A DNA stretch of 64,000 nucleotides from an uncultured Chloroflexia bacterium. Its GTDB lineage: Bacteria > Chloroflexota > Anaerolineae > CG2-30-64-16. The translations under genes were made by a program, and so were the position numbers. The notes under the pieces are model-generated. The model made no database searches, was not told where the DNA came from, and saw only the letters and a program-made list of their open reading frames with translations. The stretch lies in assembly GCA_963774265.1 (NCBI GenBank), contig CAVZDU010000001.1, positions 896,001-960,000 of the forward strand. The letters run 5' to 3'. Shown here in pieces: positions 1 through 64,000 of this stretch (positions are counted from its first letter, which is position 1; every line of letters starts with the position of its first letter).

Positions 1-493
1 GGCTGAGGCGCAGCGTTTGGGCTATCACAGTACGTTGTTAACGACGTTTGTCCAGGGTGAGGCGCGCGAGGTGGGCCGCGTTGTGGCCGGGCTGGTGCAA
101 GGAATCGCCACCGGCCAATCCGACATCACCGCGCCCGCGTGCCTGGTCCTGGGTGGAGAGACGACGGTGACGATTCGTGGCTCGGGGCTGGGCGGCCGGA
201 ACCAGGAACTGGCCCTTAGCGCGGCCCTGGCGTTGGACAGCCACGCCCTGCCTGAAGGGGTCGAGGCTGCGGTTGTGAGCCTGGGCACCGACGGGACCGA
301 CGGCCCGACGGATGCAGCCGGGGGCATGGCGACGTTGGACACCCTGAAGCGCGCCAGGGCCGCGCAGCTCGACGTCCGCGCGGCCCTGGACAACAACGAT
401 AGTTACCGTTGCCTCGGTGCGCTCGGCGATCTGCTGATCACCGGGCCCACCCAGACGAACGTTAATGATTTGATCTTCGTCTTTGTCAGATAG
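1..493 (+). CDS. Glycerate kinase / hydroxypyruvate reductase (MOFRL family), C-terminal part, truncated by window edge
   Basis: Motifs GGETTV, GGRNQE, GTDGTDGPTDAAG and TGPTQTNVND are typical of the MOFRL domain. Confidence 0.9.
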   Translation, partial: AEAQRLGYHSTLLTTFVQGEAREVGRVVAGLVQGIATGQSDITAPACLVLGGETTVTIRGSGLGGRNQELALSAALALDSHALPEGVEAAVVSLGTDGTDGPTDAAGGMATLDTLKRARAAQLDVRAALDNNDSYRCLGALGDLLITGPTQTNVNDLIFVFVR

Positions 494-524
494 ACCTCCG
501 AGATCTCCCGGACCCAGGCGGTCT
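492..524. repeat. REP-like palindrome (AGACCTCCGAG-type), degenerate copy
   Basis: AGACCTCCGAGATCTC core shared with 4942-4968 and 42381-42438; lies between convergent genes. Confidence 0.5.
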
Positions 525-533
525 CGTTATCTG

Positions 534-3116
534 CTACGCGATGTAGGAGTACGCCGGCACCGTGTCCGTGCGGGCCAACCCGCGGCCATCCTGGTAACTG
601 ACTTCCCAGCTAGGCGTCCAGGCGAGAGCGACCAGGTGCACGTCGACGTCGCTCTTGCGCGGCGCAACCTTGACCTCTTCCACCTGCTCGGCGGATTGGG
701 TCCACTCTTGGGTGGCCTCGCTCATCTCCGCTTCCATGTCGCTCTGGAGGGTGGCGAGGTCTTTTTCTATCCGCCCGATTTCAGCCTTGGACTCATCGAT
801 GTTGGCCTGCGCCTGGGCTGTGATGCGGCGCTTGGTTGCGACTTTGGAAAGGCTGCTGACGCTCTTGCGTCTGCGCGAGCCAAACAGCCCGAACAGCCCT
901 GCGACGCTGTCCAGCCCTGAGAGGATCTCCTCGCCCACGCGTCCGGTCAACTGCGCCTTGTCTTCGGAGAGCTGCCCTTCCTCCTTGGCCTTCCGGTCGG
1001 CCAGACGCTGCAACTTCACATCGTATTTCTTCCGGATGTCATCGACCAGTTGGTCGCGCGTCTCACGCGCGACTTGCTGGCAGCGCGCCCGGAAATCGCG
1101 CTCGTTCTCGCCCGGCTTCGCATACAGTTTGAGCGCAGGATTGTAGAGCAGGGTGAAAGCCTGGTTGCGATACAGGTGGTCGGTCAGATCGCTGGACATC
1201 TTGCTCAAGCCGCGCGCGGCGCTGATGCTGGCCGGGATGCCGCCCGCAAACAGCGCGTCGCTCGGTGGCTGCGTTTCGAGATCGCGTTCCTTGAGTTCGA
1301 CGGGTTGCGCGTCACGCCAGTCGACGGAGGGCGCATCGGGATCCAAGGGCAGCATCAGCGCGAACTCCTGGGTCTCATCCAGCCCTAACTTGCGGTCGGT
1401 GAACGCGATGCTGGCCAGACCCACCAGCGCGGGCAGAAAGACCAACTGCTGGCCCGTCGCCGTGATGCGTCCGCCCACCTTCGACTCCAGGACGCGGAGC
1501 GACTCGCTCTCGCGAATGGTCACCGGCAGGAACACCTGGTTGACCCCGGGTGGCGCAATGGGAGGCATGTTCAAGAACCCCGCTGGCCCGGCGCCGGTCA
1601 CAGGCGCGGGCGCGGCAACCTGCGTGGCGAATGCCGTGCCTGCGGCTTCTGCCGTTGCGGTTTGCCCGGCTGGCCGGCGCGCTGGGGCCGCGGGAGCGGC
1701 CGGCTTGCGGTCGGCCATCAACTGCTTCACCTGCAGCCGCGTGAGCGGCCCGCGCAAGTAGCTCATCGCCCAGCGGGTTTGGAAGACCACCGGTACGCTT
1801 TGATTGATGTTGTGGAGCAGGAAGACCCGGCTTTCGAGCGATGTGATCAACTTTTCGAGCACCCTTACGTCCGAGAGCGTGCCGGCCTCGGCCATCGCAC
1901 CCTCGAGCCCGGCCAACAGCCGCGCCTTGTCACGCTCGGCTTGCAGCTTGCCGATGAACCACGTCCCCGCGTTCGTCAGCCCCTTGTAGTCCAGGTCCAC
2001 CGGGTTCTGGGTGGTGAGCATGATGCCGCAGCCGAAGGCGCGCGCCTGTTTGAGCAGGGTCAACATGGGCCGCTTACTCGGGGGGTTGGCCGATGGTGGG
2101 AAGTAGCCGAACACCTCGTCCATGTACAGCAGGGCGCGCAAGGAGGTCGTGCCGGGCTGGCTGCGCATCCAACTGATGAACGATTCGAGCAAGATCGTCA
2201 CGAAGAACATCCGCTCCGCATCACTGAGGTGGGCAATGTAGAAGATGCTGTGCCGCGGCTTGCCCTCGGGCGTGTAGAGCAGGCTGGGAATATCGAGCGG
2301 ATCGCCTTTGAGCCACGAGGTAAAGCTCGGCGACGCAATGATGTTGTTCAGCGCCATGGCCAGCCCGAAGCGATCCTTCTCCGGGAAGAAGGTCTCGAGG
2401 TTGAGCACGCCTACCTGCTGGAACGGCGGTTTCTGCACGCCTCTGATCAGCTTTGCCAGGTCCATCGTCTCGTTCTTACGCCAGGCGTCTTCAAGCAGGG
2501 TGGAAAGCAGGATGTGCTCTCTGCTGCGCACGGGATCCGCCTCGATGCCCGCCAGCCCGAGCAAGGCAGACACTGTGCCCTGAATGCGCTCGCGCAATGT
2601 CTCGCCTTCGGTGTCCCAGTCCAGGCCGGGGGAGTTGAAACTGCTCATGATGCTGACCGGCAGGCCGGCTTCGGAGCCGGGGGTGTAGATTGCGAAGTCC
2701 GCCGAGGCCTTGAGCGCCCGGATACGATCCCCTCCCTGGTCCCAGCTTGCCAGTCCGTCGCTCCACAGCTTGGCTTGCGCTGCGGCAAACTCCTCGGGCG
2801 TGAGCCCCTTGCGCCGCGCATCGTCGGCGTTGATCCACGGCAGGAAATCCTCGGGCAGCAGGTTCGGGAAGGTGAGCAGAAGGTTGGTGATATCGCCCTT
2901 GGGGTCGATGAGTAGGGCCGGCACGCTGTCGAGCGCTGCTTCCTCCAGCAGGTCCAGGCATAACCCCGTCTTGCCGCTGCCCGTCATGCCCACACAGACG
3001 GCATGGGTCGTCAGGTCGCGCGCGTCATAATTGACGGGCTTATCCAGCAATTTTCTGGTCGCCAGGTCGTATTCTTTTCCCAGGTAGAAGCTGCCGAGTT
3101 TTTCGATCAAGGCCAT
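534..3116 (-). CDS. HerA/FtsK-superfamily ATPase (DUF87-like) with C-terminal coiled coil
   Basis: Walker A GMTGSGKT, IDPKGD, Walker B LYMDE and LKQARAFG..TQNP motif; start reassigned to ATG 3116 behind an AAGGAG RBS. Confidence 0.8.
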   Translation of the reverse strand: MALIEKLGSFYLGKEYDLATRKLLDKPVNYDARDLTTHAVCVGMTGSGKTGLCLDLLEEAALDSVPALLIDPKGDITNLLLTFPNLLPEDFLPWINADDARRKGLTPEEFAAAQAKLWSDGLASWDQGGDRIRALKASADFAIYTPGSEAGLPVSIMSSFNSPGLDWDTEGETLRERIQGTVSALLGLAGIEADPVRSREHILLSTLLEDAWRKNETMDLAKLIRGVQKPPFQQVGVLNLETFFPEKDRFGLAMALNNIIASPSFTSWLKGDPLDIPSLLYTPEGKPRHSIFYIAHLSDAERMFFVTILLESFISWMRSQPGTTSLRALLYMDEVFGYFPPSANPPSKRPMLTLLKQARAFGCGIMLTTQNPVDLDYKGLTNAGTWFIGKLQAERDKARLLAGLEGAMAEAGTLSDVRVLEKLITSLESRVFLLHNINQSVPVVFQTRWAMSYLRGPLTRLQVKQLMADRKPAAPAAPARRPAGQTATAEAAGTAFATQVAAPAPVTGAGPAGFLNMPPIAPPGVNQVFLPVTIRESESLRVLESKVGGRITATGQQLVFLPALVGLASIAFTDRKLGLDETQEFALMLPLDPDAPSVDWRDAQPVELKERDLETQPPSDALFAGGIPASISAARGLSKMSSDLTDHLYRNQAFTLLYNPALKLYAKPGENERDFRARCQQVARETRDQLVDDIRKKYDVKLQRLADRKAKEEGQLSEDKAQLTGRVGEEILSGLDSVAGLFGLFGSRRRKSVSSLSKVATKRRITAQAQANIDESKAEIGRIEKDLATLQSDMEAEMSEATQEWTQSAEQVEEVKVAPRKSDVDVHLVALAWTPSWEVSYQDGRGLARTDTVPAYSYIA

Positions 3117-3127
3117 GATTGACTCCT

Positions 3128-4078
3128 TTAGTCGCGAAGCAACATTGCATCCACTATGTCGATAGGAACCTGGCGCGTTTGCTGCACCGTTCGCCGCCAG
3201 GCGAGCACACGCGGCAGGCCGAGCAAGCCCGCCATCTGCCCGCGCAAACGAGCGCGCGCTGCAGCGCCGCGCCATGCCCGCAAGGCATCGAGTGTCACGC
3301 GCCACTGCGCCCCAATGATACGCCTAAAGTGCCTGCGAATCAACGGGCCGGGCATGTCTTTGGCAATGACCCACATCGTATTGCGGCCCGTGTAGTAGCT
3401 CGCCAGCACACCGCCGCCCGTCGCGCTCAGGTGGTGGTAGAGCCGCGCCGCGGGCGCAAAGCGTGCCTGCCAGCCCAATAACCGGAGCCGCCATGCCAGG
3501 TCCACATCTTCCAGGTACATGAAAAGCCGCTCGTCGAACCCGCCCGCTGCTTCCCACGCGGTCCGGCGATAGGCCACGCCGCCGCCACAACCGCCAAAGA
3601 CCTGTGTGCTGTTATCGTATTGCCCGCGGTCGACCTGCCACACACCCCGATTGCGCGGGATGCCGTCCGCACCCATGTCATCGCCCACGTTGTGGAGCGT
3701 GTCGCGGCGATCGAACAGCAGCATCTTGCTCGCCACTGCCCCCGCATGAGGATCCGCCTCGGCTACATCGACCAGGGCCGCAAGCCAGCCCGGCTCAGGC
3801 TCCGTATCGTTGTTGAGCATCACGAGCAGATCGCCGTTTGCTGCGCGAGCGCCCGCATTGCAGCCGGCGGCCAAACCGCTATTTTGGGTCAACACGACGA
3901 CCTTGACTTCGGGATAGTGTTCACGCACGTAGGCGACCGAGTCATCTGTGGACGCGTCGTCGACCAGAATGACCTCCATCAATGCCTGCCCATAGGTTTG
4001 GCGCCGCAGTGCATCCAGGCAGGTGTCGAGAAATCGCCGGCCATTGTAGTTCGGAATAATAACGCTGACCTGGGTCAT
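3128..4078 (-). CDS. Glycosyltransferase family 2 (rhamnosyltransferase-like)
   Basis: VSVIIPNYNG, VDDASTD, LNNDT, GGFDERLFMYLEDVDL; overlaps rfbD stop. Confidence 0.9.
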   Translation of the reverse strand: MTQVSVIIPNYNGRRFLDTCLDALRRQTYGQALMEVILVDDASTDDSVAYVREHYPEVKVVVLTQNSGLAAGCNAGARAANGDLLVMLNNDTEPEPGWLAALVDVAEADPHAGAVASKMLLFDRRDTLHNVGDDMGADGIPRNRGVWQVDRGQYDNSTQVFGGCGGGVAYRRTAWEAAGGFDERLFMYLEDVDLAWRLRLLGWQARFAPAARLYHHLSATGGGVLASYYTGRNTMWVIAKDMPGPLIRRHFRRIIGAQWRVTLDALRAWRGAAARARLRGQMAGLLGLPRVLAWRRTVQQTRQVPIDIVDAMLLRD

Positions 4079-4917
4079 GCGGCAAGCTTCATGGATGCTA
4101 TGTAATCGGCCAGCGCTGCCTGCCAGGGCCGAAGGGTGATCCCCAGGCTGGCTCCTGCCGTGTTTGCCAGCACAGCGTGCAGGGGAGGCCTGGACGGTCG
4201 CGGCCAGTCAGCGCTCAGGATCGGCGTGATGGGCAGGTCCGGCTTCCCCGCCAGCCGCATGATCTCGCGCGAAAACTCATATCGCGAGCAGAAGCCGCTG
4301 TTGGTCAAGTGATAGATGCCGAAATGGCCTGTTTCAGCTAGGCGCGCCATCGCGACGGCCGCGTCGGGAGCGTACGTTGGATTGCCGAATTCGTCGGCAG
4401 CAACGCGCAACTCGCCGTACTTCTCCGCGCCCGCGAGAATCTTGGTGATGAAGTTGTTGCCTCCCGGACCGAACAGCCAGGCCACGCGCACGATGTAGAA
4501 CTGCCGCAGCAGATCGCGCACGATTTGCTCTCCGGCTGCCTTGCTCCGCGCATAGGTGCTCATCGGGTTTGGGGCGTCCCACTCGCGGTAGAGTTCGCGG
4601 CGGGAGCCGTCAAAGATCTCATTCGAGCCAACGAACATCATGGCCGCGCCGGTCCGTTGGGCTGCGAGCGCCATGTTTTGCGTCCCGAAGGCGTTGACCC
4701 GGTACGTTAGCTCGGGGTCCTTCTCTGCGCCATCCACATCGGTGAACGCCGCGGCATGGACGATCAGTTGAGGCGCAAACCGCGTGATGCGCCCCACCAC
4801 TCCCGGGTCGGTGATATCGTCGCCCGGCAGATCGACCGGCAGCAGGTCATGCGCCGCAAACGCGGAGAGAAGCTGGCGGCCGAGCTGCCCGTTGTGCCCG
4901 GTGATGACAACACGCAT
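4075..4917 (-). CDS. rfbD: dTDP-4-dehydrorhamnose reductase
   Basis: TGHNGQLG Rossmann motif, HAAAFTDVDGAE, YARSK catalytic motif, GNPTY. Confidence 0.92.
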   Translation of the reverse strand: MRVVITGHNGQLGRQLLSAFAAHDLLPVDLPGDDITDPGVVGRITRFAPQLIVHAAAFTDVDGAEKDPELTYRVNAFGTQNMALAAQRTGAAMMFVGSNEIFDGSRRELYREWDAPNPMSTYARSKAAGEQIVRDLLRQFYIVRVAWLFGPGGNNFITKILAGAEKYGELRVAADEFGNPTYAPDAAVAMARLAETGHFGIYHLTNSGFCSRYEFSREIMRLAGKPDLPITPILSADWPRPSRPPLHAVLANTAGASLGITLRPWQAALADYIASMKLAA

Positions 4918-4941
4918 AAAGGTGCAATCCTCCCATAGAGG

Positions 4942-4968
4942 CCTCCGAGGTCTCGAAGACCTCGGAGG
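4942..4968. repeat. REP-like perfect palindrome CCTCCGAGGTCT-CGA-AGACCTCGGAGG
   Basis: 12-bp perfect stem directly visible, intergenic. Confidence 0.7.
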
Positions 4969-4973
4969 TTCGT

Positions 4974-5658
4974 TTAGCGTCGCAGCAATGCGCGTAACTC
5001 CGCGCGGATGGCTGCTAGCTCCGGGTCTTCCGGCTCTGATCGGTGCGGTCCCGTTAACGGCACGAAGCGCACGTCGCCAAGCCGCCTGGCGTGTAACAGG
5101 CCGGCGTCATCCTTCTCGATGCACCACAGCACCTGGTCCCAATGTACCACGCCCACGGGAATGACCAGGCGGCCGCCCTTGCCGAGCTGCTGGATGAGTG
5201 CTGGCGGGACCTCGGCAGGTGCGGCGGTCACCATGATCGCGTCGTATGGCGCGTGTTCCGGCCATCCCAGCCAGCCGTCGCCCGTTTGAACCGCGACCGG
5301 GTAACCCAGTTGCTGCAATCGCTCGCGCGCGGTGGCGGCGAGGAGGGGCAGCGTTTCGATGCTCCAGACATGCGGGGTGATATGCGCCAGGACTGCTGCC
5401 TGGTATCCTGATCCCGTGCCGACCTCCAGCACGCGGCTGTCCCTCTTCAGGCCCAGGGCTTGCGTCATTCAGCGCGACGATGTACGGCTGCGAGATCGTT
5501 TGGTTCAGACCGATCGGCAGCGGCGCGTCCTCATAGGCGGCGTCCGCAAATTCGTGCGGGACGAACAGATGCCGGGGAACCGAGGCCATGGCATCCAGCA
5601 CCACGGGGTCGGTGACGTCCAACCATCTTGGCGGCCAATGAGAACGCGTCGTTGTCAT
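4974..5658 (-). CDS. pcm: Protein-L-isoaspartate O-methyltransferase (one apparent frameshift near 5469)
   Basis: N-part [28 protein letters not shown] joins [24 protein letters not shown] in another frame. Confidence 0.88.
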
Positions 5659-5677
5659 GGTGCGACCAGACGCCTCT

Positions 5678-7126
5678 TTAGTATGCGCGTGCAAAGACCG
5701 CCACGCGGTCTGTCCGTTTGCCGGTGTAGAAACAGACTCCCTCGCCTTCCGGCTTCTCGAACGGGAAGCAGCGGATGGTCGCTTTCGTCTCTTCCTTGAT
5801 GCGGTCTTCGTCCTCGCTGGCGCCGGCCCAGTGGACGCGGATGAAGCCGGCCTGGCCTTCGAGAATCTGCTTGAACTCGTCGTAACTCCGGGCGGTGTGT
5901 GTGTTCGCATCGCGGAATGTCGTCGCGCGTTGCAGCATGGCCGCCTGGATGGCCGTGAGCATGCCTTTTGTCGCCTCGGCGACACCGTCCACCGGCACGC
6001 CGAACGTCTTGCCTTCCTTGCCGGGCATGTCGCGACGCGCGAAGACGACTGCGTTCTGCTCGACGTCGCGCGGACCGATCTCGATGCGCAGTGGCACCCC
6101 GCGCATTTCCCAGTCGTTGAACTTGAAGCCGGCGCTCAGCTCGTCGCGGACGTCCAGCTTGACGCGCACACCCGCGGCTTTGAGCGTCTCAGCCACGCGG
6201 CCGGCATACTCGGCCACCGAGGGTCGCTCGGCTTCTTTGCGCCAGATCGGCACGATCACGGCCTGATACGGCGCAAGCCTTGGCGGCAGCATCAAGCCCT
6301 GGTCATCGCCGTGGGCCATGATGATGGACCCAACCATGCGTGTGCTCACGCCCCAACTGGTTGTCCACGCGTGATCCAGCTCGTTGTTTTGGTTCAGGAA
6401 CGTGATGTCAAATGCCTTGGCGAAGTTTTGGCCCATGAAGTGACTGGTGCCGGATTGCAGCGCCCAGCCGTTGCCGGTCATCGCCTCGATCGTGTAGCTG
6501 TCGATGGCGCCCGCGAACTTCTCGCGTTCGCTTTTCTTGCCCTGAATTACCGGGATAGCCGCCTCGTTGACCGCAAAATCGGTGTACACCCCCAACATGC
6601 GGATCGTCTCTTCGATGGCTTCCTGCTCGGTTGCATGTGCGGTGTGGCCTTCCTGCCACAGGAATTCCGTCGTCCGCAGGAACAGCCGTGTGCGCATCTC
6701 CCAGCGCACTACATTGGCCCACTGGTTGATCAGCAGGGGCAGGTCGCGATACGAGCGAACCCACTGGCTGTACATGTGTCCGATGATCGTCTCGGAGGTC
6801 GGCCGGACCACCAGCGGCTCATCCAGCTCTTTGCCCCCGCCATGTGTCACGACAGCCAACTCTGGCGCGAAGCCTTCGACATGCTCCGCTTCCTTTTGCA
6901 GGAAGCTCATCGGAATGAGCAACGGGAAGTACGCGTTCACGTGCCCCGTTTCTTTGAAGCGCCGATCCAACGCGGCTTGAATGTTCTCCCACAGGGTGTA
7001 ACCGTACGGCCGGATAACCATACAACCCTTGACCGGCGAGTAGTCTGCCAGTTCCGCCTTCTGCACCACGTCAGTGTACCAGCGCGAATAGTCCTCACTC
7101 CGCGGTGTTACGCCCTTCTCTGCCAT
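5678..7126 (-). CDS. proS: Proline--tRNA ligase, archaeal/eukaryote-like type
   Basis: [37 protein letters not shown]-terminal FARAY. Confidence 0.96.
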
Positions 7127-7248
7127 CAGAACTTCTCCTATCCTCGAAACCCATGCCTGGGATTGGAATCATGGTATGCTGCGGCGCGCCGCAACCTGCG
7201 ACCCGGTCACCGGCAACCTGGCTATGATGCCCTCCTGCCCTGGGCCGG

Positions 7249-7800
7249 TTACCCGAGGGGCGGAGGGCCGGGAGGTGTTGGGGGTGTTTTCAGTGCGGAG
7301 ATGACCTGCGCCGGGGTGTCCACGATCGTGGCCAGGCCAGCGATGGATGCGCCAAGGTCTGAGTGCGACGTCAGCGCAGCAACGAGCGACCGCCACTCCG
7401 CTCCGAGCAGGACCAACGGCCTGCCGTTCAACGAGCGCGTTTGCAGCAAGCTCCACACCAGCGTCACCTCTGACAGTGTACCAATGCCACCGCGCACCGC
7501 CACAAAGCCATCCGCACGCTCGATTATCGTTTCGAGGCGCTCGAGCAGGGACGGGGCCTTGACCTCACCGGTCAGCCACTTGTTGCACGGGAGGGGATCA
7601 AAGATCGCACAGGTCACGCCGATGGCCTGCCCACCGGCTTCGGCCGCGCCGCGGCTGACCGCAGCCATGCTGCCGCCGTACCCGCCGGAAAGGACGGTGT
7701 AGCCTGCGCCTGCCAGCCCGCGGCCGAGCTCGTACGCTTCGGCCCACAACGGGCTATCCTCGTCTCGACGAGAACTGCCGAAAACCGCGATCGTCTTCAT
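7249..7800 (-). CDS. LOG/DprA-like Rossmann-fold nucleotide-binding protein (LOG family)
   Basis: AVFGSS, SGGYGGSMAA, GGIGTLSE motif. Confidence 0.85.
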   Translation of the reverse strand: MKTIAVFGSSRRDEDSPLWAEAYELGRGLAGAGYTVLSGGYGGSMAAVSRGAAEAGGQAIGVTCAIFDPLPCNKWLTGEVKAPSLLERLETIIERADGFVAVRGGIGTLSEVTLVWSLLQTRSLNGRPLVLLGAEWRSLVAALTSHSDLGASIAGLATIVDTPAQVISALKTPPTPPGPPPLG

Positions 7801-7854
7801 CCCACTTCCATCATAGAACTTCCCGGGTTGAATCGCAGCGCAGTCGAAGGCGCC

Positions 7855-8529
7855 TCACCGGCTGCTGCTGACGAGCTTCCACGCGCCACCGCCTTGCTCC
7901 AACTCGATCACCCGATACCCATAAGTGTTAAGCACCCGCGTCGCCTGATAGACCGTCTCAACCGTGGTGCTGCGGTTGTAGACATGCTGGTGCCCGTGGA
8001 TCAGCAACAGCGGCTGGTACTTCCGCATTAACTGCAAGTAACTCTCGAACCCCTGGTGCGGGATATCCTCACCATCGTGGATCCCGCGTGGCGGTGCGTG
8101 CGTGATCAGGATGTCCAGGTAGCGGCCGGTGCGCAGCTTGTTCAGCATCAACTTCAGGCCCAGCCGCGCGGCCTGCAGCCGCACCTCTCCTTCCGTATAC
8201 TGGAACGGCCTGTCGGGTGTGTAGCGCCGGCAGCCTTCGAGTCCGGCCAGCAGCAGCCCTCCGTGGTCGCTCCGCCGCAAGTGCAGATTGGTCGCCCAGC
8301 TAATCGTGTTATGCGCTGGGGATCCCCCAGGGTCGCTCGGCGGCATGACCCTGTCGTGATTGCCGTGGACATAGTAGAGCGGGACGTCCAGCAGCCCGAC
8401 GATGTACTCCAAATAGTAGTACGGCAAGTCGCCGCAAGCCAGGATCAGATCGATCTTCCCCACACGCTCGCGGATGTATGGGCCGTAGAGAACCGGCTCG
8501 ACCTTGTCACTGACCGTCAGAATACGCAT
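7855..8529 (-). CDS. Calcineurin-like metallophosphoesterase
   Basis: SD, CGD, GNHD, THAPP and HGHQH motifs. Confidence 0.88.
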   Translation of the reverse strand: MRILTVSDKVEPVLYGPYIRERVGKIDLILACGDLPYYYLEYIVGLLDVPLYYVHGNHDRVMPPSDPGGSPAHNTISWATNLHLRRSDHGGLLLAGLEGCRRYTPDRPFQYTEGEVRLQAARLGLKLMLNKLRTGRYLDILITHAPPRGIHDGEDIPHQGFESYLQLMRKYQPLLLIHGHQHVYNRSTTVETVYQATRVLNTYGYRVIELEQGGGAWKLVSSSR

Positions 8530-8613
8530 GCTCTCTCACGACGGGCCGGCGGACGTCACTTGCCCGGCAAGTGTGGAGTATATCATGTGGTAAAGAGGTC
8601 GTCAACGAAGGAC

Positions 8614-8753
8614 GACTCGGTTCCAGATTGTGTTGGTGGCCTTGCGGTCCGCCGGCAGCCCACTACATATGGGGTTCCGCTGGCGGCCCTTGTGGCACAT
8701 ATAGTGGCCCAATAGTGCGTACGAAACCCACCAACAGACTTTGGAACCGAGTC
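8614..8753. mobile_element. 140-bp MITE (non-autonomous IS derivative)
   Basis: 26-bp terminal inverted repeats (GACTCGGTTCCA-n5-TGTTGGTGG, 23/26 match) flanked by the 8-bp direct repeat CGAAGGAC at 8606-8613 and 8754-8761; no credible ORF. Confidence 0.8.
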
Positions 8754-8862
8754 CGAAGGACGCGGGGGGCTGCGGGGGGATTATGAGAGAGTCTCTGGGT
8801 CCGGCGGCCGCGATAATTAGCACCAGGTGCTGGTTCAGGAAGTGGTTCGGAGATCTGACGAC

Positions 8863-8891
8863 TTGACCCTCAAGTCGCAAGTGCGTATAAT
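8863..8891 (+). promoter_or_regulatory. Sigma70-type promoter of the toxin-antitoxin operon
   Basis: TTGACC-17bp-TATAAT. Confidence 0.7.
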
Positions 8892-8925
8892 GTGGACAAA
8901 CATCATCATACTACTAGAGGTGACT

Positions 8926-9174
8926 ATGCTTAAGACGATTCAAATCACGCTCCCGCAGGAGTTGCTGCTCAAAATTGACCAGACCGTGACTGAGCTGGAG
9001 ACCAATCGCTCGGCCTTTGCGCGCCAGGCATTCGAGGATGCCCTCTTCCACCGGCGTATCGAGCAAATGGAACAGCAGGACGCCGAAGGCTATGCGCGTC
9101 GACCGCAAGACCCGGATGAGATCGCACAGTGGGAGAGCGTCCAGGACTGGGGTGATGGCTATGAAGCGCGGTGA
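8926..9174 (+). CDS. Ribbon-helix-helix (CopG/MazE-like) antitoxin
   Basis: MLKTIQITLPQELL..NRSAFARQA RHH pattern; acidic C-terminus; overlaps the toxin start. Confidence 0.82.
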   Translation: MLKTIQITLPQELLLKIDQTVTELETNRSAFARQAFEDALFHRRIEQMEQQDAEGYARRPQDPDEIAQWESVQDWGDGYEAR

Positions 9175-9487
9175 AGTGCGCTGGGTGACCTTCGAGCACC
9201 CCGACAAGCGGCGCCCCGCAGTGATCCTGACCCGTGACTCGGCTGTTGGGTATCTGTCCACTGTTACAGTTGCATCCATCACGACCACCATTCGCCAAAC
9301 GCCATCTGCGGTGCGCCTGGGGCCGGAGGATGGGTTGCCAGAGGATTGCAGCGTGAATCTGCACAACATACAGACCGTGACGCAGACCACCGTCGGCGCT
9401 TTGATCGCGGTGTTGACCGAAAGCAGGATAGCGCAGGTCGAGTCCGCGCTGCTCTTTGCTTTAGGTATGGACCGCCATGCGCGCTGA
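9161..9487 (+). CDS. mazF: PemK/MazF-family endoribonuclease toxin
   Basis: MKRGEVRWV..DKRRPAVILT..VTVASITT. Confidence 0.88.
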   Translation: MKRGEVRWVTFEHPDKRRPAVILTRDSAVGYLSTVTVASITTTIRQTPSAVRLGPEDGLPEDCSVNLHNIQTVTQTTVGALIAVLTESRIAQVESALLFALGMDRHAR

Positions 9488-9498
9488 CAGGTTGGGCA

Positions 9499-11426
9499 TC
9501 ACCTGCCGCTTCTTCCCTGGGGCATCAAACCCAGGATGCCGCCCCAATCGTGCCAGAACACCTTGGCCAGGTAAGAGAATGCCTCGTTCGAGGAGACCAC
9601 GAGCGACACCTCCCTGTTCAGCTTGGCGGATACCTCGCCGCCGTTGAGGCTGCCGGCCATCACCCACCCCTGCCCGCCGATCTGCGCGAGCAACATCTTG
9701 TTATGGATGCCCAGGCCCGTCGGGTTGGCGCGGCGCACCTCCAGGTCTAGCCCCTCGGCGCGGGCCACCGCGGTCAGGTATTCCGCTGTGCGCAGGTTGC
9801 TCCGCGAGCTCGCCAGGTCGTCGAAGAAGGCGTCGAGGAGCAGCCGGACGCGTGCGCCGCGGCGCGCGGCGTTGATGTAGGCCTGCAGCCGGGGATTGGG
9901 ATCGGTCTCGACGCTGCTGCTGGATGGCCCCCAAAAAGTGGGTTCATCCAACTGTTCAATTAGCAGCTCGTCGCCCGCACCTGCACGCCCGACCAGGCCC
10001 AGAAGGCAGTCAACCGTACGCAGCGAATGCTCGGGCGATTGACACACCTCAAAATGAAACCGGCCCTGGATCGCCAGCGGCTCGGGAAAACGCACAGCGT
10101 AGCGGTCACCACCACTGATCAAGATGGGCGAGAAGTCTGGCGGGGCCGCGCCCAGGTCAGGATCGGACGCGACGTAGGGCCAGACGTCGAGGTGCGTTGC
10201 ATCCATGTCGGCGGCCATGATTTCCCGAACGCGTGCCACGACGACCGGAGCATCGGTTGCCAGGTAGACGCCGCGCCGCCCCAGGGTGCCATCGGACTTG
10301 TCATCATTTGGGAATGAATCGGGGCTCGGATTTTCCGTGCCGATCAGGGCCAGCCGGTCGTCCACCAGCCACAGCTTGGCGTGCTGGTACAGGTACCGGT
10401 CGTGGATGTCGGCGCTGTTATCGGCGCGCATGTAGTAGATCTGCCCCCGGCCTCCGCGATGCGCCCGATCACCCACCGCTGCTGGTCGATGACGCCGCCG
10501 GGCGGTGCGCCCTCCAGCAGTATGATGACTGCCACGCCCTTTCGGGCCTGCTCGGCCAGGATGTCGCCGAGGGTCGCGTTTTCCAGGGTGTAGCCTTCGA
10601 AATGGATGCTGCTCGTGGCTGAGCGCAGGTGCGCGGCCAGAACGTCGAAAGCGTGGTCAGGCGCGACGAACACCTGCAACTGGGCCACTTGGTCGCCCAC
10701 TGCGGGCAGGAAGAAGCGGTCCAGCGACCCACCGGGGTAGCGCGCACGGCGGCCCCGCCAGATGTCCTCAGGATCTTGCGCCCAATCCTCAGCCGAGTCA
10801 GTGTCTGGCATGGGTAACCCGGTCCGCTCGTCAAGCTTCCTGCAGAGGATTTGGCCCTCCTGATGGAAGGCCGAGGTGGGCGTGTACGGCGCAACGCTCG
10901 CCCCGCGCCACCCACCGGCGGCCGTATCGCCTCCTTCGTAGACCAGCACATCGCTGACCTGTCCGTCAGGCCGGCTAAGGATCAGTCGACCGCCCGTGTT
11001 GGCGAATTGGAGCACGCCTCCCTTCAGGTTGGGCGTGCTGGGACTTGTATCCGTGCCGTACTCGCAGTCCGGGAGCGCGCCAAACGACTTCTTGAATGCG
11101 ACGGCCTCGCGTGCGCACCACAGCGCGCCATGGGGCGCCAGGGCGAGCCCGCCGGCGAATGTGGTTGTTCGGCTGCCGGCGGAAAGCTGCCAGCCGTCCA
11201 GGGGCACGGCGAAGTCGTTCGGGTTGTAGATCTGAAAAGCTTCGTCTGCTTCGCCGCTGACGAAGCCGTCGTGAAACAAAGCCGAGACCAGGACGGCCCT
11301 TGCTTGGGAGTTCGATATTAGGGGGAGCCGGATCATAGGTGGCGGCGCGACATCCTGGGCTGAGGCGAGCAGCGCCAGGCAACCAAGCAGTGCGACAGCG
11401 AGAGCAGCGACGAGCCGGCGAGTCAT
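9499..11426 (-). CDS. Secreted lamin-tail-domain / phospholipase D-family protein (frameshift near 10450)
   Basis: Signal-peptide-like N-terminus, LTD-like IYNPNDFAVPLDGWQL, HKD motifs HAKLWLVD and HNKM..GSLN. Confidence 0.78.
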
Positions 11427-11601
11427 TGGCGGCCTCCATGCGGGGTGATTAGCCCAGTATAGCACCTTAAGAGCACGCCAGGACTCATCTCCTTATATGA
11501 GACATGACCCGGCCATCTGAATGGGATCGCCGGACTGGGCGCCGGCAGGCACGACGAAGAGGCTGACCATGACCAGGACAGCTAAGTGAGCAGAGGGTCG
11601 A

Positions 11602-11837
11602 TCAGAGGGATTCGTAGCCGTTATCTGAGTGTCGTTGGTGAATCGAGAGGAGCGCACCGTGGGGACATGCCAGGACGCATGCCTTGCAGCCCAGGCAGCG
11701 GGATGAATCCACTGCGGGCAGGTCGCCGCGCTCGAACTGCATGATGGCGCGCGGTTTGCACACACGCCACCGCGGAACACGATGAGCAAGATTGGCAGAG
11801 TGCCGGTTCGACGTAGAGAGTAGGGCGCACGAATCAA
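11602..11837 (-). CDS. Small 4Fe-4S dicluster ferredoxin-like protein (split across frames)
   Basis: CQSCSSC..CKPRAI and CLGCKACVLACPHGA motifs lie in adjacent frames. Confidence 0.7.
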
Positions 11838-11927
11838 CTCCGTGGGGCGGATTATAGCTTCTGCGGGGGATCGCGTGCAAACGCGTGCCAGCAGGATACT
11901 CGAACCTCAGGCCCTGTTGGCACACGT

Positions 11928-12140
11928 TCACTTGAGCAGCGGTATCTCCACCGGATCTTCCTTGGGCTGGCAAATCCCGCAGTAGAGCGCATTGCCCACC
12001 ACCAGCGCCTTCTGAACCCCCTCGTCGTTGCGGTAGAGCGCCTCGATATGCGGCAGGCTGCGAGCATGTTCGCGGCACACTCCCCGACCGCAAAACCGGC
12101 AGGCGCCCTGGGCTGGTCGATCGCAGTGCCAGCAGTTCAT
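11928..12140 (-). CDS. Small Cys/His-rich putative zinc-finger protein
   Basis: CxxC..CxxC..CxxH..CxxC; AGGAGG RBS. Confidence 0.7.
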   Translation of the reverse strand: MNCWHCDRPAQGACRFCGRGVCREHARSLPHIEALYRNDEGVQKALVVGNALYCGICQPKEDPVEIPLLK

Positions 12141-12168
12141 GATTCCTCCTGATTTCGGACGCGCAGAG

Positions 12169-15100
12169 CTAGGACCCTAAGTCCAGTATCCGGCGGCTGG
12201 ACTCGCGCTCCAGGCCCTGCGCCACGGCAAATTGTTCCGCCACGAGCCGGTCAAAGTCGACTTTGTCCAACGCCAGAGTGCTGATGTGGGTGAGTGCACG
12301 AGACGGACGCGGTGCGCGGCACCGACAGCAGCAGCGCGATTTCTCCTAAATATTCCCCGGGCCCGCGTTGGGCCACTGTGATCGTCTCACCTGCGCGCTC
12401 GGCCAACACCTCCACCCGTCCGGATTGGATGACGTAGAACGTTTCGCCAACCTCACCCTGGCGCATCAGGTACGCCCCAGCCAGGTAACCCTCTTCGCGC
12501 ATCTGGGCGGCGATATGCTGGATTTGCGAGCCGTCCATCTCTGCGAAGAGCGGGATGCGCCGCAGTAGCTCGGCGCGCGTCACCGACCGGTCCAGTTTGT
12601 CGCGCATGGCGAACCGGTCCTTCACCATGCGTTCGAAATCCCCGCGGCTGAGGCAGAGGAGGGTCGTGGGCACGGTGGCGACACAACTTGCTGTACGTGG
12701 CACGTCGCGCAGCAGGGCGGTTTCGCCGAAATGGCCGCCGCGCCCTAACTGATTGACGACCGCACTGATTCCTCGCTCGTCGCGCTGGCGCACCTCCACG
12801 TGCCCCTGGTGAACGATATAGAAGCGGTCCCCGGCCTCGCCCTGGCGGATGATCGCCTCGCCCGCGGCGTATCGCGTGGGGATGAGGCGCGTGGCTAATG
12901 CCGCGAGTTCGTCTTGATTCATAGTGGCGAGGAGCGGCATGCCGCGCAGGAGGAGAGTGACATCCCGATTGGTCGCGGCGAAGCCCGAGCTGAGCGCTGA
13001 GGCCCGCGGCATGAGCCGGAAGAGATACTGCGTGCCGATCTCCCGCACTTCCCACGGCAGGCCGTCGAACGCGCAGCGCAGCGCGGCGAGGGTAAAGGGC
13101 TCCCCCATCTCGGCCGCGGCCAGATCTAGCAGTGTGCTAAGCGCCGCGGCGTACGCTTCGCCCCGACGGATGAGCGGAAGATCGGGGGGCAGCGCGTCCT
13201 GCAACTGCCCCGCCCCCAGGCTCACCCGCCAGCCCGCTGCCAGGGCATAGCCGTTGAACTGCCCTGCAATCGCAGCCGCGCTGCGACGGCCCGCGATCTC
13301 GATCAGGTGGGCATGTATTCCGCCGGCCGTCGCCGCAAATGCTTGTTGCAGCCGGCGCGCGTCGCCGCTAAGCGCAAGATCGCCCTCCCGACGCGCCAGG
13401 CGGTTTTCGGCCGAGACGGCGTCGGCGGCGACCGCGCGGGTGTATGCCAGGTGGTGCAAGTAAAGCCCCGACGCCAGGAGCAGGTAGGGGAGAGCCGGTG
13501 GCAGGTGCGTGAGCGCAAAAATCGCCAGTCCCGCAAGCGCGGTCGTCACGGCGGTCCAGGCCGGCGCAGCGCGCGTCCTCCAGAACGCGGCGAGCGTGGG
13601 GATCAGCAGCGCCGCGGCCAGCCACGGAAGCTCCACCGCGTTGAACGCCAGGTATGCCGCGGCGTCGCCTCCCTTCCAGCCGGCCTGCACGAGTACGACG
13701 AATAGGCAGTAGCCCACCCCGGCGCCGAGCCCTACGGCCGCCTTTTCGGCCGCGGTCGCTTCCCGCAGGTTGGCGCCGGCAAACAGCAGCGCAGCCCCTA
13801 ACAATAGCCCGGCGCTGCTCAATAGTCCGAAAGCTGTGTGAGGGTTGCGCCATTCGCCGGCGGCGGAAGTGAGGCCAGTGAGCTCGAACAACGCGAGTGC
13901 GAGCGCGGCCGCGGCCCAAACGGTGTAGGCGGCTGCGAAGCGTGAGCCCGCATAGCCGCGGGCGCTTCGCCAGCCGAACCAGGTCGCCGCGATCAGCGCG
14001 GCAACCCCGACCAACTGCGCGACGAGCGGGTAGTCCAGCAACTCCGGCAAGGCCGCCAGAAGGGTGCTCGCGAGGAGGAGCAGTGCGAACACACGCCAGA
14101 GACTGCGGAACAGGCCGCGACGCTGGGCCGCGGCCAACCAGCCTCGGACCAGCCGGTATGGGATCGCGCCAAGGACTGCCACAAATAAGGCGCTGATCAC
14201 GACCCCGAGCAGCCCCAGCGCCCAGCGCCCGGGTCCGGCCCCGCCTTCCCATAGGCTGCGCACGCCTTGTACTAAGCGCGTCTGCCAGAAAACCAGGCCA
14301 GCGTAGACGGCGTAGACCGTCCAGGCTGCTGCCAGCAGGCCAAACACCACGAAAATCTGCTCTTCGGCCGTCAACCTGGCCCGCTGCTGTGGCTGCGCCA
14401 TGCGGGGCAGGCGCATCTCACGTACTTTTGCCGGCAGGCCGATACGCAAGAACTCCATGGATTTGCGTCGCAACTGGGAGATTCCCAGCCAATCCATGAG
14501 CAGGTAGTAACCGTCCAGTTCCAGTAGGGGGTTGAGGTTAATAAAGACCAGGATGTAGCAAGTAAAGGCGAACTTGAAGAGCAGGGGGTTGGGCGGCAGC
14601 ACCGGCCAGGCGACCATAACCAACGTGACCAGTCCGGCCAGGATCAACCCGGAGTATGGGCCAGCCCAGGTGACTGCCAGGCGCGCGCGCTTTCCCTCAA
14701 GCCACATATCGGTTGTGTCCACGAAGAACGCGGGCATACCGAAGTAGATCATCACGCCGGCCCGCCGGACCTCACGGCGGTAGTGCTTGACCGTCAGGGC
14801 ATGTGCCAACTCGTGCAGGAAAACCGCGACGAACTGGGCGGCAATGAGCATGACAAGGCCAAGTCCATATGAACCGGCTTCGCTCACCAGGCTGTATCTA
14901 CCTGATATGAACAGCTTGCCGTATAAGACCAGGCCTACCAGGCTGAGCACCACATAGAGGATCTGTGCCGGCTTGGTGAATAGCAGCCAGCCCGCGGCTT
15001 TATAGAGACGATCCAGCGCGCCGTCCAGTCCGCTGATCGCCAGGGGGGTTTGCAGGAAGGCGTGCCAGAGGCGCCCCAGGCGCACACGCAAGCGGCGTCC

Positions 15101-15508
15101 CTCCAGGCTCTCATGCACTTGCCGGTAGACGCCCACAGGTTTGTCAGTCAGGAATCCGTTGATCCTGAGCCCGGTCACTAGCCCGGCGACGCGGCCGAAC
15201 GCGAAGGAGCCGTATTGGCCAAAATAGGCCACCACCAGATCCTTCACCGTCCGCGTGCCGTCCATTAGCTCCCACAGGAAGGCATCCCGGTCGCTGAGTT
15301 GATAATAGGTTTTCGTCGTAGGGTTTTTGATAACAGTGTAAGGACCGTCCCGACCGTCCAGCCGGCTCGCGATCACGCCAGGCACAGCCTGTGGTCGGAC
15401 CATCGCCACGTCGAACCGCTCCTGCAACCATGCCCACAACCCCGTACGACCCTCATCGGGCCGTCCGGCGTCGAGCCGCAGGTTTTCCCAGAGCGATGTG
15501 GCAGCCAT
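12169..15508 (-). CDS. RRE(PqqD-like)-M50 site-2 protease-membrane region-tandem cNMP-binding domain fusion (frameshift near 12300)
   Basis: N-terminal KNP..YYQL..AFLWELMDGTRTVKDL winged-helix pattern; HELAH and NLNPLLELDG; two CNB domains (FGETALL..PRTAS, LGEIALL..PRTAS); C-terminus continues in another frame to TAG 12169. Confidence 0.85.
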
Positions 15509-15642
15509 GTGTCTGTTTCGCCCCTCACTCCCCTTGCGGGGATGTTCCACGCGCGGCAAGACCGACAGAGCCAAGGAGTGGAAACATTCACCTGTTTCTA
15601 CCCCTTGGACCTCAGTCGGTCAATGTATCTTTTTCGTCAGTA

Positions 15643-16596
15643 CTACACCAGCGTGCCCGGCAGCTTGCTCAGAACGATCGCGAGTTGCTGTGCGGAGAGC
15701 TGGGCTAATTGTTGTGCCGAGAGACTGGCGGCTTGTTCAGCCGTCATGGCCGACAATTGCTGGGCCGACATATGGCTGAGCTGCTCGGCGGATAGGGCGA
15801 CCATCTGCTGCGCCGACATGTGACTGAGTTGCTCGGCGGAGAGGCTGGCCATCTGCTGGGCCGACATGTGGCTCAGTTGCTCGGCGGAGAGGGCGGCCAT
15901 CTGCTGGGCCGACATGTGGCTCAGTTGCTCGGCGGAGAGGCTGGCCATCTGCTGGGCCGACATGTGGCTCAGTTGCTCGGCGGAGAGGCTGGCCATCTGC
16001 TGGGCCGACATATGGCTCAGTTGCTCGGCGGAGAGGCTGGCCATCTGCTGGGCCGACATGTGGCTCAGTTGCTCGGCAGAGAGGCTGGCCATCTGCTGGG
16101 CCGACATGTGGTTCAATTGCTCGGCGGAGAGGGCGGCCATCTGCTGGGCCGACATGTGGCTCAGTTGCTCGGCGGAGAGGGCGGCCATCTGCTGCGCCGA
16201 CATGTGGCTCAGTTGCTCGGCAGAGAGGCTGGCCATCTGCTGCGCCGACATGTGACTGAGCTGCTCGGCGGAGAGGCTGGCCATCTGCTGCGCCGATATG
16301 TGGCTGAGCTGCTCGGCCGAGAGGCTAGCCGCTTGCTGGGCTGCCTGGCTGGCAGCGGTGGCTTGGCCGCTCAAAGCTGAGAGGAGGCCGAGCGCGGTGG
16401 CCTTGGAGACGCGCTCGTCCAGGACGCCAGCGAAAGAGTCCATAGTCTCGAAATCGATAGCCTTCAATGCGGCGCTCTCGGACGCAGTCAGATCATAACC
16501 TGTCAACGCCACATCGGGCCGTGCAAACAGCGCATTGCGGAACGCGCTATCGGTCACGGCCCTGCCGATGATCGCCTCCATCGCTTGCTTGGACAT
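15643..16596 (-). CDS. NHLP-clan (Os1348/Franean1_4349-like) leader fused to a tandem 16-aa repeat domain, 317 aa
   Basis: MSKQAMEAIIGRAVTDSAFRNALFARP..L.GYDLT..E..AL..LDERVSK leader pattern; AAGGAG RBS before ATG 16596. Confidence 0.8.
   Translation of the reverse strand: MSKQAMEAIIGRAVTDSAFRNALFARPDVALTGYDLTASESAALKAIDFETMDSFAGVLDERVSKATALGLLSALSGQATAASQAAQQAASLSAEQLSHISAQQMASLSAEQLSHMSAQQMASLSAEQLSHMSAQQMAALSAEQLSHMSAQQMAALSAEQLNHMSAQQMASLSAEQLSHMSAQQMASLSAEQLSHMSAQQMASLSAEQLSHMSAQQMASLSAEQLSHMSAQQMAALSAEQLSHMSAQQMASLSAEQLSHMSAQQMVALSAEQLSHMSAQQLSAMTAEQAASLSAQQLAQLSAQQLAIVLSKLPGTLV
15754..16329 (-). repeat. Coding tandem repeat, 12 x 48 bp (ASLSAEQLSHMSAQQM)
   Basis: Counted directly in DNA and protein; followed by three degenerate 8-aa units. 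Confidence 0.95.
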
Positions 16597-16695
16597 CTTG
16601 GTGCTCCTTTTTGGGCTCGAGGTGTTTATTTGTTCGACTGGCCCCATGTTACGGCAAAAGCTGCGCCCGCGCTGCGATGCGCGCCACACCGGCGG

Positions 16696-16711
16696 AGTGA
16701 TCTACATCACA
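16696..16711. promoter_or_regulatory. CRP-type operator TGTGA-N6-TCACT upstream of the repeat-protein gene
   Basis: Minus strand reads TGTGA TGTAGA TCACT; candidate -10 TAACAT at 16651-16646 without a good -35. Confidence 0.75.
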
Positions 16712-16717
16712 CCCCGG

Positions 16718-17407
16718 TCAATAGTTGATCTTCCGCCACAGCCCGACGCGATCCAGGATCGTGATCTTCTGGCCGACCAACTCGATCAGACCTTGATCCC
16801 GGAAAGTCGAGAGAACCTTGTTGACCGTCTCTCGGGAACTGGCGACCCAACTCGCAAGCTCCGCCTGTGTCAGGCCCAGATCCAGCTCCAGGCCGCTCCC
16901 CCGCGGGGACTGCGCGCCGAAACGGTCAGCCAGCTCCAGGAGTCGCATGGCGACCCGGCCATTGGCGTCAAGAAAGGCCAGGCTCTCAGCGTATGCCGTC
17001 GTGTACCGCAATCGTGCGGCGAGAATCTCGAGGAGCCGCACCGCCAGGCGAGGATGATCCTCCAACTGTTGAAAGAAATCCTCCCGTCGCAGAGCTAAAG
17101 TCTGGGTAGGTTCCACCGCCACTGCACTGGCAGAGCGGGGGCGACCGTCGAGAAAACCCAGTTCGCCGATGACTTCGCCCGGGCCGTAAACGTTCAAGGA
17201 AATCTCCTGGCCGGATTCGCTGAGAATGAAGATGCGCACCCGGCCCGATTCGATGATGTAGAGGGTTTGGCCCGGGCTATCCTTGTGGAAGATGAAAACT
17301 CCCTTGCCGAATACGCGCGTCACCAGGCAAGTCGCAACTTCGGCAAGCTCTGAATCGGACAGGCCGTTAAGGAGCGAGGACTTGCGTAACTTGTCTATTC
17401 CTGGCAT
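16718..17407 (-). CDS. crp: Crp/Fnr-family cAMP-binding transcriptional regulator
   Basis: CNB motif GELGFLDGRPRSASA; HTH LTQAELASWVASSRETVNK. Confidence 0.92.
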   Translation of the reverse strand: MPGIDKLRKSSLLNGLSDSELAEVATCLVTRVFGKGVFIFHKDSPGQTLYIIESGRVRIFILSESGQEISLNVYGPGEVIGELGFLDGRPRSASAVAVEPTQTLALRREDFFQQLEDHPRLAVRLLEILAARLRYTTAYAESLAFLDANGRVAMRLLELADRFGAQSPRGSGLELDLGLTQAELASWVASSRETVNKVLSTFRDQGLIELVGQKITILDRVGLWRKINY

Positions 17408-17442
17408 CGAGACCTCATTGCTTTCGGCGTCCTATCTTGCTT

Positions 17443-20400
17443 TCAGCCAATCATATTCAACAACCTTATCAGCGCCTCGATGTTCTTGCGTTTCCCCTCA
17501 TCACGGAGGCGCCGAGCAGCAGTCGTGAAGTAACGGTGCTCGCGGGAGAACTTCAGTTGACGACGATACCATTCAGTCTCGCTCACTGGTGCGCCAAGGG
17601 CCGCCAGTTCGGCGCGCAGGGCCTGGCTCCGGTCGAGAGCATCATCCCGACCGAGGTTATCCAGGTCAGCGTCGGCGAGGATCTCCTCGAGGGGCGTGCG
17701 TGGAGACTGCGGCAGGCGGGTGGCCAGGATCATGCCTTGCACCGCCGCCACCTGCTCCGACGTGAAGCCGAACCGGGGCAAGACCTGTGCCGCGATCTCC
17801 GCGCCGGCGCGTTCGTGTTCGTGGCTGGGAACCGTCCCCCTGGGACGTTGAACCACAAACCCGATATCGTGGTAGACGGCGCCGATCTCCAGCAGCTGCG
17901 CATCTTCGGGGCTGACCCCCACCAGGGTTGCCAGACACTGGGTCGCGGGCAGCACGTCGTCTCGTGTGTGGGCCAGGCTGTGATAGGTCAGCTCGGGGGC
18001 TAACTCGCGTTCCAGGCGGTTCAGTGCGTAACGGATCGCACCCTCAAAATCTGGCCCGGCGTGCGCAGTGCCGTCTCCGTCCCACAGGGATGGTTCCCAA
18101 TAGTAAGCGGAGCTCAGGACGGCCGACTGCGCATCCAACTCCAGGCTTTCGCAGAGGAGTTGTTCGGCCTCCCCGAAAGCGCCGTGCGCCTGGGCTTGCT
18201 TGCCGGCCGTTTCCAGGTATTCGATGGCCTTCGCCGGCTCACCGCCATGACGCCAATGATGCGCCAGGATGACGTACCAGGGTGAGAGGTCGGATCGATA
18301 GTTTTCTTCGTACTTTTCGGCGGCCCGCCGGTGAAGACGTCGCCGCTGCATGAACAGCATCGAGGTGTACGCAGCATGATGAACGGCCCCGTCTGCGAAG
18401 GCATACGACCTATCCGCCACTCCCCCCGCGCCGCAAATAAGCAAGCCCTGCTCTGCCAGGCCATCCAGGAGATCATTCAGATGCGCCTTTTCGGAGTCGA
18501 CCGGGAAGATTTCGCGGAGCATCGTGCTCACGAAGGTCGTGCCCAGGACGCTGGCCACCTTCAGCACTAATTGCTCGGACGGCGAGAGGTGATCCAGCCG
18601 ATTGCGGATCGCTGTCGAATATGGGGCCATTCCCTTCGCCTCACCAGCGGAAACACCGGTCGGACGGTAGACAACCACCGGCTGCATGAAACCCTTGACT
18701 CGAATCGGCGGCAATGCCGTGAAGGCCACCTGCCCCTGGGCTGCCCGGCAAATCTCCTCATCACACAAGATATCGCCTTCCGGCGCTGCGATCATGAGAC
18801 GCGCTGCCAGGTTGACCCGATCGCCCTGGATGCCGTAGGTGCGACGTCCCCTGCCGCCATAGGTGCCCACCAACGCCTGGCCCACGGCGACCCCGATCCG
18901 GATCGATCCCATGAACGCTAGCTCCGGCGGCGGTGAGAGCAGCTCAAGCGCAGCACAGACTGCGCGGGTCTCGTCATCGCTGTGCGCGATGGGCGCACCG
19001 AACGCAAGGCAAATATAACTCCCCTTGTCTCCCATGGTCAGGTGATCGAAGATTGCCTCGTAACCCTCGGCCACCCGTTGCACCCACCGGACATAAGCGT
19101 CGAGTTTTGTCCCCGCCTCTTCGTCCGCGTCGTAGTCGATACCTTTGAAGTTGAGGAACAATGCCGACACGGGGCGCAGCTCGGAGAGGAACTGCTTGTG
19201 GTCACTGCGGGCCCGCTCGTACACGGCAGGCAGCACCCATGGCCGGTACTCCGCATCGGAGAGGCCTTCTGTTGGCAATTCGGGCCACGGCGTGGGCGAC
19301 ACTCCTTCGACTGGGCCGCAGACGACGGCGATGGGCCTGTCCCGGTCATCTGTGCGCCATTCGCGTATGGTGAGTTGAAGGGTGCTCCGCTCGACTATGT
19401 CACCCCCCACGACAACTTCACCTCGATTGGCTGCGTGTTCGGCTGCGGCGAGCCGGTCGAGGGTCCGCCCAGCGATGGCCTCGATCACCTGGATCCCAGG
19501 ATCGCCGACCAGGAGGCGGCGCACCGGACCAGCCACGACCGCAACCTTGGCGGCCAACTCGAAGGTGGCGCCTTGGGGTGTGGTGACGGTGTTGCAGAGG
19601 GCCATCGCCTCTTGCATGGCCAGGCCGCACGCGACCGCAACCAGCTCTGCTGGCACACCTTGGGCACGTGGGAGTGATGTCGCGTCGTCAAACCAACACG
19701 TGATCGCGTCGCCGGCAAAGCCGATGACGCTGCCTCCGTAGCGGTGCACTTCGTCGATCAGCGCGGTGTAGATCTGGCTGATCGTGCGAGTCAGCTCTTC
19801 GGCGCCGCGTTCGAGCCCGAGTTCCTGCGCCAACGCCCCCGTCAGGGGGGTGAAGCCGGAGATGTCTGCGAACAGGGCCGCCCCGGTCGCCCGGTCGGGC
19901 AGGGTTTCGCCGCGCGCGAGCGCATGCTGGCGGTCCACCGGTATGTAAACGGTCAGCGGTTCGCCTTGCGCCCGTTTCATCTCCTCCATGTCGAGGCGTA
20001 ATTGCTCCAATTGCTGTCTCAGTCGTTGCTCGCGCAGGTAGACCTCGCGGGCCATACGCTGGAAGACGCGGGCCAGCCGGCCGAGGGCATCCTCGCGGGC
20101 GCCGACCGCGTCCAACGTGGCAGGATCGAAGCGGCCGGACTCCACCGCCTGGGCTGCGTCTGCCACGCGGCCTGCCTGCTCCAGGTACTCCAGCTCCAGG
20201 TCGCGCAGCCGCTTCTGTGCCAGGGACGCTTGGAGACGTGCCTGGAGCAGGGCGGGCTTGAAGGGCTTTGGCAGGTAGTCGGTTGCTCCTAGCTGGATGC
20301 AGCGGACCACGCTGTCGATTTCGTCGAGGGCCGAGATCATGATAACCGGAATGTGACGCAGGTGCGGGAGCGCCTTGACGTGGGCCAGTACCTGGTAGCC

Positions 20401-20634
20401 GTCCATCTCGGGCATCAGAATGTCCAGGAGGATCACATCGAATCCCACGGGGGTGGGTGCAAGACTCGCCCTTACCGGAGAGGGCTTTTGCTCCAACAGC
20501 GCGACGGCCTGGCGCCCATCCTCAGCGAGCGTTACGGTATAGCCCTGGTCTGTCAGGAGGCGCGCGAGTTGCTTACGGTTGACGATGTTGTCGTCGACAA
20601 CCAGGACGCGCCCGGTTCCCTGCGAGTCGGGCAT
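17443..20634 (-). CDS. Response regulator-class III adenylate/guanylate cyclase (two cyclase domains)-helical region-HD domain fusion
   Basis: REC (VVDD..LLDILMP..PKPF); FADISGFT/FAGDA; second domain MGDKGS..VNLAARLM; C-terminal YHS..HT..HDIG..HE..ADADL. Confidence 0.88.
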   Translation of the reverse strand: MPDSQGTGRVLVVDDNIVNRKQLARLLTDQGYTVTLAEDGRQAVALLEQKPSPVRASLAPTPVGFDVILLDILMPEMDGYQVLAHVKALPHLRHIPVIMISALDEIDSVVRCIQLGATDYLPKPFKPALLQARLQASLAQKRLRDLELEYLEQAGRVADAAQAVESGRFDPATLDAVGAREDALGRLARVFQRMAREVYLREQRLRQQLEQLRLDMEEMKRAQGEPLTVYIPVDRQHALARGETLPDRATGAALFADISGFTPLTGALAQELGLERGAEELTRTISQIYTALIDEVHRYGGSVIGFAGDAITCWFDDATSLPRAQGVPAELVAVACGLAMQEAMALCNTVTTPQGATFELAAKVAVVAGPVRRLLVGDPGIQVIEAIAGRTLDRLAAAEHAANRGEVVVGGDIVERSTLQLTIREWRTDDRDRPIAVVCGPVEGVSPTPWPELPTEGLSDAEYRPWVLPAVYERARSDHKQFLSELRPVSALFLNFKGIDYDADEEAGTKLDAYVRWVQRVAEGYEAIFDHLTMGDKGSYICLAFGAPIAHSDDETRAVCAALELLSPPPELAFMGSIRIGVAVGQALVGTYGGRGRRTYGIQGDRVNLAARLMIAAPEGDILCDEEICRAAQGQVAFTALPPIRVKGFMQPVVVYRPTGVSAGEAKGMAPYSTAIRNRLDHLSPSEQLVLKVASVLGTTFVSTMLREIFPVDSEKAHLNDLLDGLAEQGLLICGAGGVADRSYAFADGAVHHAAYTSMLFMQRRRLHRRAAEKYEENYRSDLSPWYVILAHHWRHGGEPAKAIEYLETAGKQAQAHGAFGEAEQLLCESLELDAQSAVLSSAYYWEPSLWDGDGTAHAGPDFEGAIRYALNRLERELAPELTYHSLAHTRDDVLPATQCLATLVGVSPEDAQLLEIGAVYHDIGFVVQRPRGTVPSHEHERAGAEIAAQVLPRFGFTSEQVAAVQGMILATRLPQSPRTPLEEILADADLDNLGRDDALDRSQALRAELAALGAPVSETEWYRRQLKFSREHRYFTTAARRLRDEGKRKNIEALIRLLNMIG

Positions 20635-20635
20635 A

Positions 20636-20995
20636 TCAACTCCTCTCCCGAATGGCCCCCAACGCGGCGTGTGCCTGCTGGTATCCTGCGGCGATGCGGG
20701 CCAGCAGGTCGGTTCCACCCTCGAGAGATCCCGCCTTGGCCAGTATCTCCAGCTCCCGGCATTGTCCCGATAGGGCCAGCGCGCCGAAGTTGGCGCAGTT
20801 GGATTTGAGGCTGTGCGCCGCGCGGCGCACAGCCTCGGCGTCACCCGCGGCCAGTCCTGCCCGCGCGACCCCCAACTGCCGGGGCGAATCCTCGAAGAAT
20901 GTGTCGAGCATTTCTCCGAAAAACTCCATGTCCCCACCGAAGCTTTCCAGAAGTCCGTCCAGCACGGTGCGGTCAATGACGTTGTCTTGTTGCAT
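20636..20995 (-). CDS. Hpt phosphotransfer protein
   Basis: AAHSLKSNCANFGA..L..LE motif. Confidence 0.92.
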   Translation of the reverse strand: MQQDNVIDRTVLDGLLESFGGDMEFFGEMLDTFFEDSPRQLGVARAGLAAGDAEAVRRAAHSLKSNCANFGALALSGQCRELEILAKAGSLEGGTDLLARIAAGYQQAHAALGAIRERS

Positions 20996-21025
20996 GATGC
21001 TTTCCCCTATCCTACACGCCACATT

Positions 21026-24000
21026 CTACGCTGTTCCCTGGCACCGAGCGAGCGCAGCCACGAGGTCTTCCACCCGGATGGGCTTGGAGAGGTAGTCATC
21101 CATGCCGGCCTCAAGGCACAGCTCCCGGTCGCCCTGCATCGCGTTGGCCGTCATGGCGATGATGCGCGGCCGGGAGTCTGCCGGCCAACGGGCGCAGATT
21201 TTCCGGGTCGCCTCCAGGCCGTCCATCTCGGGCATCTGCACGTCCATCAGGATCACGTCGTACGGCTGGCGCTCCACCGCCTGGATGGCCTCCAGTCCGT
21301 TCGCGGCCACGTCCGCGCGGTAGCCCATCTGCGCAAGTAACCGCAATGCCAGTTTCTGGTTCACTGCGTTGTCCTCGGCCAGCAGGATGCGCAGCGGATG
21401 GCGCGCCGCCATCGCGGGATCAAGCGCGGGCCGGGCTGCAGCGACGGCCGGCGCGGCCTGCGGTCGCGCGGCGAAGATGCCAGCTAGCGCATCGAACAGC
21501 GCCGAGGGCCGGATCGGCTTGGCCAGGCTGGTGGCAAAGAGGCCGGCAGGGAGGTCCTGACCATGACCGCCCAATGACGAGAGCAGGATCAAGGGCAGAC
21601 GAGGGCTGGATTGGAGATTGAAGATTGAAGATTGCTCAGCCGTCGTAGGTGCCCGATCTTCAAGCTTCGATCTTTCATCTTCAATTCGTCGTATGGCCGT
21701 CGCCAACTCCACGCCGGTCATCTCCGGCATGTGCAGGTCCAGGATCGCTACATCGAACGCGTCCCCGTGGCGCAGCCACGTCAGCGCCTCGAGGGGTGAA
21801 CCGGTGGCACACGAGAGCATCCCCCAGCCCTGGGTCTGGAGCGTAAGGATGCGCCGGTTCGTGGCGTTGTCGTCCACGATCAAGACGCGGCGGCCAGCCA
21901 GTTGCAACTGCACGTCGGCCAGGTGGGGCCGCGGATGAAAGTCGGGGGCCGGCCGGGCAGCAATCGTGAAATGAAAGGTCGAACCCTGGCCTGCGCCCGC
22001 GCTCTCCGCCCACATCATGCCGCCCATCATCTCTGCCAGCCGCTTGCTCACCGCCAGCCCGAGACCGGTGCCGCCGTAACGCCGCGTGGTGGAGGCATCC
22101 ACCTGGGAAAACGCCCGGAATAGTCGATCCAGCCGGTCGGCCGGGATGCCGATGCCGGTGTCGCGGATGGCGAAGTGGAGGCTGTACCTCTCCCCCAGGC
22201 CCTCCCCGCGCAGGGGAGGGGTGAGGGGTGGGGTCCGTTCTACGGTCATCACAACCTCGCCCGTTTCGGTGAACTTGATCGCATTGCTCAATAGATTGAC
22301 CAGGATCTGGCGCAGACGGGTGACGTCGCCGACGATGACCGCGGGCACGTCGGCGGCTATCTGGTAGGCCAGCTCCAGCCCCTCCCCCGCGGCCTTGATG
22401 TGCAGCAGGTCCAGCGCCGACTCCACGCATTCGCGCAGGTCGAAGGGCTGCTGCTCCATCTCCATCTTGCCGGCCTCAATCTTCGAGAAATCCAGGATGT
22501 CGTTGATGATGGTCAGGAGCGCGTCGCCGCTAGACCGGATGGTCTCCGCGAAGTCGCGCTGCTCGGCGTTCAGGGGCGTGTCCATCAGCAGACCGCTCAT
22601 GCCGATGATGGCATTCAGCGGCGTGCGGATTTCGTGGCTCATCGTCGCCAGGAACGCGCTCTTGGCCTGCGTCGCCGCTTCGGCGGTGGCCTTCGCCTGT
22701 CGTAGCTCCACCTGCGCCCGTTTCTGCTCCTCCAGGAGTTGGTAATTCTGGACGAGAACGGCTGTCTGGCTGCTGATCGCTTCGGCAAGTTGCGCATCAT
22801 GCCGGCCGATGTCAGCTCCGTCGGATGGTCGTCCCAAGCACACCACCCCCACTGCCTGCTGCTGGGAGTTGCTGATGGGTGCGATCACCAGCTTGCCGAG
22901 AGCTCGCCGCGATTCGCCCCGCATTCCAAACAAGCTCCTCTCGCTGGTCAATGGGTCATTGATGACCAGGTAGCGGCCCTCGAGCACGCACTGCGCTGCC
23001 AGATCGCCGGCAGTGTGGCCGCACACCTCGAACTGCATCAGGTCAGCGGGGAGGCCGGGGAAGTGTCCGGCGATGCCGCGCAAGGCGTCCGGGCCTTCGG
23101 TCACCTGGTTGTCGTCGGATCGGTTCACCAGAGCAACCCACCAGCGATCCATGTCGACCGATTGGAACATGGACAGCAGCGCTTTCCGCCCCATGTCATA
23201 GTCTGCGGATAGCACCCGATAGGGCACGACGGACATATCGGGGAAGCAGGCTGCAATCTCTTCCGAGAAACCTTGAGCGCGTTGGCGAGCGGTGTACAGG
23301 TCTGAGTAGATAACGGCCACGCGCCCCCGGCCGCCCAATCGATGACTCAGGAAACGGGCTGCCAGGCGCCCGCCACCGCGATTGTCGGCGCCTACATGCG
23401 TGGCAACTTCTACCCCTGCCATTGGCTGATCCAGGGACACGACCGGTATGCCCCGTTGCAGCGCGCGCTGCGCTACGGGCGCGAGCGTGTACTCATTCAG
23501 GGGCACCAGGATCAACGCATCGATGCCGGCGGCAAGCATCTCTTTGACGGCAGCCGCCTGCTCCAGGGCCCGCGTCTCGTGATGTCCCGCCAGGATCAGT
23601 TCGACGCCGGCCTCCGCAGCCGCCATCTGCACTCCGTCGCGAATCTCGCGATAGCCGGCATTTGTCTCATAGTCGCCCAACGCCACACCCAGGGTATACC
23701 GCCGGCTCACCGTCGGCATGATGGCCGGGTCAGTTACGATGGGCTGTTCACCGTCGGTTATGAGTTGCACGGGGAGCAGGACCTCGGCTCCCATCGGCAG
23801 ACCCTCCAACGCCTGCAACGCGGCGATGACCCCGCGCCGTCCGAGTTCGCCCAGGTCTTGCCCGATCGTGGCGCACAGCTTTCCGGCGCGCAGCCCGTCC
23901 CGTCCCAGGTCCGACGCGTTGTAGCCTATCGCCCGAAGATCGTCGTGGCCCAGCTCCCGAGCCGTCTCGATCGCAGCCAACGCCATTTCGTCGTTGACCG

Positions 24001-26128
24001 CAAACACCGCCTCAACGCCGGTGCCCACCTCCAGCACGCCGTCGAACAGGCCGCTCAGGGTCTCAGGCAGGTTTTCGCTGAGCTTCCCAAATCGGCTGAC
24101 CCGGTATAACGCAGTGGCCTGGGCAATCTCCCGGTGCAACTCCTCTTCGGCCTGCTTGCGCTCGGTGATGTCGCGGATGATTTCGATCGCGCCGACGGCA
24201 TTGCCCTCAGCGTCGCGCAGGACGGATGCGGTGCCCATCAGATAGTGCGCACTTCCCCGCAAACGCGGCGCGTAGGTTTCGCCGACCAGGACGGAACCAT
24301 GCCGCTGGATCTGGGCGTGTTCTTTGTCCAGATCCTCCTGCGATTTGAACACCAGGTCGATCAGGATCGGCTGTCGCTTGCCGTAGAAGGGGAGGGCGTA
24401 TTCGTAGTCACCCTTGCCCAGTATCTCCTCCGCCGGGATCCCCGTCATCTCTTCAATGGCCCGGTTCCAGGCGATGACGCGGCCTTCCCCGTCAATCACG
24501 ACCGTTGCATCGGGCAGGAAGTTGATGATGTCGGTCAACCGGCGCTGCGTCTCCTGGGCGGTCGAGTAGAGTCGCGCATTGTCCAGGATGACGGAAGCGA
24601 GCTGGGCAAAGCGGCTCAGGAGTTCTGCCTCCTCCGCGCCGAAGCTCCGGCTTGATTCCGCGCCATACGCCAGGCCGATGACGCCCACAACATGCTCGCC
24701 GGAGGTGAAAGGCACGCCCATGATGCCGCGCATCACACCGCGATCGAACGTTGCTAAGCGGCCGGACCAGGCGTCGTAGTCGTCGATGACCACAGGGTGA
24801 CCTGTCTGCCAAACCGTCCCCACCAGGCCATCCCCCGGCTTCCTATATTCGCCGACCAACCGAGCGAGCGCACCGATGCCGACCTTGCACACCATCTCCG
24901 CTTTCCCTGGATCCAACAGATAGAGGAACCCATGCGGCGCATGCAGCAGTTGGCTAGCTCGCGTGATCAGCGTCTCCAGTAGCTCGTTCACGTCCAGCCG
25001 GCTGATCAGCCCCACGGTCGTCTCGTATAAAGCGGCCAGGTACTGATTTTGCCGCACCATCTCTTCCAGGAGTGCGTCCCGTTCGCGGTTGGCCTCTTTC
25101 GCGACGACTTGGGCCTGCTTCTGTTCGGTCATATCGCGCAACAGCAGCAGGTGTCCGACGATCAGCCCGCGATAATCCTTGAGTGGGGAGAGATCCGGAG
25201 CGTAGTACCGGGCGCCGGAACCCCCCAGGCTGATTTCGGTTGGCTCTGCCACCCCCCCGGCAAGCTGTTCGATGAGATCGGGGCATGCCGGCAGGAGATC
25301 CTGCAATGTTTTGCCGCGGGCCCGCGCGGCTGAAGTAGACAACATGCTTGCCGCCGCGGGGTTCAGGTCGGCGATTCGCCACCGGGCATCCAAGATCACC
25401 ATCCCTTCGCGCATCTGCGCGATCACCGTTTTGCGGGCAGCGTGCAACTGGTCGAAGATGCGGAAGCCGAACAGTGCGATGGCATATGATCCGAAGAGGA
25501 GTGCCAATTCGATAATGAGGGGGTCCAGCGCATTTGTAAGTCTCACGTTGACGACGTCCAGCGCGTACACGACCCGGCCCACAATCATCCCGAACACCAT
25601 CAGCGCCACCGGCAGGCGATGCTGCGGCGAGCGGACGAACAGCCAGAGGAAAGCGGCGATATTGACCAGGATGAGGCTCATTCCATAGCCGGTCCCGATT
25701 CGGTTGCCAATGCCGCGTAGCGGTTGGACAGCCCCATCGACCGCGAACCCGAGCCACATGAGGTGATGGAGATCGTTGGTGATGATCAGCAACAGGCCCA
25801 AGAGGGGAGGAATAGACAGCAGGATCAGGTTGCGGCGGGTCAGCCAGCGTCCGGGGTAGGCATACTCCAGAGCAAAACAAGCCCCGGCGGTGACCAAGGG
25901 CAACTGCCACACCCCTTGGAACTTGAACCAGGCGATTCTCGTCGAAACATCGCCTGCCGCCGATTCAGCGACTGCGCCTGCCAGCCACAGAAACGCGAAC
26001 AGGCAGGCGATCGCGACCGGCTTCGCGCCGGGTACGCTGCGGCGCCGCCAAACGTACAAGCCCAAGGTGCCCAGGAATACCAGAACAGCCAGTCTCGGCC
26101 ATGTGTTGGGCATAGCAAAAAGATCCAT
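21026..26128 (-). CDS. Hybrid histidine kinase: 7TM-PAS-GAF-PAS-GAF(with sugar-binding insert)-HisKA-HATPase-REC-REC
   Basis: HisKA_7TM-like N-terminus; [12 protein letters not shown]; [10 protein letters not shown]; GGTGLGL; two REC domains. Confidence 0.92.
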
Positions 26129-26164
26129 CTTGTTGAGCCTTCCACTGGATCGGTTCTTGTTTGG

Positions 26165-29100
26165 TCAACCTGATTGATCAAGACTGGAGGCCATGCTGCG
26201 GCTCAGCGCCGCCACCAGCTCATCCACACGGATCGGTTTGCTCAAGTAGTCGTCCATGCCGGCCGCCAGGCACAGCTCGCGGTCGCCTTGCATCGCGTTG
26301 GCCGTCATGGCGATGATGCGGGGCCGGGCACCCGCCGACCAATGGGCGCAGATCTGTCGGGTCGCCTCCAGGCCATCCATCTCGGGCATCTGCACGTCCA
26401 TCAGCACCACGTCGTATGGTTGGCGCTCTATCGCCTGGATGGCTTCCAGCCCGTTCGCGGCTACGTCCGCGCGGTAGCCCATCTGGGACAAGAGCCGCAG
26501 AGCCAGCTTTTGGTTCACCGCGTTGTCTTCGGCGAGCAGGATGCGCAGTGGATGGCGCGCCGCCATCTCAGGATCGAGCGCGGCCCTGGCCGGAGTGGTC
26601 CGCGCAGGCTGGCGCGACTGAGCAGGCTGTCGCTCAAAGACACCGAGCAGGGCATCAAATAGCGCCGACGGCCTGATTGGCTTGGTCAGGCTGGCTGCGA
26701 ATAGATCCGGGTCGACCCCAGCCTCGCGGCCGCCCAATGACGAGAGGAGGATCAAGGACAGACGAGGACTGGATTTAAGATTTAAGATTGAAGATTGCTC
26801 AGCCGTCGTAGGTGCCCGATCTTCAAGCTTCAATCTTTCATCTTCAATTCGCCGTATGGCCTCGGCCAGTTCCGCCCCCGTCATTTCAGGCATGCGCTGA
26901 TCCAGGATGGCCAGGTCGAAGGGCTCGCCGCCGTCCAGCCAGTCCAGTGCCTCCTTTGGCGAGGCAGTGGCGCGCGAGAGCATCCCCCAACCCTGCGTCT
27001 GAAGGGTCAGAATGCGCCGGTTGGTGGCGTTGTCGTCCACGATCAGCACGCGGCGGCCAGCCAATTGTGGTTGCTCGCCGGTCAGGTGGGGACGGGTCTT
27101 CAACTCAGTGGCTGCCTGCGCAACGATCGTGAAATGGAAGGCGCAACCGGGCCCTCCCTTGGCCTCTTCGTCCAGGAGGAGTGCAGGCGCTGCCGGCGAC
27201 TCGACCCACATCGTGCCACCCATCATCTCGGCCAGCCGCTTGCTGACGGCCAGGCCGAGGCCGGTGCCGCCGTATTTGCGGGTGGTGGACGCGTCCACCT
27301 GGCTGAAGGCCTGGAACAGGCGGTCGAGGCGGTCAGGTGGAACGCCGATGCCGGTGTCGCGGACGGCGAAGTGCAGTGACACGGAGAGGGGGAGACGCAG
27401 CGAAGGGGAGAAGGTTTCCGTTTCCCCCAAGTGCCGGTCACTGTCAGCCGCGTCCGTGTCTCTCGTCACGGTCACCACCACTTCGCCTGTTTCGGTGAAC
27501 TTGACCGCGTTGCTGAGCAGGTTGACCAGGATCTGGCGCAGGCGCGTGACGTCGCCGACGATGGCTGCGGTGTATCGGGGGCCGATCTGGTAGGCCAGGT
27601 CCAGCCCTTTCTCGGCGGCCTTGATGCGCAGCAGGTCCAGCGCCGACTCCACGCACTCGCGCAGGTCGAAGGGCTGTTGCTCCAGCTCCAACTTGCCGGC
27701 CTCGATCTTGGAGAAGTCGAGGATGTCGTTGATGATCGTCAGCAGGGCATCCCCGCTGTTGCGGATCGTCTCGGCGAAGTCGCGCTGCTCGGCGGTGAGG
27801 GGGGTGTCGAGCAGCAGACCGCTCATGCCGATGATGGCGTTCATCGGGGTGCGGATTTCGTGGCTCATCATGGCCAGGAAGGCGCTTTTGGCCTGGGTGG
27901 CGGCCTCTGCGGTCTGACGCGCTTGCTGCAGATCGCTGATGTCATGGTAAATCACCAGGGTGCTGACTTGCTTGCCCTCGATGATCACCGGCACGGCATG
28001 CAGCTCGACATCCACAAAGCTGCCATCCCGACGGTTTCGACGCGCGATGGCGTGGACGACGGCGCCGGCTTCCGCCCTCTGGGAATAGGCGGCGGCCTCT
28101 GCCCGGACGGTATCGGTCGTCACAAGATCATCGACATTATGGCCGATCGCTTCTTCCTGGAGGTACCCAAACAGGCTCTCGGCCGCTGGGTTCCAAGAGA
28201 GGACGTTGGCATTCTGGTCAACCACGACGACGGCCGCGGGGGTGTTCAGAACCAGGGATTCGAAGTACCGCTTCTCTCGCTGCACCTCACCGTACAATCG
28301 AGCGTTTTCCAGTGCGATGGCTGCCTGGTTGGCGATGGCTTCCAGAAGTGCCTGATCCGACGCATCGTAGGCATTCGGGTCCGTGTAGTGCTGCAGGATG
28401 ATCACACCCAGCACACGCTCGCCCGTCTCGTCTAAGTGCCGGGCACTTTCGGAGTCCGACCCCGCAGCTCCAATCACCATGGGCACGCCCAGCCATGACG
28501 CAGCCGGCGGCCCGTAGACCGCAACGCCTGTCATGGCCGTGAGTTCCTCTGCTGACACATTTTGCACGAAGACCGACTTGCCGTGCTTGACGATATAACC
28601 CGCCATGCAACCATCAAGCGGAAGCCGGGTGCCCGGCTGCACCTCGCCCGGGTTGCGGCTGAGGACATACTCAACCTCTTGGCGGCCAGGGTCATAGAGC
28701 GCGATGATCATGTTTTCGGCATACATCACGCGCGCCGTCTGCTCGGCCATGAGCTCGAACAGACCCTGCAAGTCCAGCCTGGACGACAGGGCCTGGCCGA
28801 TGTCGGACAGCAGTCGATAGCGCGTCTCACTCCGCTGTACAGCTTCCTCCGCAACCTTGCGCTCCGTAATGTCGCGGATGATTTCGATCGCGCCCACGTT
28901 GTTGCCCCTGGCGTCGCGCAGAACGGATGCCGTGCCCAGTAGATAGCGTGCGCCCCCCCGGAGATGGGGCACGTAGGTTTCGCCGATCAGAGTGGCGCCA
29001 TGTCGTTGGACCTGAGTATATTTCTGCTCCAGCTCTTCTTCGGGCGTGAACACCAGGTCGATCAAGATCGGTCGTCGCTCGCCGTAGAAGGGGAGCGCGT

Positions 29101-30802
29101 ATTCGTAGTCACCCTTGCCCAAAATCTCCCCCGCTGGGATCCCCGTCATCTCCTCGATGGTCCGGTTCCAGGCAATGACGCGCCCTTCTGCATTGATCAC
29201 CAGCGTCGCATCGGGCAGGAAGTTGATGATGTCGGTTAGCCGGCGCTGCGATTCGATAATGGCGTCTTCGGCACGTTTGAGTTCGCTCAGGTCATGGTAG
29301 ATCGTAAGAATGTAGGGGCTCTGTCCGGCGGCGATGAGCGGGGTGCTGAAAATTTCCACATCGACCAGGCTGCGGTCCTGCCGGCAGCGACGGGTAATCA
29401 CATGGAACCCTATGCCTGAACGTGCAGCTTGGGTCAAGCTATATGCTTCCTCATAGTACTCCGGCATACTCGGGTCAGAGATCAAAGTGTCGAGCTCCTG
29501 CCCCAAAGCGGCCTGGCAGGTGAAACCAAACAGCGTCTCGGCCGCCGGATTCCAGGAGGCCACGCGGCCATCCTGGTCTGTGGTGACGATCGCAACCGGG
29601 CTTGACTGCACCAGCGTTTCGAAGAGTTGCTTTTGGCCCTGCATCTCTGTGAACATGCGCGCGTTCTTGACCGCGGCGCCGATAATGGATGCGAGTGTCT
29701 GTAGCAAATGGATGTCGGAATCCGCAAAGGCGTCTTCTTTCTCATAATCGTCCAGTACGATCAGGCCGGTGGACTGACCAGCGACGATAATCGGCACCCC
29801 GGCAACGGACTTGCTCATCGTCGTGCCGGGCAGTGGCTTCCAACCCAGTTCTGCCCAGCGGCGTTCTGTGTCCCGATTGGCGACGAAAGGCTGCTGGGTC
29901 TTGAGTACATGGGCCGATAGACTGATCGGCTCATGGGGCTCGATGGTCAGCCGCTGTCCGTGATCGTACTCGCACACGTAGTGGAGGAGGTTGGTCGCCG
30001 GATCATAAAGTCGTATGCCGATATCTGCCGTGCCAAAAATCGTACGCAGCTGGTCGGCAGCCAAGTCGATGAGATCCTGGAACTCGAGTTTGGAGACCAG
30101 CCCTTGCTGGACACTGTTGATGATGGCCAGTTCGGCGGTGCGTTCCTGCACCTTCTGTTCCAAGGTTTCGTTGGTTTTCTCCAGCAAAGCCTGCGCCTGG
30201 GCCAGCTCCGCCCGCGAGCGGCGCTCAGTGTCGATCAGCTGCTCCTGGAAGCGTTGGAACAGCGTGAGCAGCACAATGGCGACGGCCAGAAGCATCAGCG
30301 AGGTGCTGCCCTCGATGACCCAATCAGCCAATCGCTGGGAGTTCTGCACGATTACAAGGTAGGGCAGCAGGAGGCCGCGATCGGCAAGAACGGCGAAGAT
30401 CGCCAGGATAAGAACGCTGAGTGCCGACAGGAGGGCGCCAGCACGCGTGCCCACGAGGATTAGCGCTATGATGGGCAGCACGATCAGGTAGTCGCGGCCA
30501 CTGCCGGCCAGGCCGCCGCGCGCCAGGCTTACGATGGCCGCAGCATATCCCAACAGCAGGAGGCCCGACGCACGTATCCGGCTGTCCAGGCTCCGCCAGA
30601 GCGCCAGCACACCCAGGAGCAGCAGCATGACCGTAAAGAGCGCGACAGCAGGCCATTGGTCTGGCTGCCGCGCAGCGGCAAAGAAGGTCATGCCGAGAAT
30701 GGGGATGCACGCGATCGCGGCGATGGCAAGGAAGCCGGTCAGGATTCTTGTGCGCCACTCTGCCAGCATGGACCGGGTTTCGGCGCCATTATTTGGTTTC
30801 AT
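26165..30802 (-). CDS. Hybrid histidine kinase: membrane-GAF-PAS-PAS-GAF-PAS-HisKA-HATPase-REC-REC
   Basis: Hydrophobic N-terminus; WNPAAE PAS motifs; MSHEIRTP; DTGIG; two REC domains. Confidence 0.92.
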
Positions 30803-30815
30803 ATCGCTTCCCCGA

Positions 30816-33800
30816 CTACGCGCGCTCTAGCGCTGCGACGAGCTCGTCCACCCGAATCGGCTTGGCGAGGTAATCGTCCATCCCCGCCTCCAGACATAGC
30901 TCCCGGTCCCCGTGCATGGCGTTCGCCGTCATGGCAACGATGCGAGGGCGTTCGCCGCGCGGCCAGCGAGCACAGATCCGTTGGGTAGCCTCCAGTCCGT
31001 CCATCTCGGGCATCTGCACATCCATAAGCACGACATCGTAGGGCTGACGCTCGATTGCCTGGATGGCCTCTATACCGTTGCCAGCCACGTCCGCGCTGTA
31101 GCCCATCTGCGAGAGCAGGCGCAGCGCCAGCTTCTGGTTCACCGCGTTGTCCTCGGCCAGCAATATGCGCAGCGGATGCTCTGCCGCCAGATTGGCGCCC
31201 GCACGCGGTTGCTCGGCCGGCACGCGCACCGGGCGCTGCGGCTGTTGCGTCAGCACGTTCATCAGCGTGTTGAACAGCGCCGACGGCCGGATTGGCTTAG
31301 CCAGGTAAGCTGTGAACAAGGTCGTGTCACCGACCGCCTCCCGCTCGCCTATGGATGATGCCAGAATCAGAGGCAGCGGAGGCCGAGTTGCAGTTTTTCC
31401 ACCTTCAGCCTGGAGGGCCCGGATTGCGGCCGCCAGCTCGACGCCGGTCAAATCCGGCATCGCCATATCAAGGATGGCTACATCGAAGGTATCCCCGCGG
31501 CGGAGCCACGCCAGCGCCTCGCGCGGTGATCCGGTGTTGCGCGGCGTCATTCCCCAGCCGCGCGCTTGCATGACCAGAATGCGCCGATTGGTGGCGTTGT
31601 CATCCACGATCAGCAGGTGCCTGCCAGCCAGGTCCCGCTGCTCGCAGCGAAGGTGCGGACGAGCCGTCGTCTCAGGTGCAGCCTGCGTCTCGATGACGAA
31701 ACGGAACGTCGAGCCCTCACCGGCGCCCGTGCTCTCGGCCCACATCTTCCCACTCATCATCTCGACCAACCGCTTGCTCACAGCCAGCCCCAGGCCTGTG
31801 CCACCGTATTTGCGCGATGTCGAAGTGTCGACCTGGCTGAACGCCTGGAACAACCGATCCAGCCCATCCTGGGGGATTCCGATGCCGGTGTCGCGCACAC
31901 TAACATGCAGACGAATGCGTTCCGGCGGACAGGGTGCGATCTGGATCTCGTCTGCCGTAGCCTGGTCCAGCATCTCGAAGACTAACACCACCTCTCCTTG
32001 TTCTGTGAACTTGACCGCGTTGCCCAGCAGATTGACCATGATCTGGCGGACCCGGGTGACATCCCCGATGATCGCACCTGGGACCTCGGGCGCGACCTCG
32101 TAGGCCAGCTCCAATCCCTTCTCGGCTGCCTTCACCCGCAAAAGATCCATGGCCGATTCCACGCATTCACGCGGGTCAAAGGGCTGCTCCTCCAGCGCCA
32201 TCTTGCCGGCCTCGATCTTGGAAAAGTCGAGGATGTCGTTGATGATCGTCAGGAGGTTATCGCTGCTGATCCGGATGGTCTCTGCGAAATCGCGCTGTTC
32301 AGTGTCCAGCTCCGTGTTCATTAATAGCCCGCTCATGCCGATGATGGCGTTCATCGGCGTGCGGATCTCATGGCTCATCATAGCCAGAAAGGCGCTCTTG
32401 GCCTGGGTCGCCGCCTCCGCCGCCTCCTTGGCCTGATGCAGCTCGGCGAACAAACGCGCGTTCTCGACCGCCACCGCGGCTTGCCGCGCCAGCCCGACCA
32501 GGAAGTCCAGATCCACCTTGGTGAACAACCCTTTTCGCCGATCCCGGTAGACCGAGAGCAAACCGACGGTCCGTCCCTGAGCGATCAGGGGCGCGATCAT
32601 CAGGGTCTCCGGCGACTCTTCCACTTCCGGCGTGCCTTCGACGTGAACGCCGCGCGGATCAGCATCCGGGTTGTCGATCACCTCGGCGAGGCCGGTCTGG
32701 GCGATGCTGCCGTGGATGCCGCGGTTCAACTCGATCACGTCGGACTTGAACTGCTCCGCATACAGGCCTAACGCCACGGTCGTGTGAAAGGTCTGACCAT
32801 CGGGCGCGGCCAGCCGCAAGATGGTATCCTGTGCGTCGAAGAGTCGGTACACGTGGGCGGCGATGTTGCCGAGCACGGTCTCCAACTGCAACGTCGCCGA
32901 CACCTCGCGGCCCACTTCGGCAATGGCTGCCATCTGGCTGGCACGACGCTGGGTTTCCTGGTAGAGCCGGGCATTCTGGATAGCCGTGCCCACATTGGCC
33001 GCGATGGTGTTCAGCAAGCGAGCGTCCTGGTCGCCGAAGCGGTCCTCATGCTGGGTGCTCTGCACGCTGATGACGCCCAGGGCAAGTTTGCCGACGGTGA
33101 TAGGCACGCCCAGATATGACTTGACTGGCAGACCAACCACAGGTGCACCCAACTCGGCAGAGCGGATCGCCACGTCCCGATTAATGAGCACTGGCTCTCT
33201 TGTACGGATGATGCGCGAGGTGAGCCCCAGCCCGAATGGAATCGGAGCCATCTCTTCGCCGAACGCATAGGGGAAGCGGACGAGGTCTACCTGGGGGTCG
33301 TGGAGTGCGACGTAGACGATGTCCGCCGCGAAGGTTTGGCGCACCTGTTCCCCCACCAGGCGAATCAGGGTGTCCAGCTCCAGCTCGGACGTGAGCGCCT
33401 GGCTGATGCGGTTAACTGTGGACAGCTCCGCGGTGCGCCGCTCACTCTCGGCCAGCAGCCGCCTCGTCTCCTCAAAGAGTCGCGCGTTTTCGATGGCCAC
33501 GCCCATATTTGATGCGAGCGTCGAGAGCAGCCGAACGCTGACCTTGTCGTAGGCGTTTTGGCGGTAGCTCTGCACGCTCGCCACGCCGATGACGTGGGCG
33601 CCGACCACGATCGGCACGCCAAGATAGGATTGGACGATCTCCTCGTCTGGCGCATCCACAAAGTATAGAGCGCCCGCGTCGCGTTGCTCTTTCAACGTAG
33701 CGAGGAGCAGCGGCTCGCGCGTGCGGATAACGATGGAAGTTAGACCCTGGCCCAGCGGGAACGGCGGGCCAATTGGCACATACTCCCGATCGTACTCGTA

Positions 33801-34058
33801 CACGACCCGAAGCAGTGCGCACTCAGCGTCATACAGGATGATGTTCGCGACCTCTGTCTGGAAGATATCGCGAACTTTATCCCCGACGATGCGAACGATG
33901 GTGTCCACGTCGAGTTGGCTCGCCATGGCCTCGCCCACGCTGTTGATGATCGCCAGCTCGGCGCTCCGCCGCGCCAGGTCGTCGTTGGCGGCCTGAAGCT
34001 CGGCTGTGCACTGCTCGATACGGCGTTCCAGCGCCGCGACAACTGCGACGTATTCCAA
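30816..34058 (-). CDS. Cytoplasmic hybrid histidine kinase: 3xGAF-HisKA-HATPase-REC-REC
   Basis: Three GAF repeats ending in (A)I/VENARL or IQNARL; MSHEIRTP; two REC domains; TTG start uncertain. Confidence 0.9.
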
Positions 34059-34097
34059 TGCTTCTAGGTCGCGAAGGAGTCCTTCATCGCATGTCTT

Positions 34098-35361
34098 TCA
34101 GGATGCCCGTATCGCCACTAGTGCCACGTCGTCTGCCTGCACCGCTGTGCCCCGGTGGGCTGCCAGCTCTCGCCAGATTTCGTCACACAGGCGCTGCGCC
34201 GTGCAGCGATGCCCTGCCGCACATGCTGCTGCCTGTAGGCGCTCTATTCCAAACAGGTCTTCGGTAGAATCGGTCATATCCGTCGCGCCGTCTGTGTATA
34301 ACAGGAGGGCGTTGCCTGGCGACAGCGAAACAGTCTGTTCATCCAGGGTGATGTTGTCGAACAGTCCCAACGGTACGCCTTGTCCATGCGCCGCAAGACG
34401 TGCGCTGCCGTCCGCTTCCAGTAGTAGGGGTAGTTCGTGTCCGGCGCGTGCGTAGGCAAAGGTGTGCTGTTGTGAGTCGAGGACACCATAGAGCAGTGTG
34501 ACAAACATCCCCTCATCGTTCATGTCCAGGAGCAAGCGATTAACACGCTCCAGAACCTGGCGCGGCGATGCGGCGCGCGGCCATGCGGCGCGTGTCGCTT
34601 CCGCGCGCAACAGGCTGCGCGTCAATGCCATAAAGATCGCGGCCGGCACACCTTTGTCCGAGACATCCCCGACCGCAACGCCCAGCTTGCCTTTGCCCAG
34701 CGAAATGAAGTCGTACAGGTCACCCCCGACCGCCCGGGCAGGGATGAAGCACGCCCCAAAGTCGTATCCGGGTAGGCGTGGGAGCTCGGTAGGGAGGATG
34801 CTCTGCTGAATGCGCTGGGCCGTGCGCAGTTCCTGCTCCAGCCGCTCTTTTACGATCAGCTGCGCTTGTGCAGCTTTCAAGTCTGAATACGCCTGACTCA
34901 GCTCTTGATTCTTGGCGCGGCAGATCAACAATCGTGGCGTTTAGGGAATCGCGGAGGCGAAGGCTGAGCACTCGCATCATCTCCAGCGCGAGCGTGGGGC
35001 GCTTTTGGAGGAGGCGGTCGAAGTCAGCCCGGCTGAGGGAGAGGAGCCGTACCGGCGATCTGGTGCGTACGGTGGCGGTCCGCAGGCCATCAGGGTCGAG
35101 CAAGCCCATTTCGCCGAAAAACTCCCCCGGCCCCCGCACTGCGATAAGGAAATCTCGCCCGCTCTCGAGCGCTTTACCAACTTCTACCTGACCTTCTACA
35201 ACCACGTAGAAGCGGTCACCTGCCTCGCCCTCCGAAAAGAGTGTATGCCCGGCCGGAAAAACGTTGTCCTCCAGCACTTCCGCGAGGTAGCTTGCCTCAG
35301 CAACCCCAATCTCGGTGAAGATCGGGATGCTTTCGAGGTGAGTCAAGGTGTCGGCGTGCAT
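34098..35361 (-). CDS. cNMP-binding domain + SpoIIE/PP2C phosphatase (frameshift near 34920)
   Basis: FFGEMGLL..LRTAT CNB; VGGDLYD, GDVSDKG, YTDG and DDVAL PP2C motifs. Confidence 0.85.
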
Positions 35362-35456
35362 TGCCGTGCCCCCTGCACTGATCCGGGTAGCCCGATGCGG
35401 ACCACCCGATGCGGGTATAGCGATCGGTGATATGAAGTTGACGTACGCTGCGAGAA

Positions 35457-35789
35457 CTAGAAGCTCCCGACGGCTTCAGTGTCGGAAGGATAGATCTTGA
35501 AGTGGATATTCAGGCTGGTTAGTTCAAGCACCCGTTGAACAGCCTCGGAGAGTTCTGAGAGGCGCAAATCTCCCCGGCTCTTCCGGCAGGTGCTCAGTGT
35601 CGCGATCAGGACGCGCAGGGCGCCGCTGCTGATGAAGGTCACGTCGGCCATGTTGATGATCAACCGGTGGTGGCCGGCGCTCGTGAGGGCTTCCAGTTTC
35701 TGCTGGAGTTCAGGGGCCACGCTGCTATCGATGCGGCCGCCCAGGTCGACCAAACTGGAGCGTTTGAATTCGGTCACGATGAAATCCAT
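35457..35789 (-). CDS. STAS anti-sigma-factor antagonist
   Basis: GRIDS..V.FISSGAL..GDLRL; conserved phospho-acceptor Ser region. Confidence 0.9.
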   Translation of the reverse strand: MDFIVTEFKRSSLVDLGGRIDSSVAPELQQKLEALTSAGHHRLIINMADVTFISSGALRVLIATLSTCRKSRGDLRLSELSEAVQRVLELTSLNIHFKIYPSDTEAVGSF

Positions 35790-35858
35790 GAGCACCTCCT
35801 TCTGCGGCGCAGACGCCGGCGACTTCGGCCGGATTTGGGTGGTGTGTGCAGGTGACTG

Positions 35859-35887
35859 ATTCTAGCATCCCGGTATGGGAACGTCAA
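35859..35887 (-). promoter_or_regulatory. Sigma70-type promoter heading the signalling cluster
   Basis: TTGACG-17bp-TAGAAT with extended TG on the minus strand. Confidence 0.65.
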
Positions 35888-35989
35888 TAGTTTACGCGAT
35901 TGCGCCACTTCTGGCGCCGTTGACCCTCGATTTCTCGTGTGCTATAGTTGGCACGGTGAAAGCAATGATTCTCGTTGGAAGGAGTGGCC

Positions 35990-36859
35990 ATGGAAAATCT
36001 CGTTCCGCACTTTCTGGAGCTGATCCGCCGGGCGGCCACTGATCTGCCGGCCGACATCGAGGCCGCTCTGCGCCGGGCGCGCGAGGTGGAAGACGCCGGC
36101 TCTGCGGCCCAAACCACCTTCGACGCCATCCTCGAAAACGTGCGGATGTCCCGCGCCGGCTCGACGCCGATCTGCCAGGACACCGGCACGCCGATCTTCT
36201 ACGTCTATTACCCGACCGGCTGGTCGACCCTGGCGCTCAAGAAGCAGATTCGCGAGGCGGTCGCCGAGGCGACGGCGAAGTCGTACCTGCGGCCCAACTC
36301 GGTCGACACCCTGACCGGCAAGAACACCGGCAACAACCTGGGCGACGATTTCCCCTACTTCCATTTCGAGGAGTGGGAGGAGCCATATCTCAAGGTCGAT
36401 CTGATGCTCAAGGGCGGCGGCTGCGAGAACGTTGGCGCGCAGTACAGCCTGCCCGACACCCGGCTTGAGCGCCAATCGCGACCTGGAGGGCGTGCGCCGC
36501 GCGGTGCTCGATGCGGTGCAGCAGGCCCAGGGTATGGGGTGTGCGCCCGCGGTCATCGGCGTCGCGGTCGGCGGCGACCGGGGTTCGAGCTATATCAAGT
36601 CCAAGGAGCAGTTCTATCGCCCGCTGGACGACGAGAACCCGATCCGAGGCTCGCGGCGCTGGAGAAGCGCCTGACGCGCGAGGCCAACACGCTCGGCATC
36701 GGCCCGATGGGCTTCGGCGGCAAGACGACGGTGCTGTCGGTGAAGATCGACTCGCTGGAACGTCTCCCCGCCAGCTATTTCGTTACGGCTTCCTATATGT
36801 GCTGGGCTGACCGCCGCCGGACGTTGATGTATCGCGACGGCCAGGTGACGATTGAGTGA
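35990..36859 (+). CDS. Fe-S hydro-lyase (fumarate hydratase class I) alpha subunit (internal compensating frameshifts)
   Basis: PICQDTG, LRPNSV, KGGGCEN, GIGPMGFGGKTT, CWADRR. Confidence 0.88.
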   Translation: MENLVPHFLELIRRAATDLPADIEAALRRAREVEDAGSAAQTTFDAILENVRMSRAGSTPICQDTGTPIFYVYYPTGWSTLALKKQIREAVAEATAKSYLRPNSVDTLTGKNTGNNLGDDFPYFHFEEWEEPYLKVDLMLKGGGCENVGAQYSLPDTRLERQSRPGGRAPRGARCGAAGPGYGVCARGHRRRGRRRPGFELYQVQGAVLSPAGRREPDPRLAALEKRLTREANTLGIGPMGFGGKTTVLSVKIDSLERLPASYFVTASYMCWADRRRTLMYRDGQVTIE

Positions 36860-36867
36860 GGTGGCTG

Positions 36868-37490
36868 ATGGCTGTCTATGATCTGCAAATCCCGATCAGC
36901 GAAGAAGCGATTCGCACGCTGCACGTCGGCGACCAGGTGCGGCTGTACGGTCTGATGGTGACCGCGCGCGACGCGGCGCATAAGTATCATGAAGGACACC
37001 TTCTTTCAGGGGCCCGAAATCCCGGAAAGCGACCGCGTGACCCACGATGAACTTGCGCGCCTCTGGCGCGGTGGGGTCATGTACCACTGCGGCCCAGTGG
37101 TGAGCCGGAGTGAGGATGGTCGTTGGCATTTCGTCTCCGCCGGCCCCACGACCAGCATTCGTGAGGAGCCCTACGAGGCGGATGTGATCGCGACACTTCG
37201 GCCTGCGGGCCGTTATCGGCAAGGGTGGTATGGGGCCCAAGACGCTTGCTGCGTGCCAGCAGTACGGTGCTGTGTACCTGCACGCAGTTGGCGGCGCCGC
37301 TACGCTCATCGCCAGCCATGTCAAGGAAGTTGTCGATGTGTTCAAGAAGGACGAACTCGGTGTGCCGGAGGCGTTCTGGGTGGTGCGCGTCGAAGGTTTT
37401 CCGGTCGTGGTGACGATGGACTCGCACGGCGTGAGCCTGCATGAGAAGCTGCTGGAGGAATCGCGCGAGAAGCTGAACGCTCTCCTCTAG
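36868..37490 (+). CDS. Fe-S hydro-lyase (fumarate hydratase class I) beta subunit (frameshifted)
   Basis: TARDAAH, YHCGPV, AGPTTSIRE, LGVPEA, MDSHG across frames. Confidence 0.85.
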
Positions 37491-37678
37491 ATCATGCCCG
37501 GCAGTTTGTCCGGGTCGCCACAGTGACGGCGCTCGATTTCCAGGACCTTACGGCGCAACCGTCGGATGAAGTCGAGCGCCGCCGCCTCATCTTCGTCCTG
37601 CGCGATCATTTTCAACTCGACCACCTCTTCTGCGCTCAGCGAAATCCCCAACCCGAATTGCTTGCCACTGCTTGCCAT
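37487..37678 (-). CDS. Small hypothetical protein
   Basis: 63-aa ORF with protein-like composition and a plausible RBS. Confidence 0.45.
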   Translation of the reverse strand: MASSGKQFGLGISLSAEEVVELKMIAQDEDEAAALDFIRRLRRKVLEIERRHCGDPDKLPGMI

Positions 37679-37823
37679 AGAAATTCCGCTCCGTCATTTG
37701 ATTCTTGTGTGCCCCATAGTATACTATGCTGACTCCTTACAAGACCAGCTGATGCTGATGTTACGGAAGCGGGAGGAAGATATCCCTGGCACACCGCAGA
37801 ATAATGGGAAGAGGAGAGGCACG

Positions 37824-38216
37824 ATGGGTTTGTTCAAGCGTCTAATGGGTGGCGACAAGGAAGAAGTGTCTGTGGAAGGCGGCGAGCCGACCGCTGCGCC
37901 GCGCCATTTGACCGGTGACGAGTTTGACCAGGTGATCTCACAGAGCGAGACGCCGGTCATGGTCGATTTTTGGGCGGAGTGGTGCGGACCATGCCATGCC
38001 ATCGCGCCGTCGGTCGCCAAGATTGCTGTAGAATTCGACGGCCGAGCCGTGGTGGCGAAGCTTAACGCGGACGATTATCCTGACATCCTTGGCCGATATG
38101 GTATCATGGGGATCCCAACCTTGATTTACTTCAAGGGTGGCGAGGAGGTCGACCGGGTGGTGGGTGTGACCCCCTACGGTGCGCTCAAGGGCAAGTTGGA
38201 GCGGCTGCTCGCGTAG
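37824..38216 (+). CDS. trxA: Thioredoxin
   Basis: DFWAEWCGPC active site; GIPTL. Confidence 0.93.
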   Translation: MGLFKRLMGGDKEEVSVEGGEPTAAPRHLTGDEFDQVISQSETPVMVDFWAEWCGPCHAIAPSVAKIAVEFDGRAVVAKLNADDYPDILGRYGIMGIPTLIYFKGGEEVDRVVGVTPYGALKGKLERLLA

Positions 38217-38242
38217 GCTGAGCAAAACACAGTCGGCGGTCG

Positions 38243-38278
38243 GACCCGGGAGGCCCCTGAGCCTTTCGGGTCTTTTTT
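38243..38278 (+). terminator. Rho-independent terminator
   Basis: GACCCGGGAGGC/GCCTTTCGGGTC stem followed by a T-run. Confidence 0.75.
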
Positions 38279-38349
38279 CGTAACGTGAGGCGCATCTTCT
38301 GCATCGAAAGGAGCAGCATACGGCTACCGTATACAGCACCGAAGCGGAT

Positions 38350-38916
38350 TTGATCGCAGCTGCGCAGGCCGGCCAGCAGGAAGCGTACACCGAGATCGTG
38401 GAGCGGCACTCTGCGACGGTTTACAACCTGGCGCTGCGGCTGATGAAGGACCCGCACGATGCCGAAGAAGTCTTGCAGGAGACGTTCATCAGCGCGTTTC
38501 GGGCGTTGCCCAAATTCGAGGGCCGGAGCCAGTTGGGCACGTGGCTCTACCGCATCGGCTACAACGCGGCGCTCATGCGGCTGCGCAAACGGCAGCCGCC
38601 GACCGAGTCGCTTGACGAGCCGGTTACGACCGAAGATGGCGATCAGATGCCGCGGCAACTCGTCGATTGGGGATCGGTGCCGGATGACTTGTTGCTCAAC
38701 CGGGAGCTGCGGACGGTGCTCAACGCAGCTCTGGAGACGCTGCCGGCGAAGTTGAAGACGGTCTTTGTGCTGCGGGACATCGAGGGCCTGTCGACGGCCG
38801 AAACAGCCGAGGTCCTCGGTCTGACAGAGACCAACGTGAAGGTGCGCCTGCATCGAGCGCGGGTGGCCCTGCGCGAGCGCCTCACCGGATACTTCGCGAC
38901 GCCGCAGGCAGCGTGA
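38350..38916 (+). CDS. ECF sigma-70 factor
   Basis: DAEEVLQETF, TWLYRI, EGLSTAETAEVLG..VKVRLHRAR; start uncertain. Confidence 0.92.
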   Translation: MIAAAQAGQQEAYTEIVERHSATVYNLALRLMKDPHDAEEVLQETFISAFRALPKFEGRSQLGTWLYRIGYNAALMRLRKRQPPTESLDEPVTTEDGDQMPRQLVDWGSVPDDLLLNRELRTVLNAALETLPAKLKTVFVLRDIEGLSTAETAEVLGLTETNVKVRLHRARVALRERLTGYFATPQAA

Positions 38917-38938
38917 TTGAGATTGGAGGAGACGGACG

Positions 38939-39178
38939 TTGTTGTGCAAAGAGATGTTGGGGAAGCTTTCTGACTACATCGACGGCGAGCTGGAAGCAGA
39001 GCTGTGTGCAAAGATCGAGCATCACGTTGCTGAGTGCACCAACTGCAACATCGTTGTCGACACGCTGCGCAGAACCGTAACCCTGTATCATGACCACGGT
39101 CACGAGGCGTTGCCAGAAGATGTGAAACAGCGGCTCCTTGCCGCGCTTGACCTGGGACCGAACGTCGATTTGCGTTAA
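38939..39178 (+). CDS. Zinc-binding anti-sigma factor (zf-HC2)
   Basis: C..LSDYIDGEL..HxxxCxxC; directly downstream of the ECF sigma gene. Confidence 0.88.
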   Translation: MLCKEMLGKLSDYIDGELEAELCAKIEHHVAECTNCNIVVDTLRRTVTLYHDHGHEALPEDVKQRLLAALDLGPNVDLR

Positions 39179-39209
39179 CCGTCTGCCCTGCATATAATGA
39201 CGAACGTTC

Positions 39210-39283
39210 GGGCGGTTAGCTCAGTTGGCTAGAGCGCAGCGTTGACATCGCTGAGGTCAGAGGTTCAAGCCCTCTACCGCCCA
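39210..39283 (+). tRNA. tRNA-Val(GAC)
   Basis: Cloverleaf; anticodon stem CAGCG-TTGACAT-CGCTG; GGTTCAA T-arm; CCA not encoded. Confidence 0.93.
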
Positions 39284-39294
39284 CTCAAATAGCC

Positions 39295-39533
39295 AAAGCG
39301 ACGATCGGGACGAGTAGGTGACGCGCGACGTCAGAGAGGGCGGGACGATGGCTGGAAGCCTGCCTCGCACAGCATCACCGAAGACCCCCCGGGAGCGGAG
39401 CCCAGAATGGTGAGTAAGGGTTCCCGGATGGCACCGTTACAGGCCCGTTGAGATGGCGCACGACTACTGTGGGTGCGCTAACTTGGGTGGAACCGCGAGG
39501 CCCCTCGCCCCAACGGCGAAGGGGCTTTTCATT
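39295..39533 (+). promoter_or_regulatory. T-box riboswitch, probable Thr (ACC) specifier, with terminator
   Basis: AGTA, AGAGA, GCTG and GAA-G-ACC stem I elements; T-box AACTTGGGTGGAACCGCG; GCCCCTCGCC/GGCGAAGGGGC-TTTT terminator. Confidence 0.88.
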
Positions 39534-39551
39534 TAATCCGTTTGGTGCGGC

Positions 39552-40031
39552 TCAGAGCCAGTCGATCAGTCGCCCTACTGCGTCTCGACGTTCGCCAGAT
39601 TGATCGGCCCAGGCAGGGGGACGGTCACCTGGGGCGTATCGTTGGGCATAACGAGCGTTGTCAGGGTTGTACAGGGATCCGTCGAGGCACATGCCGCGAC
39701 GCATAATCAGGTATTCGGCCCAATTGGCCTGTCGTTCCTTAACAGATAGGATGAAATGTTCACCCGTGACGCGCCGGCCCCAGGCGACGATGCCATAGTG
39801 ACGCAGAAGTGCCTCCACGTCTGCGCCAGACCACCCCGCGTCCCGGCGAATGCGGAACGTCCAACTGCCCGCACCGACTGCGGTGCGGGCGGCTTCGGCA
39901 ACCAGCCCGACCCCCGCGGGACCTTTTGCGGCGCCTTTCCAGTTCGCGTGAATGAACGACGAGAAGACGCCTTCCAGGCGATCGATCCAGTTGAAAGTAT
40001 CGAGAAAATCGTCTAAACTCATGGTGGTCAT
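39552..40031 (-). CDS. Hypothetical protein
   Basis: ORF with AAGGAG RBS; no recognised motif. Confidence 0.6.
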   Translation of the reverse strand: MTTMSLDDFLDTFNWIDRLEGVFSSFIHANWKGAAKGPAGVGLVAEAARTAVGAGSWTFRIRRDAGWSGADVEALLRHYGIVAWGRRVTGEHFILSVKERQANWAEYLIMRRGMCLDGSLYNPDNARYAQRYAPGDRPPAWADQSGERRDAVGRLIDWL

Positions 40032-40162
40032 CTCCTTTCGCACCCACGTAAGGGTGCGAAACCTAGAATAGCACAAGCGTGCACGCTCGTCAAGTGGCAC
40101 CGAACGAGCGTTCACTTTTCTCCGTGATGTAGCCAGCTTTCAGTCTCGCGAGGAGGCGCGCT

Positions 40163-40510
40163 ATGGAGGAACTCCGCTGGTTCTTGGGTGGGCTGTTGGA
40201 GTTGGTGCGGGCATACGTTCTAGGGTGGGCGCGCGCCGGGGAGGTAGTAGGCGAGGAGTTCGGATGGGCCCTTCCGCCGGTTGTTGCCCAGCTTATTGGA
40301 GTTCTTTTTGGAGTGGCCATTCTGGTTGCATTCATGAATCGGGTTTTCAAGTGGGCCCCGAAAGGTAATCAACCTCAGGCGTTTCCACTTAAGACGGCGG
40401 AGACGCCAGCGCAGATCATGTCCAAGGATCGCGACGGTTTCTTGGGGTTGTTGGTGAAGATCGTTTTCTTGGGAGTGGTATTGGCACTCATCATCTCGGT
40501 GCGTCAATAG
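40163..40510 (+). CDS. Hypothetical membrane protein (2 TM)
   Basis: GAGGAGG RBS; two hydrophobic segments. Confidence 0.65.
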   Translation: MEELRWFLGGLLELVRAYVLGWARAGEVVGEEFGWALPPVVAQLIGVLFGVAILVAFMNRVFKWAPKGNQPQAFPLKTAETPAQIMSKDRDGFLGLLVKIVFLGVVLALIISVRQ

Positions 40511-40544
40511 GGGCGTCGAGATTAGTTACAGTAAGGAGGCCAAC

Positions 40545-42377
40545 ATGGCCGTAAAAGACAAACAATCTGGTGACGAAGAGATGCTGCGTAAATTGCGCCA
40601 CTCCGCCTCGCACGTCATGGCGGAGGCGGTGTTGCAGTTGTACCCGCACGCGAAGATCGCGATCGGCCCGGCCATCGACACGGGCTTTTACTATGATTTC
40701 GACCTGGGCAAGGATGAGCAGGGGAAGCCGCGCACTTTTTCCCCCGAGGATTTGGCGGAGATCGAAAAGCGCATGCGGCAGTCCATCGCTGCCAGGCGGC
40801 CCTTTGAAAGCCGCCAGGTGTCTGCCGAAGAGGCGCGCTCGCTCTTCGGCGATCAGCCCTACAAGCTGGAGCTGATCGATGGTCTCGCCCAGGGCGGCCT
40901 TGATGAGGATGGCAACGAGATTCAGGGTCCGGTCCCGATGAGCACGTACAGGCACGGGGGCTTCGAGGATCTGTGCCGCGGCCCGCATCTCGATAACACC
41001 GGCCAGATTCCGCCCGATGCTTTCAAGCTGATGACGGTCGCAGGTGCGTACTGGCGCGGGGACGAACACAACCCCATGCTTCAGCGTATCTACGGCACCG
41101 CGTGGCGCAATAAGAACGAGCTTCAGCAGTATCTCACCATGCTGGAAGAGGCCAGGAAGCGGGACCACCGCGTCCTGGGGCAGCAACTCGGCATCTTTGT
41201 CTTCGATCAGGAGGTCGGCCCTGGCTTGCCGCTGTGGCTGCCGAATGGCGCCATCATGATCGAGGAGCTCGAAGCCCTGGCCAAGGAGGTTGAGCTGAAG
41301 GCGGGTTACAAGCGCGTGCGCACGCCGCACTTGGCCAAGGAAGACCTGTTCCTGCACAGCGGCCATCTGCCGTATTACGCGGAGAGCATGTATCCGCCCA
41401 TGGAGCTGGAGGGCGTCCGTTATTACGTCAAGCCGATGAACTGCCCCATGCATCACAAGCTCTTTGCCGCGCAACCGCACTCGTACCGCGATCTGCCCCT
41501 GCGGTATGCCGAGTATGGCACGTGCTACCGTTACGAGAAGAGCGGTGAGCTGTTCGGGCTGATGCGGGTGCGCTCCATGCAGATGAACGATGCGCACATT
41601 TACTGCTCCGAGGAGCAGTTCGAGCAGGAGTTCATGGCGGTCATCGACCTGTATCTGCTCTACTTCAAGCAGTTCGACATCGAGAAATACGTGATGCGTT
41701 TCAGCACGCACCACAAGAAGGGCCTGGGCAAGAAGTACATCGATAACGAACGGCTGTGGCTGAAGACCGAGGACATGGTGCGCCGCGCCATGACGAACGG
41801 CGGTATTCCGTTTGTGGAGCAGGCCGACGAGGCCGCCTTCTATGGACCCAAAATCGATGTGCAGGTGTGGAGCGCCATCGGAAAGGAGTTCACGCTGGGA
41901 ACGAACCAGGTGGACTTCGCGCAGCCTGCCCGGTTCGACCTGACGTTCATCAGCCAGGGCGGCGAGGAACAGACGCCACTGTGCATCCACCGCGCGCCGC
42001 TCGGCACGCATGAGCGGTTCGTCGGCTTCCTGATCGAGCATTACGCGGGCAATTTCCCCGTGTGGATCGCACCGGAGCAGGTGCGGGTGATTCCGATCAC
42101 CGATGCGCATGTGGCGTACGCAGAAGGCATCAATGCCCGGCTGGTGGAGCTGGGCGTGCGCTCTAGGGTGGACGCGGCCTCGGAGCGGATGAACGCCAAG
42201 ATTCGCAGCGCGCAGTTGATGAAGGTGCCCTACATGCTTGTCGTTGGCGATCAGGAAGCCTCGGCCAATACCGTGTCACTGCGCAAGCGGGATGGCAGCC
42301 GGCAGGACGGCATGCCGGTGGACGCGTTTGCCGCTCTAGTCACCGAGCGAATCAAGACGCGCGCCGGCGCCCTTTAG
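40545..42377 (+). CDS. thrS: Threonine--tRNA ligase
   Basis: LRHSASH, DLCRGPH, RIYGTA, KRDHR, KPMNCP, FYGPKID, IHRAPLG. Confidence 0.97.
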   Translation: MAVKDKQSGDEEMLRKLRHSASHVMAEAVLQLYPHAKIAIGPAIDTGFYYDFDLGKDEQGKPRTFSPEDLAEIEKRMRQSIAARRPFESRQVSAEEARSLFGDQPYKLELIDGLAQGGLDEDGNEIQGPVPMSTYRHGGFEDLCRGPHLDNTGQIPPDAFKLMTVAGAYWRGDEHNPMLQRIYGTAWRNKNELQQYLTMLEEARKRDHRVLGQQLGIFVFDQEVGPGLPLWLPNGAIMIEELEALAKEVELKAGYKRVRTPHLAKEDLFLHSGHLPYYAESMYPPMELEGVRYYVKPMNCPMHHKLFAAQPHSYRDLPLRYAEYGTCYRYEKSGELFGLMRVRSMQMNDAHIYCSEEQFEQEFMAVIDLYLLYFKQFDIEKYVMRFSTHHKKGLGKKYIDNERLWLKTEDMVRRAMTNGGIPFVEQADEAAFYGPKIDVQVWSAIGKEFTLGTNQVDFAQPARFDLTFISQGGEEQTPLCIHRAPLGTHERFVGFLIEHYAGNFPVWIAPEQVRVIPITDAHVAYAEGINARLVELGVRSRVDAASERMNAKIRSAQLMKVPYMLVVGDQEASANTVSLRKRDGSRQDGMPVDAFAALVTERIKTRAGAL

Positions 42378-42380
42378 GCA

Positions 42381-42438
42381 CAAGACCTCCGAGATCTCGC
42401 CGTTTGGGAGCCATCCCGCGGGGATCTCGGGGGTCTTG
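42381..42438. repeat. REP-like inverted repeat after thrS
   Basis: CAAGACCTCCGAGATCTC ... GGGATCTCGGGGGTCTTG. Confidence 0.65.
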
Positions 42439-42468
42439 ACGGAGGGGCCTCGAAAGTGCGGCCCGTTT

Positions 42469-42497
42469 TTGACACCCTCCTCTCGTTATGTTATAGT
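42469..42497 (+). promoter_or_regulatory. Sigma70 promoter of the infC operon
   Basis: TTGACA-17bp-TATAGT with extended TG. Confidence 0.8.
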
Positions 42498-42580
42498 TTC
42501 ATTTCGTCACCGCGCTACGCGGTGACGGCGCGTATTAGCCTTGGCCGGTTTTCCGGCCCCAGTTTTCGAGGTGTGTTCGT

Positions 42581-43114
42581 ATTACTACCGTAACGACAAA
42601 ATCCACTCGCGTCAATCAGCAAATTCGGGTCCGCGAAGTGCGGGTCGTCGACGAGGAGGGTAACCAACTCGGGATTTACGCGATTCAGGACGCACTCCGG
42701 TTGGCGTTCGACAAGGGCCTGGACCTGGTCGAGGTTGCGCCCAACGCTGTGCCGCCCGTCTGCCGTTTGCTGGACTTCGGTAAGTTCCAGTTTGACAAGC
42801 AGAAGAAGGACCGCGAGGCGCGCAAGGCGCAGAAGATCATCGAGATGAAAGAGATCCGTCTGCGACCGCGGACGGGTGAGCACGATCTCGACACCAAGGT
42901 GCGCCAAGCGCTGTCTTTTCTCGACGAAGGCAGTAAGGTGAAGGTCACCGTTCGCTTCCGCGGACGTGAGATCACGCATCCTGAGATTGCGCGCGAGCAG
43001 TTGGATGAGTTTGCCACGAAAGTGGGGGCGGCCGCGATCATCGAGGCGCAACCGCTGCTGGAAGGCAAGAATTTGTTTATGATGCTTGGGCCGAACCCTG
43101 CTAATAAGAAGTAG
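42581..43114 (+). CDS. infC: Translation initiation factor IF-3 (ATT start codon)
   Basis: In-frame ATT behind GAGGTG; RVNQQIRVREVRVV, DLVEVAP, FRGRE. Confidence 0.93.
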   Translation: MTTVTTKSTRVNQQIRVREVRVVDEEGNQLGIYAIQDALRLAFDKGLDLVEVAPNAVPPVCRLLDFGKFQFDKQKKDREARKAQKIIEMKEIRLRPRTGEHDLDTKVRQALSFLDEGSKVKVTVRFRGREITHPEIAREQLDEFATKVGAAAIIEAQPLLEGKNLFMMLGPNPANKK

Positions 43115-43134
43115 CCCGGGCACGTTTTTGGAGG

Positions 43135-43344
43135 ATGGCTGTGCCGAAGATCAAGACCCATAAGTCCACCGCGAAGCGGTTTCGCCGCACTGGAACCGGC
43201 AAGCTGGTTGCTATGCACCAGGGCCGCGGCCACCTGCGACGCCACAAGTCCCCACGCACGCTGCGCAAGTACCGCGTGACCAAGGTCGTGGAAGCGAACT
43301 CGGCCGACGCGCGCGTCACCAAGCTGGCGCCGTACATCGACTGA
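43135..43344 (+). CDS. rpmI: 50S ribosomal protein L35
   Basis: PKIKTHKSTAKRF; operon position. Confidence 0.93.
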   Translation: MAVPKIKTHKSTAKRFRRTGTGKLVAMHQGRGHLRRHKSPRTLRKYRVTKVVEANSADARVTKLAPYID

Positions 43345-43437
43345 GTCATCATCAGCGCGTCCCATTCGTTACGAGGGACGCCGATGGCCATTACAAAGTG
43401 CCGGTAAAGCCCGGCCGCCATTAAGAGGGAGAAATAA

Positions 43438-43794
43438 ATGCCTCGAGCCAGGGGTGGAGTTGTTCTCCGCCGACGTCACAACAAAATTCTGAAGATGACC
43501 AAGGGACAGCGCATGTCGCGCCACCTGCTCTGGCATCGCGCAAACGAAGCCATGCTCAAGTCCCTGTTCTACGCCACCCGCGACCGCCGCGCCAAGAAGC
43601 GTGATATCCGCCGGCTGTGGATCGCACGCATTAACGCCGCGGCCCGGCTGAACGGCATCACTTACAGCCGGCTGCAGCATGCGCTCAAGGTGGCTAACAT
43701 CGAACTGGATCGCAAGATCCTGGCTGAGCTGGCCGTGCGGGATCCTCAGGCTTTTGCCCGAGTGGTCGAGGTCGCCAAGTCCGCCGTGGCTTGA
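43438..43794 (+). CDS. rplT: 50S ribosomal protein L20
   Basis: [21 protein letters not shown]. Confidence 0.96.
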
Positions 43795-43819
43795 TGCCAT
43801 CACACCACTGGAGCCGTGC

Positions 43820-44611
43820 ATGATCACGAGCCCAGATAACCCCAAAGTCAAGCAGGCCCGGGCGCTTCTAGAGCCGAAGGGCCGCCGTGAACAGGGGCGC
43901 TGCCTGATAGAGGGCGTGCGGCTGATCGAAGAAGCCATGAGAGCGGGGCATTCCCCCGCTCTCGTTTTTTTTACCGGTCAGGCGCGACAAAACCTGCGCG
44001 CAGCGGAGTTGCTGCGCGCAGTTGAATTGGCGGGCGCGCCGCTTGACGAGTTGAGCCCACCAGTTTTTGGAACTCTCAGCGACACCGTTGTGTCCCAGGG
44101 GGTGATCGCGGTCCTGCCCATGCCGCAGGTGATGACACCTGGGGCGATGGGGCTTGTTTTGGTGCTGGATCAAATCCGCGATCCGGGGAACCTGGGAACG
44201 ATCTTGCGCGGGAGCGAAGCCGCCGGCGTCTCTCAGGTTGTCCTCACGCCCGGATGCGTCGATCCCTGGAACCCAAAGGTGGTTCGGAGCGGCATGGGCG
44301 CCCATTTCCGGCTGCCGCTCATCGCCGCAGATAGTTGGGCGGCAGTAGCCGACCTGGTTAAAGGGCGGTCCGTCTGGCTGGCCGATGCGCGCGGCGCGAT
44401 GCCGTATGACGAGGTGGACTGGACCACCCCGTGCGCGCTGGTGATCGGCGGCGAGGCTGCGGGACTGAGCGTCGAGGCACAGCAATTGGGCACAGGCAGC
44501 GTGATGATTCCCATGGCCGGGCCCGTCGAGTCACTGAATGCAGCGATGGCCGCTACCATCCTGGTTTTTGAGGCTGCGCGCCAGCGTCGCCACGCACGAA
44601 ACCTCCGCTGA
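43820..44611 (+). CDS. TrmH/SpoU-family RNA methyltransferase
   Basis: DPGNLGTILR, IGGEAAG, IPMAGPVESLNAA. Confidence 0.9.
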   Translation: MITSPDNPKVKQARALLEPKGRREQGRCLIEGVRLIEEAMRAGHSPALVFFTGQARQNLRAAELLRAVELAGAPLDELSPPVFGTLSDTVVSQGVIAVLPMPQVMTPGAMGLVLVLDQIRDPGNLGTILRGSEAAGVSQVVLTPGCVDPWNPKVVRSGMGAHFRLPLIAADSWAAVADLVKGRSVWLADARGAMPYDEVDWTTPCALVIGGEAAGLSVEAQQLGTGSVMIPMAGPVESLNAAMAATILVFEAARQRRHARNLR

Positions 44612-44613
44612 GG

Positions 44614-46153
44614 CTTGCGGTACCCCACTTTGTAATGCCAGCTAGTTGAATAGATCGACAGCTTCGGGCATCTTGTGTTATTCCACAAACCCAAGTATCC
44701 GGAGCTGTCGATGACCTTAACATATGCTGATGTATTGACATTTGTCCAGCATCTCACACCCACGTGGGTCAAGCCGCAGCAGAGCATGCTGGCGCAGATC
44801 GTGAGTGCGTTGACGGAACGTCCGAGCTTCTGTGCGACCGAGGTGGCGCGTGCGCTGCCCGACGGACCGCGTGCGCAGGGCCGCCAGTCGTTGCATGGTC
44901 GGCTCAAACGGCTGAACCGCTTTCTGAGCAATCCACGCCTGGATGAGCCCGAGATCTTCTATCGGTGGTACCGCTTAGCCGTCCACTTTAGCACCGCGGT
45001 GCCGACGGACCCGCAACTATTGCCCGTCTTACTCGACACGACGTATTTCGAGCCCTTTGCGGCCCTGATTGCCAGCGTGCCCTGTGGCGGCCGCGCCTTG
45101 CCCATCGTGTTCACCACCTATCATCGCCGCCAACTCCGGGCCTGTTTCCCCCCGGCCGCCCGCTGGCCCACGCCCGATACGACCAGCATCCGGCCCGCAC
45201 GACAGCAGCACCAACCGCTGCAAGCGGCGAGCGCCGAGGTGCACCACTGGACCAGTCAAAACCACATCGAGGAACAACTGCTCCATTACCTGTGGTCCTT
45301 GACCACCCCCAGCCAGCAAATCGTGATCGTGGCGGATCGCGGGTTTGCGCGCGCCAGTCTTTTCCGCTGGTTTCTGACCCACCAGCGCCAGTTTGTGATT
45401 CGGTTCGACGGCGAAACCTGGCTGCACCTGCCCGACGGGACGGCCGGCGCGGCCAAGGACGTGTTGGCCCTGCAACCCGGCCAACGGCGCTGGCTGCCGC
45501 AGGCCCAGTACGGCAAAGACGACCAAGTGCCCGTGGCGGTCCTGGCGCTCTGGGAAGTCGGTCACAAGGAACCCTGGTATCTGGCTACCAATCTACCGTC
45601 TGAACCCGCCACCGAAACCTGTTATCGCTGGCGTATGCGCATTGAAGCCGGTAACCGCGACGACAAATCCGGCGTCATGCTCCGCGAAAGCGGCGATGAA
45701 CACCGCCTTAAGTCACCCTTACACGTGCACCGCTTGCTCCTGGCCAACCTGTGCCTGCACTGGCTCGCCGCACTCACGGGCCTCCAGGCCCATCATGACT
45801 TGGCGCAACCGCACGCGATCGCCCCCGCCCTCGAAGCGGCACCCCCGGATACACCGGATGCCGACTTGCTGGCCCATGGCCCCGCCCAGCCGCCCCCAGT
45901 CATCCCCCATCGCGGCCCACAACCCCACCTCCCCCACTGGATGCGCCGCTTTGCCGCACGCGGCTGGCTCAGCTATGTGCGCCTCGGCCTCGAAATCCTG
46001 CGCGCCCCCGCCTGGTCGACACTCGTCCGCCGCGCCGTCCACTGGCTCGGCGTCTATCTCTGGACCACAACCCCGCTCTGGCGCCCATGGCAGCGTCGCT
46101 ACCGCCTCAAACACTGGTGGCCCCTACCAAGCTAGAAAGTGGGGTACCGCAAG
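44614..46153 (+). mobile_element. IS4-family insertion sequence, 1540 bp
   Basis: 18-bp perfect terminal inverted repeat CTTGCGGTACCCCACTTT; 9-bp target duplication CCGCTGAGG (44605-44613 and 46154-46162). Confidence 0.93.
44711..46135 (+). CDS. IS4-family DDE transposase
   Basis: LLDTT, VADRGF, EPWYLATN and the Y-2-R-3-E-6-K motif (YRWRMRIEAGNRDDK); start uncertain (44675 or 44711). Confidence 0.88.
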   Translation: MTLTYADVLTFVQHLTPTWVKPQQSMLAQIVSALTERPSFCATEVARALPDGPRAQGRQSLHGRLKRLNRFLSNPRLDEPEIFYRWYRLAVHFSTAVPTDPQLLPVLLDTTYFEPFAALIASVPCGGRALPIVFTTYHRRQLRACFPPAARWPTPDTTSIRPARQQHQPLQAASAEVHHWTSQNHIEEQLLHYLWSLTTPSQQIVIVADRGFARASLFRWFLTHQRQFVIRFDGETWLHLPDGTAGAAKDVLALQPGQRRWLPQAQYGKDDQVPVAVLALWEVGHKEPWYLATNLPSEPATETCYRWRMRIEAGNRDDKSGVMLRESGDEHRLKSPLHVHRLLLANLCLHWLAALTGLQAHHDLAQPHAIAPALEAAPPDTPDADLLAHGPAQPPPVIPHRGPQPHLPHWMRRFAARGWLSYVRLGLEILRAPAWSTLVRRAVHWLGVYLWTTTPLWRPWQRRYRLKHWWPLPS

Positions 46154-46294
46154 CCGCTGAGGCTATTGCAAATAGCGTGAAATCCGTGTATGATCATGTG
46201 GCAGACCGCACAACTGCTGGAAGGAGGGAGGAACACACGCGTCGGATCTGACTTGTGATGATGAGCGTTCAACTTAATAGAAAGGTTTGCCCAG

Positions 46295-47356
46295 ATGACT
46301 GCCGAGATTATCTTTCGTGTGCTCGGACTGATTCTTTTTGGAATTATCGGTTGGCTGGCAGGTACAGTGTGGGCAGGAACATCAACCCTTAATATCATCT
46401 CGGTGCGATATATCCTGCCTCTCTCCGTCGCCGGTGCAGTGATCGGCGCCATTATCGCCCCTTGGCTGACGACGCGGCCTGCAGCGTGGGCACGGCGCGT
46501 CATCAACGAATTGACCGCTGCGCAATTGCTATCAGGTGGCATCGGCCTGGTGATCGGGCTGGTAATTGCTGCGCTGTTAGCCATCCCTCTTTCGTATCTC
46601 CCGCCGCCGTTTAGCGCCATCTTGCCTACAGTGGTCGCCATTATCTTCGGATATCTTGGCATCACGGTGATGGTACTGCGGCAGCGCGAGATTTTCGCGC
46701 TCTTTCGACGCAAGAATGCTGGCGAAGCAGAGGTTGCCGCTGAGGGTGACCACGGCGTAAAGGAAGAAACGCTTCTGCTGGATACGAGCGTTATCATCGA
46801 TGGCCGGATCGCCGACGTGGCCCACACGGGGTTCATCCGTTCGACGCTGCTCGTGCCACGTTTTGTTCTTGCCGAGCTGCAGTATATTGCTGATTCACCC
46901 GACTCGTTGCGAAGGAACCGGGGCCGACGCGGGCTGGAGATGCTCAACCGGATGCAGAAGGATTCGCCGGTGCCGATCCGTATCGTCGACCTGGATGTGG
47001 ACGGGGTGCGCCAGGTGGACGCTAAACTGGTGCAGCTTGGCCGGCAGCTCAATGCACCGATTGTCACGAACGACTACAACCTGAATCGCGTGGCAGCCTT
47101 GCAAGGCGTGCAAGTGCTCAATATTAACGAGCTGAGTAATGCGGTTAAGTCGATCGTGCTTCCGGGTGAGAATATGACCGTTCGCGTCATCCAGGAAGGC
47201 AAGGAAGTCGGCCAGGGGATCGCCTATCTTGACGATGGCACGATGGTGGTGATCGAGAACGGCCGGCGCTACATGGACGCCGATCTTGACGTCACGGTCA
47301 CGAAGGTGCTCCAGACCAATGCCGGACGCATGATTTTTGCCGCGCCGAACCGTTGA
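46295..47356 (+). CDS. PIN/TRAM domain membrane protein (YacL-like)
   Basis: LDTSVIIDGRI, RGRRGL, TNDYNLN, YLDDGTMVV. Confidence 0.92.
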   Translation: MTAEIIFRVLGLILFGIIGWLAGTVWAGTSTLNIISVRYILPLSVAGAVIGAIIAPWLTTRPAAWARRVINELTAAQLLSGGIGLVIGLVIAALLAIPLSYLPPPFSAILPTVVAIIFGYLGITVMVLRQREIFALFRRKNAGEAEVAAEGDHGVKEETLLLDTSVIIDGRIADVAHTGFIRSTLLVPRFVLAELQYIADSPDSLRRNRGRRGLEMLNRMQKDSPVPIRIVDLDVDGVRQVDAKLVQLGRQLNAPIVTNDYNLNRVAALQGVQVLNINELSNAVKSIVLPGENMTVRVIQEGKEVGQGIAYLDDGTMVVIENGRRYMDADLDVTVTKVLQTNAGRMIFAAPNR

Positions 47357-47363
47357 GGCGATC

Positions 47364-48026
47364 GTGATCGTAACGTTGTCACGCCAGCTTGGGAGCGAGG
47401 GAGAGGCGATTGCCGCGCGCGTCGCCACGGCACTGGGGCTGGAACTGATCGATCGGGACTTTGTCCACACCGCGGCCCTGGCGGTGGGCATCAGCGACGA
47501 TTTGTTGCGCCGCCTGATGTACGAGGGGCAGCGCACGGTGGCAAGCGAGATCCTGCAGTCGCTGGGCACCCCGCGCGCACCGACCGCATCTGCGGTCTCA
47601 GCCTCCAGCCCCTTGCTCGGCGTGTTTGCGCCCATGGCATCCGAGGCAGCCACCAACTTGGAGGATGCCGCAAAGGCCGTGGGCCAGGTCATCAAGAAGA
47701 TCGCAGCCCGGGACGGTGTGCTCATCCTGGGCCAAGGGGGGCGGTCCTTGCTTCAGGCGGAGCGGCACGTCTGCCACGTGCTCGTTCTGGCGCCAGTCGA
47801 GGTGAGAGTGGCGCGTGTTGCTCAAAGCGAAGGCCTCACGCTCGTCGCGGCGCGGCGCAGAGTGCGGATGAGCGACGCAGCCCGGAGCGATTATCTGGCC
47901 CGGTACCATAACAGCCGCTGGATAGACCCGCTACTATATCATCTGGTCGTCAATACGGGCGTTACGCCTCCCGAAGGCGCGGCGTCTTTGATCGTTAAGG
48001 CCGCGAAGATCATGGCGTCAGCCTGA
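47364..48026 (+). CDS. Cytidylate kinase-like family protein
   Basis: VTLSRQLGSEG..IA..YHLVVNT. Confidence 0.8.
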   Translation: MIVTLSRQLGSEGEAIAARVATALGLELIDRDFVHTAALAVGISDDLLRRLMYEGQRTVASEILQSLGTPRAPTASAVSASSPLLGVFAPMASEAATNLEDAAKAVGQVIKKIAARDGVLILGQGGRSLLQAERHVCHVLVLAPVEVRVARVAQSEGLTLVAARRRVRMSDAARSDYLARYHNSRWIDPLLYHLVVNTGVTPPEGAASLIVKAAKIMASA

Positions 48027-48055
48027 TCGGCTTTCACCTTGTGGAGTGAGAAGGC

Positions 48056-49464
48056 ATGTCACTCGTTGTATACAACACCCTGACACGCACGACAGAGCCG
48101 TTTGAAACGCTTGAACCGGGAAGGTCCGCATGTACGTCTGCGGGCCAACCGTCTACGCCGACGCGCACGTCGGCCACGCCATGTCGTCCATCGTGTTCGA
48201 CTTCATCCGCCGCTACCTGGCAGTACAAGGGCTATGATGTGCGCCACGTCATGAACTTCACCGATGTGGACGACAAGATCATCGCCCGCGCGGCCAAGAG
48301 CGGCGAAGACCCGGCAGTGATCGCCAGCCGCTACGCCGAGAAGTACCAGGAGCAGTTGGAGCAGCTGAACGTGCTTGCGGCCGACCGTCTTCCCGCGTGT
48401 CTCGCAGACGATCCCGGAGATCATCCAGATGTGATCCAGGGCCTGATCGAGAAGGGCATGCCTATGTCGACGCCGGGCGGCGATGTCTATTTCCGCGTGC
48501 GTTCCGATCCCGGACTACGGCAAGCTCTCGCGACGGCGGCTGGAGGAGGCGGTTTCAGGCACGCGGGTGACGGCCAGCGGAGGAAAAGCGAGACGAAGGC
48601 GACTTCGCCCTGTGGAAGGCGGCCAAGCCGGGCGAGCCGAGCTGGGACAGCCCGTGGGGCAAGGGCCGGCCGGGCTGGCACATCGAATGCTCGGCCATGA
48701 ACCTGCGCCTACCTGGGCGAGCAGATCGACATCCACGGCGGCGGCAACGACCTGATCTTCCCGCACCACGAGAACGAGATCGCCCAGACCGAGATCTTCA
48801 CCGGCAAGCCGTTTGCCCGCTACTGGATGCACAACGGCATGCTGCAGCTCAAGGGCGAGAAGATGTCCAAGAGCCTGGGCAACCTGGTCACGATCGACGA
48901 TTTCCTGGCCGAGCACGACGCCGACGTGTTGCGGCTGGTCATCGCCGGCAGCGGCTATCGCAAGCCGCTCGTCTTCAACGACGACGTGATCGCCGACGGC
49001 GAGCGCGCGCTGGAGCGGCTGCGTTCGGCGCTGCGCCCGCCGACCGGCCAGGTGACGCGACGGACCGGCGGTCGATGCGCTGGCTGAACAGGTGCGCAGG
49101 GCGCCGCGCGGCCTTCGAAGCCGCGATGGACGACGACTTCAACACCGCCGGCGGCCTGGCGGCGCTCTTCGACCTGGTGCGCGCCATCAACGCGGCGCGC
49201 GATGCCGGGGTCGGCGGCGAGCCGTTTGCCGATGCCCAGGCGACCTTCCGCGCGCTGATCGATGTGCTGGGGCTGCGCCTGGAGACGCCGAGGTCGGACG
49301 GCCAGTCGATCGCACCGTTCGTCGAGTTGCTGTTGACCGTGCGCCAGGATCTGCGCAAGGCCAAGCAGTGGGCGCTGTCCGACAAGATCCGCGACGAGCT
49401 GAAGGCGTTGGGCGTGGTCGTGGAGGATTCAGCGCAGGGCAGCACCTGGCGGCTGGTTAGGTGA
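48056..49464 (+). CDS. cysS: Cysteine--tRNA ligase (several apparent frameshifts)
   Basis: [45 protein letters not shown] and MDDDFNT across frames. Confidence 0.92.
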
Positions 49465-49477
49465 AGGTGTGACCGCG

Positions 49478-50400
49478 TGGCACTGAGAAGCGAACGACTC
49501 CCAGAACTCGGATCGTCCGCGGCGTGAGCCTGCACGACTCGACCGGGGCGGTGCACCGGCCGCAAGCCGGTCGAGCAGCCCTCGACCGGTCGCCCAGCGC
49601 CGACCGAGAACGCCGCGAGCCGGCGCGGCCGATCGCCGAAGGACGCCTGATCGTCGGCCACGGCGAGGTCGATCGGCCGCCATGCTGTCCTCGAAGCCTG
49701 CGGCGGGCCGGCGCCATCGGCGCATTGTCTGGCCGAAGGCACCGAACGGTCGCCCATCCTCGCCGAGATCATGGCCGCAGCGCGTCGGTGGGCTGTGCGC
49801 TGGTCGAGGCGCCGCGGCAGCGGCTGGACGATGCAGTCCGGCGAACCACCAGGGCGTGATCGCCGAGGCCGGGCATATCCGTACGCCGATCTGGACTCTG
49901 CTGCTGACTGCGACCGGTGACAGCGCTTTACCTGGTGCTGGATCACCTGCAGGACGTGCAGAACCTGGGCACGCTGCTTGCGCACGGCTGAGGCGATGGC
50001 GGTGACCGGGGTGCTTCTGCCCGACCGCCGGTCGGCGGCGGTCACGCCGGCCGTCGTGAACGCGTCGGCGGGCGCGGTCGAGCACCTGCGCGATCGCGCT
50101 GGTCGGCAATCTGGTGCAGGCGCTGGAACGTGCTGAAGGAAGCCGGCGTCTGGGTGGTGGGCCTGGACGCCGCGCCCGAGGCCGTGCCGCTGGCCAAGGC
50201 CGATCTGACGGGTCCGCTGGCGCTGGTGGTCGGCGCCGAGGGCGCGGGTCTGACCCGGCTGGTGCGCGAGCATTGCGACTGGCTGCTGGCGATCCCGATG
50301 TACGGCAAGGTCGCGTCGCTCAACGCCGCGGTGGCGGGCTCGGTCGTGCTGGTGGCCGCTCGGCAGGCGCGGTCAGGCGCCGCGTCAGGCGCCGACGTGA
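49478..50400 (+). CDS. rlmB: 23S rRNA (Gm2251) methyltransferase RlmB-like (many frameshifts; ends approximate)
   Basis: [38 protein letters not shown]; typical position after cysS. Confidence 0.78.
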
Positions 50401-50534
50401 AGCGCTCGACAGGTTTGCGCGCGAATGGGGCTGCATATTTGACTTTTGACGCCTGCGCGGCATATACTGGCACTTCGCAGCGCCGGATGCAGAGCTTTGT
50501 CTGGCGACAGCGTTGCTGTCTGATGCGAGCCTGT

Positions 50535-50607
50535 GCCGACGTAGCTCAATCGGCAGAGCATCGACCTTGTAAGTCGAGGGTTGCCGGTTCGATTCCGGCC
50601 GTCGGCT
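50535..50607 (+). tRNA. tRNA-Thr(TGT)
   Basis: Anticodon stem TCGAC-CTTGTAA-GTCGA; GGTTCGATT T-arm. Confidence 0.93.
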
Positions 50608-50642
50608 TGCGGGACGACACTCCGGGTGCTTGACATTCGATC

Positions 50643-50724
50643 GGGCAGGTACCCAAGTGGCCAAAGGGGGCTGACTGTAAATCAGCTGGCAACGCCTTCG
50701 GAGGTTCGAATCCTTCTCTGCCCA
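50643..50724 (+). tRNA. tRNA-Tyr(GTA)
   Basis: CTGA-CTGTAAA-TCAG anticodon arm; long variable arm. Confidence 0.93.
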
Positions 50725-50764
50725 CTGAGCGATTGCAGACGTTCGATCTGTAATTCAATCGGCT

Positions 50765-50840
50765 GCCCACGTAGCTCAGTCGGTAGAGCACGTTCTTGGT
50801 AAGAACGGGGTCATCGGTTCAAATCCGATCGTGGGCTCCA
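50765..50840 (+). tRNA. tRNA-Thr(GGT)
   Basis: GTTC-TTGGTAA-GAAC anticodon arm; encoded CCA. Confidence 0.93.
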
Positions 50841-50946
50841 TCGAGTTGTCATCACTGTATCGCCGCCGCTTCCTTCGCCATGAGCTCGAGGGATCGGGCG
50901 GCGACTTAACGCCCAAAGGCTACGTGCAAGCAGGAGGTTACCATCC

Positions 50947-52151
<1,205 letters not shown>

Positions 52152-52222
52152 TTGAAGGTCACAGGTTGAAGGCTGGAGGTCGCGACCTTCGACCTTCAAC
52201 TTGCACCTGTAACGAGGTAAAC

Positions 52223-52394
52223 ATGGCTACTGCAAAGAAAGCAAATCGGACTGGTCGTGACGCTGGCCTGCACCGAGTGCAAGGAGCGCACCTACACGAC
52301 CGAGAAGAATCGCAAGAACACCCAGGGCCGCCTGGAACTGAAGAAGTACTGCCCACGTTGCCACAAGCACATGAAGCATCGCGAGACGAAGTAA
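52223..52394 (+). CDS. rpmG: 50S ribosomal protein L33, Zn-binding form (frameshift)
   Basis: [26 protein letters not shown]. Confidence 0.9.
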
Positions 52395-52450
52395 GACGAT
52401 GACGATAGACGACGGACGCTGGTCATCGTCGTCATCGTCCTCGTCTGCAT

Positions 52451-52523
52451 AGGCGTGTAGCTCAATTGGCAGAGCACCGCTCTCCAAAAGCGGGGGTTGC
52501 GGGTTCAAGTCCTGCCACGCCTG
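52451..52523 (+). tRNA. tRNA-Trp(CCA)
   Basis: CCGCT-CTCCAAA-AGCGG anticodon arm; located between rpmG and secE. Confidence 0.92.
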
Positions 52524-52676
52524 TCTCGAATAGCGGTTGTTCTACGACAAGACACCGTCTCGGCACGGCTCTCTGCTGAATGGCGGTTGAGTCAGACAGC
52601 CGACTGGGTACGGTGTCTTGAATCGTAAACGACCTGTGACATGCCGTCGGAAGCTACGGCATCGCGGAGGGATCGC

Positions 52677-52899
52677 GTGAGCAAAGAAACTGACGCAGGC
52701 AAAGCCGAAGATAATCGACAGGCTCAAGTGCGTACTTCAAGGACACGCGCGGTGAACTCCGCAAGGTGACTTGGCCGACGCGCAAGCAGGCGACCAACCT
52801 GACTCTGATCGTGCTGGCCGTGACCGTCGCGATGGCGATCTTTCTGGGTGCGGTCGACTTTGTTGTTCGCTGCAGCTGATCCGGCTGATCGTTAGCTGA
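52677..52899 (+). CDS. secE: Preprotein translocase SecE (frameshifted)
   Basis: YFKDTRGELRKVTWPTR followed by a TM segment. Confidence 0.85.
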
Positions 52900-52945
52900 A
52901 GAGCTGCAGGCACGGCATTTGACGGCAACGTGGATGGCGGTGAGC

Positions 52946-53637
52946 ATGGACGACTGGCAAGACATCGAGCCTGCAAGACGACCTGGATACCTCAGACCGT
53001 GCCAGGACGACGGTTCGGCGTCGCCGGCGGTGGTCCTGCGGCCGTGGAGCCGAGCGGCAGCGGAGCCGTCGAAGATCAGACGCCAGAGGACGAGCCGATG
53101 GCCGATGAGGCCAAGCCGCAGTGGTACGTCGTCCACTGCTACTCGGGTTACGAGAACAAGGTCAAGAAGAACCTGGAACATCGCACCGAGTCCATGGGGA
53201 TGACAGACTCACATCCTCGAGGTGATCGTGCCCACCGAGGAACAGGTCGAGCTGCGCGATGGTCAACGTCGCGTCGTCGAGCGCCGCATCTATCCCGGCT
53301 ATGTGCTGGTCCAGATGATCCTGGACGAAGAATCCTGGTATGTGGTGCGCAATACGCCCGGCGTGACTGGCTTCGTGGGCATCGGCAACAAGCCGACGCC
53401 GCTGCGCCAGGAAGAAGTCGACCGGATCATGCGGCGCATGGAGGCCGAGGAGCCGGTGGCCGCAGGTCAAGGTCAAGGCCGGCGACAAGGTGCGCATCGT
53501 CGAAGGCTCCTTCGTCGACTTTCAACGGCACTGTCGACGAAGTCTATCCCGACAAAGGCAAGGCCCGGGTGCTGGTTTCTTTCTTCAACCGGGAGACGCC
53601 GATCGAGGTCGATCTGCTGCAGATCGAGCGGCTGTAG
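52946..53637 (+). CDS. nusG: Transcription factor NusG (frameshifted; start uncertain)
   Basis: WYVVHCYSGYENKV, YPGYVLV, RNTPGVTGF, FNRETP. Confidence 0.9.
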
Positions 53638-53695
53638 ACCGCAAGTATTTTCGATAACGCTTGAATCAGTCTAGTTGGCATAGGAGTAATTGTTC

Positions 53696-54122
53696 ATGGC
53701 GAAGAAAGTCAAGGCAATCGTCAAGTTGCAGATCATGGCCGGCAAGGCGAATCCGGCGCCGCCGGTTGGCCCGGCCTTGGGCCAGCACGGCGTCAACATC
53801 ATGGCCTTCTGCAAGGAGTACAATGCCCGGACGGCGACTCAGGCCGGCACGGTGATTCCGGTCGAGATCACCATCTTCACCGACCAGTCTTTCACGTTCG
53901 TGACCAAGACGCCGCCGGCCGCCGACCTGATCAAGCAGGCCGCCGGCGTGCAGAAGGGCTCAGCCAAGCCGAATCAGGACAAGGTCGGCAAGCTCACCCG
54001 CAAGCAGGTGCGCGAGATCGCCGAGCTCAAGCTGAAGGATCTGAACGCGTACGACGTCGACAATGGCGATGCGGATGATCGAAGGCTCCGCCCGCAGCAT
54101 GGGCATCACCGTCGTCGACTGA
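53696..54122 (+). CDS. rplK: 50S ribosomal protein L11 (frameshift near 3' end)
   Basis: [25 protein letters not shown]. Confidence 0.95.
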
Positions 54123-54222
54123 ACGCTACGCGCGTGCCCGCATGGGAGGGCGCTGGCGCTGACAGGCCGCGTGCCCGCTATCACCACGCCCGGCCACAGT
54201 GTCGGGTAGAGGAGAGCATAAG

Positions 54223-54945
54223 ATGGCAAAGCACGGTAAGAAGTACATCGGACGCCGCCAAGCTGGTCGACCGCGATGAAGTACTACGCGCCGGCCGAGG
54301 CGGTGGATCTGCTCAAGAAGGTCTCCTACTCCGAAGTTCGACGGCACCATCGAGGTGCATGTTCGCCTGGGCGTTGATCCCCGCCACGCCGACCAGCAGG
54401 TGCGCAGCACGGTGCTGCTGCCGGCCGGTCTGGGCAAGCCGGTGCGCATCCTGGTCTTCGCCGAAGGCGATGGCGCGCGGCTGGCCGAGCAGGCCGGCGC
54501 CGATTACGTCGGCCTGGATGACATGATCGCCAAGATCCAGGGCGGCTGGCTCGAGTTCGACATGGCCATCGCCACGCCGCAGGTCATGGGCAAGGTCGGC
54601 CGCCTGGGCCGTATCCTGGGCACCCGCGGCCTGATGCCGAACCCGAAGGCCGGCACCATCGTGCAGCCCGACGACCTGCCGCGTGCGATCAAGGAGGCGC
54701 GCCAGGGCCGTGTCGAGTTCAAGGTCGACAAGACCGGCAACCTGCACGTGCCCATCGGCAAGATGAGCTTCACGCCCGAGCAGATGCTGGACAACCTGAC
54801 TGCGCTGATGGACGCGGTGAACCGGGCCAAGCCCACCGGCGCCAAGGGCATCTACATCCGGCGGGTGACTTTGACATCGACCATGGCGCCCGGCATCCGT
54901 CTGGATACGCTGCAGGCATCGGCCTTGAAGTCGACTGCGGCCTGA
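54223..54945 (+). CDS. rplA: 50S ribosomal protein L1 (frameshifts in 5' part)
   Basis: [29 protein letters not shown]. Confidence 0.95.
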
Positions 54946-54976
54946 GTTCGATCGCTTCACAACCGAATACGCTCAA

Positions 54977-55108
54977 CCGCTGAAGACAGCAGGTGTCCGA
55001 ATCAGACCTAATCCACGGATGTGGACCTGCCGAGGCGAGGTTAGCGAAGCTTCTGAATGTGTTTTCAAGCCTCTGCGCCTGTCTGTCCTCGGCACAGAGG
55101 CTTTTTTG
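54977..55108 (+). promoter_or_regulatory. Ribosomal protein L10 leader with attenuator-like hairpin
   Basis: GAAGACAGCAGG..TAA..CCTGCCGAGG core upstream of rplJ; GCCTCTG/CAGAGGC-TTTTTT. Confidence 0.75.
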
Positions 55109-55139
55109 TTTCGGCATCTGAGGAAGGGAGGTACGTCGC

Positions 55140-55674
55140 TTGGCTATCACACGTGAGAAGAAAGAGACGCTCGTTAACGAGTATGTCGAGAAGCTGCGGC
55201 GCAGCCAGGCGGTGATCGTCACCGAGTATCGTGGGCTGACCGCGAAGCAGCTCGAGGCGTTGCGCCGCGAGCTGCGGAACGCTCAGAGTGAGCTGACGGT
55301 ATCGAAGAACACGCTGATGGCCCGGGCGCTCACGGAGGTCGGCTTGCCGGCGCCCGAGATCGCTGCTGACCGGTCCGACCGCCGTCACTTTCTGCTACGA
55401 CGAGGTGGCTGCTCCGGCCAAGGTGCTGACCAAGTGCGCCAAGGACAGCAAGATCCTGGTCCTGCGCGGCGGCATGATCGGCCAGTCGGTCTTCGATGAA
55501 GCGGGCGTGCAGGCCCTGACCGAGCTGCCCAGCAAGGATCAGCTGCGTGGCCAGGTCGTCGGCACGCTGCAGGCGCCGATCAGCGGGTTGGTCAACGTGT
55601 TGGCCGGCACACTGCGCGGCTTCATGAACGTGCTCAATGCCCGGGTCGGGCAGTTGGAGCAGCAGTCCGCGTAA
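55140..55674 (+). CDS. rplJ: 50S ribosomal protein L10 (TTG start; frameshift)
   Basis: EYRGLT, KNTL, LPSKDQL..GTLQAP. Confidence 0.92.
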
Positions 55675-55748
55675 GGCGGCTTGGTTCGAGCGGGCGATCC
55701 GCTCAAAAATACGAATCAGAACTTACTTACCCTTCAGGAGGAAATACC

Positions 55749-56136
55749 ATGACTCAGGATGAGTTGATTGCCGCAATCGAGAAGATGAGCGTGCTCGAGC
55801 TGTCCCAGCTCGTCAAGGCCCTGGAAACGAAGTTCGGCGTCAGCGCGGCTGCGCCGATGATGATGGGCGCGCATGCCCATGGGTGGCGCTGCCCCGGCGG
55901 CCGAGGTCGCCCCGGTGGAAGAGCAGACCGAGTTCGACGTGATCCTGAAGAGCTTCGGCGAGAAGAAGATCAACGTCATCAAGGTCGTCCGCGCGCTGAC
56001 CAACCTGGGCCTGAAGGAAGCCAAGGACCTGGTCGAGAGCGCTCCCGCGCCTGTGCTGACCGCCGTCTCCAAGGACGCCGCTGCCGACGCCAAGGCCAAG
56101 CTCGAGGCCGAAGGCGCCAAGGTCGAGGTCAAGTAA
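55749..56136 (+). CDS. rplL: 50S ribosomal protein L7/L12 (frameshift)
   Basis: [15 protein letters not shown]; EEQTEFDV; [11 protein letters not shown]. Confidence 0.95.
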
Positions 56137-56163
56137 TTTCTCGCCCCAAGAAATCTGGGCAAT

Positions 56164-56210
56164 CAGCATGCCCCGACGTCCACCCTCGCGGATGTCGGGG
56201 CTGCTTTTTT
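56164..56210 (+). terminator. Rho-independent terminator after rplL
   Basis: GCCCCGACGTCC/GGATGTCGGGGC stem followed by TTTTTT. Confidence 0.75.
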
Positions 56211-56315
56211 CTCAAAGCTTGTCAAATAATCCTCGCTCTGCTACAATTAAGCTGAAAAGAGTGTAAGCCAGGCACTCTGCAACGTTTCCTCCAGGTGAAA
56301 CGTCAAGAGAAGGTT

Positions 56316-58226
56316 ATGACACAAGCACCGATTCACCACACGCAGCGTGCGAGTCGCCCGTCCCGGTTTGGTTTTCTGTTCTTTTTGGTCATCATCCTCG
56401 GCCTGTTCCTCCTGGCCGGGGTGAGCCTCATTGCCTGGCACCAGTGGCGCTACAATGACAAGATCTATCCGGGAATCAGCGTTGCCGGCATGCCGGTGGG
56501 CGGCTTGACCGTGGAGGAAGCCACCTCCGCGATTGACGACGCGTTGACGCCTTATCCCGGCCCGGACATCACGGTCCGTTTCGGTGACCGGAGTTGGGTG
56601 CTGTCATCGGAGTCCCTGGGTGTCTCCGTTGATGCCAGCGCCACCGCAGCGCTGGCCTTCAGGATCGGCCGGGAAGGCTTGGCGGCGACTGCCAGTGGCT
56701 CGGTCACTGACCTGCTGGCAGGCCTCAAGGAAGACACGCTGGCGCAATGGGAGGCCTTCTGGAACGGGGAGGCGCTACAGCCGGTCTTGCAGCGCGATGA
56801 GGAGCTCCTGGATATCACCTTGCAGCGTATTGCCGGGGAAGTGAACCTTACTCCAGCGGAAGGTGTCCTATCCATCGTTGGGTTGGAGGTCAGCGGCACA
56901 CCAGGCAGCGTCGGGCGATCGGTCGATGTGGCGGCGACACACAGCGCGCTGGTGACGGCGGTGCGTCGCGGGTTGGGTGGCAGCATCGACCTGGTGGTCC
57001 AGGAACATCGGCCGTCGGTCATGGCCGTTGATGTCGCGGTCACGAAGGCGAAGGCGGTGCTTGGGCGCTCGTTCATCATCGTCGCAGAAACGGTCGATGG
57101 GCTGCAGCGTTTTTCCGCCGATGCGGCGATGGTCCGCCAGTGGCTGACGCTCGCCCCCGTCTCGACGCCTGACGGTTCGGTGGATTTGGACGTGAAGCTG
57201 GACCACGAACAGGTGCAAGACTTCGTCGCTGGCATGGCGAAGCAACTGGATCGCACCCCGTATAACGCCACGCTGGATTGGGATTCGACCGCCGGCAAGG
57301 TGATCGTGCTGGAGGCCAGCCAGGTCGGGCAGAAGGTCGATGTCGAAGCGGGGGTTGCAGCGATAGAGGCGGCACTCGCCGCGCCCGTGTCCGTCGATAC
57401 CAAGGGATCACCTGCTCCGCAAGAGATCAACTTGCCCATAACGACTGTGTCCCCGACAATCGACAGCAACCGGGTGGCCGAGATGGGCATCGTTGAGCTG
57501 GTCAGCGAGGGGACGAGCTCGTTCAAAGGCTCGCCAGCTGAACGGGTGCACAATATCGCCAATGCGGCCGACAAGTTCCAGCACGTGGTCGTGCCGCCCG
57601 ACGAGCAGTTCTCGTTCAACCAAAACGTGGGCGACGTGACTGCGGCGAATGGCTTCGAGGATGCGCTGGTGATCGCGGGCGACCGCACTGCGGTGGGCAT
57701 CGGCGGTGGTGTGTGCCAGGTGTCGACCACTGCGTTTCGCGCGGCTTTCTGGGGAGGTTTCCCGATCACCGAGCGCTGGGCGCATGGCTACGTCGTGAGC
57801 TGGTACGGTCAGCCGGGAATGGACGCGAGTATTTACACGCCCAACGTCGATTTTCGGTTCAGGAATGATACGGGGCACTTCATCTTGATCAAGGCCGCGG
57901 TCAACAAAACAAAGGGGACGATCACCTTTTCCATTTACGGTACGAAGCCGGACCGGACCGTGGAAATGACCGGCCCGGTGGTGAGCAATGTTAAGGCGCC
58001 GCCGTCCCCGCTGTACCAGGAAGATCCAACCCTGAAGACGGGACAGATCAAGCAGATTGACTGGGCGAAAGAGGGGATGGACGCGGTGGTCACCCGCATC
58101 ATCCACTACGGTGACGGTAAGGTGCGCGAGGAGAAGATCGTCAGCAAGTACCGGCCGTGGCAGGCCGTGTATCTGTATGGACCGGGGACCTCCGTGCCGG
58201 GGCGGGCCGGCGACGCCAATCCATAG
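56316..58226 (+). CDS. VanW-family protein with peptidoglycan-binding repeats and G5-like C-terminus
   Basis: N-terminal TM; FSFNQNVG, GGGVCQVSTT, ERWAH, DFRFRNDT. Confidence 0.88.
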   Translation: MTQAPIHHTQRASRPSRFGFLFFLVIILGLFLLAGVSLIAWHQWRYNDKIYPGISVAGMPVGGLTVEEATSAIDDALTPYPGPDITVRFGDRSWVLSSESLGVSVDASATAALAFRIGREGLAATASGSVTDLLAGLKEDTLAQWEAFWNGEALQPVLQRDEELLDITLQRIAGEVNLTPAEGVLSIVGLEVSGTPGSVGRSVDVAATHSALVTAVRRGLGGSIDLVVQEHRPSVMAVDVAVTKAKAVLGRSFIIVAETVDGLQRFSADAAMVRQWLTLAPVSTPDGSVDLDVKLDHEQVQDFVAGMAKQLDRTPYNATLDWDSTAGKVIVLEASQVGQKVDVEAGVAAIEAALAAPVSVDTKGSPAPQEINLPITTVSPTIDSNRVAEMGIVELVSEGTSSFKGSPAERVHNIANAADKFQHVVVPPDEQFSFNQNVGDVTAANGFEDALVIAGDRTAVGIGGGVCQVSTTAFRAAFWGGFPITERWAHGYVVSWYGQPGMDASIYTPNVDFRFRNDTGHFILIKAAVNKTKGTITFSIYGTKPDRTVEMTGPVVSNVKAPPSPLYQEDPTLKTGQIKQIDWAKEGMDAVVTRIIHYGDGKVREEKIVSKYRPWQAVYLYGPGTSVPGRAGDANP

Positions 58227-58232
58227 CGCAGT

Positions 58233-58601
58233 TCAGTATGCGCCAATCTCATGGAGCCGGTCGTCATCGATCCCGAAATAGTGAGCCAGCTCGTGCAGGA
58301 CCACCCGGTGCACCAACTGGCGGAGTTCTTGGGGCGTGCTGCACTGCGCCTCGATCGGTTTTTGATAGATGCTGATCTTGTCCGGTGACACCAGGCTGTA
58401 GTTCGTCGTACGCTCTGTCAGGGGCACGCCGTGATAGAAACCCAGTAAGTTGAACCTGGAGCGCACGCGAGCCATTCGCATGGTGTTCCACGATGGCCAT
58501 TGTTCGATTACAATCTCGACATTGTCGAGCGCCTCGTGGAACATTTCAGGCATCGATTCCAGCGCTTCGAGCACGAGTGCTTCAAATTGATCGCTATCCA
58601 T
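58233..58601 (-). CDS. Zincin-like metallopeptidase (DUF1025-like)
   Basis: LLGFYHGVPLTER, PDKISIY, HELAHYFG. Confidence 0.88.
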   Translation of the reverse strand: MDSDQFEALVLEALESMPEMFHEALDNVEIVIEQWPSWNTMRMARVRSRFNLLGFYHGVPLTERTTNYSLVSPDKISIYQKPIEAQCSTPQELRQLVHRVVLHELAHYFGIDDDRLHEIGAY

Positions 58602-58621
58602 GTTGAGGTAACCCTTCCCAC

Positions 58622-59530
58622 ATGACGTTAACTGATTATCGCGATCGCGCGAGCGTGATGATTTGGGCCGTCCTGATGGGCTTGGCCGCGCAGCATTTTC
58701 TTTTCTTGCCTGAACGTTCCTTCACAACCGAGGTGTTTGGCTCTCCCATCACATTGACGATCACGGCCAACACGATCCTTGCCGCCCTGCTGGCTGGACT
58801 GGTGGCCACCGGCATCGAAGCGATCGTGCGCTCCCATCCGAAGAGCGAGAGCGAGCTGGCCACCGATCGACGCCAGGAATCACTCGCCAGCAGCGCCACC
58901 CCAGGCCCCGCATCGATCCTGACCGCACAGGAACGGGCGGAGCTGGTGATGCGCAGCCACTGGGTGTATTGGGGCACCCCGATCGCCCTGATTCTGGTGG
59001 CGGTTTTTCTGTTGCCCGTGGCGCCGTCGTCCGTTTACTGGGTGTTGGGCCTCATCGGTACGGGGATCGCTTTAGGCCTGGCAGTGGCCGGCATATACTA
59101 CACGATTGACCCGTTCCAGACCGGATACCGGCGCGCGCGCCTGGGCATGAATGCTCTCACCTATGCGCTGGCGCTCGTGCTCTTTCTTGTCGTTTATCGA
59201 ACCCGTGTGCGCAGCATTGTCTCTGCGACCGAAGTGTTGCTCGTCAGCAGCCTGCTGGCGCTTGAACTTCTGCGAGGCAGCGCGCGACCCACCGTGATGG
59301 TGGCCATCTACGCGGCCATCACCGGGCTCGTGCTGGGTCAAGCCACCTGGGCGCTCAACTACTGGCGGCTGGACAGCCTGACCGGCGGTCTCGTCCTGCT
59401 CGTCCTCTTCTACGACGTCGTTGGCCTCTCGCAGCACGCGCTGCAAGGAAGGATCAGGCGGCGCATCGTCCTGGAGTACGCGCTCATTACGATCACTGCA
59501 ATTGCGTTCATCTGGGAATTCGCCCCCTGA
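58622..59530 (+). CDS. Multi-pass membrane protein (DUF5656-like)
   Basis: Many TM segments; WALNYW motif. Confidence 0.65.
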   Translation: MTLTDYRDRASVMIWAVLMGLAAQHFLFLPERSFTTEVFGSPITLTITANTILAALLAGLVATGIEAIVRSHPKSESELATDRRQESLASSATPGPASILTAQERAELVMRSHWVYWGTPIALILVAVFLLPVAPSSVYWVLGLIGTGIALGLAVAGIYYTIDPFQTGYRRARLGMNALTYALALVLFLVVYRTRVRSIVSATEVLLVSSLLALELLRGSARPTVMVAIYAAITGLVLGQATWALNYWRLDSLTGGLVLLVLFYDVVGLSQHALQGRIRRRIVLEYALITITAIAFIWEFAP

Positions 59531-59595
59531 CAATGCAAAGGCGGCAAGCCGCTCATGCCTGCCGCCTTAAATGATCACTCCGTCCGCTCCAGGGC

Positions 59596-60240
59596 CTAAG
59601 TCTCACGTACGTCCAGAATCTCCAGGACCAGGGGTTTCACTGCCTTGAGCAGTTCTTCCTGGGAGATGTCTGCCACCTTCAAATGCGCGCCCCAGTTGCT
59701 TGGATCTTCCCCTTCGAAGACGTTGAAAGCCACGATCAGCCCACCGGCTTCCGCGATGGCGGTGCTGATCCGTGCCAGGGAACCCTTGAAATAGGGGGCC
59801 AGGACGCTCAGGCGAATGCCTTTGTGGAAGCCTCCCAGGACTTCCGTGAAGACCCGGAAGATGTCCGATTCAGTGATGATGCCAACCACAGCATCCCCGC
59901 GCATTACCGGCAGACCGCCGATCTTGTTATCCAGCATCAACTTCGCCGCTTCCTCCAACGGCGTATCTTCGGTCACCGTAAGGACCTTCTTTGTCATTAC
60001 ATCCTTGACCTTGACCTGGGAGAGCAGGTAGGATATTTCCCACACGTTCAGGGACGTCACGCCGGAGGGCCCTGCGCGCAACAGGTCATCCAGGCTGACG
60101 ATGCCGACAAGCTTGCCCGCAGGGTTGAGGACCGGATAGCGGCGCACCCGCTCGCGCTGCATCCGTTCGGTGGCTTCGGCTACGCTGCAATCCTGGAGAA
60201 CGGTCTTGGGATCATGGGACATTCGACGGCCGACTAGCAT
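59596..60240 (-). CDS. CBS-pair + ACT-like protein (AcuB family)
   Basis: Two CBS domains; PSGVTSLNVWE; GIITESDIF. Confidence 0.85.
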   Translation of the reverse strand: MLVGRRMSHDPKTVLQDCSVAEATERMQRERVRRYPVLNPAGKLVGIVSLDDLLRAGPSGVTSLNVWEISYLLSQVKVKDVMTKKVLTVTEDTPLEEAAKLMLDNKIGGLPVMRGDAVVGIITESDIFRVFTEVLGGFHKGIRLSVLAPYFKGSLARISTAIAEAGGLIVAFNVFEGEDPSNWGAHLKVADISQEELLKAVKPLVLEILDVRET

Positions 60241-60345
60241 GGCTGGACACCCTTTCATCGTGGATTGACAAGCTCGTAAGAATGAATTTTACTCTAGCAT
60301 GGCCTGTCCCCACTGTCAAAGCGACATCACTCGTTTCCATACGGA

Positions 60346-60361
60346 TGTGATTGAAATCACT
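60346..60361. promoter_or_regulatory. Second CRP-type site TGTGA-N6-TCACT between divergent sigma70 promoters
   Basis: TGTGA TTGAAA TCACT; flanked by TTGACA-17-TATACT (+, 60374-60402) and TTGACA-17-TAGAGT (-, 60319-60291). Confidence 0.6.
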
Positions 60362-60515
60362 AACAGAAAGCGCTTGACAAGCCGTATCCGGCACGATATA
60401 CTGAGAGTATATCTGCAGCTTATCTTACCATAGCCTCTTTAGAGTCAGCAACCGTTTAGTAAGCAGAGTCTCGTGCCAAAGCCCTTGCCCATATCAGCCC
60501 CTGAGGAGGGACATT

Positions 60516-61458
60516 GTGGTCACTCTGTACTTCGCCACAGACGTACACGGGTCAGACGTATGCTGGAAGAAATTCATCAACGCCGGCAAGTTCTATCAAG
60601 CCCAGGTGATTGTCCTGGGCGGGGACATGACTGGCAAGGCTATCGTGCCCATTATTCACCAGGGCGGCGACACCTACAAAGCCGTTTTGTTGCAGCAGGA
60701 GTCTATGCTGCATGGTGAGGCTGAAGTGGAGGACATGGCTCAGAAGATCACTAGCCGCGGCTACTACCCCTATCGCACTACCCCCGATGAAATCACCGAA
60801 CTGACCGGGTCGCCAGAAAGTGTCGATCGTATTTTCCGCCAAGAAGTCATGAAGCGAGCAGAGAGCTGGCTGGCATACGCCGAACAGAGGCTGGCGGGCT
60901 CCGGCATGGCCTGTTATGTCGCGCCCGGCAACGACGACATGTTTGAGCTGGACGAGCTCATTCGCGTCACGAAACATATCCGGCTGGCGGAAGGCGATGT
61001 GGTCCAGATCGACGATAACCATGAGATGATCAGCTCGGGATGGAGTAACATCACGCCGTGGCACACCTTCCGCGAAGAAGAAGAGCCGGATTTGCGGCGC
61101 CGCTATGATGCCATGCTGAAGAAATTGAAAGACCCGCGACGCAGCATTTTCAACCTGCACGTGCCACCCTATGGCTCCACCCTGGATGAAGCGCCCGAGT
61201 TAACCCCGGACATGAAGCCGAAGGACGCTGGGCGCTCGCTCATTCCGGTTGGCAGCCATGCGGTGCGCGACATCGTCAACGAGTACCAGCCGGTGCTGGG
61301 GCTATTCGGGCACGTTCACGAGGCCAAGGGCGCGATCCGGATGGGTCGGACTTTGTGCATCAACCCCGGCAGCATGTACGAGCAGGGCCGGCTGCTGGGA
61401 GCTGTGATCGTCCCTGGATCGCGACAAGGTCAAGAACTACATCCTGACGACCGGTTGA
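60516..61458 (+). CDS. Icc-related metallophosphoesterase (frameshift near 3' end)
   Basis: TDVHGS, GGD, PGNDD, HVPPY, GHVHE, INPGS. Confidence 0.85.
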
Positions 61459-61689
61459 TGTGCTCGAACATCTGCCGGGGAAGTAGTCTCATGCGCCGCC
61501 GGCAGGTCCGGCAGTGTGCTGAAGGGAGGTGGTTCGCCGCGAAGGGTTGACATTCTGACGGGAATCCTGCGAACAGGGTGACCGTCGCAGTCACAGATCG
61601 AGAGGATCTCTCGTTCTGTGCAGTCGTATCGTCGTTCGCCTCTTCTGGGGCAAGCTGCCTGGCATCCTTCGGACAAGGAGGTCCTCCAA

Positions 61690-63341
61690 ATGGCACAAGT
61701 CAAGTCTGCAGATTCCAGCCTGTTTCTGCGCAAAGCAACCGGGTCTGGTGCGATCATGGTCCGTCTTCGACGCCTTCGTCTACGCGTTCTTCTCGATCAA
61801 CCTGGTCACCCTGGGGCTCTACAGCTTCAGCCAGATGTACTACTTCGAGGGCGGGTTGCTGCCGACGCTGCTTCGTCAGCGCCGTGTTCATGATCTTCGA
61901 GATCATCGTCTACGCCAGCCTGATCTCAGTCATGCCGCGTGCCGGCGGCGACTACGTCTGGCAGAGCCGTATCCTGGGCGGCGGGATCGGCTTCGTGCTG
62001 GCCGTCACCGGCTGGTGGTTCATCCTGTGGCTGTGGGTGCCGCTCTACACCGATATGCTTCGCCAGCTTTTCTTCACTCCGCTGCTCGGCATCTTGGGCT
62101 GCGAGGGGCCGCCCTGTGGTTCTCTCAGACAACCGATCGCGGACTTCGTCACGGTGCTCATCATGTGTGCGCTGCGTCACCTTCTTCATCGCCATGGGCA
62201 TGAAGTGGTACTCGCGGTTCCAGAAGTTCTGCTTCTGGATCAGCATGGCGGGATTGCTGGTCGTGCTCGGCTTCCTGCTCTTCGGAAACAACGCAAGCTT
62301 CCAGAGCGGGCTCGAGCGAGAAGCGGTGGCGATGTTCGGTGCACAGCCGGGCGTGTACGAGGCGACTCTCAAGGCGGGCGAAGAAGCCGGCGCCATTGCG
62401 CCTCTGATGGGTGGCGGCATGGCTGCGATCTTCCTCGCCATGGGCTACATCACCTTCTTCAACCTGTGGCCCAACTGGGGCGCTACGCTCTACGGCGAAG
62501 TCCGCGGCGCGACCGACTTCAAGCGCAACTTCTGGGGCATGGCCTCGGCCCTGATCGCCACCACCGATCTTGGGGGCCGTCTTCTTTCTTGCTCATCGAG
62601 AAGACGATGACGTGGAAGTGGTTCATGGCGGCCAATGGCGCCTGGTGGAACTACGCTGGGGTTACACGGACGTAGTGCCGCCACTCCCGGTCTGGCCCTA
62701 TCCGGCGATGCTTGCCGGTTTCATGATGAACAGCCGCGTGCTCCAGTTCATCGTCGTGCTGGCGATGAGCGCGTGGTGGTTCGGCTGGTCCGGCACGGTG
62801 TTCCTCAGCTCAACCCGCGTCATCTTCGCAGCAGCCTTCGACCGCTTGCTGCCTGAGAAGGTGGCCGAGGTGGAACCGCGCACGCGCACGCCGATCTACG
62901 CGCTGATGCTGATGGTGATCCCTTCGATCGTCATCGGCGCGCTGTTTGCCTGGAACATATTCAACTTCCAAATCCTTGACCCTCTGCTCGACCCTGGTGA
63001 TCGCCGTGACGTACCTCGGCTCGACCGTCGCCGCGATCCTGCTGCCCTTCATCAAGCGCGACCTGTACGAGGCCTCGCCGATCGCCAAGTACAAGGTCTT
63101 CGGCATCCCGTTGATCAGCGTCGCCGGCGTGATCTTCGGCGCCTTCCTGTTCTTCCTGCTCTACCAGTGGCTCATCGACCCGAACGAACTCTACGGCATC
63201 GGCTACCGCAACACGAGCTCGATGATCTACATGGGCGCGATGTACCTGCTGGCCTTGGTGATCTACGTCGGCTTCAAGGCGTACCGGCGCCGCCAGGGCA
63301 TCGACATCAACAAGATCTACGACGAGATTCCGGTCGAGTAA
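61690..63341 (+). CDS. APC-family amino acid/amine permease (multiple frameshifts)
   Basis: LFLRKATG, MPRAGGDYVWQSR, RVIFAAAFDRLLP, C-terminal IYDEIPVE. Confidence 0.82.
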
Positions 63342-63437
63342 GATTGAAGATCGAAGCTTGAAGATTGAGGGTTCAAGAGTCTTTGGTGGAAACCCATTCG
63401 ACTCTCGAACCTTCAGTTACGAAGGGTCGGACGCCGC

Positions 63438-64000
63438 ATGACTACTGAGAATCATCCAGCTGCGACACTGCCGCTTCTTGAAGATGAGATGCACCGTCTG
63501 GTCGGTGAGGCGCAGAACAGACGGCATCTTTCTCCGCCTCGTCGGCGGCCTGGCCGTTAAGGTGCACTGCGAGCGTGCCGTGCACCGCGCGCTGAGGCGC
63601 GACTATCCGGACATCGATTTCGTGACCGACAAGAGCGGCGCTCTCCGCTTGGAGGCGTTCCTCAAGGGCATGGGCTACACGCCCAACAAGACGTTCAACA
63701 CGCTCAGCGGCGACCGGCGCCAGCTCTACTACGATGACGGCGCGGAACCGGCAGATCGATATCTTTATCGGCGACTTCCAGCATGTGCCACAAATTGCCC
63801 CTGTCAGACCGGCTGCATGTCGAGCCGCTGACGATGCCCCTGGCAGAGCTGTTCCTGACGAAGGCCCAGATCGTGGAGCTGAACCGGAAGGACGTGCTCG
63901 ATCTGCTGGCGTTGCTGCTCGATCACGAGGTGGGACCTGGCGAAACGGAGACGATCAACAGCCAGGTCATCTCGTCCCTCTGCGCCAAGGACTGGGGCCT
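63438..64000 (+). CDS. Nucleotidyltransferase-fold hypothetical protein (frameshifted; truncated at window end)
   Basis: LRLVGGLAV..RDYPDIDF (GG..DxD), LFLTKAQIVELNRKD. Confidence 0.6.

What the first reader, a model, noticed from the sequence alone, without database searches (positions are those of the whole stretch)
12169..15508. RRE + M50 protease + extra membrane domain + tandem cNMP-binding domains in one protein
Seen: a PqqD-like N-terminus (about 15385-15150), intact HELAH and NLNPLLELDG zinc motifs, a further multi-TM region and two complete CNB domains with GE..R[TS]A phosphate-binding cassettes. The gene lies immediately downstream of the leader-bearing gene. Established: RRE-fused M50 proteases occur in peptide maturation and export loci. 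Inference: this is an intramembrane protease whose substrate selection is leader-dependent and whose activity is cyclic-nucleotide-gated.
Basis: partly seen in the sequence, partly recalled or inferred. Interest (0 to 1): 0.75.

Follow-up and report, generated by a model that had tools for sequence, protein, structure and literature searches.

The report
cAMP-wired peptide-leader membrane protease
A membrane protease from Chloroflexota bacteria carries a peptide-docking domain and two cyclic-nucleotide sensors and sits behind a precursor gene with CRP-type promoter boxes, which suggests that one second messenger controls both making and cutting a peptide.

Summary
The architecture is real and conserved: RRE, M50 zinc protease, a family-specific 7TM bundle, helical linker and two cNMP-binding (CNB) domains. 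One correction: the second CNB is broken by an extra base near 12301, most likely an assembly error. HExxH is kept in 96 of 97 aligned homologues; both phosphate-binding cassettes in 90 and 96 of 97. One clade of 30 lacks CNBs and instead has Thr-motif repeats, 28 of them beside a tandem-FHA gene, so the regulatory input looks swappable. Leader binding got only weak model support (0.42 against 0.00). Best reading: a cAMP-coupled leader peptidase in a feed-forward loop. Cleavage, cNMP binding and gating are inferred, not shown. It works like daptide MpaP but fails daptide and epipeptide membership; no modifying enzyme was found in this window. Verdict: new variant of a known kind.

The parts
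12169..15508 (-). RRE-M50-7TM-linker-CNB-CNB protein (read through one frameshift; about 1110 aa in intact homologues)
15404..15508 (-). N-terminal extension with two Trp-bearing helices; expanded into Thr-motif repeats in the FHA clade
15134..15403 (-). RRE (PqqD-like; three strands, three helices)
   Evidence: Pfam PqqD E 0.002, below cut-off; model; relatives above cut-off
14246..14974 (-). M50/site-2 protease domain; HELAH 14815-14801, NLNPLLELDG 14539-14510
   Evidence: NF041824 E 1e-41, below cut-off; HExxH 96/97 and Asp 97/97 in A1
13427..14044 (-). 7-helix membrane bundle, no Pfam family, seen only within this protein family
   Evidence: (Z 10.3, rmsd 4.2, 175 aligned to a designed GPCR-like fold), 65/69, 97
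12959..13426 (-). Cytoplasmic helical linker domain with a conserved YDxLPWEERE-like motif
   Evidence: no Pfam hit
12614..12952 (-). CNB-A; phosphate-binding cassette 12727-12689
12169..12568 (-). CNB-B; cassette 12346-12308; frameshift at about 12301
15643..16596 (-). Precursor: Os1348/Franean1_4349 (NHLP-clan) leader, residues 1-66 ending LDERVSK, plus a 251-aa tail with a 16-aa tandem repeat (12.2 copies, 15758-16341; ALTTAQ-repeat-like)
   Evidence: PF14407 52.4 bits > 48, PF20080 52.7 > 26.4; NF038399 71.1 > 40
16696..16711 (-). CRP-type box A (TGTGA-N6-TCACT)
16673..16688 (-). CRP-type box B, 21 nt before the -10-like hexamer (class II position, centre about -41.5)
   Evidence: the class II geometry is recalled knowledge
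16646..16651 (-). -10-like hexamer TAACAT
   Evidence: the consensus scan found no full sigma-70 promoter
16718..17407 (-). CRP-family regulator with an intact cassette (GE..R) and an SRE recognition helix
17443..20634 (-). Receiver-class III cyclase-HD protein (ORF from 20976; likely ATG 20634)
11928..12140 (-). 70-aa Cys/His protein (DUF2180-like; C4, C16, C19, C24, C57 invariant), probable zinc-binding partner
21026..35789 (-). Upstream signalling block: STAS, split CNB-SpoIIE, three hybrid histidine kinases (context; the link to the module is inferred)

Best explanation
A cAMP-coupled leader peptidase. (1) Inferred: signals through the upstream kinases and the receiver-cyclase-HD protein set the cNMP level, most likely cAMP. 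(2) Sequence shown, function inferred: CRP binds tandem boxes and activates transcription of precursor, protease and Cys/His protein from a class II-type promoter. (3) Inferred, weakly modelled: the folded LigA-like leader docks on the cytoplasmic RRE-M50 unit, probably with the Cys/His protein as an accessory subunit. (4) Inferred from intact motifs and MpaP/YydH precedent: the zinc site cuts at or just after the conserved LDERxSK end of the leader and frees the variable tail. Here the tail is an unmodified repeat polypeptide; in other loci it is a short peptide, sometimes beside ATP-grasp, YcaO or radical SAM genes. It is probably a signal. (5) Inferred: nucleotide binding to the tandem CNBs switches proteolysis (direction unknown), so one messenger controls both synthesis and processing. 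The 7TM bundle is an optional, probably sensory, insert.
For: Catalytic motif intact in 82 of 82 locus/window copies and 96 of 97 A1 rows; GE-x8-R cassettes in 90 and 96 of 97. A 14-helix topology puts RRE, active site and CNBs on one side: K+R averages 0.9-4.4 in the six expected inside loops and 0.2-0.9 in six of seven outside loops (helix limits set by me). CRP-type box with <=1 mismatch within 250 nt of the leader ATG in 8 of 10 crp-adjacent loci, against 1 of 16 other leader loci (L019, which also has crp) and 0.4% of 3000 random windows. The box+7+box+21+TAnnnT pattern occurs 10 times in 2.32 Mb scanned, 9 of them between crp and the leader gene. A 12-locus group with Arg-less cassettes has no leader, no Cys/His gene and no crp nearby, against 16, 25 and 10 of the other 31 CNB-type loci. 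FHA clade: 28 genes beside a tandem-FHA gene, none with CNB, 24 with two or more [DENK]ET[ILVM] motifs, against 0 of 44 CNB-type genes. Relatives sit in RiPP-like clusters with ATP-grasp, YcaO or radical SAM genes. Co-folding of residues 20-425 with the leader: weak support, 0.42 vs best of three controls 0.00, contacts agree >=69%, partner pLDDT >=59. That mark was reached by 116 of 157 solved and 2 of 215 mismatched pairs, but at <=0.60 by only 18 of those 157 and by both mismatches. The pass may reflect likeness to solved RRE-leader complexes.
Against: No biochemistry. L007 and L026 keep crp, boxes and leaders but encode RRE-M50 without 7TM or CNBs, so the CNBs are dispensable for the core job. 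52 of 79 loci show no leader gene in the fetched DNA, including 22 of 30 in the FHA clade (many contigs are short). Many tails are tiny: 15 of 37 are 7 residues or fewer. The FHA swap and the degenerate-cassette loss are each essentially one clade, so single events. A cyclase was detected in only 3 of 31 CNB-type loci. The CRP box alone is not significant in the window (3 matches vs 1.42 expected; 18 of 100 shuffles reach it), and the composite pattern was derived from the loci it finds. 10 of 71 long distant representatives have lost the catalytic motif while keeping CNBs. Leader divergence tracks M50 as well as it tracks the RRE.
Confidence: 0.5

Rival explanations
1. The protease is a constitutive leader peptidase. 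The 7TM-linker-CNB half is a separate fused module (receptor, scaffold or export aid) whose nucleotide binding controls localisation, partner binding or release, not catalysis. cAMP control of the pathway is mainly transcriptional.
For: CNB-less L007 and L026 keep the CRP promoter and leaders. 10 of 71 long representatives keep CNBs but lack the catalytic motif. pTM of the full model is only 0.64, so packing of the CNBs on the protease is not established.
Against: Short forms join the CNB pair almost directly to M50 with no 7TM (tails of 322-343 aa). The 7TM-linker region was found only in this family. The FHA clade puts its motifs right next to the RRE.
Confidence: 0.22
2. Regulated intramembrane proteolysis of another target, such as a membrane anti-sigma factor. 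The leader protein is an RRE ligand that activates or inhibits the protease, not the source of a product.
For: 22 of 30 FHA-clade loci have no leader nearby yet keep the Cys/His gene (26 of 30). An ECF sigma gene lies beside the protease in L028, L056 and L066 (Pfam) and L064 (same cluster). Many tails are 2-7 residues. STAS and SpoIIE genes are upstream in the window.
Against: Leaders end at one conserved motif followed by freely varying tails, the usual precursor layout. Relatives co-occur with RiPP maturases. Close orthologues of this precursor conserve both tail ends while the repeat number varies.
Confidence: 0.2
3. This particular copy is a pseudogene or encodes a truncated CNB-B.
For: Frameshift at about 12301.
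Against: The downstream frame is still 43 codons of conserved sequence matching P0003. Other genes in the window are split as well.
Confidence: 0.05
4. A Pycsar/CBASS-like antiphage system: a cyclase plus a nucleotide-activated membrane effector.
For: A cyclase and a CNB-bearing membrane protein are neighbours; PADLOC gives PycTIR/PycC hits.
Against: Those hits cover only the CNB or cyclase stretches (about 100-170 aa) and the ordinary CRP gets the same ones. The context is CRP-regulated signalling, and the cyclase is not a conserved neighbour.
Confidence: 0.03

Closest known systems
Daptide MpaP/DapP (NCBIfam NF041824; Ren et al. 2023, PMC10036551, passages read)
   Same: RRE fused N-terminally to an intramembrane site-2 protease that, per the paper, removes the leader; best family hit (E 1e-41 over residues 60-412).
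   Different: 143 bits against a cut-off of 300; adds 7TM, linker and two CNBs; precursor is a folded NHLP-clan leader, not ELExMEAP with a C-terminal Thr; no MpaB/C/D/M; linked to crp and a Cys/His gene.
Epipeptide YydH/LiaK (NF058609; PMC7026026, passages read)
   Same: Membrane HExxH protease presumed to process and release a ribosomal peptide with signalling effects.
   Different: 46.9 bits against 225; the 246-position model covers only the protease core; no radical SAM epimerase in the window.
Os1348 / Franean1_4349 precursors (NF038399, PF14407, PDB 6lk7; PMC7726476 abstract only; PMC12353581 and PMC8939145 passages)
   Same: Same LigA-like leader, above both cut-offs; 6lk7 is the best PDB hit (E 7.5e-10).
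   Different: Here no modifying enzyme was found and the tail is a 251-aa repeat. A Pfam remark linking this family to cyclases in Chloroflexi (Iyer et al. 2009) is recalled; the paper was not held.
Signalling PrsW peptidases fused to cNMP-binding, FHA, PilZ or Zn-ribbon domains (Zhang et al. 2012, PMC3482391, one passage read)
   Same: Same design: a membrane metallopeptidase with exchangeable cytoplasmic sensor domains.
   Different: A different peptidase family; no RRE and no precursor described in that passage.
CRP-linked peptide-processing systems of actinobacteria (Kaur et al. 2020, PMC7159879, section 24 read)
   Same: A metallopeptidase plus a fast-diverging precursor, sometimes beside a CRP-like gene.
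   Different: Zincin-like peptidase, FxSxx-type precursors and AP-ATPase effectors; no M50, RRE or fused CNBs mentioned (0 hits for M50, site-2, PqqD).
Tandem CNB regulatory modules of PKA-R and PKG
   Same: Top Foldseek matches for the CNB pair (E about 1e-14), with both cassettes intact.
   Different: Attached to a bacterial membrane protease, not a kinase; no inhibitory sequence was tested for.

Membership tests
M50 / site-2 proteases | HExxH in a membrane helix | tested here: met
   HELAH in helix 214-242; 96 of 97 in A1
M50 / site-2 proteases | Third zinc ligand in NxxPxxxxDG | tested here: met
   NLNPLLELDG; Asp332 in 97 of 97
M50 / site-2 proteases | Pfam PF02163 gathering score | tested here: inconclusive
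   15 bits < 27.2 for the window; relatives L041 and L020 pass; no PDB sequence hit for residues 1-425
M50 / site-2 proteases | Proteolytic activity | not testable with these tools
   needs an assay
RRE / PqqD | Three strands plus three helices; PqqD profile match | tested here: met
   Model elements E46-72, H73-116; PF05402 E 0.002, below cut-off, here but above cut-off in L028, L020, L041
RRE / PqqD | Binds the cognate leader | tested here: inconclusive
   Weak co-folding pass, 0.42 vs 0.00, no interface given
Daptide MpaP | NF041824 cut-off 300 | tested here: not met
   143.1 bits
Daptide MpaP | Precursor with ELExMEAP and C-terminal Thr; decarboxylase, aminotransferase and methyltransferase genes | tested here: not met
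   Precursor is PF14407 and ends in Val; no such genes among the window proteins scanned
Epipeptide YydH/LiaK | NF058609 cut-off 225 and an adjacent radical SAM epimerase | tested here: not met
   46.9 bits; no radical SAM hit
cNMP-binding domains | PF00027 fold with GE..R phosphate-binding cassette | tested here: met
   133.7 bits; Z 19.6, rmsd 1.9, 140 aligned to 2pqq; 90 and 96 of 97; CNB-B is frameshifted after the cassette
cNMP-binding domains | Binds cAMP or cGMP and changes activity | not testable with these tools
   needs binding and cleavage assays
Os1348/Franean1_4349 precursor (NHLP clan) | Leader profile above cut-off | tested here: met
   PF14407 52.4 > 48; NF038399 71.1 > 40
RiPP cluster (graspetide, YcaO or radical SAM type) | Modifying enzyme in the locus | tested here: not met
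   None among about 30 window genes scanned (genes at 48-56 kb read by eye only); present in relatives L011, L024, L030, L037, L040
CRP class II promoter | TGTGA-N6-TCACA box centred about 41.5 nt upstream of the start | tested here: met
   Box B is 21 nt before TAnnnT in 9 crp-leader loci including the window; start site not mapped; geometry recalled
Microbial rhodopsin (for the 7TM bundle) | Conserved retinal-binding Lys in helix 7 | tested here: not met
   No Lys in the window helix nor among the three commonest residues of any column 672-693
GPCR-like / bacterial 7TM sensors | 7TM fold homology | tested here: inconclusive
   Best Z 10.3, below the ~13 needed for helical bundles; Foldseek best E 0.11
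Pycsar | Full-length PycC plus PycTM/PycTIR two-gene system | tested here: not met
   Only CNB or cyclase stretches match, and CRP matches likewise

The most novel reading that the evidence does not exclude
A widespread, undescribed Chloroflexota signalling cassette in which an RRE-M50 protease and a small zinc-binding subunit release polymorphic peptide or protein tails under an exchangeable intracellular switch: cAMP through fused PKA-like tandem CNBs plus CRP-driven transcription (an AND gate), or Ser/Thr phosphorylation through Thr repeats and a tandem-FHA adaptor. The 7TM bundle would add an extracellular input. I know of no site-2 protease shown to be gated directly by a cyclic mononucleotide (from recall and the searches listed).
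Probability: 0.35. Interest if true: 0.85.

Novelty: new variant of a known kind. Interest (0 to 1): 0.66.

Why it matters
If true, it gives a site-2 protease whose catalysis is controlled by cAMP, and a RiPP-type leader peptidase used as a signalling output, not only a housekeeping maturation step. It assigns candidate functions to three orphans: a DUF2180-like Cys/His protein, the Franean1_4349/Os1348 leader in Chloroflexota, and CRP boxes in Anaerolineae. It also offers a natural comparison of two inputs (cNMP and phospho-Thr/FHA) on one protease core. Every step can be tested in E. coli with three or four genes.

Tried and rejected
Sequence search of PDB with the RRE-M50 half found no relative. 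Fold searches with the full model returned only CNB structures, so the M50 and RRE folds were not tested structurally. The Atlas search on residues 425-850 gave no usable hit. The 7TM bundle gave only generic 7TM matches; rhodopsin was rejected for lack of the Lys. A distance-matrix test of leader-RRE co-variation was uninformative: r 0.57 with RRE and 0.56 with M50, partial 0.28 and 0.23, 26 pairs, and the permutation ignores kinship. The consensus promoter scan found no sigma-70 site and no terminator above chance. The True/False cassette flags printed used a wrong spacing and were replaced. The precursor search found only 3 hits near full length and 6 longer-than-leader hits, so tail diversity rests on the 79 loci. 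Plasmids hold only distant partial M50 matches (52 records, all under 60% identity). Defence reading rejected. Paper searches that found no description of this architecture: 0 papers; listings; nothing on this system by title or in the passages opened; two gave the background papers. Kloosterman 2020 (PMC7470986) and Haft 2010 (PMC2887384) were searched by term in the main text only: no M50 or Chloroflexi mention. No supplements were read. Iyer et al. 2009 was not held and may already link this leader family to cyclases and peptidases. Metagenome and viral contig collections stayed unchecked.
Full report
Observation. The minus-strand gene starts at ATG 15508 and reads 1085 codons to a stop at 12251. 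Pfam finds two cNMP-binding domains (E 2e-39) and, below their cut-offs, PqqD (E 0.002) and Peptidase_M50 (E 0.015). NCBIfam's best hit is the daptide intramembrane metalloprotease (E 1e-41; 143 bits, cut-off 300). One correction: the frame breaks right after the second cassette, at about 12301, and 43 more codons follow in another frame to the stop at 12169. They match the end of homologue P0003. The CNB-SpoIIE and PLD genes in the window are also split, so I read the break as an assembly indel.

Family. The protein search gave 669 hits among 8000 candidates scored; named ones are Anaerolineae/Chloroflexi. I aligned the window protein with 96 of the 120 listed hits, leaving out the self-hit, fragments and some near-duplicates (A1). 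HExxH is present in 96 of 97 rows, Asp332 in 97, cassette A in 90 and cassette B in 96. The AlphaFold model (pLDDT 84, pTM 0.64) shows an RRE-type three-strand, three-helix unit, the M50 helices, a further membrane block and two CNBs. Their best structural matches are PKA/PKG regulatory domains. I count 14 membrane helices; loop charges fit N- and C-termini both inside, with one exception. Residues 489-694 model as a 7-helix bundle (pLDDT 91) with only generic GPCR-like matches (Z 10.3, rmsd 4.2 A, 175 aligned), no retinal Lys and no Pfam family. A profile of this region plus the linker hit 272 of 1.84 billion representatives. Of the 74 newly listed ones of 950 aa or more, 70 are RRE-M50-CNB-CNB; of 71 with an aligned M50 domain, 10 lack the catalytic motif.

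Neighbourhood in the window. Upstream on the same strand lie STAS, a split CNB-SpoIIE, three hybrid kinases, a receiver-cyclase-HD protein, a CRP and the precursor. The cyclase has the motifs FADISGFT, FAGDAI, MGDKGS and NLAARL; reading these as an active ATP-specific enzyme is recalled knowledge. The precursor has an Os1348/Franean1_4349 leader above both cut-offs and a 251-aa tail with 12.2 copies of a 16-aa unit. Five close orthologues keep both ends of the tail with fewer repeats. Downstream, 28 nt after the read-through stop, is a 70-aa Cys/His protein, DUF2180-like in the Atlas (28% of one cluster). No RiPP-modifying enzyme appeared among the window genes scanned.

Related loci. All 82 protease copies (81 in loci plus the window) keep HExxH and the Asp. 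The Cys/His gene is in 53 of 79 loci and a leader gene in 27. Leaders end in LDERxSK and continue into unrelated tails of 2 to 309 residues, often repeats. Some loci add an M16 peptidase with intact HxxEH (7 of 8 checked), or ATP-grasp, YcaO or radical SAM genes. Four groups emerge. CNB-type, 31 loci with the window: crp 10, leader 16, Cys/His 25, cyclase 3. Degenerate cassettes, 12 loci: none of these neighbours. FHA type, 30 loci: leader 8, Cys/His 26, crp 0. Plain RRE-M50, 7 loci: crp 2, leader 4, Cys/His 3.

CRP boxes. The 120 nt before the precursor hold TGTGA-N6-TCACT (16711-16696), a weaker second box (16688-16673) and TAACAT (16651-16646). In the window alone the box is not above chance. 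Across loci, a box with at most one mismatch lies within 250 nt of the leader ATG in 8 of 10 crp-adjacent loci. L002 has it further up, before an inserted small ORF, and L008 has a variant. It is in 1 of 16 other leader loci (L019, also with crp) and in 0.4% of 3000 random windows. The spacing box+7+box+21+TAnnnT is exact. It occurs 10 times in 2.32 Mb, 9 times between crp and the leader gene and once before a STAS-like gene. The pattern was drawn from these loci, so its absence elsewhere is the independent part. Box B falls at the class II position (recalled geometry).

Input swap. Of 81 protease genes scored, 28 have a tandem-FHA gene within 4 kb. None of these has CNBs; all have at least one and 24 have two or more N-terminal [DENK]ET[ILVM] motifs, mostly with a hydrophobic residue at T+3 (the FHA preference is recalled). 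None of 44 CNB-type genes has two. With L033 and L075 they form one clade of 30 (support 97/92, midpoint root). This is one event, not many, but it suggests that the CNB pair is a regulatory input to the protease unit. Against a need for CNBs, L007 and L026 keep crp, boxes and leaders with plain RRE-M50.

Leader binding. Co-folding residues 20-425 with the leader gave weak support: 0.42 against a best control of 0.00, contacts agreeing at 69% or more, partner pLDDT 59 or more. That mark was reached by 116 of 157 solved and 2 of 215 mismatched pairs, but at 0.60 or under by only 18 of the 157 and by both mismatches. No interface was given, and the pass may come from likeness to solved RRE-leader complexes. 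A distance-matrix test showed no RRE-specific signal.

Mechanism. Most likely cNMP, probably cAMP, activates CRP, which transcribes precursor, protease and Cys/His protein. The RRE-M50 unit binds the leader and cuts at its conserved end. The same nucleotide, bound to the CNB pair, tunes the cut. Shown: the parts, their conservation and their linkage. Inferred: binding, cleavage, gating and its direction, export of the tail and the tail's role. My odds: active protease about 0.9, leader as substrate about 0.7, cNMP binding about 0.8, whole model 0.5. Rivals: constitutive protease with an independent sensor half (0.22), another substrate with the leader as ligand (0.2), pseudogene (0.05), defence (0.03).

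Comparison and novelty. It works like daptide MpaP, an RRE-fused site-2 protease said to remove the leader (PMC10036551, passages), and like YydH (PMC7026026, passages), but fails both membership tests. The leader family is known (PMC8939145 and PMC12353581, passages; PMC7726476, abstract). Peptidases with cNMP or FHA sensors have precedent in the PrsW family (PMC3482391, one passage), and CRP-linked peptide systems in actinobacteria (PMC7159879, section 24). Searches found no paper on this architecture, promoter or FHA swap. The library lacks most subscription papers, I read no supplements, and Iyer et al. 2009, which I recall linking this leader to cyclases in Chloroflexi, was not held. Verdict: real, conserved, a new variant of a known kind; interest 0.66.

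Noticed in passing
window 16711-16646: Tandem CRP-type boxes and a -10-like hexamer with exact spacing conserved in 9 crp-leader loci.
   Followed up: yes
window 12140-11928: 70-aa Cys/His protein, the most constant neighbour of the protease (53 of 79 loci), upstream or downstream of it.
   Followed up: partly
L041 8850-11248 and 29 other loci: Clade of CNB-less RRE-M50 proteases with N-terminal ET-motif repeats, 28 of them beside a tandem-FHA gene; L075 also has kinase-FHA and FHA-GAF-cyclase genes.
   Followed up: partly
L060, L061, L062, L069-L072, L076-L079, L015: Long forms whose CNB cassettes lack the Arg (L062 is cut by the contig end) and that have no leader, Cys/His gene or crp nearby; the protease motif is intact, so ligand and substrate may differ.
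   Followed up: partly
L001 1771-3042, L002, L003, L006, L021, L056, L064: An M16 peptidase with intact HxxEH lies next to the leader gene; absent from the window. It may trim or degrade the leader or tail.
   Followed up: partly
L030 1054-5459, L040 12587-16980 (-), L045: M23 peptidase, Cys/His protein, leader with a short acidic core, ATP-grasp and RRE-M50-CNB-CNB: a candidate cNMP-linked graspetide cluster.
   Followed up: partly
L011, L024, L037, L040 8064-9902: Plain or CNB-type RRE-M50 beside radical SAM/SPASM, B12 radical SAM or YcaO genes with Cys-rich or short cores: uncharacterised RiPP clusters.
   Followed up: no
L004 489-1283, L006 7321-8442, L019 13578-14372, L002 7559-8071: Precursor tails made of unrelated tandem repeats; that of L004 contains a repeated GG-EELT unit that recalls double-glycine leaders.
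   Followed up: no
window 20634-17443: Receiver-cyclase protein ending in an HD domain (YHSLAH..YHD..DADL) that recalls cNMP phosphodiesterases: a possible make-and-break enzyme.
   Followed up: no
window 35789-34098: STAS plus a frameshift-split CNB-SpoIIE; CNB-SpoIIE fusions also flank L005 and L006, and L007 has the CRP-box pattern before its STAS-like gene.
   Followed up: partly
L028 11040-11591, L056, L064, L066: ECF sigma factor gene between the protease and the leader gene in one FHA subclade.
   Followed up: no
proteins P0195, P0197, P0209, P0211, P0214, P0215, P0227, P0235, P0261, P0267: Full-length relatives with a degenerate zinc motif but retained CNBs: candidate pseudo-proteases.
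   Followed up: no
window 60346-60361: Another near-consensus CRP box between the divergent CBS-domain gene and the metallophosphoesterase gene.
   Followed up: no
window 48000-56000 and 61500-64000: Many short or shifted ORFs in housekeeping-like genes (read by eye), consistent with an error-prone assembly; IS-type DDE transposase at 44675-46135.
   Followed up: no

Follow-up and report, generated by a model that had tools for sequence, protein, structure and literature searches.

Precursors of the NHLP and Nif11 leader-peptide type were reportedly grouped by Haft and colleagues in 2010, and are said to be exported by C39-peptidase ABC transporters (TIGR03793). The NHLP family proper (TIGR03793) combines a Gly-Gly type cleavage motif with an exporter carrying a C39 peptidase domain. 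In both families a long, conserved, helical leader is followed by a hypervariable C-terminal part. Cyclic nucleotides have also been connected to such systems: the cyanobacterial "bacteriocin-type transport-associated" cNMP-binding proteins (TIGR03896) are tied to ribosomal peptide processing or export machinery, and their cNMP module has an ABC transporter as partner. Leader removal by intramembrane proteolysis forms another line. The daptide peptidase MpaP/DapP (NF041824), YydH/LiaK and the TMcin protease TmcP each have an N-terminal PqqD-like element leading into an intramembrane metalloprotease with an HExxH motif, whose gene neighbors that of the precursor. An S2P-clan HExxH protease that strips a RiPP leader is described in section 7 of one report (PMC13252029). 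The Franean1_4349 family (PF14407) emerged, according to one paper (PMC8939145), from a survey of ATP-grasp-linked peptides.

The window analyzed here is a 64,000-nt stretch of an uncultured Chloroflexia bacterium (assembly GCA_963774265.1, contig CAVZDU010000001.1, positions 896,001-960,000), and all positions below are given within it (Table 1). It encodes a leader-bearing precursor with a long repeat tail, a membrane protease gene that is the next gene directly downstream, and, upstream, a Crp regulator and a cyclase/HD gene.

Table 1. Positions of the genes, domains and signals at the precursor locus, numbered within the 64,000-nt window.
Feature	Position	Strand	Basis or remark
Membrane protease gene, 1085 aa	12251..15508	-	ATG is residue 23 of the 1107-aa ORF 12251..15574
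Two cyclic-nucleotide-binding domains, protease C-terminus	12254..12934	-	PF00027, 133.6 bits, 2 stretches
HELAH zinc motif, protease ORF residues 254-258	14801..14815	-	Immediately past a TM-like segment
PqqD-like RiPP recognition element, protease ORF residues 81-137	15164..15334	-	PF05402
Long imperfect RNA hairpin, precursor-protease gap	15560..15621	-	No U-tract
Precursor CDS (P0001)	15643..16596	-	317 aa + stop
Three degenerate octads and C-terminal cap ...QQLAIVLSKLPGTLV + stop codon	15643..15753	-	
Tandem array of twelve 16-aa (48-nt) units, each an ALTTAQ-type octad pair, residues 90-281	15754..16329	-	Tandem Repeats Finder, PF20080
Junction/linker, residues 67-89, TALGLLSALSGQ...	16330..16398	-	Putative cleavage region
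Leader domain, residues 1-66, Os1348/Franean1_4349 NHLP-clan	16399..16596	-	NF038399 and PF14407
Shine-Dalgarno GGAG	16604..16607	-	8-11 nt before precursor ATG, read from upstream sequence
CRP-type box TGTGATGTAGATCACT	16696..16711	-	100-115 nt before precursor ATG; 6 nt past crp stop codon
Crp/Fnr-family regulator (cNMP_binding + HTH_Crp_2)	16718..17407	-	Profile matches
Response-regulator receiver + adenylate/guanylate cyclase + HD domain protein	17443..20976	-	Profile matches

The precursor is read from an open frame of 15643..16689 (minus strand), in which the ATG at 16596 gives the 317-aa product. An earlier note, made from the letters of the DNA, had likened its N-terminus to Os1348/Franean1_4349-type NHLP leaders, and the HMM check bore this out. 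Residues 4-64 matched NF038399 (Os1348 family, NHLP-clan) over profile positions 1-63 of 63 (71.1 bits, curated cut-off 40; 75.4 bits in a six-frame genome search), and PF14407 (Frankia_peptide, Franean1_4349 family RiPP) scored 52.4 bits against a gathering threshold of 48. The 63-residue N-terminal domain of the precursor thus fits both models from end to end, above curated cut-offs. NCBI records of its relatives use the Os1348 NHLP-clan and Franean1_4349 names, and by NCBIfam naming it falls into one clan with the NHLP and Nif11 precursors, whose layout of conserved leader and hypervariable C-terminal part it repeats. The model of the NHLP family proper, TIGR03793, gave only 14 bits (cut-off 50.9). 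Among 14 orthologues conservation runs through the full 66 residues of the leader, where 19 columns are invariant, and ends past ...R[IV]SKA; a single-sequence AlphaFold2 model folds it into four short helices (pLDDT 67-82). The junction that follows is mildly hydrophobic and semi-conserved among the closest relatives. It contains the start of the precursor's hydropathy maximum (residue 68), which peaks at 0.89 over 19 residues, and no TM helix was found in the precursor, in which it differs from classical site-2 substrates and TMcins. Cys and Trp are both absent, the former as the note had stated. Weak HMM rows for CAAP1 (38 bits, no passing stretch), CCRG-2 (22.2, cut-off 24), Bflower_2, TFIIS_M and SAM_3 were taken as compositional. 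Our literature searches found nothing describing the product of an Os1348/Franean1_4349 (PF14407) family member, and a search on NHLP precursor repeats in Chloroflexi gave nothing on this family among the matches listed (titles and abstract beginnings).

Behind the junction stand 12 units of ASLSAEQLSHMSAQQM, two octads each, then three degenerate octads, just as the note had read them, and finally a cap. Tandem Repeats Finder reports a single array (15758..16341, period 48, 12.2 copies, 92% matches, 0% indels, score 923), whose inner units are identical or nearly so in DNA. Across the 192 codons of the 12 units, differences from the unit consensus are synonymous in 22 cases and non-synonymous in 8, and from this excess the precursor frame is the constrained frame; on the opposite strand, the repeat alone keeps ORFs 15820..16380 and 15866..16255 open. 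PF20080 (ALTTAQ repeat) matches the array at 52.7 bits over 9 stretches (gathering threshold 26.4) and, within the genome, matches only in the precursor ORF. Similar [LM][ST]xxQ octads occur in other ALTTAQ proteins (P0153-P0157) and the nearest Atlas clusters; there, however, they are degenerate and embedded in proteins of 317-499 aa with other N-termini, whereas here 12 near-identical units stand behind a RiPP-type leader. As no paper was found that mentions ALTTAQ, the repeat carries no known function. The hydrophobic moment has its maximum at 90 degrees, not at 100, which only restates the 8-residue period.

The window's unit type recurs in five independent relatives (P0002, P0004 and the loci L034-L036), with about 2.5-4 copies in close relatives compared with 12 here, and the C-terminal cap, ending LSKLPGTLV, is conserved in P0002, P0004 and L036. 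In P0004, which is 85% identical, Leu or Phe replaces the Met of the unit and His is retained, so that binding of Cu(I)/Ag(I) by the periodic His and Met, a speculation of the earlier note, is weakened and left unsupported. Its solenoid idea gained nothing from the single-sequence AlphaFold2 model (mean pLDDT 53.6), in which the repeat stays at pLDDT 34-50 with no confident array fold. That the array stands "instead of a short core" overstated the oddity of the protein. The family has a median length of 96 aa, from which the window's precursor differs with its 251-aa tail, and family tails behind the conserved leader range from 2 to more than 300 aa. Tandem-repeat tails of unrelated sequence recur in the family (units of 5-21 residues) and arose within it several times.

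In the protease a PqqD-like recognition domain comes first, followed by an HExxH site-2-type core, about nine more TM helices and, at the C-terminus, two cNMP-binding domains; the database copy of this very protein (P0158) has 1085 aa. PF05402 on the isolated recognition domain scores 23.4 bits, exactly the cut-off (E 7.8e-5), and the PqqD model matches 13 of 14 orthologous protease N-domains. A PDB profile search with the recognition domain gave a lasso PqqD chaperone as its best match at only E 0.33, a PDB sequence search with the N-terminal half of the protease returned no matches, and a complex prediction for the recognition domain (alignment A3) with the leader (A4) gave a score of 0.06 (mark 0.32), which speaks neither for nor against binding. 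Past the zinc motif, at about ORF residues 346-355, lies NLNPLLELDG, which we take to be the distal ...LDG motif of site-2-type proteases. NF041824, the model of the daptide RRE-intramembrane peptidase, matches residues 82-434 (E 1.1e-41), at 143.2 bits against an equivalog cut-off of 300, so that only the architecture is common to the two. The YydH/LiaK model matches at E 2.8e-12, and Pfam M50 and DUF3267 give 15.2 and 16.3 bits, both below cut-off. By its HExxH, LDG and PqqD-like features the protein is assigned, on sequence grounds, to the RRE-fused site-2-type (M50/DUF3267 clan) leader peptidases. It differs from MpaP/DapP in the added TM helices, which at residues about 510-720 bear a weak resemblance to a 7TM bundle, and in the two cNMP-binding domains; the conserved gene set also lacks other daptide genes, and the leader is of another class. 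For the predicted fold of residues 400-870 (pLDDT 81.5), Foldseek against the PDB returned nothing at E <= 0.001 and no transporter fold was recognized, while the 7TM-bundle rows from VIA-align reached Z 8-10.3, under the chance level for helical bundles. TIGR03896 matches the cNMP region at E 1.1e-12 but with 48 bits against a cut-off of 161, and in this system it is the protease itself that carries the cNMP domains, not a partner of an ABC transporter. The protease family counts at least 958 proteins at E <= 1e-10 (8000 candidates scored), with generic annotation only. A literature search joining RiPP, site-2 protease and cyclic-nucleotide binding gave no paper with all three among the matches listed, and the protease family may appear in the RRE-family tables published with the daptide and RRE-Finder work; searches on a daptide metalloprotease leader found nothing, and those on NHLP/Nif11 precursors with cyclic nucleotide or adenylate cyclase nothing relevant.

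Tailoring and export functions typical of NHLP/Nif11 systems were not found beside the precursor. Unlike in those systems, cyclodehydratase, lanthionine synthetase and radical-SAM genes are not near it, Gly-Gly is absent from all 317 residues, and the 84%-complete genome gave no match to the C39 peptidase (PF03412). It gave none to YcaO or LanC-like models either, the LanC-like search being silent in control genomes too, and the radical-SAM matches closest to the precursor are about 98-100 kb off. PF14407 was first defined in an ATP-grasp context, according to PMC8939145; the window's precursor has no linked ATP-grasp, the nearest match on the contig to the model searched (PF13535) being about 240 kb off. 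Among conserved neighbor families at 18 loci there is no ATP-grasp family, no tailoring enzyme and no exporter. The locus thus has the leader and, alongside it, a processing enzyme bearing a recognition element by which RiPP systems are defined, and it lacks a tailoring enzyme for the core, although an unlinked one may act on it; its 12 units fit the several copies of one core per precursor that mark multi-core precursors. The earlier note was right about YcaO, LanM and radical SAM, and it overlooked the RRE-site-2 protease-cNMP gene directly downstream.

That neighbor is a conserved one. At 14 of 17 related Chloroflexota loci the protease follows downstream of the precursor, at 14/17 a Crp orthologue directly precedes it, and both arrangements also hold at L034-L036. 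Upstream clusters of cyclase-type genes occur at 10 of 18 loci, L034 has a copy 76% identical to the window's cyclase/HD protein, and an M16 peptidase is found at eight related loci. Over 18 loci the conserved forward-strand families are only the precursor, the protease/Crp/cNMP group, the cyclase and M16. Even at L017, which lacks the protease, the family member adjoins cyclic-nucleotide signaling genes, as in every context examined. A CRP-type box (at most one mismatch to TGTGA-N6-TCACA, within 300 nt upstream of the precursor) is present at 18 of 21 loci, compared with 0.13 expected (mean of 500 shuffles; maximum 2). The 146-nt precursor-protease intergenic RNA is unusually stable (-59.8 kcal/mol, z = -4.08; 0/200 shuffles as stable), and the promoter and terminator scan found no sites, with nothing terminator-like between the two genes.

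The leader-repeat precursor shares its conserved operon with a membrane protease and with sensors of cyclic nucleotides, and is therefore probably the substrate of that protease, released on a cAMP-type signal. Our preferred explanation, to which we give slightly less than even confidence, is that leader-guided cleavage under cNMP control frees the whole repeat tail. The precursor would be the substrate in a conserved Chloroflexota module of cyclase, Crp, NHLP-clan precursor, membrane protease and, at some loci, M16. Cyclic nucleotide from the upstream cyclase would switch on precursor transcription through Crp and its box, and the same nucleotide would gate the protease through the protease's own cNMP domains. 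The recognition element would dock the leader, and a single cut in the junction (residues about 66-80) would set free the complete tail, unmodified and about 240-250 aa long. In the window's genome this tail would be an ALTTAQ-type helical repeat polypeptide, evolving in length as well as sequence. In favor of it speak the leader scores, the RRE-protease matches and motifs, the S2P-clan precedent for leader removal, the conserved gene order and the CRP box, and also the occurrence of ALTTAQ repeats inside larger proteins elsewhere and the constrained unit sequences. Against release count the lack of a precursor TM helix and of a linked exporter, the PqqD score at its cut-off together with a protease below the daptide cut-off, and the absence of a confident array fold in the AlphaFold2 prediction.

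The near-identity of the units also counts against a single cut, as it equally resembles a multi-core precursor. There, the array would be cut per unit or half-unit, after or together with leader removal, into many linear peptides of 8 or 16 residues, amplifying a signal or bioactive peptide as repeated-core ribosomal peptide precursors do. We consider this unlikely, even though twelve units keep their amino acids through mostly synonymous change, copy number shifts among close relatives around a constant unit as if dose evolves, and other family members have tandem units of their own. The M16 enzyme could act as second peptidase at the eight loci that have it, but it is missing from the window's locus, and the M16 genes that the genome does have lie on another contig and reach just 27% identity. 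Moreover, orthologous systems whose proteases are 46-58% identical carry unrelated repeat units with no common inter-unit boundary motif, which favors one leader-proximal cut over unit-by-unit excision. The lack of a conserved tailoring enzyme or exporter, and the embedding of ALTTAQ units in larger proteins elsewhere, likewise argue against many small products.

The conserved N-terminal domain itself could instead be the functional product, which might, for instance, regulate the Crp/cyclase circuit from within the cytoplasm. The tail would then be an adjustable extension (tether, timer or inhibitor), to be removed or degraded by the cNMP-gated protease; we consider this distinctly unlikely. 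Tails of merely 2-5 residues (L011, P0059 and P0040), in one case at a locus that retains M16 and protease (L011), agree with it and fit poorly with the tail as product. The same is suggested by the short median length of the family, by its constant company of cyclic-nucleotide signaling genes, even at L017, and by conservation over the entire leader. Long conserved leaders are, however, normal in the NHLP clan, and an RRE-protease fusion is a known signature of leader removal. Unit sequences and cap conserved in close relatives, with synonymous changes dominant, would also be unexpected for a mere spacer. Finally, the twelve copies could stem from an error of assembly, or from a slippery 48-nt repeat that expanded recently and neutrally, with any tail tolerated and no function of the repeat. 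We regard this as very improbable: Logan short-read contigs from near-identical strains (78-385 nt, depth 2-6; four soil/wastewater runs) cover the flanks and 78-126-nt array pieces and halt at the array edges with none bridging it, two metagenome contigs end within it, and its inner units hardly differ in DNA, but the frame is open through every unit without indels, the units vary in an ordered pattern with chiefly synonymous changes, five independent relatives share the unit type, and the record of the window's protease on a 1,506,020-base contig points to an assembly that could bridge 576 nt.

Cyclic-nucleotide-controlled release of the whole tail could be part of something broader, although we regard this extension as improbable: a system by which filamentous Chloroflexota release strain-specific ribosomal peptides or proteins, with a cyclic nucleotide as the gate. 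Hybrid kinases would feed the response-regulator cyclase, and cNMP would act through Crp and the conserved box. It would also open an RRE/site-2 protease/7TM machine that cuts the tail and passes it outward, and the fast-evolving repeat tails would be lineage-specific signals or matrix polymers. Peptide release would then proceed without ATP-driven exporters or tailoring chemistry.

If release of the whole tail is correct, NHLP-clan leaders would serve beyond short cores destined for modifying enzymes, and would offer a membrane protease repeat polypeptides that are long, unmodified and quick to evolve. The locus would be a rare case of a second messenger controlling a ribosomal peptide at two stages, its synthesis and its processing, through the CRP box and the cNMP sensors of the protease. 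Since the protease family is large and only generically annotated, a single experiment would give names to a great number of genes. The system would also provide a natural series for studying recognition by such proteases, in which one leader is joined to many unrelated repeat tails.

By profile-model scores, both halves of the 317-aa precursor P0001 belong to curated families. Residues 4-64 of the leader scored 71.1 bits against NF038399 (Os1348 family NHLP-clan protein; cut-off 40) and 52.4 bits against PF14407 (Frankia_peptide; cut-off 48), confirming the NHLP-clan leader proposed in the earlier note; the NHLP model proper, TIGR03793, gave only 14 bits vs. a cut-off of 50.9. The array scored 52.7 bits against PF20080 (ALTTAQ repeat; cut-off 26.4), and the domain pair PF14407 and PF20080 is already pre-computed in the database for a relative of P0001. 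In a search of its own genome, P0001 was the sole Os1348-type gene and its array the sole PF20080 match. Translation from the ATG at 16596, preceded by GGAG 8-11 nt 5′ of it, places twelve 16-residue units (consensus ASLSAEQLSHMSAQQM; two octads xx[LM]SA[EQ]Q[LM] each) at residues 90-281, beyond which come three degenerate octads and then the cap, which ends in LSKLPGTLV. Cys is absent, and the description in that note (leader family, repeat units, lack of Cys) is correct on every point testable here. Compared with the consensus, the 192 unit codons carry 22 synonymous and 8 non-synonymous differences, and therefore the peptide sequence of this frame is what is kept. Opposite-strand ORFs across the array were rejected as by-products of the repeat. 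In AlphaFold2 predictions made with no alignment, the leader forms four short helices (pLDDT 67-82) and the array has a pLDDT of 34-50, too low to inform on its fold. A search for sequencing runs returned 14 DNA runs from 7 studies, with no RNA run among them; in the four examined, short Logan contigs covered the sequence on either side of the array and small fragments of the array itself, and none bridged it, so the count of 12 is that of the assembly alone.

Features of the P0001 locus and its surroundings (window positions)
Feature	Position	Strand	Remarks
681-aa ORF	5657..7702	+	No Pfam match; a 482-aa ORF overlaps it on the opposite strand
Membrane protease	12251..15574	-	1107-aa ORF; database copy begins at residue 23 (1085 aa)
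Protease residues 400-870	12965..14377		Confident all-helical model, pLDDT 81.5, pTM 0.76 (AlphaFold2, 10 orthologues)
Spacer RNA hairpin	15560..15621	-	Long, imperfect; z = -4.08, 0/200 shuffles as stable; no U-tract
Precursor open frame	15643..16689	-	ORF call
Repeat array	15758..16341		Single array: period 48, 12.2 copies, 92% matches, 0 indels, score 923 (Tandem Repeats Finder)
CRP-type box TGTGATGTAGATCACT	16696..16711		100-115 nt 5′ of precursor ATG
Crp/Fnr regulator	16718..17407		Upstream of precursor
Receiver-cyclase-HD protein	17443..20976		Upstream of precursor
Three large hybrid histidine kinases, then SpoIIE phosphatase	21026..34931	-	Further upstream of cyclase gene, same orientation as cyclase-Crp-precursor-protease genes; kinases of 1700, 1545, and 1080 aa with 7TM, MASE11, GAF, PAS, and periplasmic-binding domains, two receivers each

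Exactly the same unit type and cap occur in five sequences: P0002 (181 aa, leader identity 91%, ∼4 units), P0004 (162 aa, 85%, ∼3 units), L036 (complete at 161 aa, 89%, ∼2.5 units), and L034 and L035 (93 and 88%), whose contigs stop within the array. Counted copies are fewer in these relatives, so the unit is conserved while copy number changes; the 12 of P0001 is the highest number seen for this unit type. P0004 has Leu or Phe at the Met positions of P0001 and keeps His. The neighbors of L034 and L036 are as at the P0001 locus, with identities of 76% for the cyclase, 86-89% for Crp, and 79% for the protease. Identical units and changing copy number are also predicted if P0001 is a multi-core precursor whose array is cut into many copies of one short peptide, which is a possible reading. 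The leader family was found in 21 of 41 genomes (40 related plus the genome itself), including three of seven other genomes of the genus; family members in those 40 genomes (open frames of 70-204 aa) lack the P0001 array.

Residues 1-75, used as the query of a full HMMER search, returned 592 representatives at E ≤ 0.001. Among the 150 matches listed plus P0002 (151 sequences), median length was 96 aa and 24 were at least 150 aa long. Conservation ends sharply after …R[IV]SKA, and tails range from 2 to >300 residues. Some loci have very short tails, as might be expected if the N-terminal domain itself were the effector, also a possibility. Tandem repeats (≥3 copies, ≥70% identity) were present in 10 of 152 sequences, P0001 included (the others being those 151). 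A junction pattern delimited 68 tails among the 151, and 9 of these contain Cys. The 22 precursors of 17 related loci (see below) added three repeat-tailed proteins, with (GAGLGADAGSAA)n in L004, (GITGDHGITGGP)n in a 374-aa protein of L009, and 12 copies of GVPAIDRGGEELT in L015, as well as Ala-rich quasi-repeats in L002 and L003; these units share no relationship with one another or with that of P0001. One subfamily with leaders ending …RISMS (P0041, P0044, P0046, P0052, P0055, P0089, P0095, and P0104) has Gly/Ala/Asp/Glu-rich, often repetitive tails with a conserved end, WL.RLA.ALG…GG…Y, and mostly a C-terminal Tyr. In P0024, P0062, P0066, and P0101 the leader-type domain occurs in two to seven copies or is C-terminal. 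Genomes of the same class also encode another NHLP-clan subfamily of 76-86 aa, ending …FW or …LW (L025, L027, L028, L030, L031, and L033).

Downstream of the precursor, after a gap of 68 nt by the longest ORF or 134 nt to the likely ATG, lies the membrane protease. Residues 82-434 match NF041824 (daptide RRE-intramembrane metalloprotease) at E 1.1e-41, well under the equivalog cut-off, and the YydH/LiaK epipeptide protease model matches at E 2.8e-12. HELAH (residues 254-258) directly follows a TM-like segment, one of ∼13 at residues 205-701, and NLNPLLELDG ends at about residue 355. The isolated N-terminal domain scored 23.4 bits against PqqD, exactly the gathering score, and the model matches 13 of 14 orthologous N-terminal domains. 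Two cNMP_binding matches (133.6 bits) are also present, with a modeled helical cytosolic domain N-terminal to them (AlphaFold2). Residues ∼511-717 resemble a 7TM bundle (GPCR-/rhodopsin-like rows) at Z 8-10.3, lower than the values that helical bundles reach by chance. Removal of a RiPP leader by an S2P-clan HExxH protease has been shown by mutation (TMcin preprint, section 7; PMC13252029).

A one-genome-per-species scan yielded 17 loci, each with a Chloroflexota lineage in its title. A protease orthologue (N-half identity 46-67%) lies downstream of the precursor in 14; the L004 contig stops within the precursor, and L017 and L018, from Chloroflexales, lack one within 4.5 kb and 2.1 kb, respectively. 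Immediately upstream of the precursor, 14 of the 17 loci have a Crp orthologue; L010 offers only 206 nt of sequence on that side. Eight loci carry a 418-456-aa gene between precursor and protease; all eight cluster together, and that of L003 is M16 by Pfam. The P0001 genome has M16 genes on another contig only, at 27% identity. ORF clustering of the 17 loci and the window gave only four conserved forward-strand families: the precursor (17 loci), protease/Crp/cNMP (16), cyclase-type (10), and M16 (8), with no tailoring enzyme in the conserved module; the remaining clusters were antisense shadows. YcaO and C39 had no match in the 84% complete genome, nor did LanC-like proteins, for which the LanC control was likewise silent everywhere; the nearest radical-SAM and ATP-grasp_4 matches are ∼98-100 and ∼240 kb away. 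The earlier note's claim that no YcaO, LanM, or radical SAM gene is nearby thus stands, but the neighboring protease, Crp, and cyclase had been overlooked.

Several loci vary the module. L017:2430-6219 (Oscillochloris MAG) encodes a family member of 72 aa with GGKGFL at its C-terminus; its gene begins 2 nt after a cyclase-AAA-TPR gene, and a CHASE4 histidine kinase gene comes next. Crp, box, and protease are absent there; the cyclic-nucleotide link therefore holds without the protease. Stand-alone HD-domain genes, which share 61-63% identity with the HD end of the receiver-cyclase-HD protein in the window, lie between two precursor paralogues at L006:6601-7233 and L016:5258-5854. A small extra cNMP-binding protein gene lies just 3′ of the protease at L007:11413-11814 (Pfam-confirmed), L010, L015, and L016.

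CRP-type boxes have the consensus TGTGA-N6-TCACA. Of 21 loci, 18 have such a box, with at most one mismatch, 90-150 nt 5′ of the precursor; in 500 trials with shuffled upstream regions, the mean was 0.13 loci and the maximum 2. The exceptions are L003 and the two loci with neither Crp nor protease. Additionally, the RNA hairpin in the spacer between precursor and protease may set the precursor:protease transcript ratio.

Three features were found in no paper searched, supplements being outside the search: the conserved module of cyclase, Crp, precursor, M16 in some loci, and RRE/S2P/cNMP protease, together with its CRP box; the repeated and independent expansion of tandem-repeat tails on a P0001-type leader; and cNMP sensors fused to a RiPP-type leader peptidase. 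The sequence evidence fits a ribosomal precursor with an NHLP-clan leader for the neighboring site-2-type intramembrane protease, whose PqqD-like domain would dock that leader. A single cut near the junction, which would free the whole P0001 tail, is favored because conserved proteases serve unrelated repeat units without a common boundary motif, because the P0001 locus lacks the second peptidase (M16), and because ALTTAQ octads elsewhere form part of larger proteins. Cyclic nucleotide would control precursor transcription through Crp and the box, and proteolysis through the cNMP domains fused to the protease.
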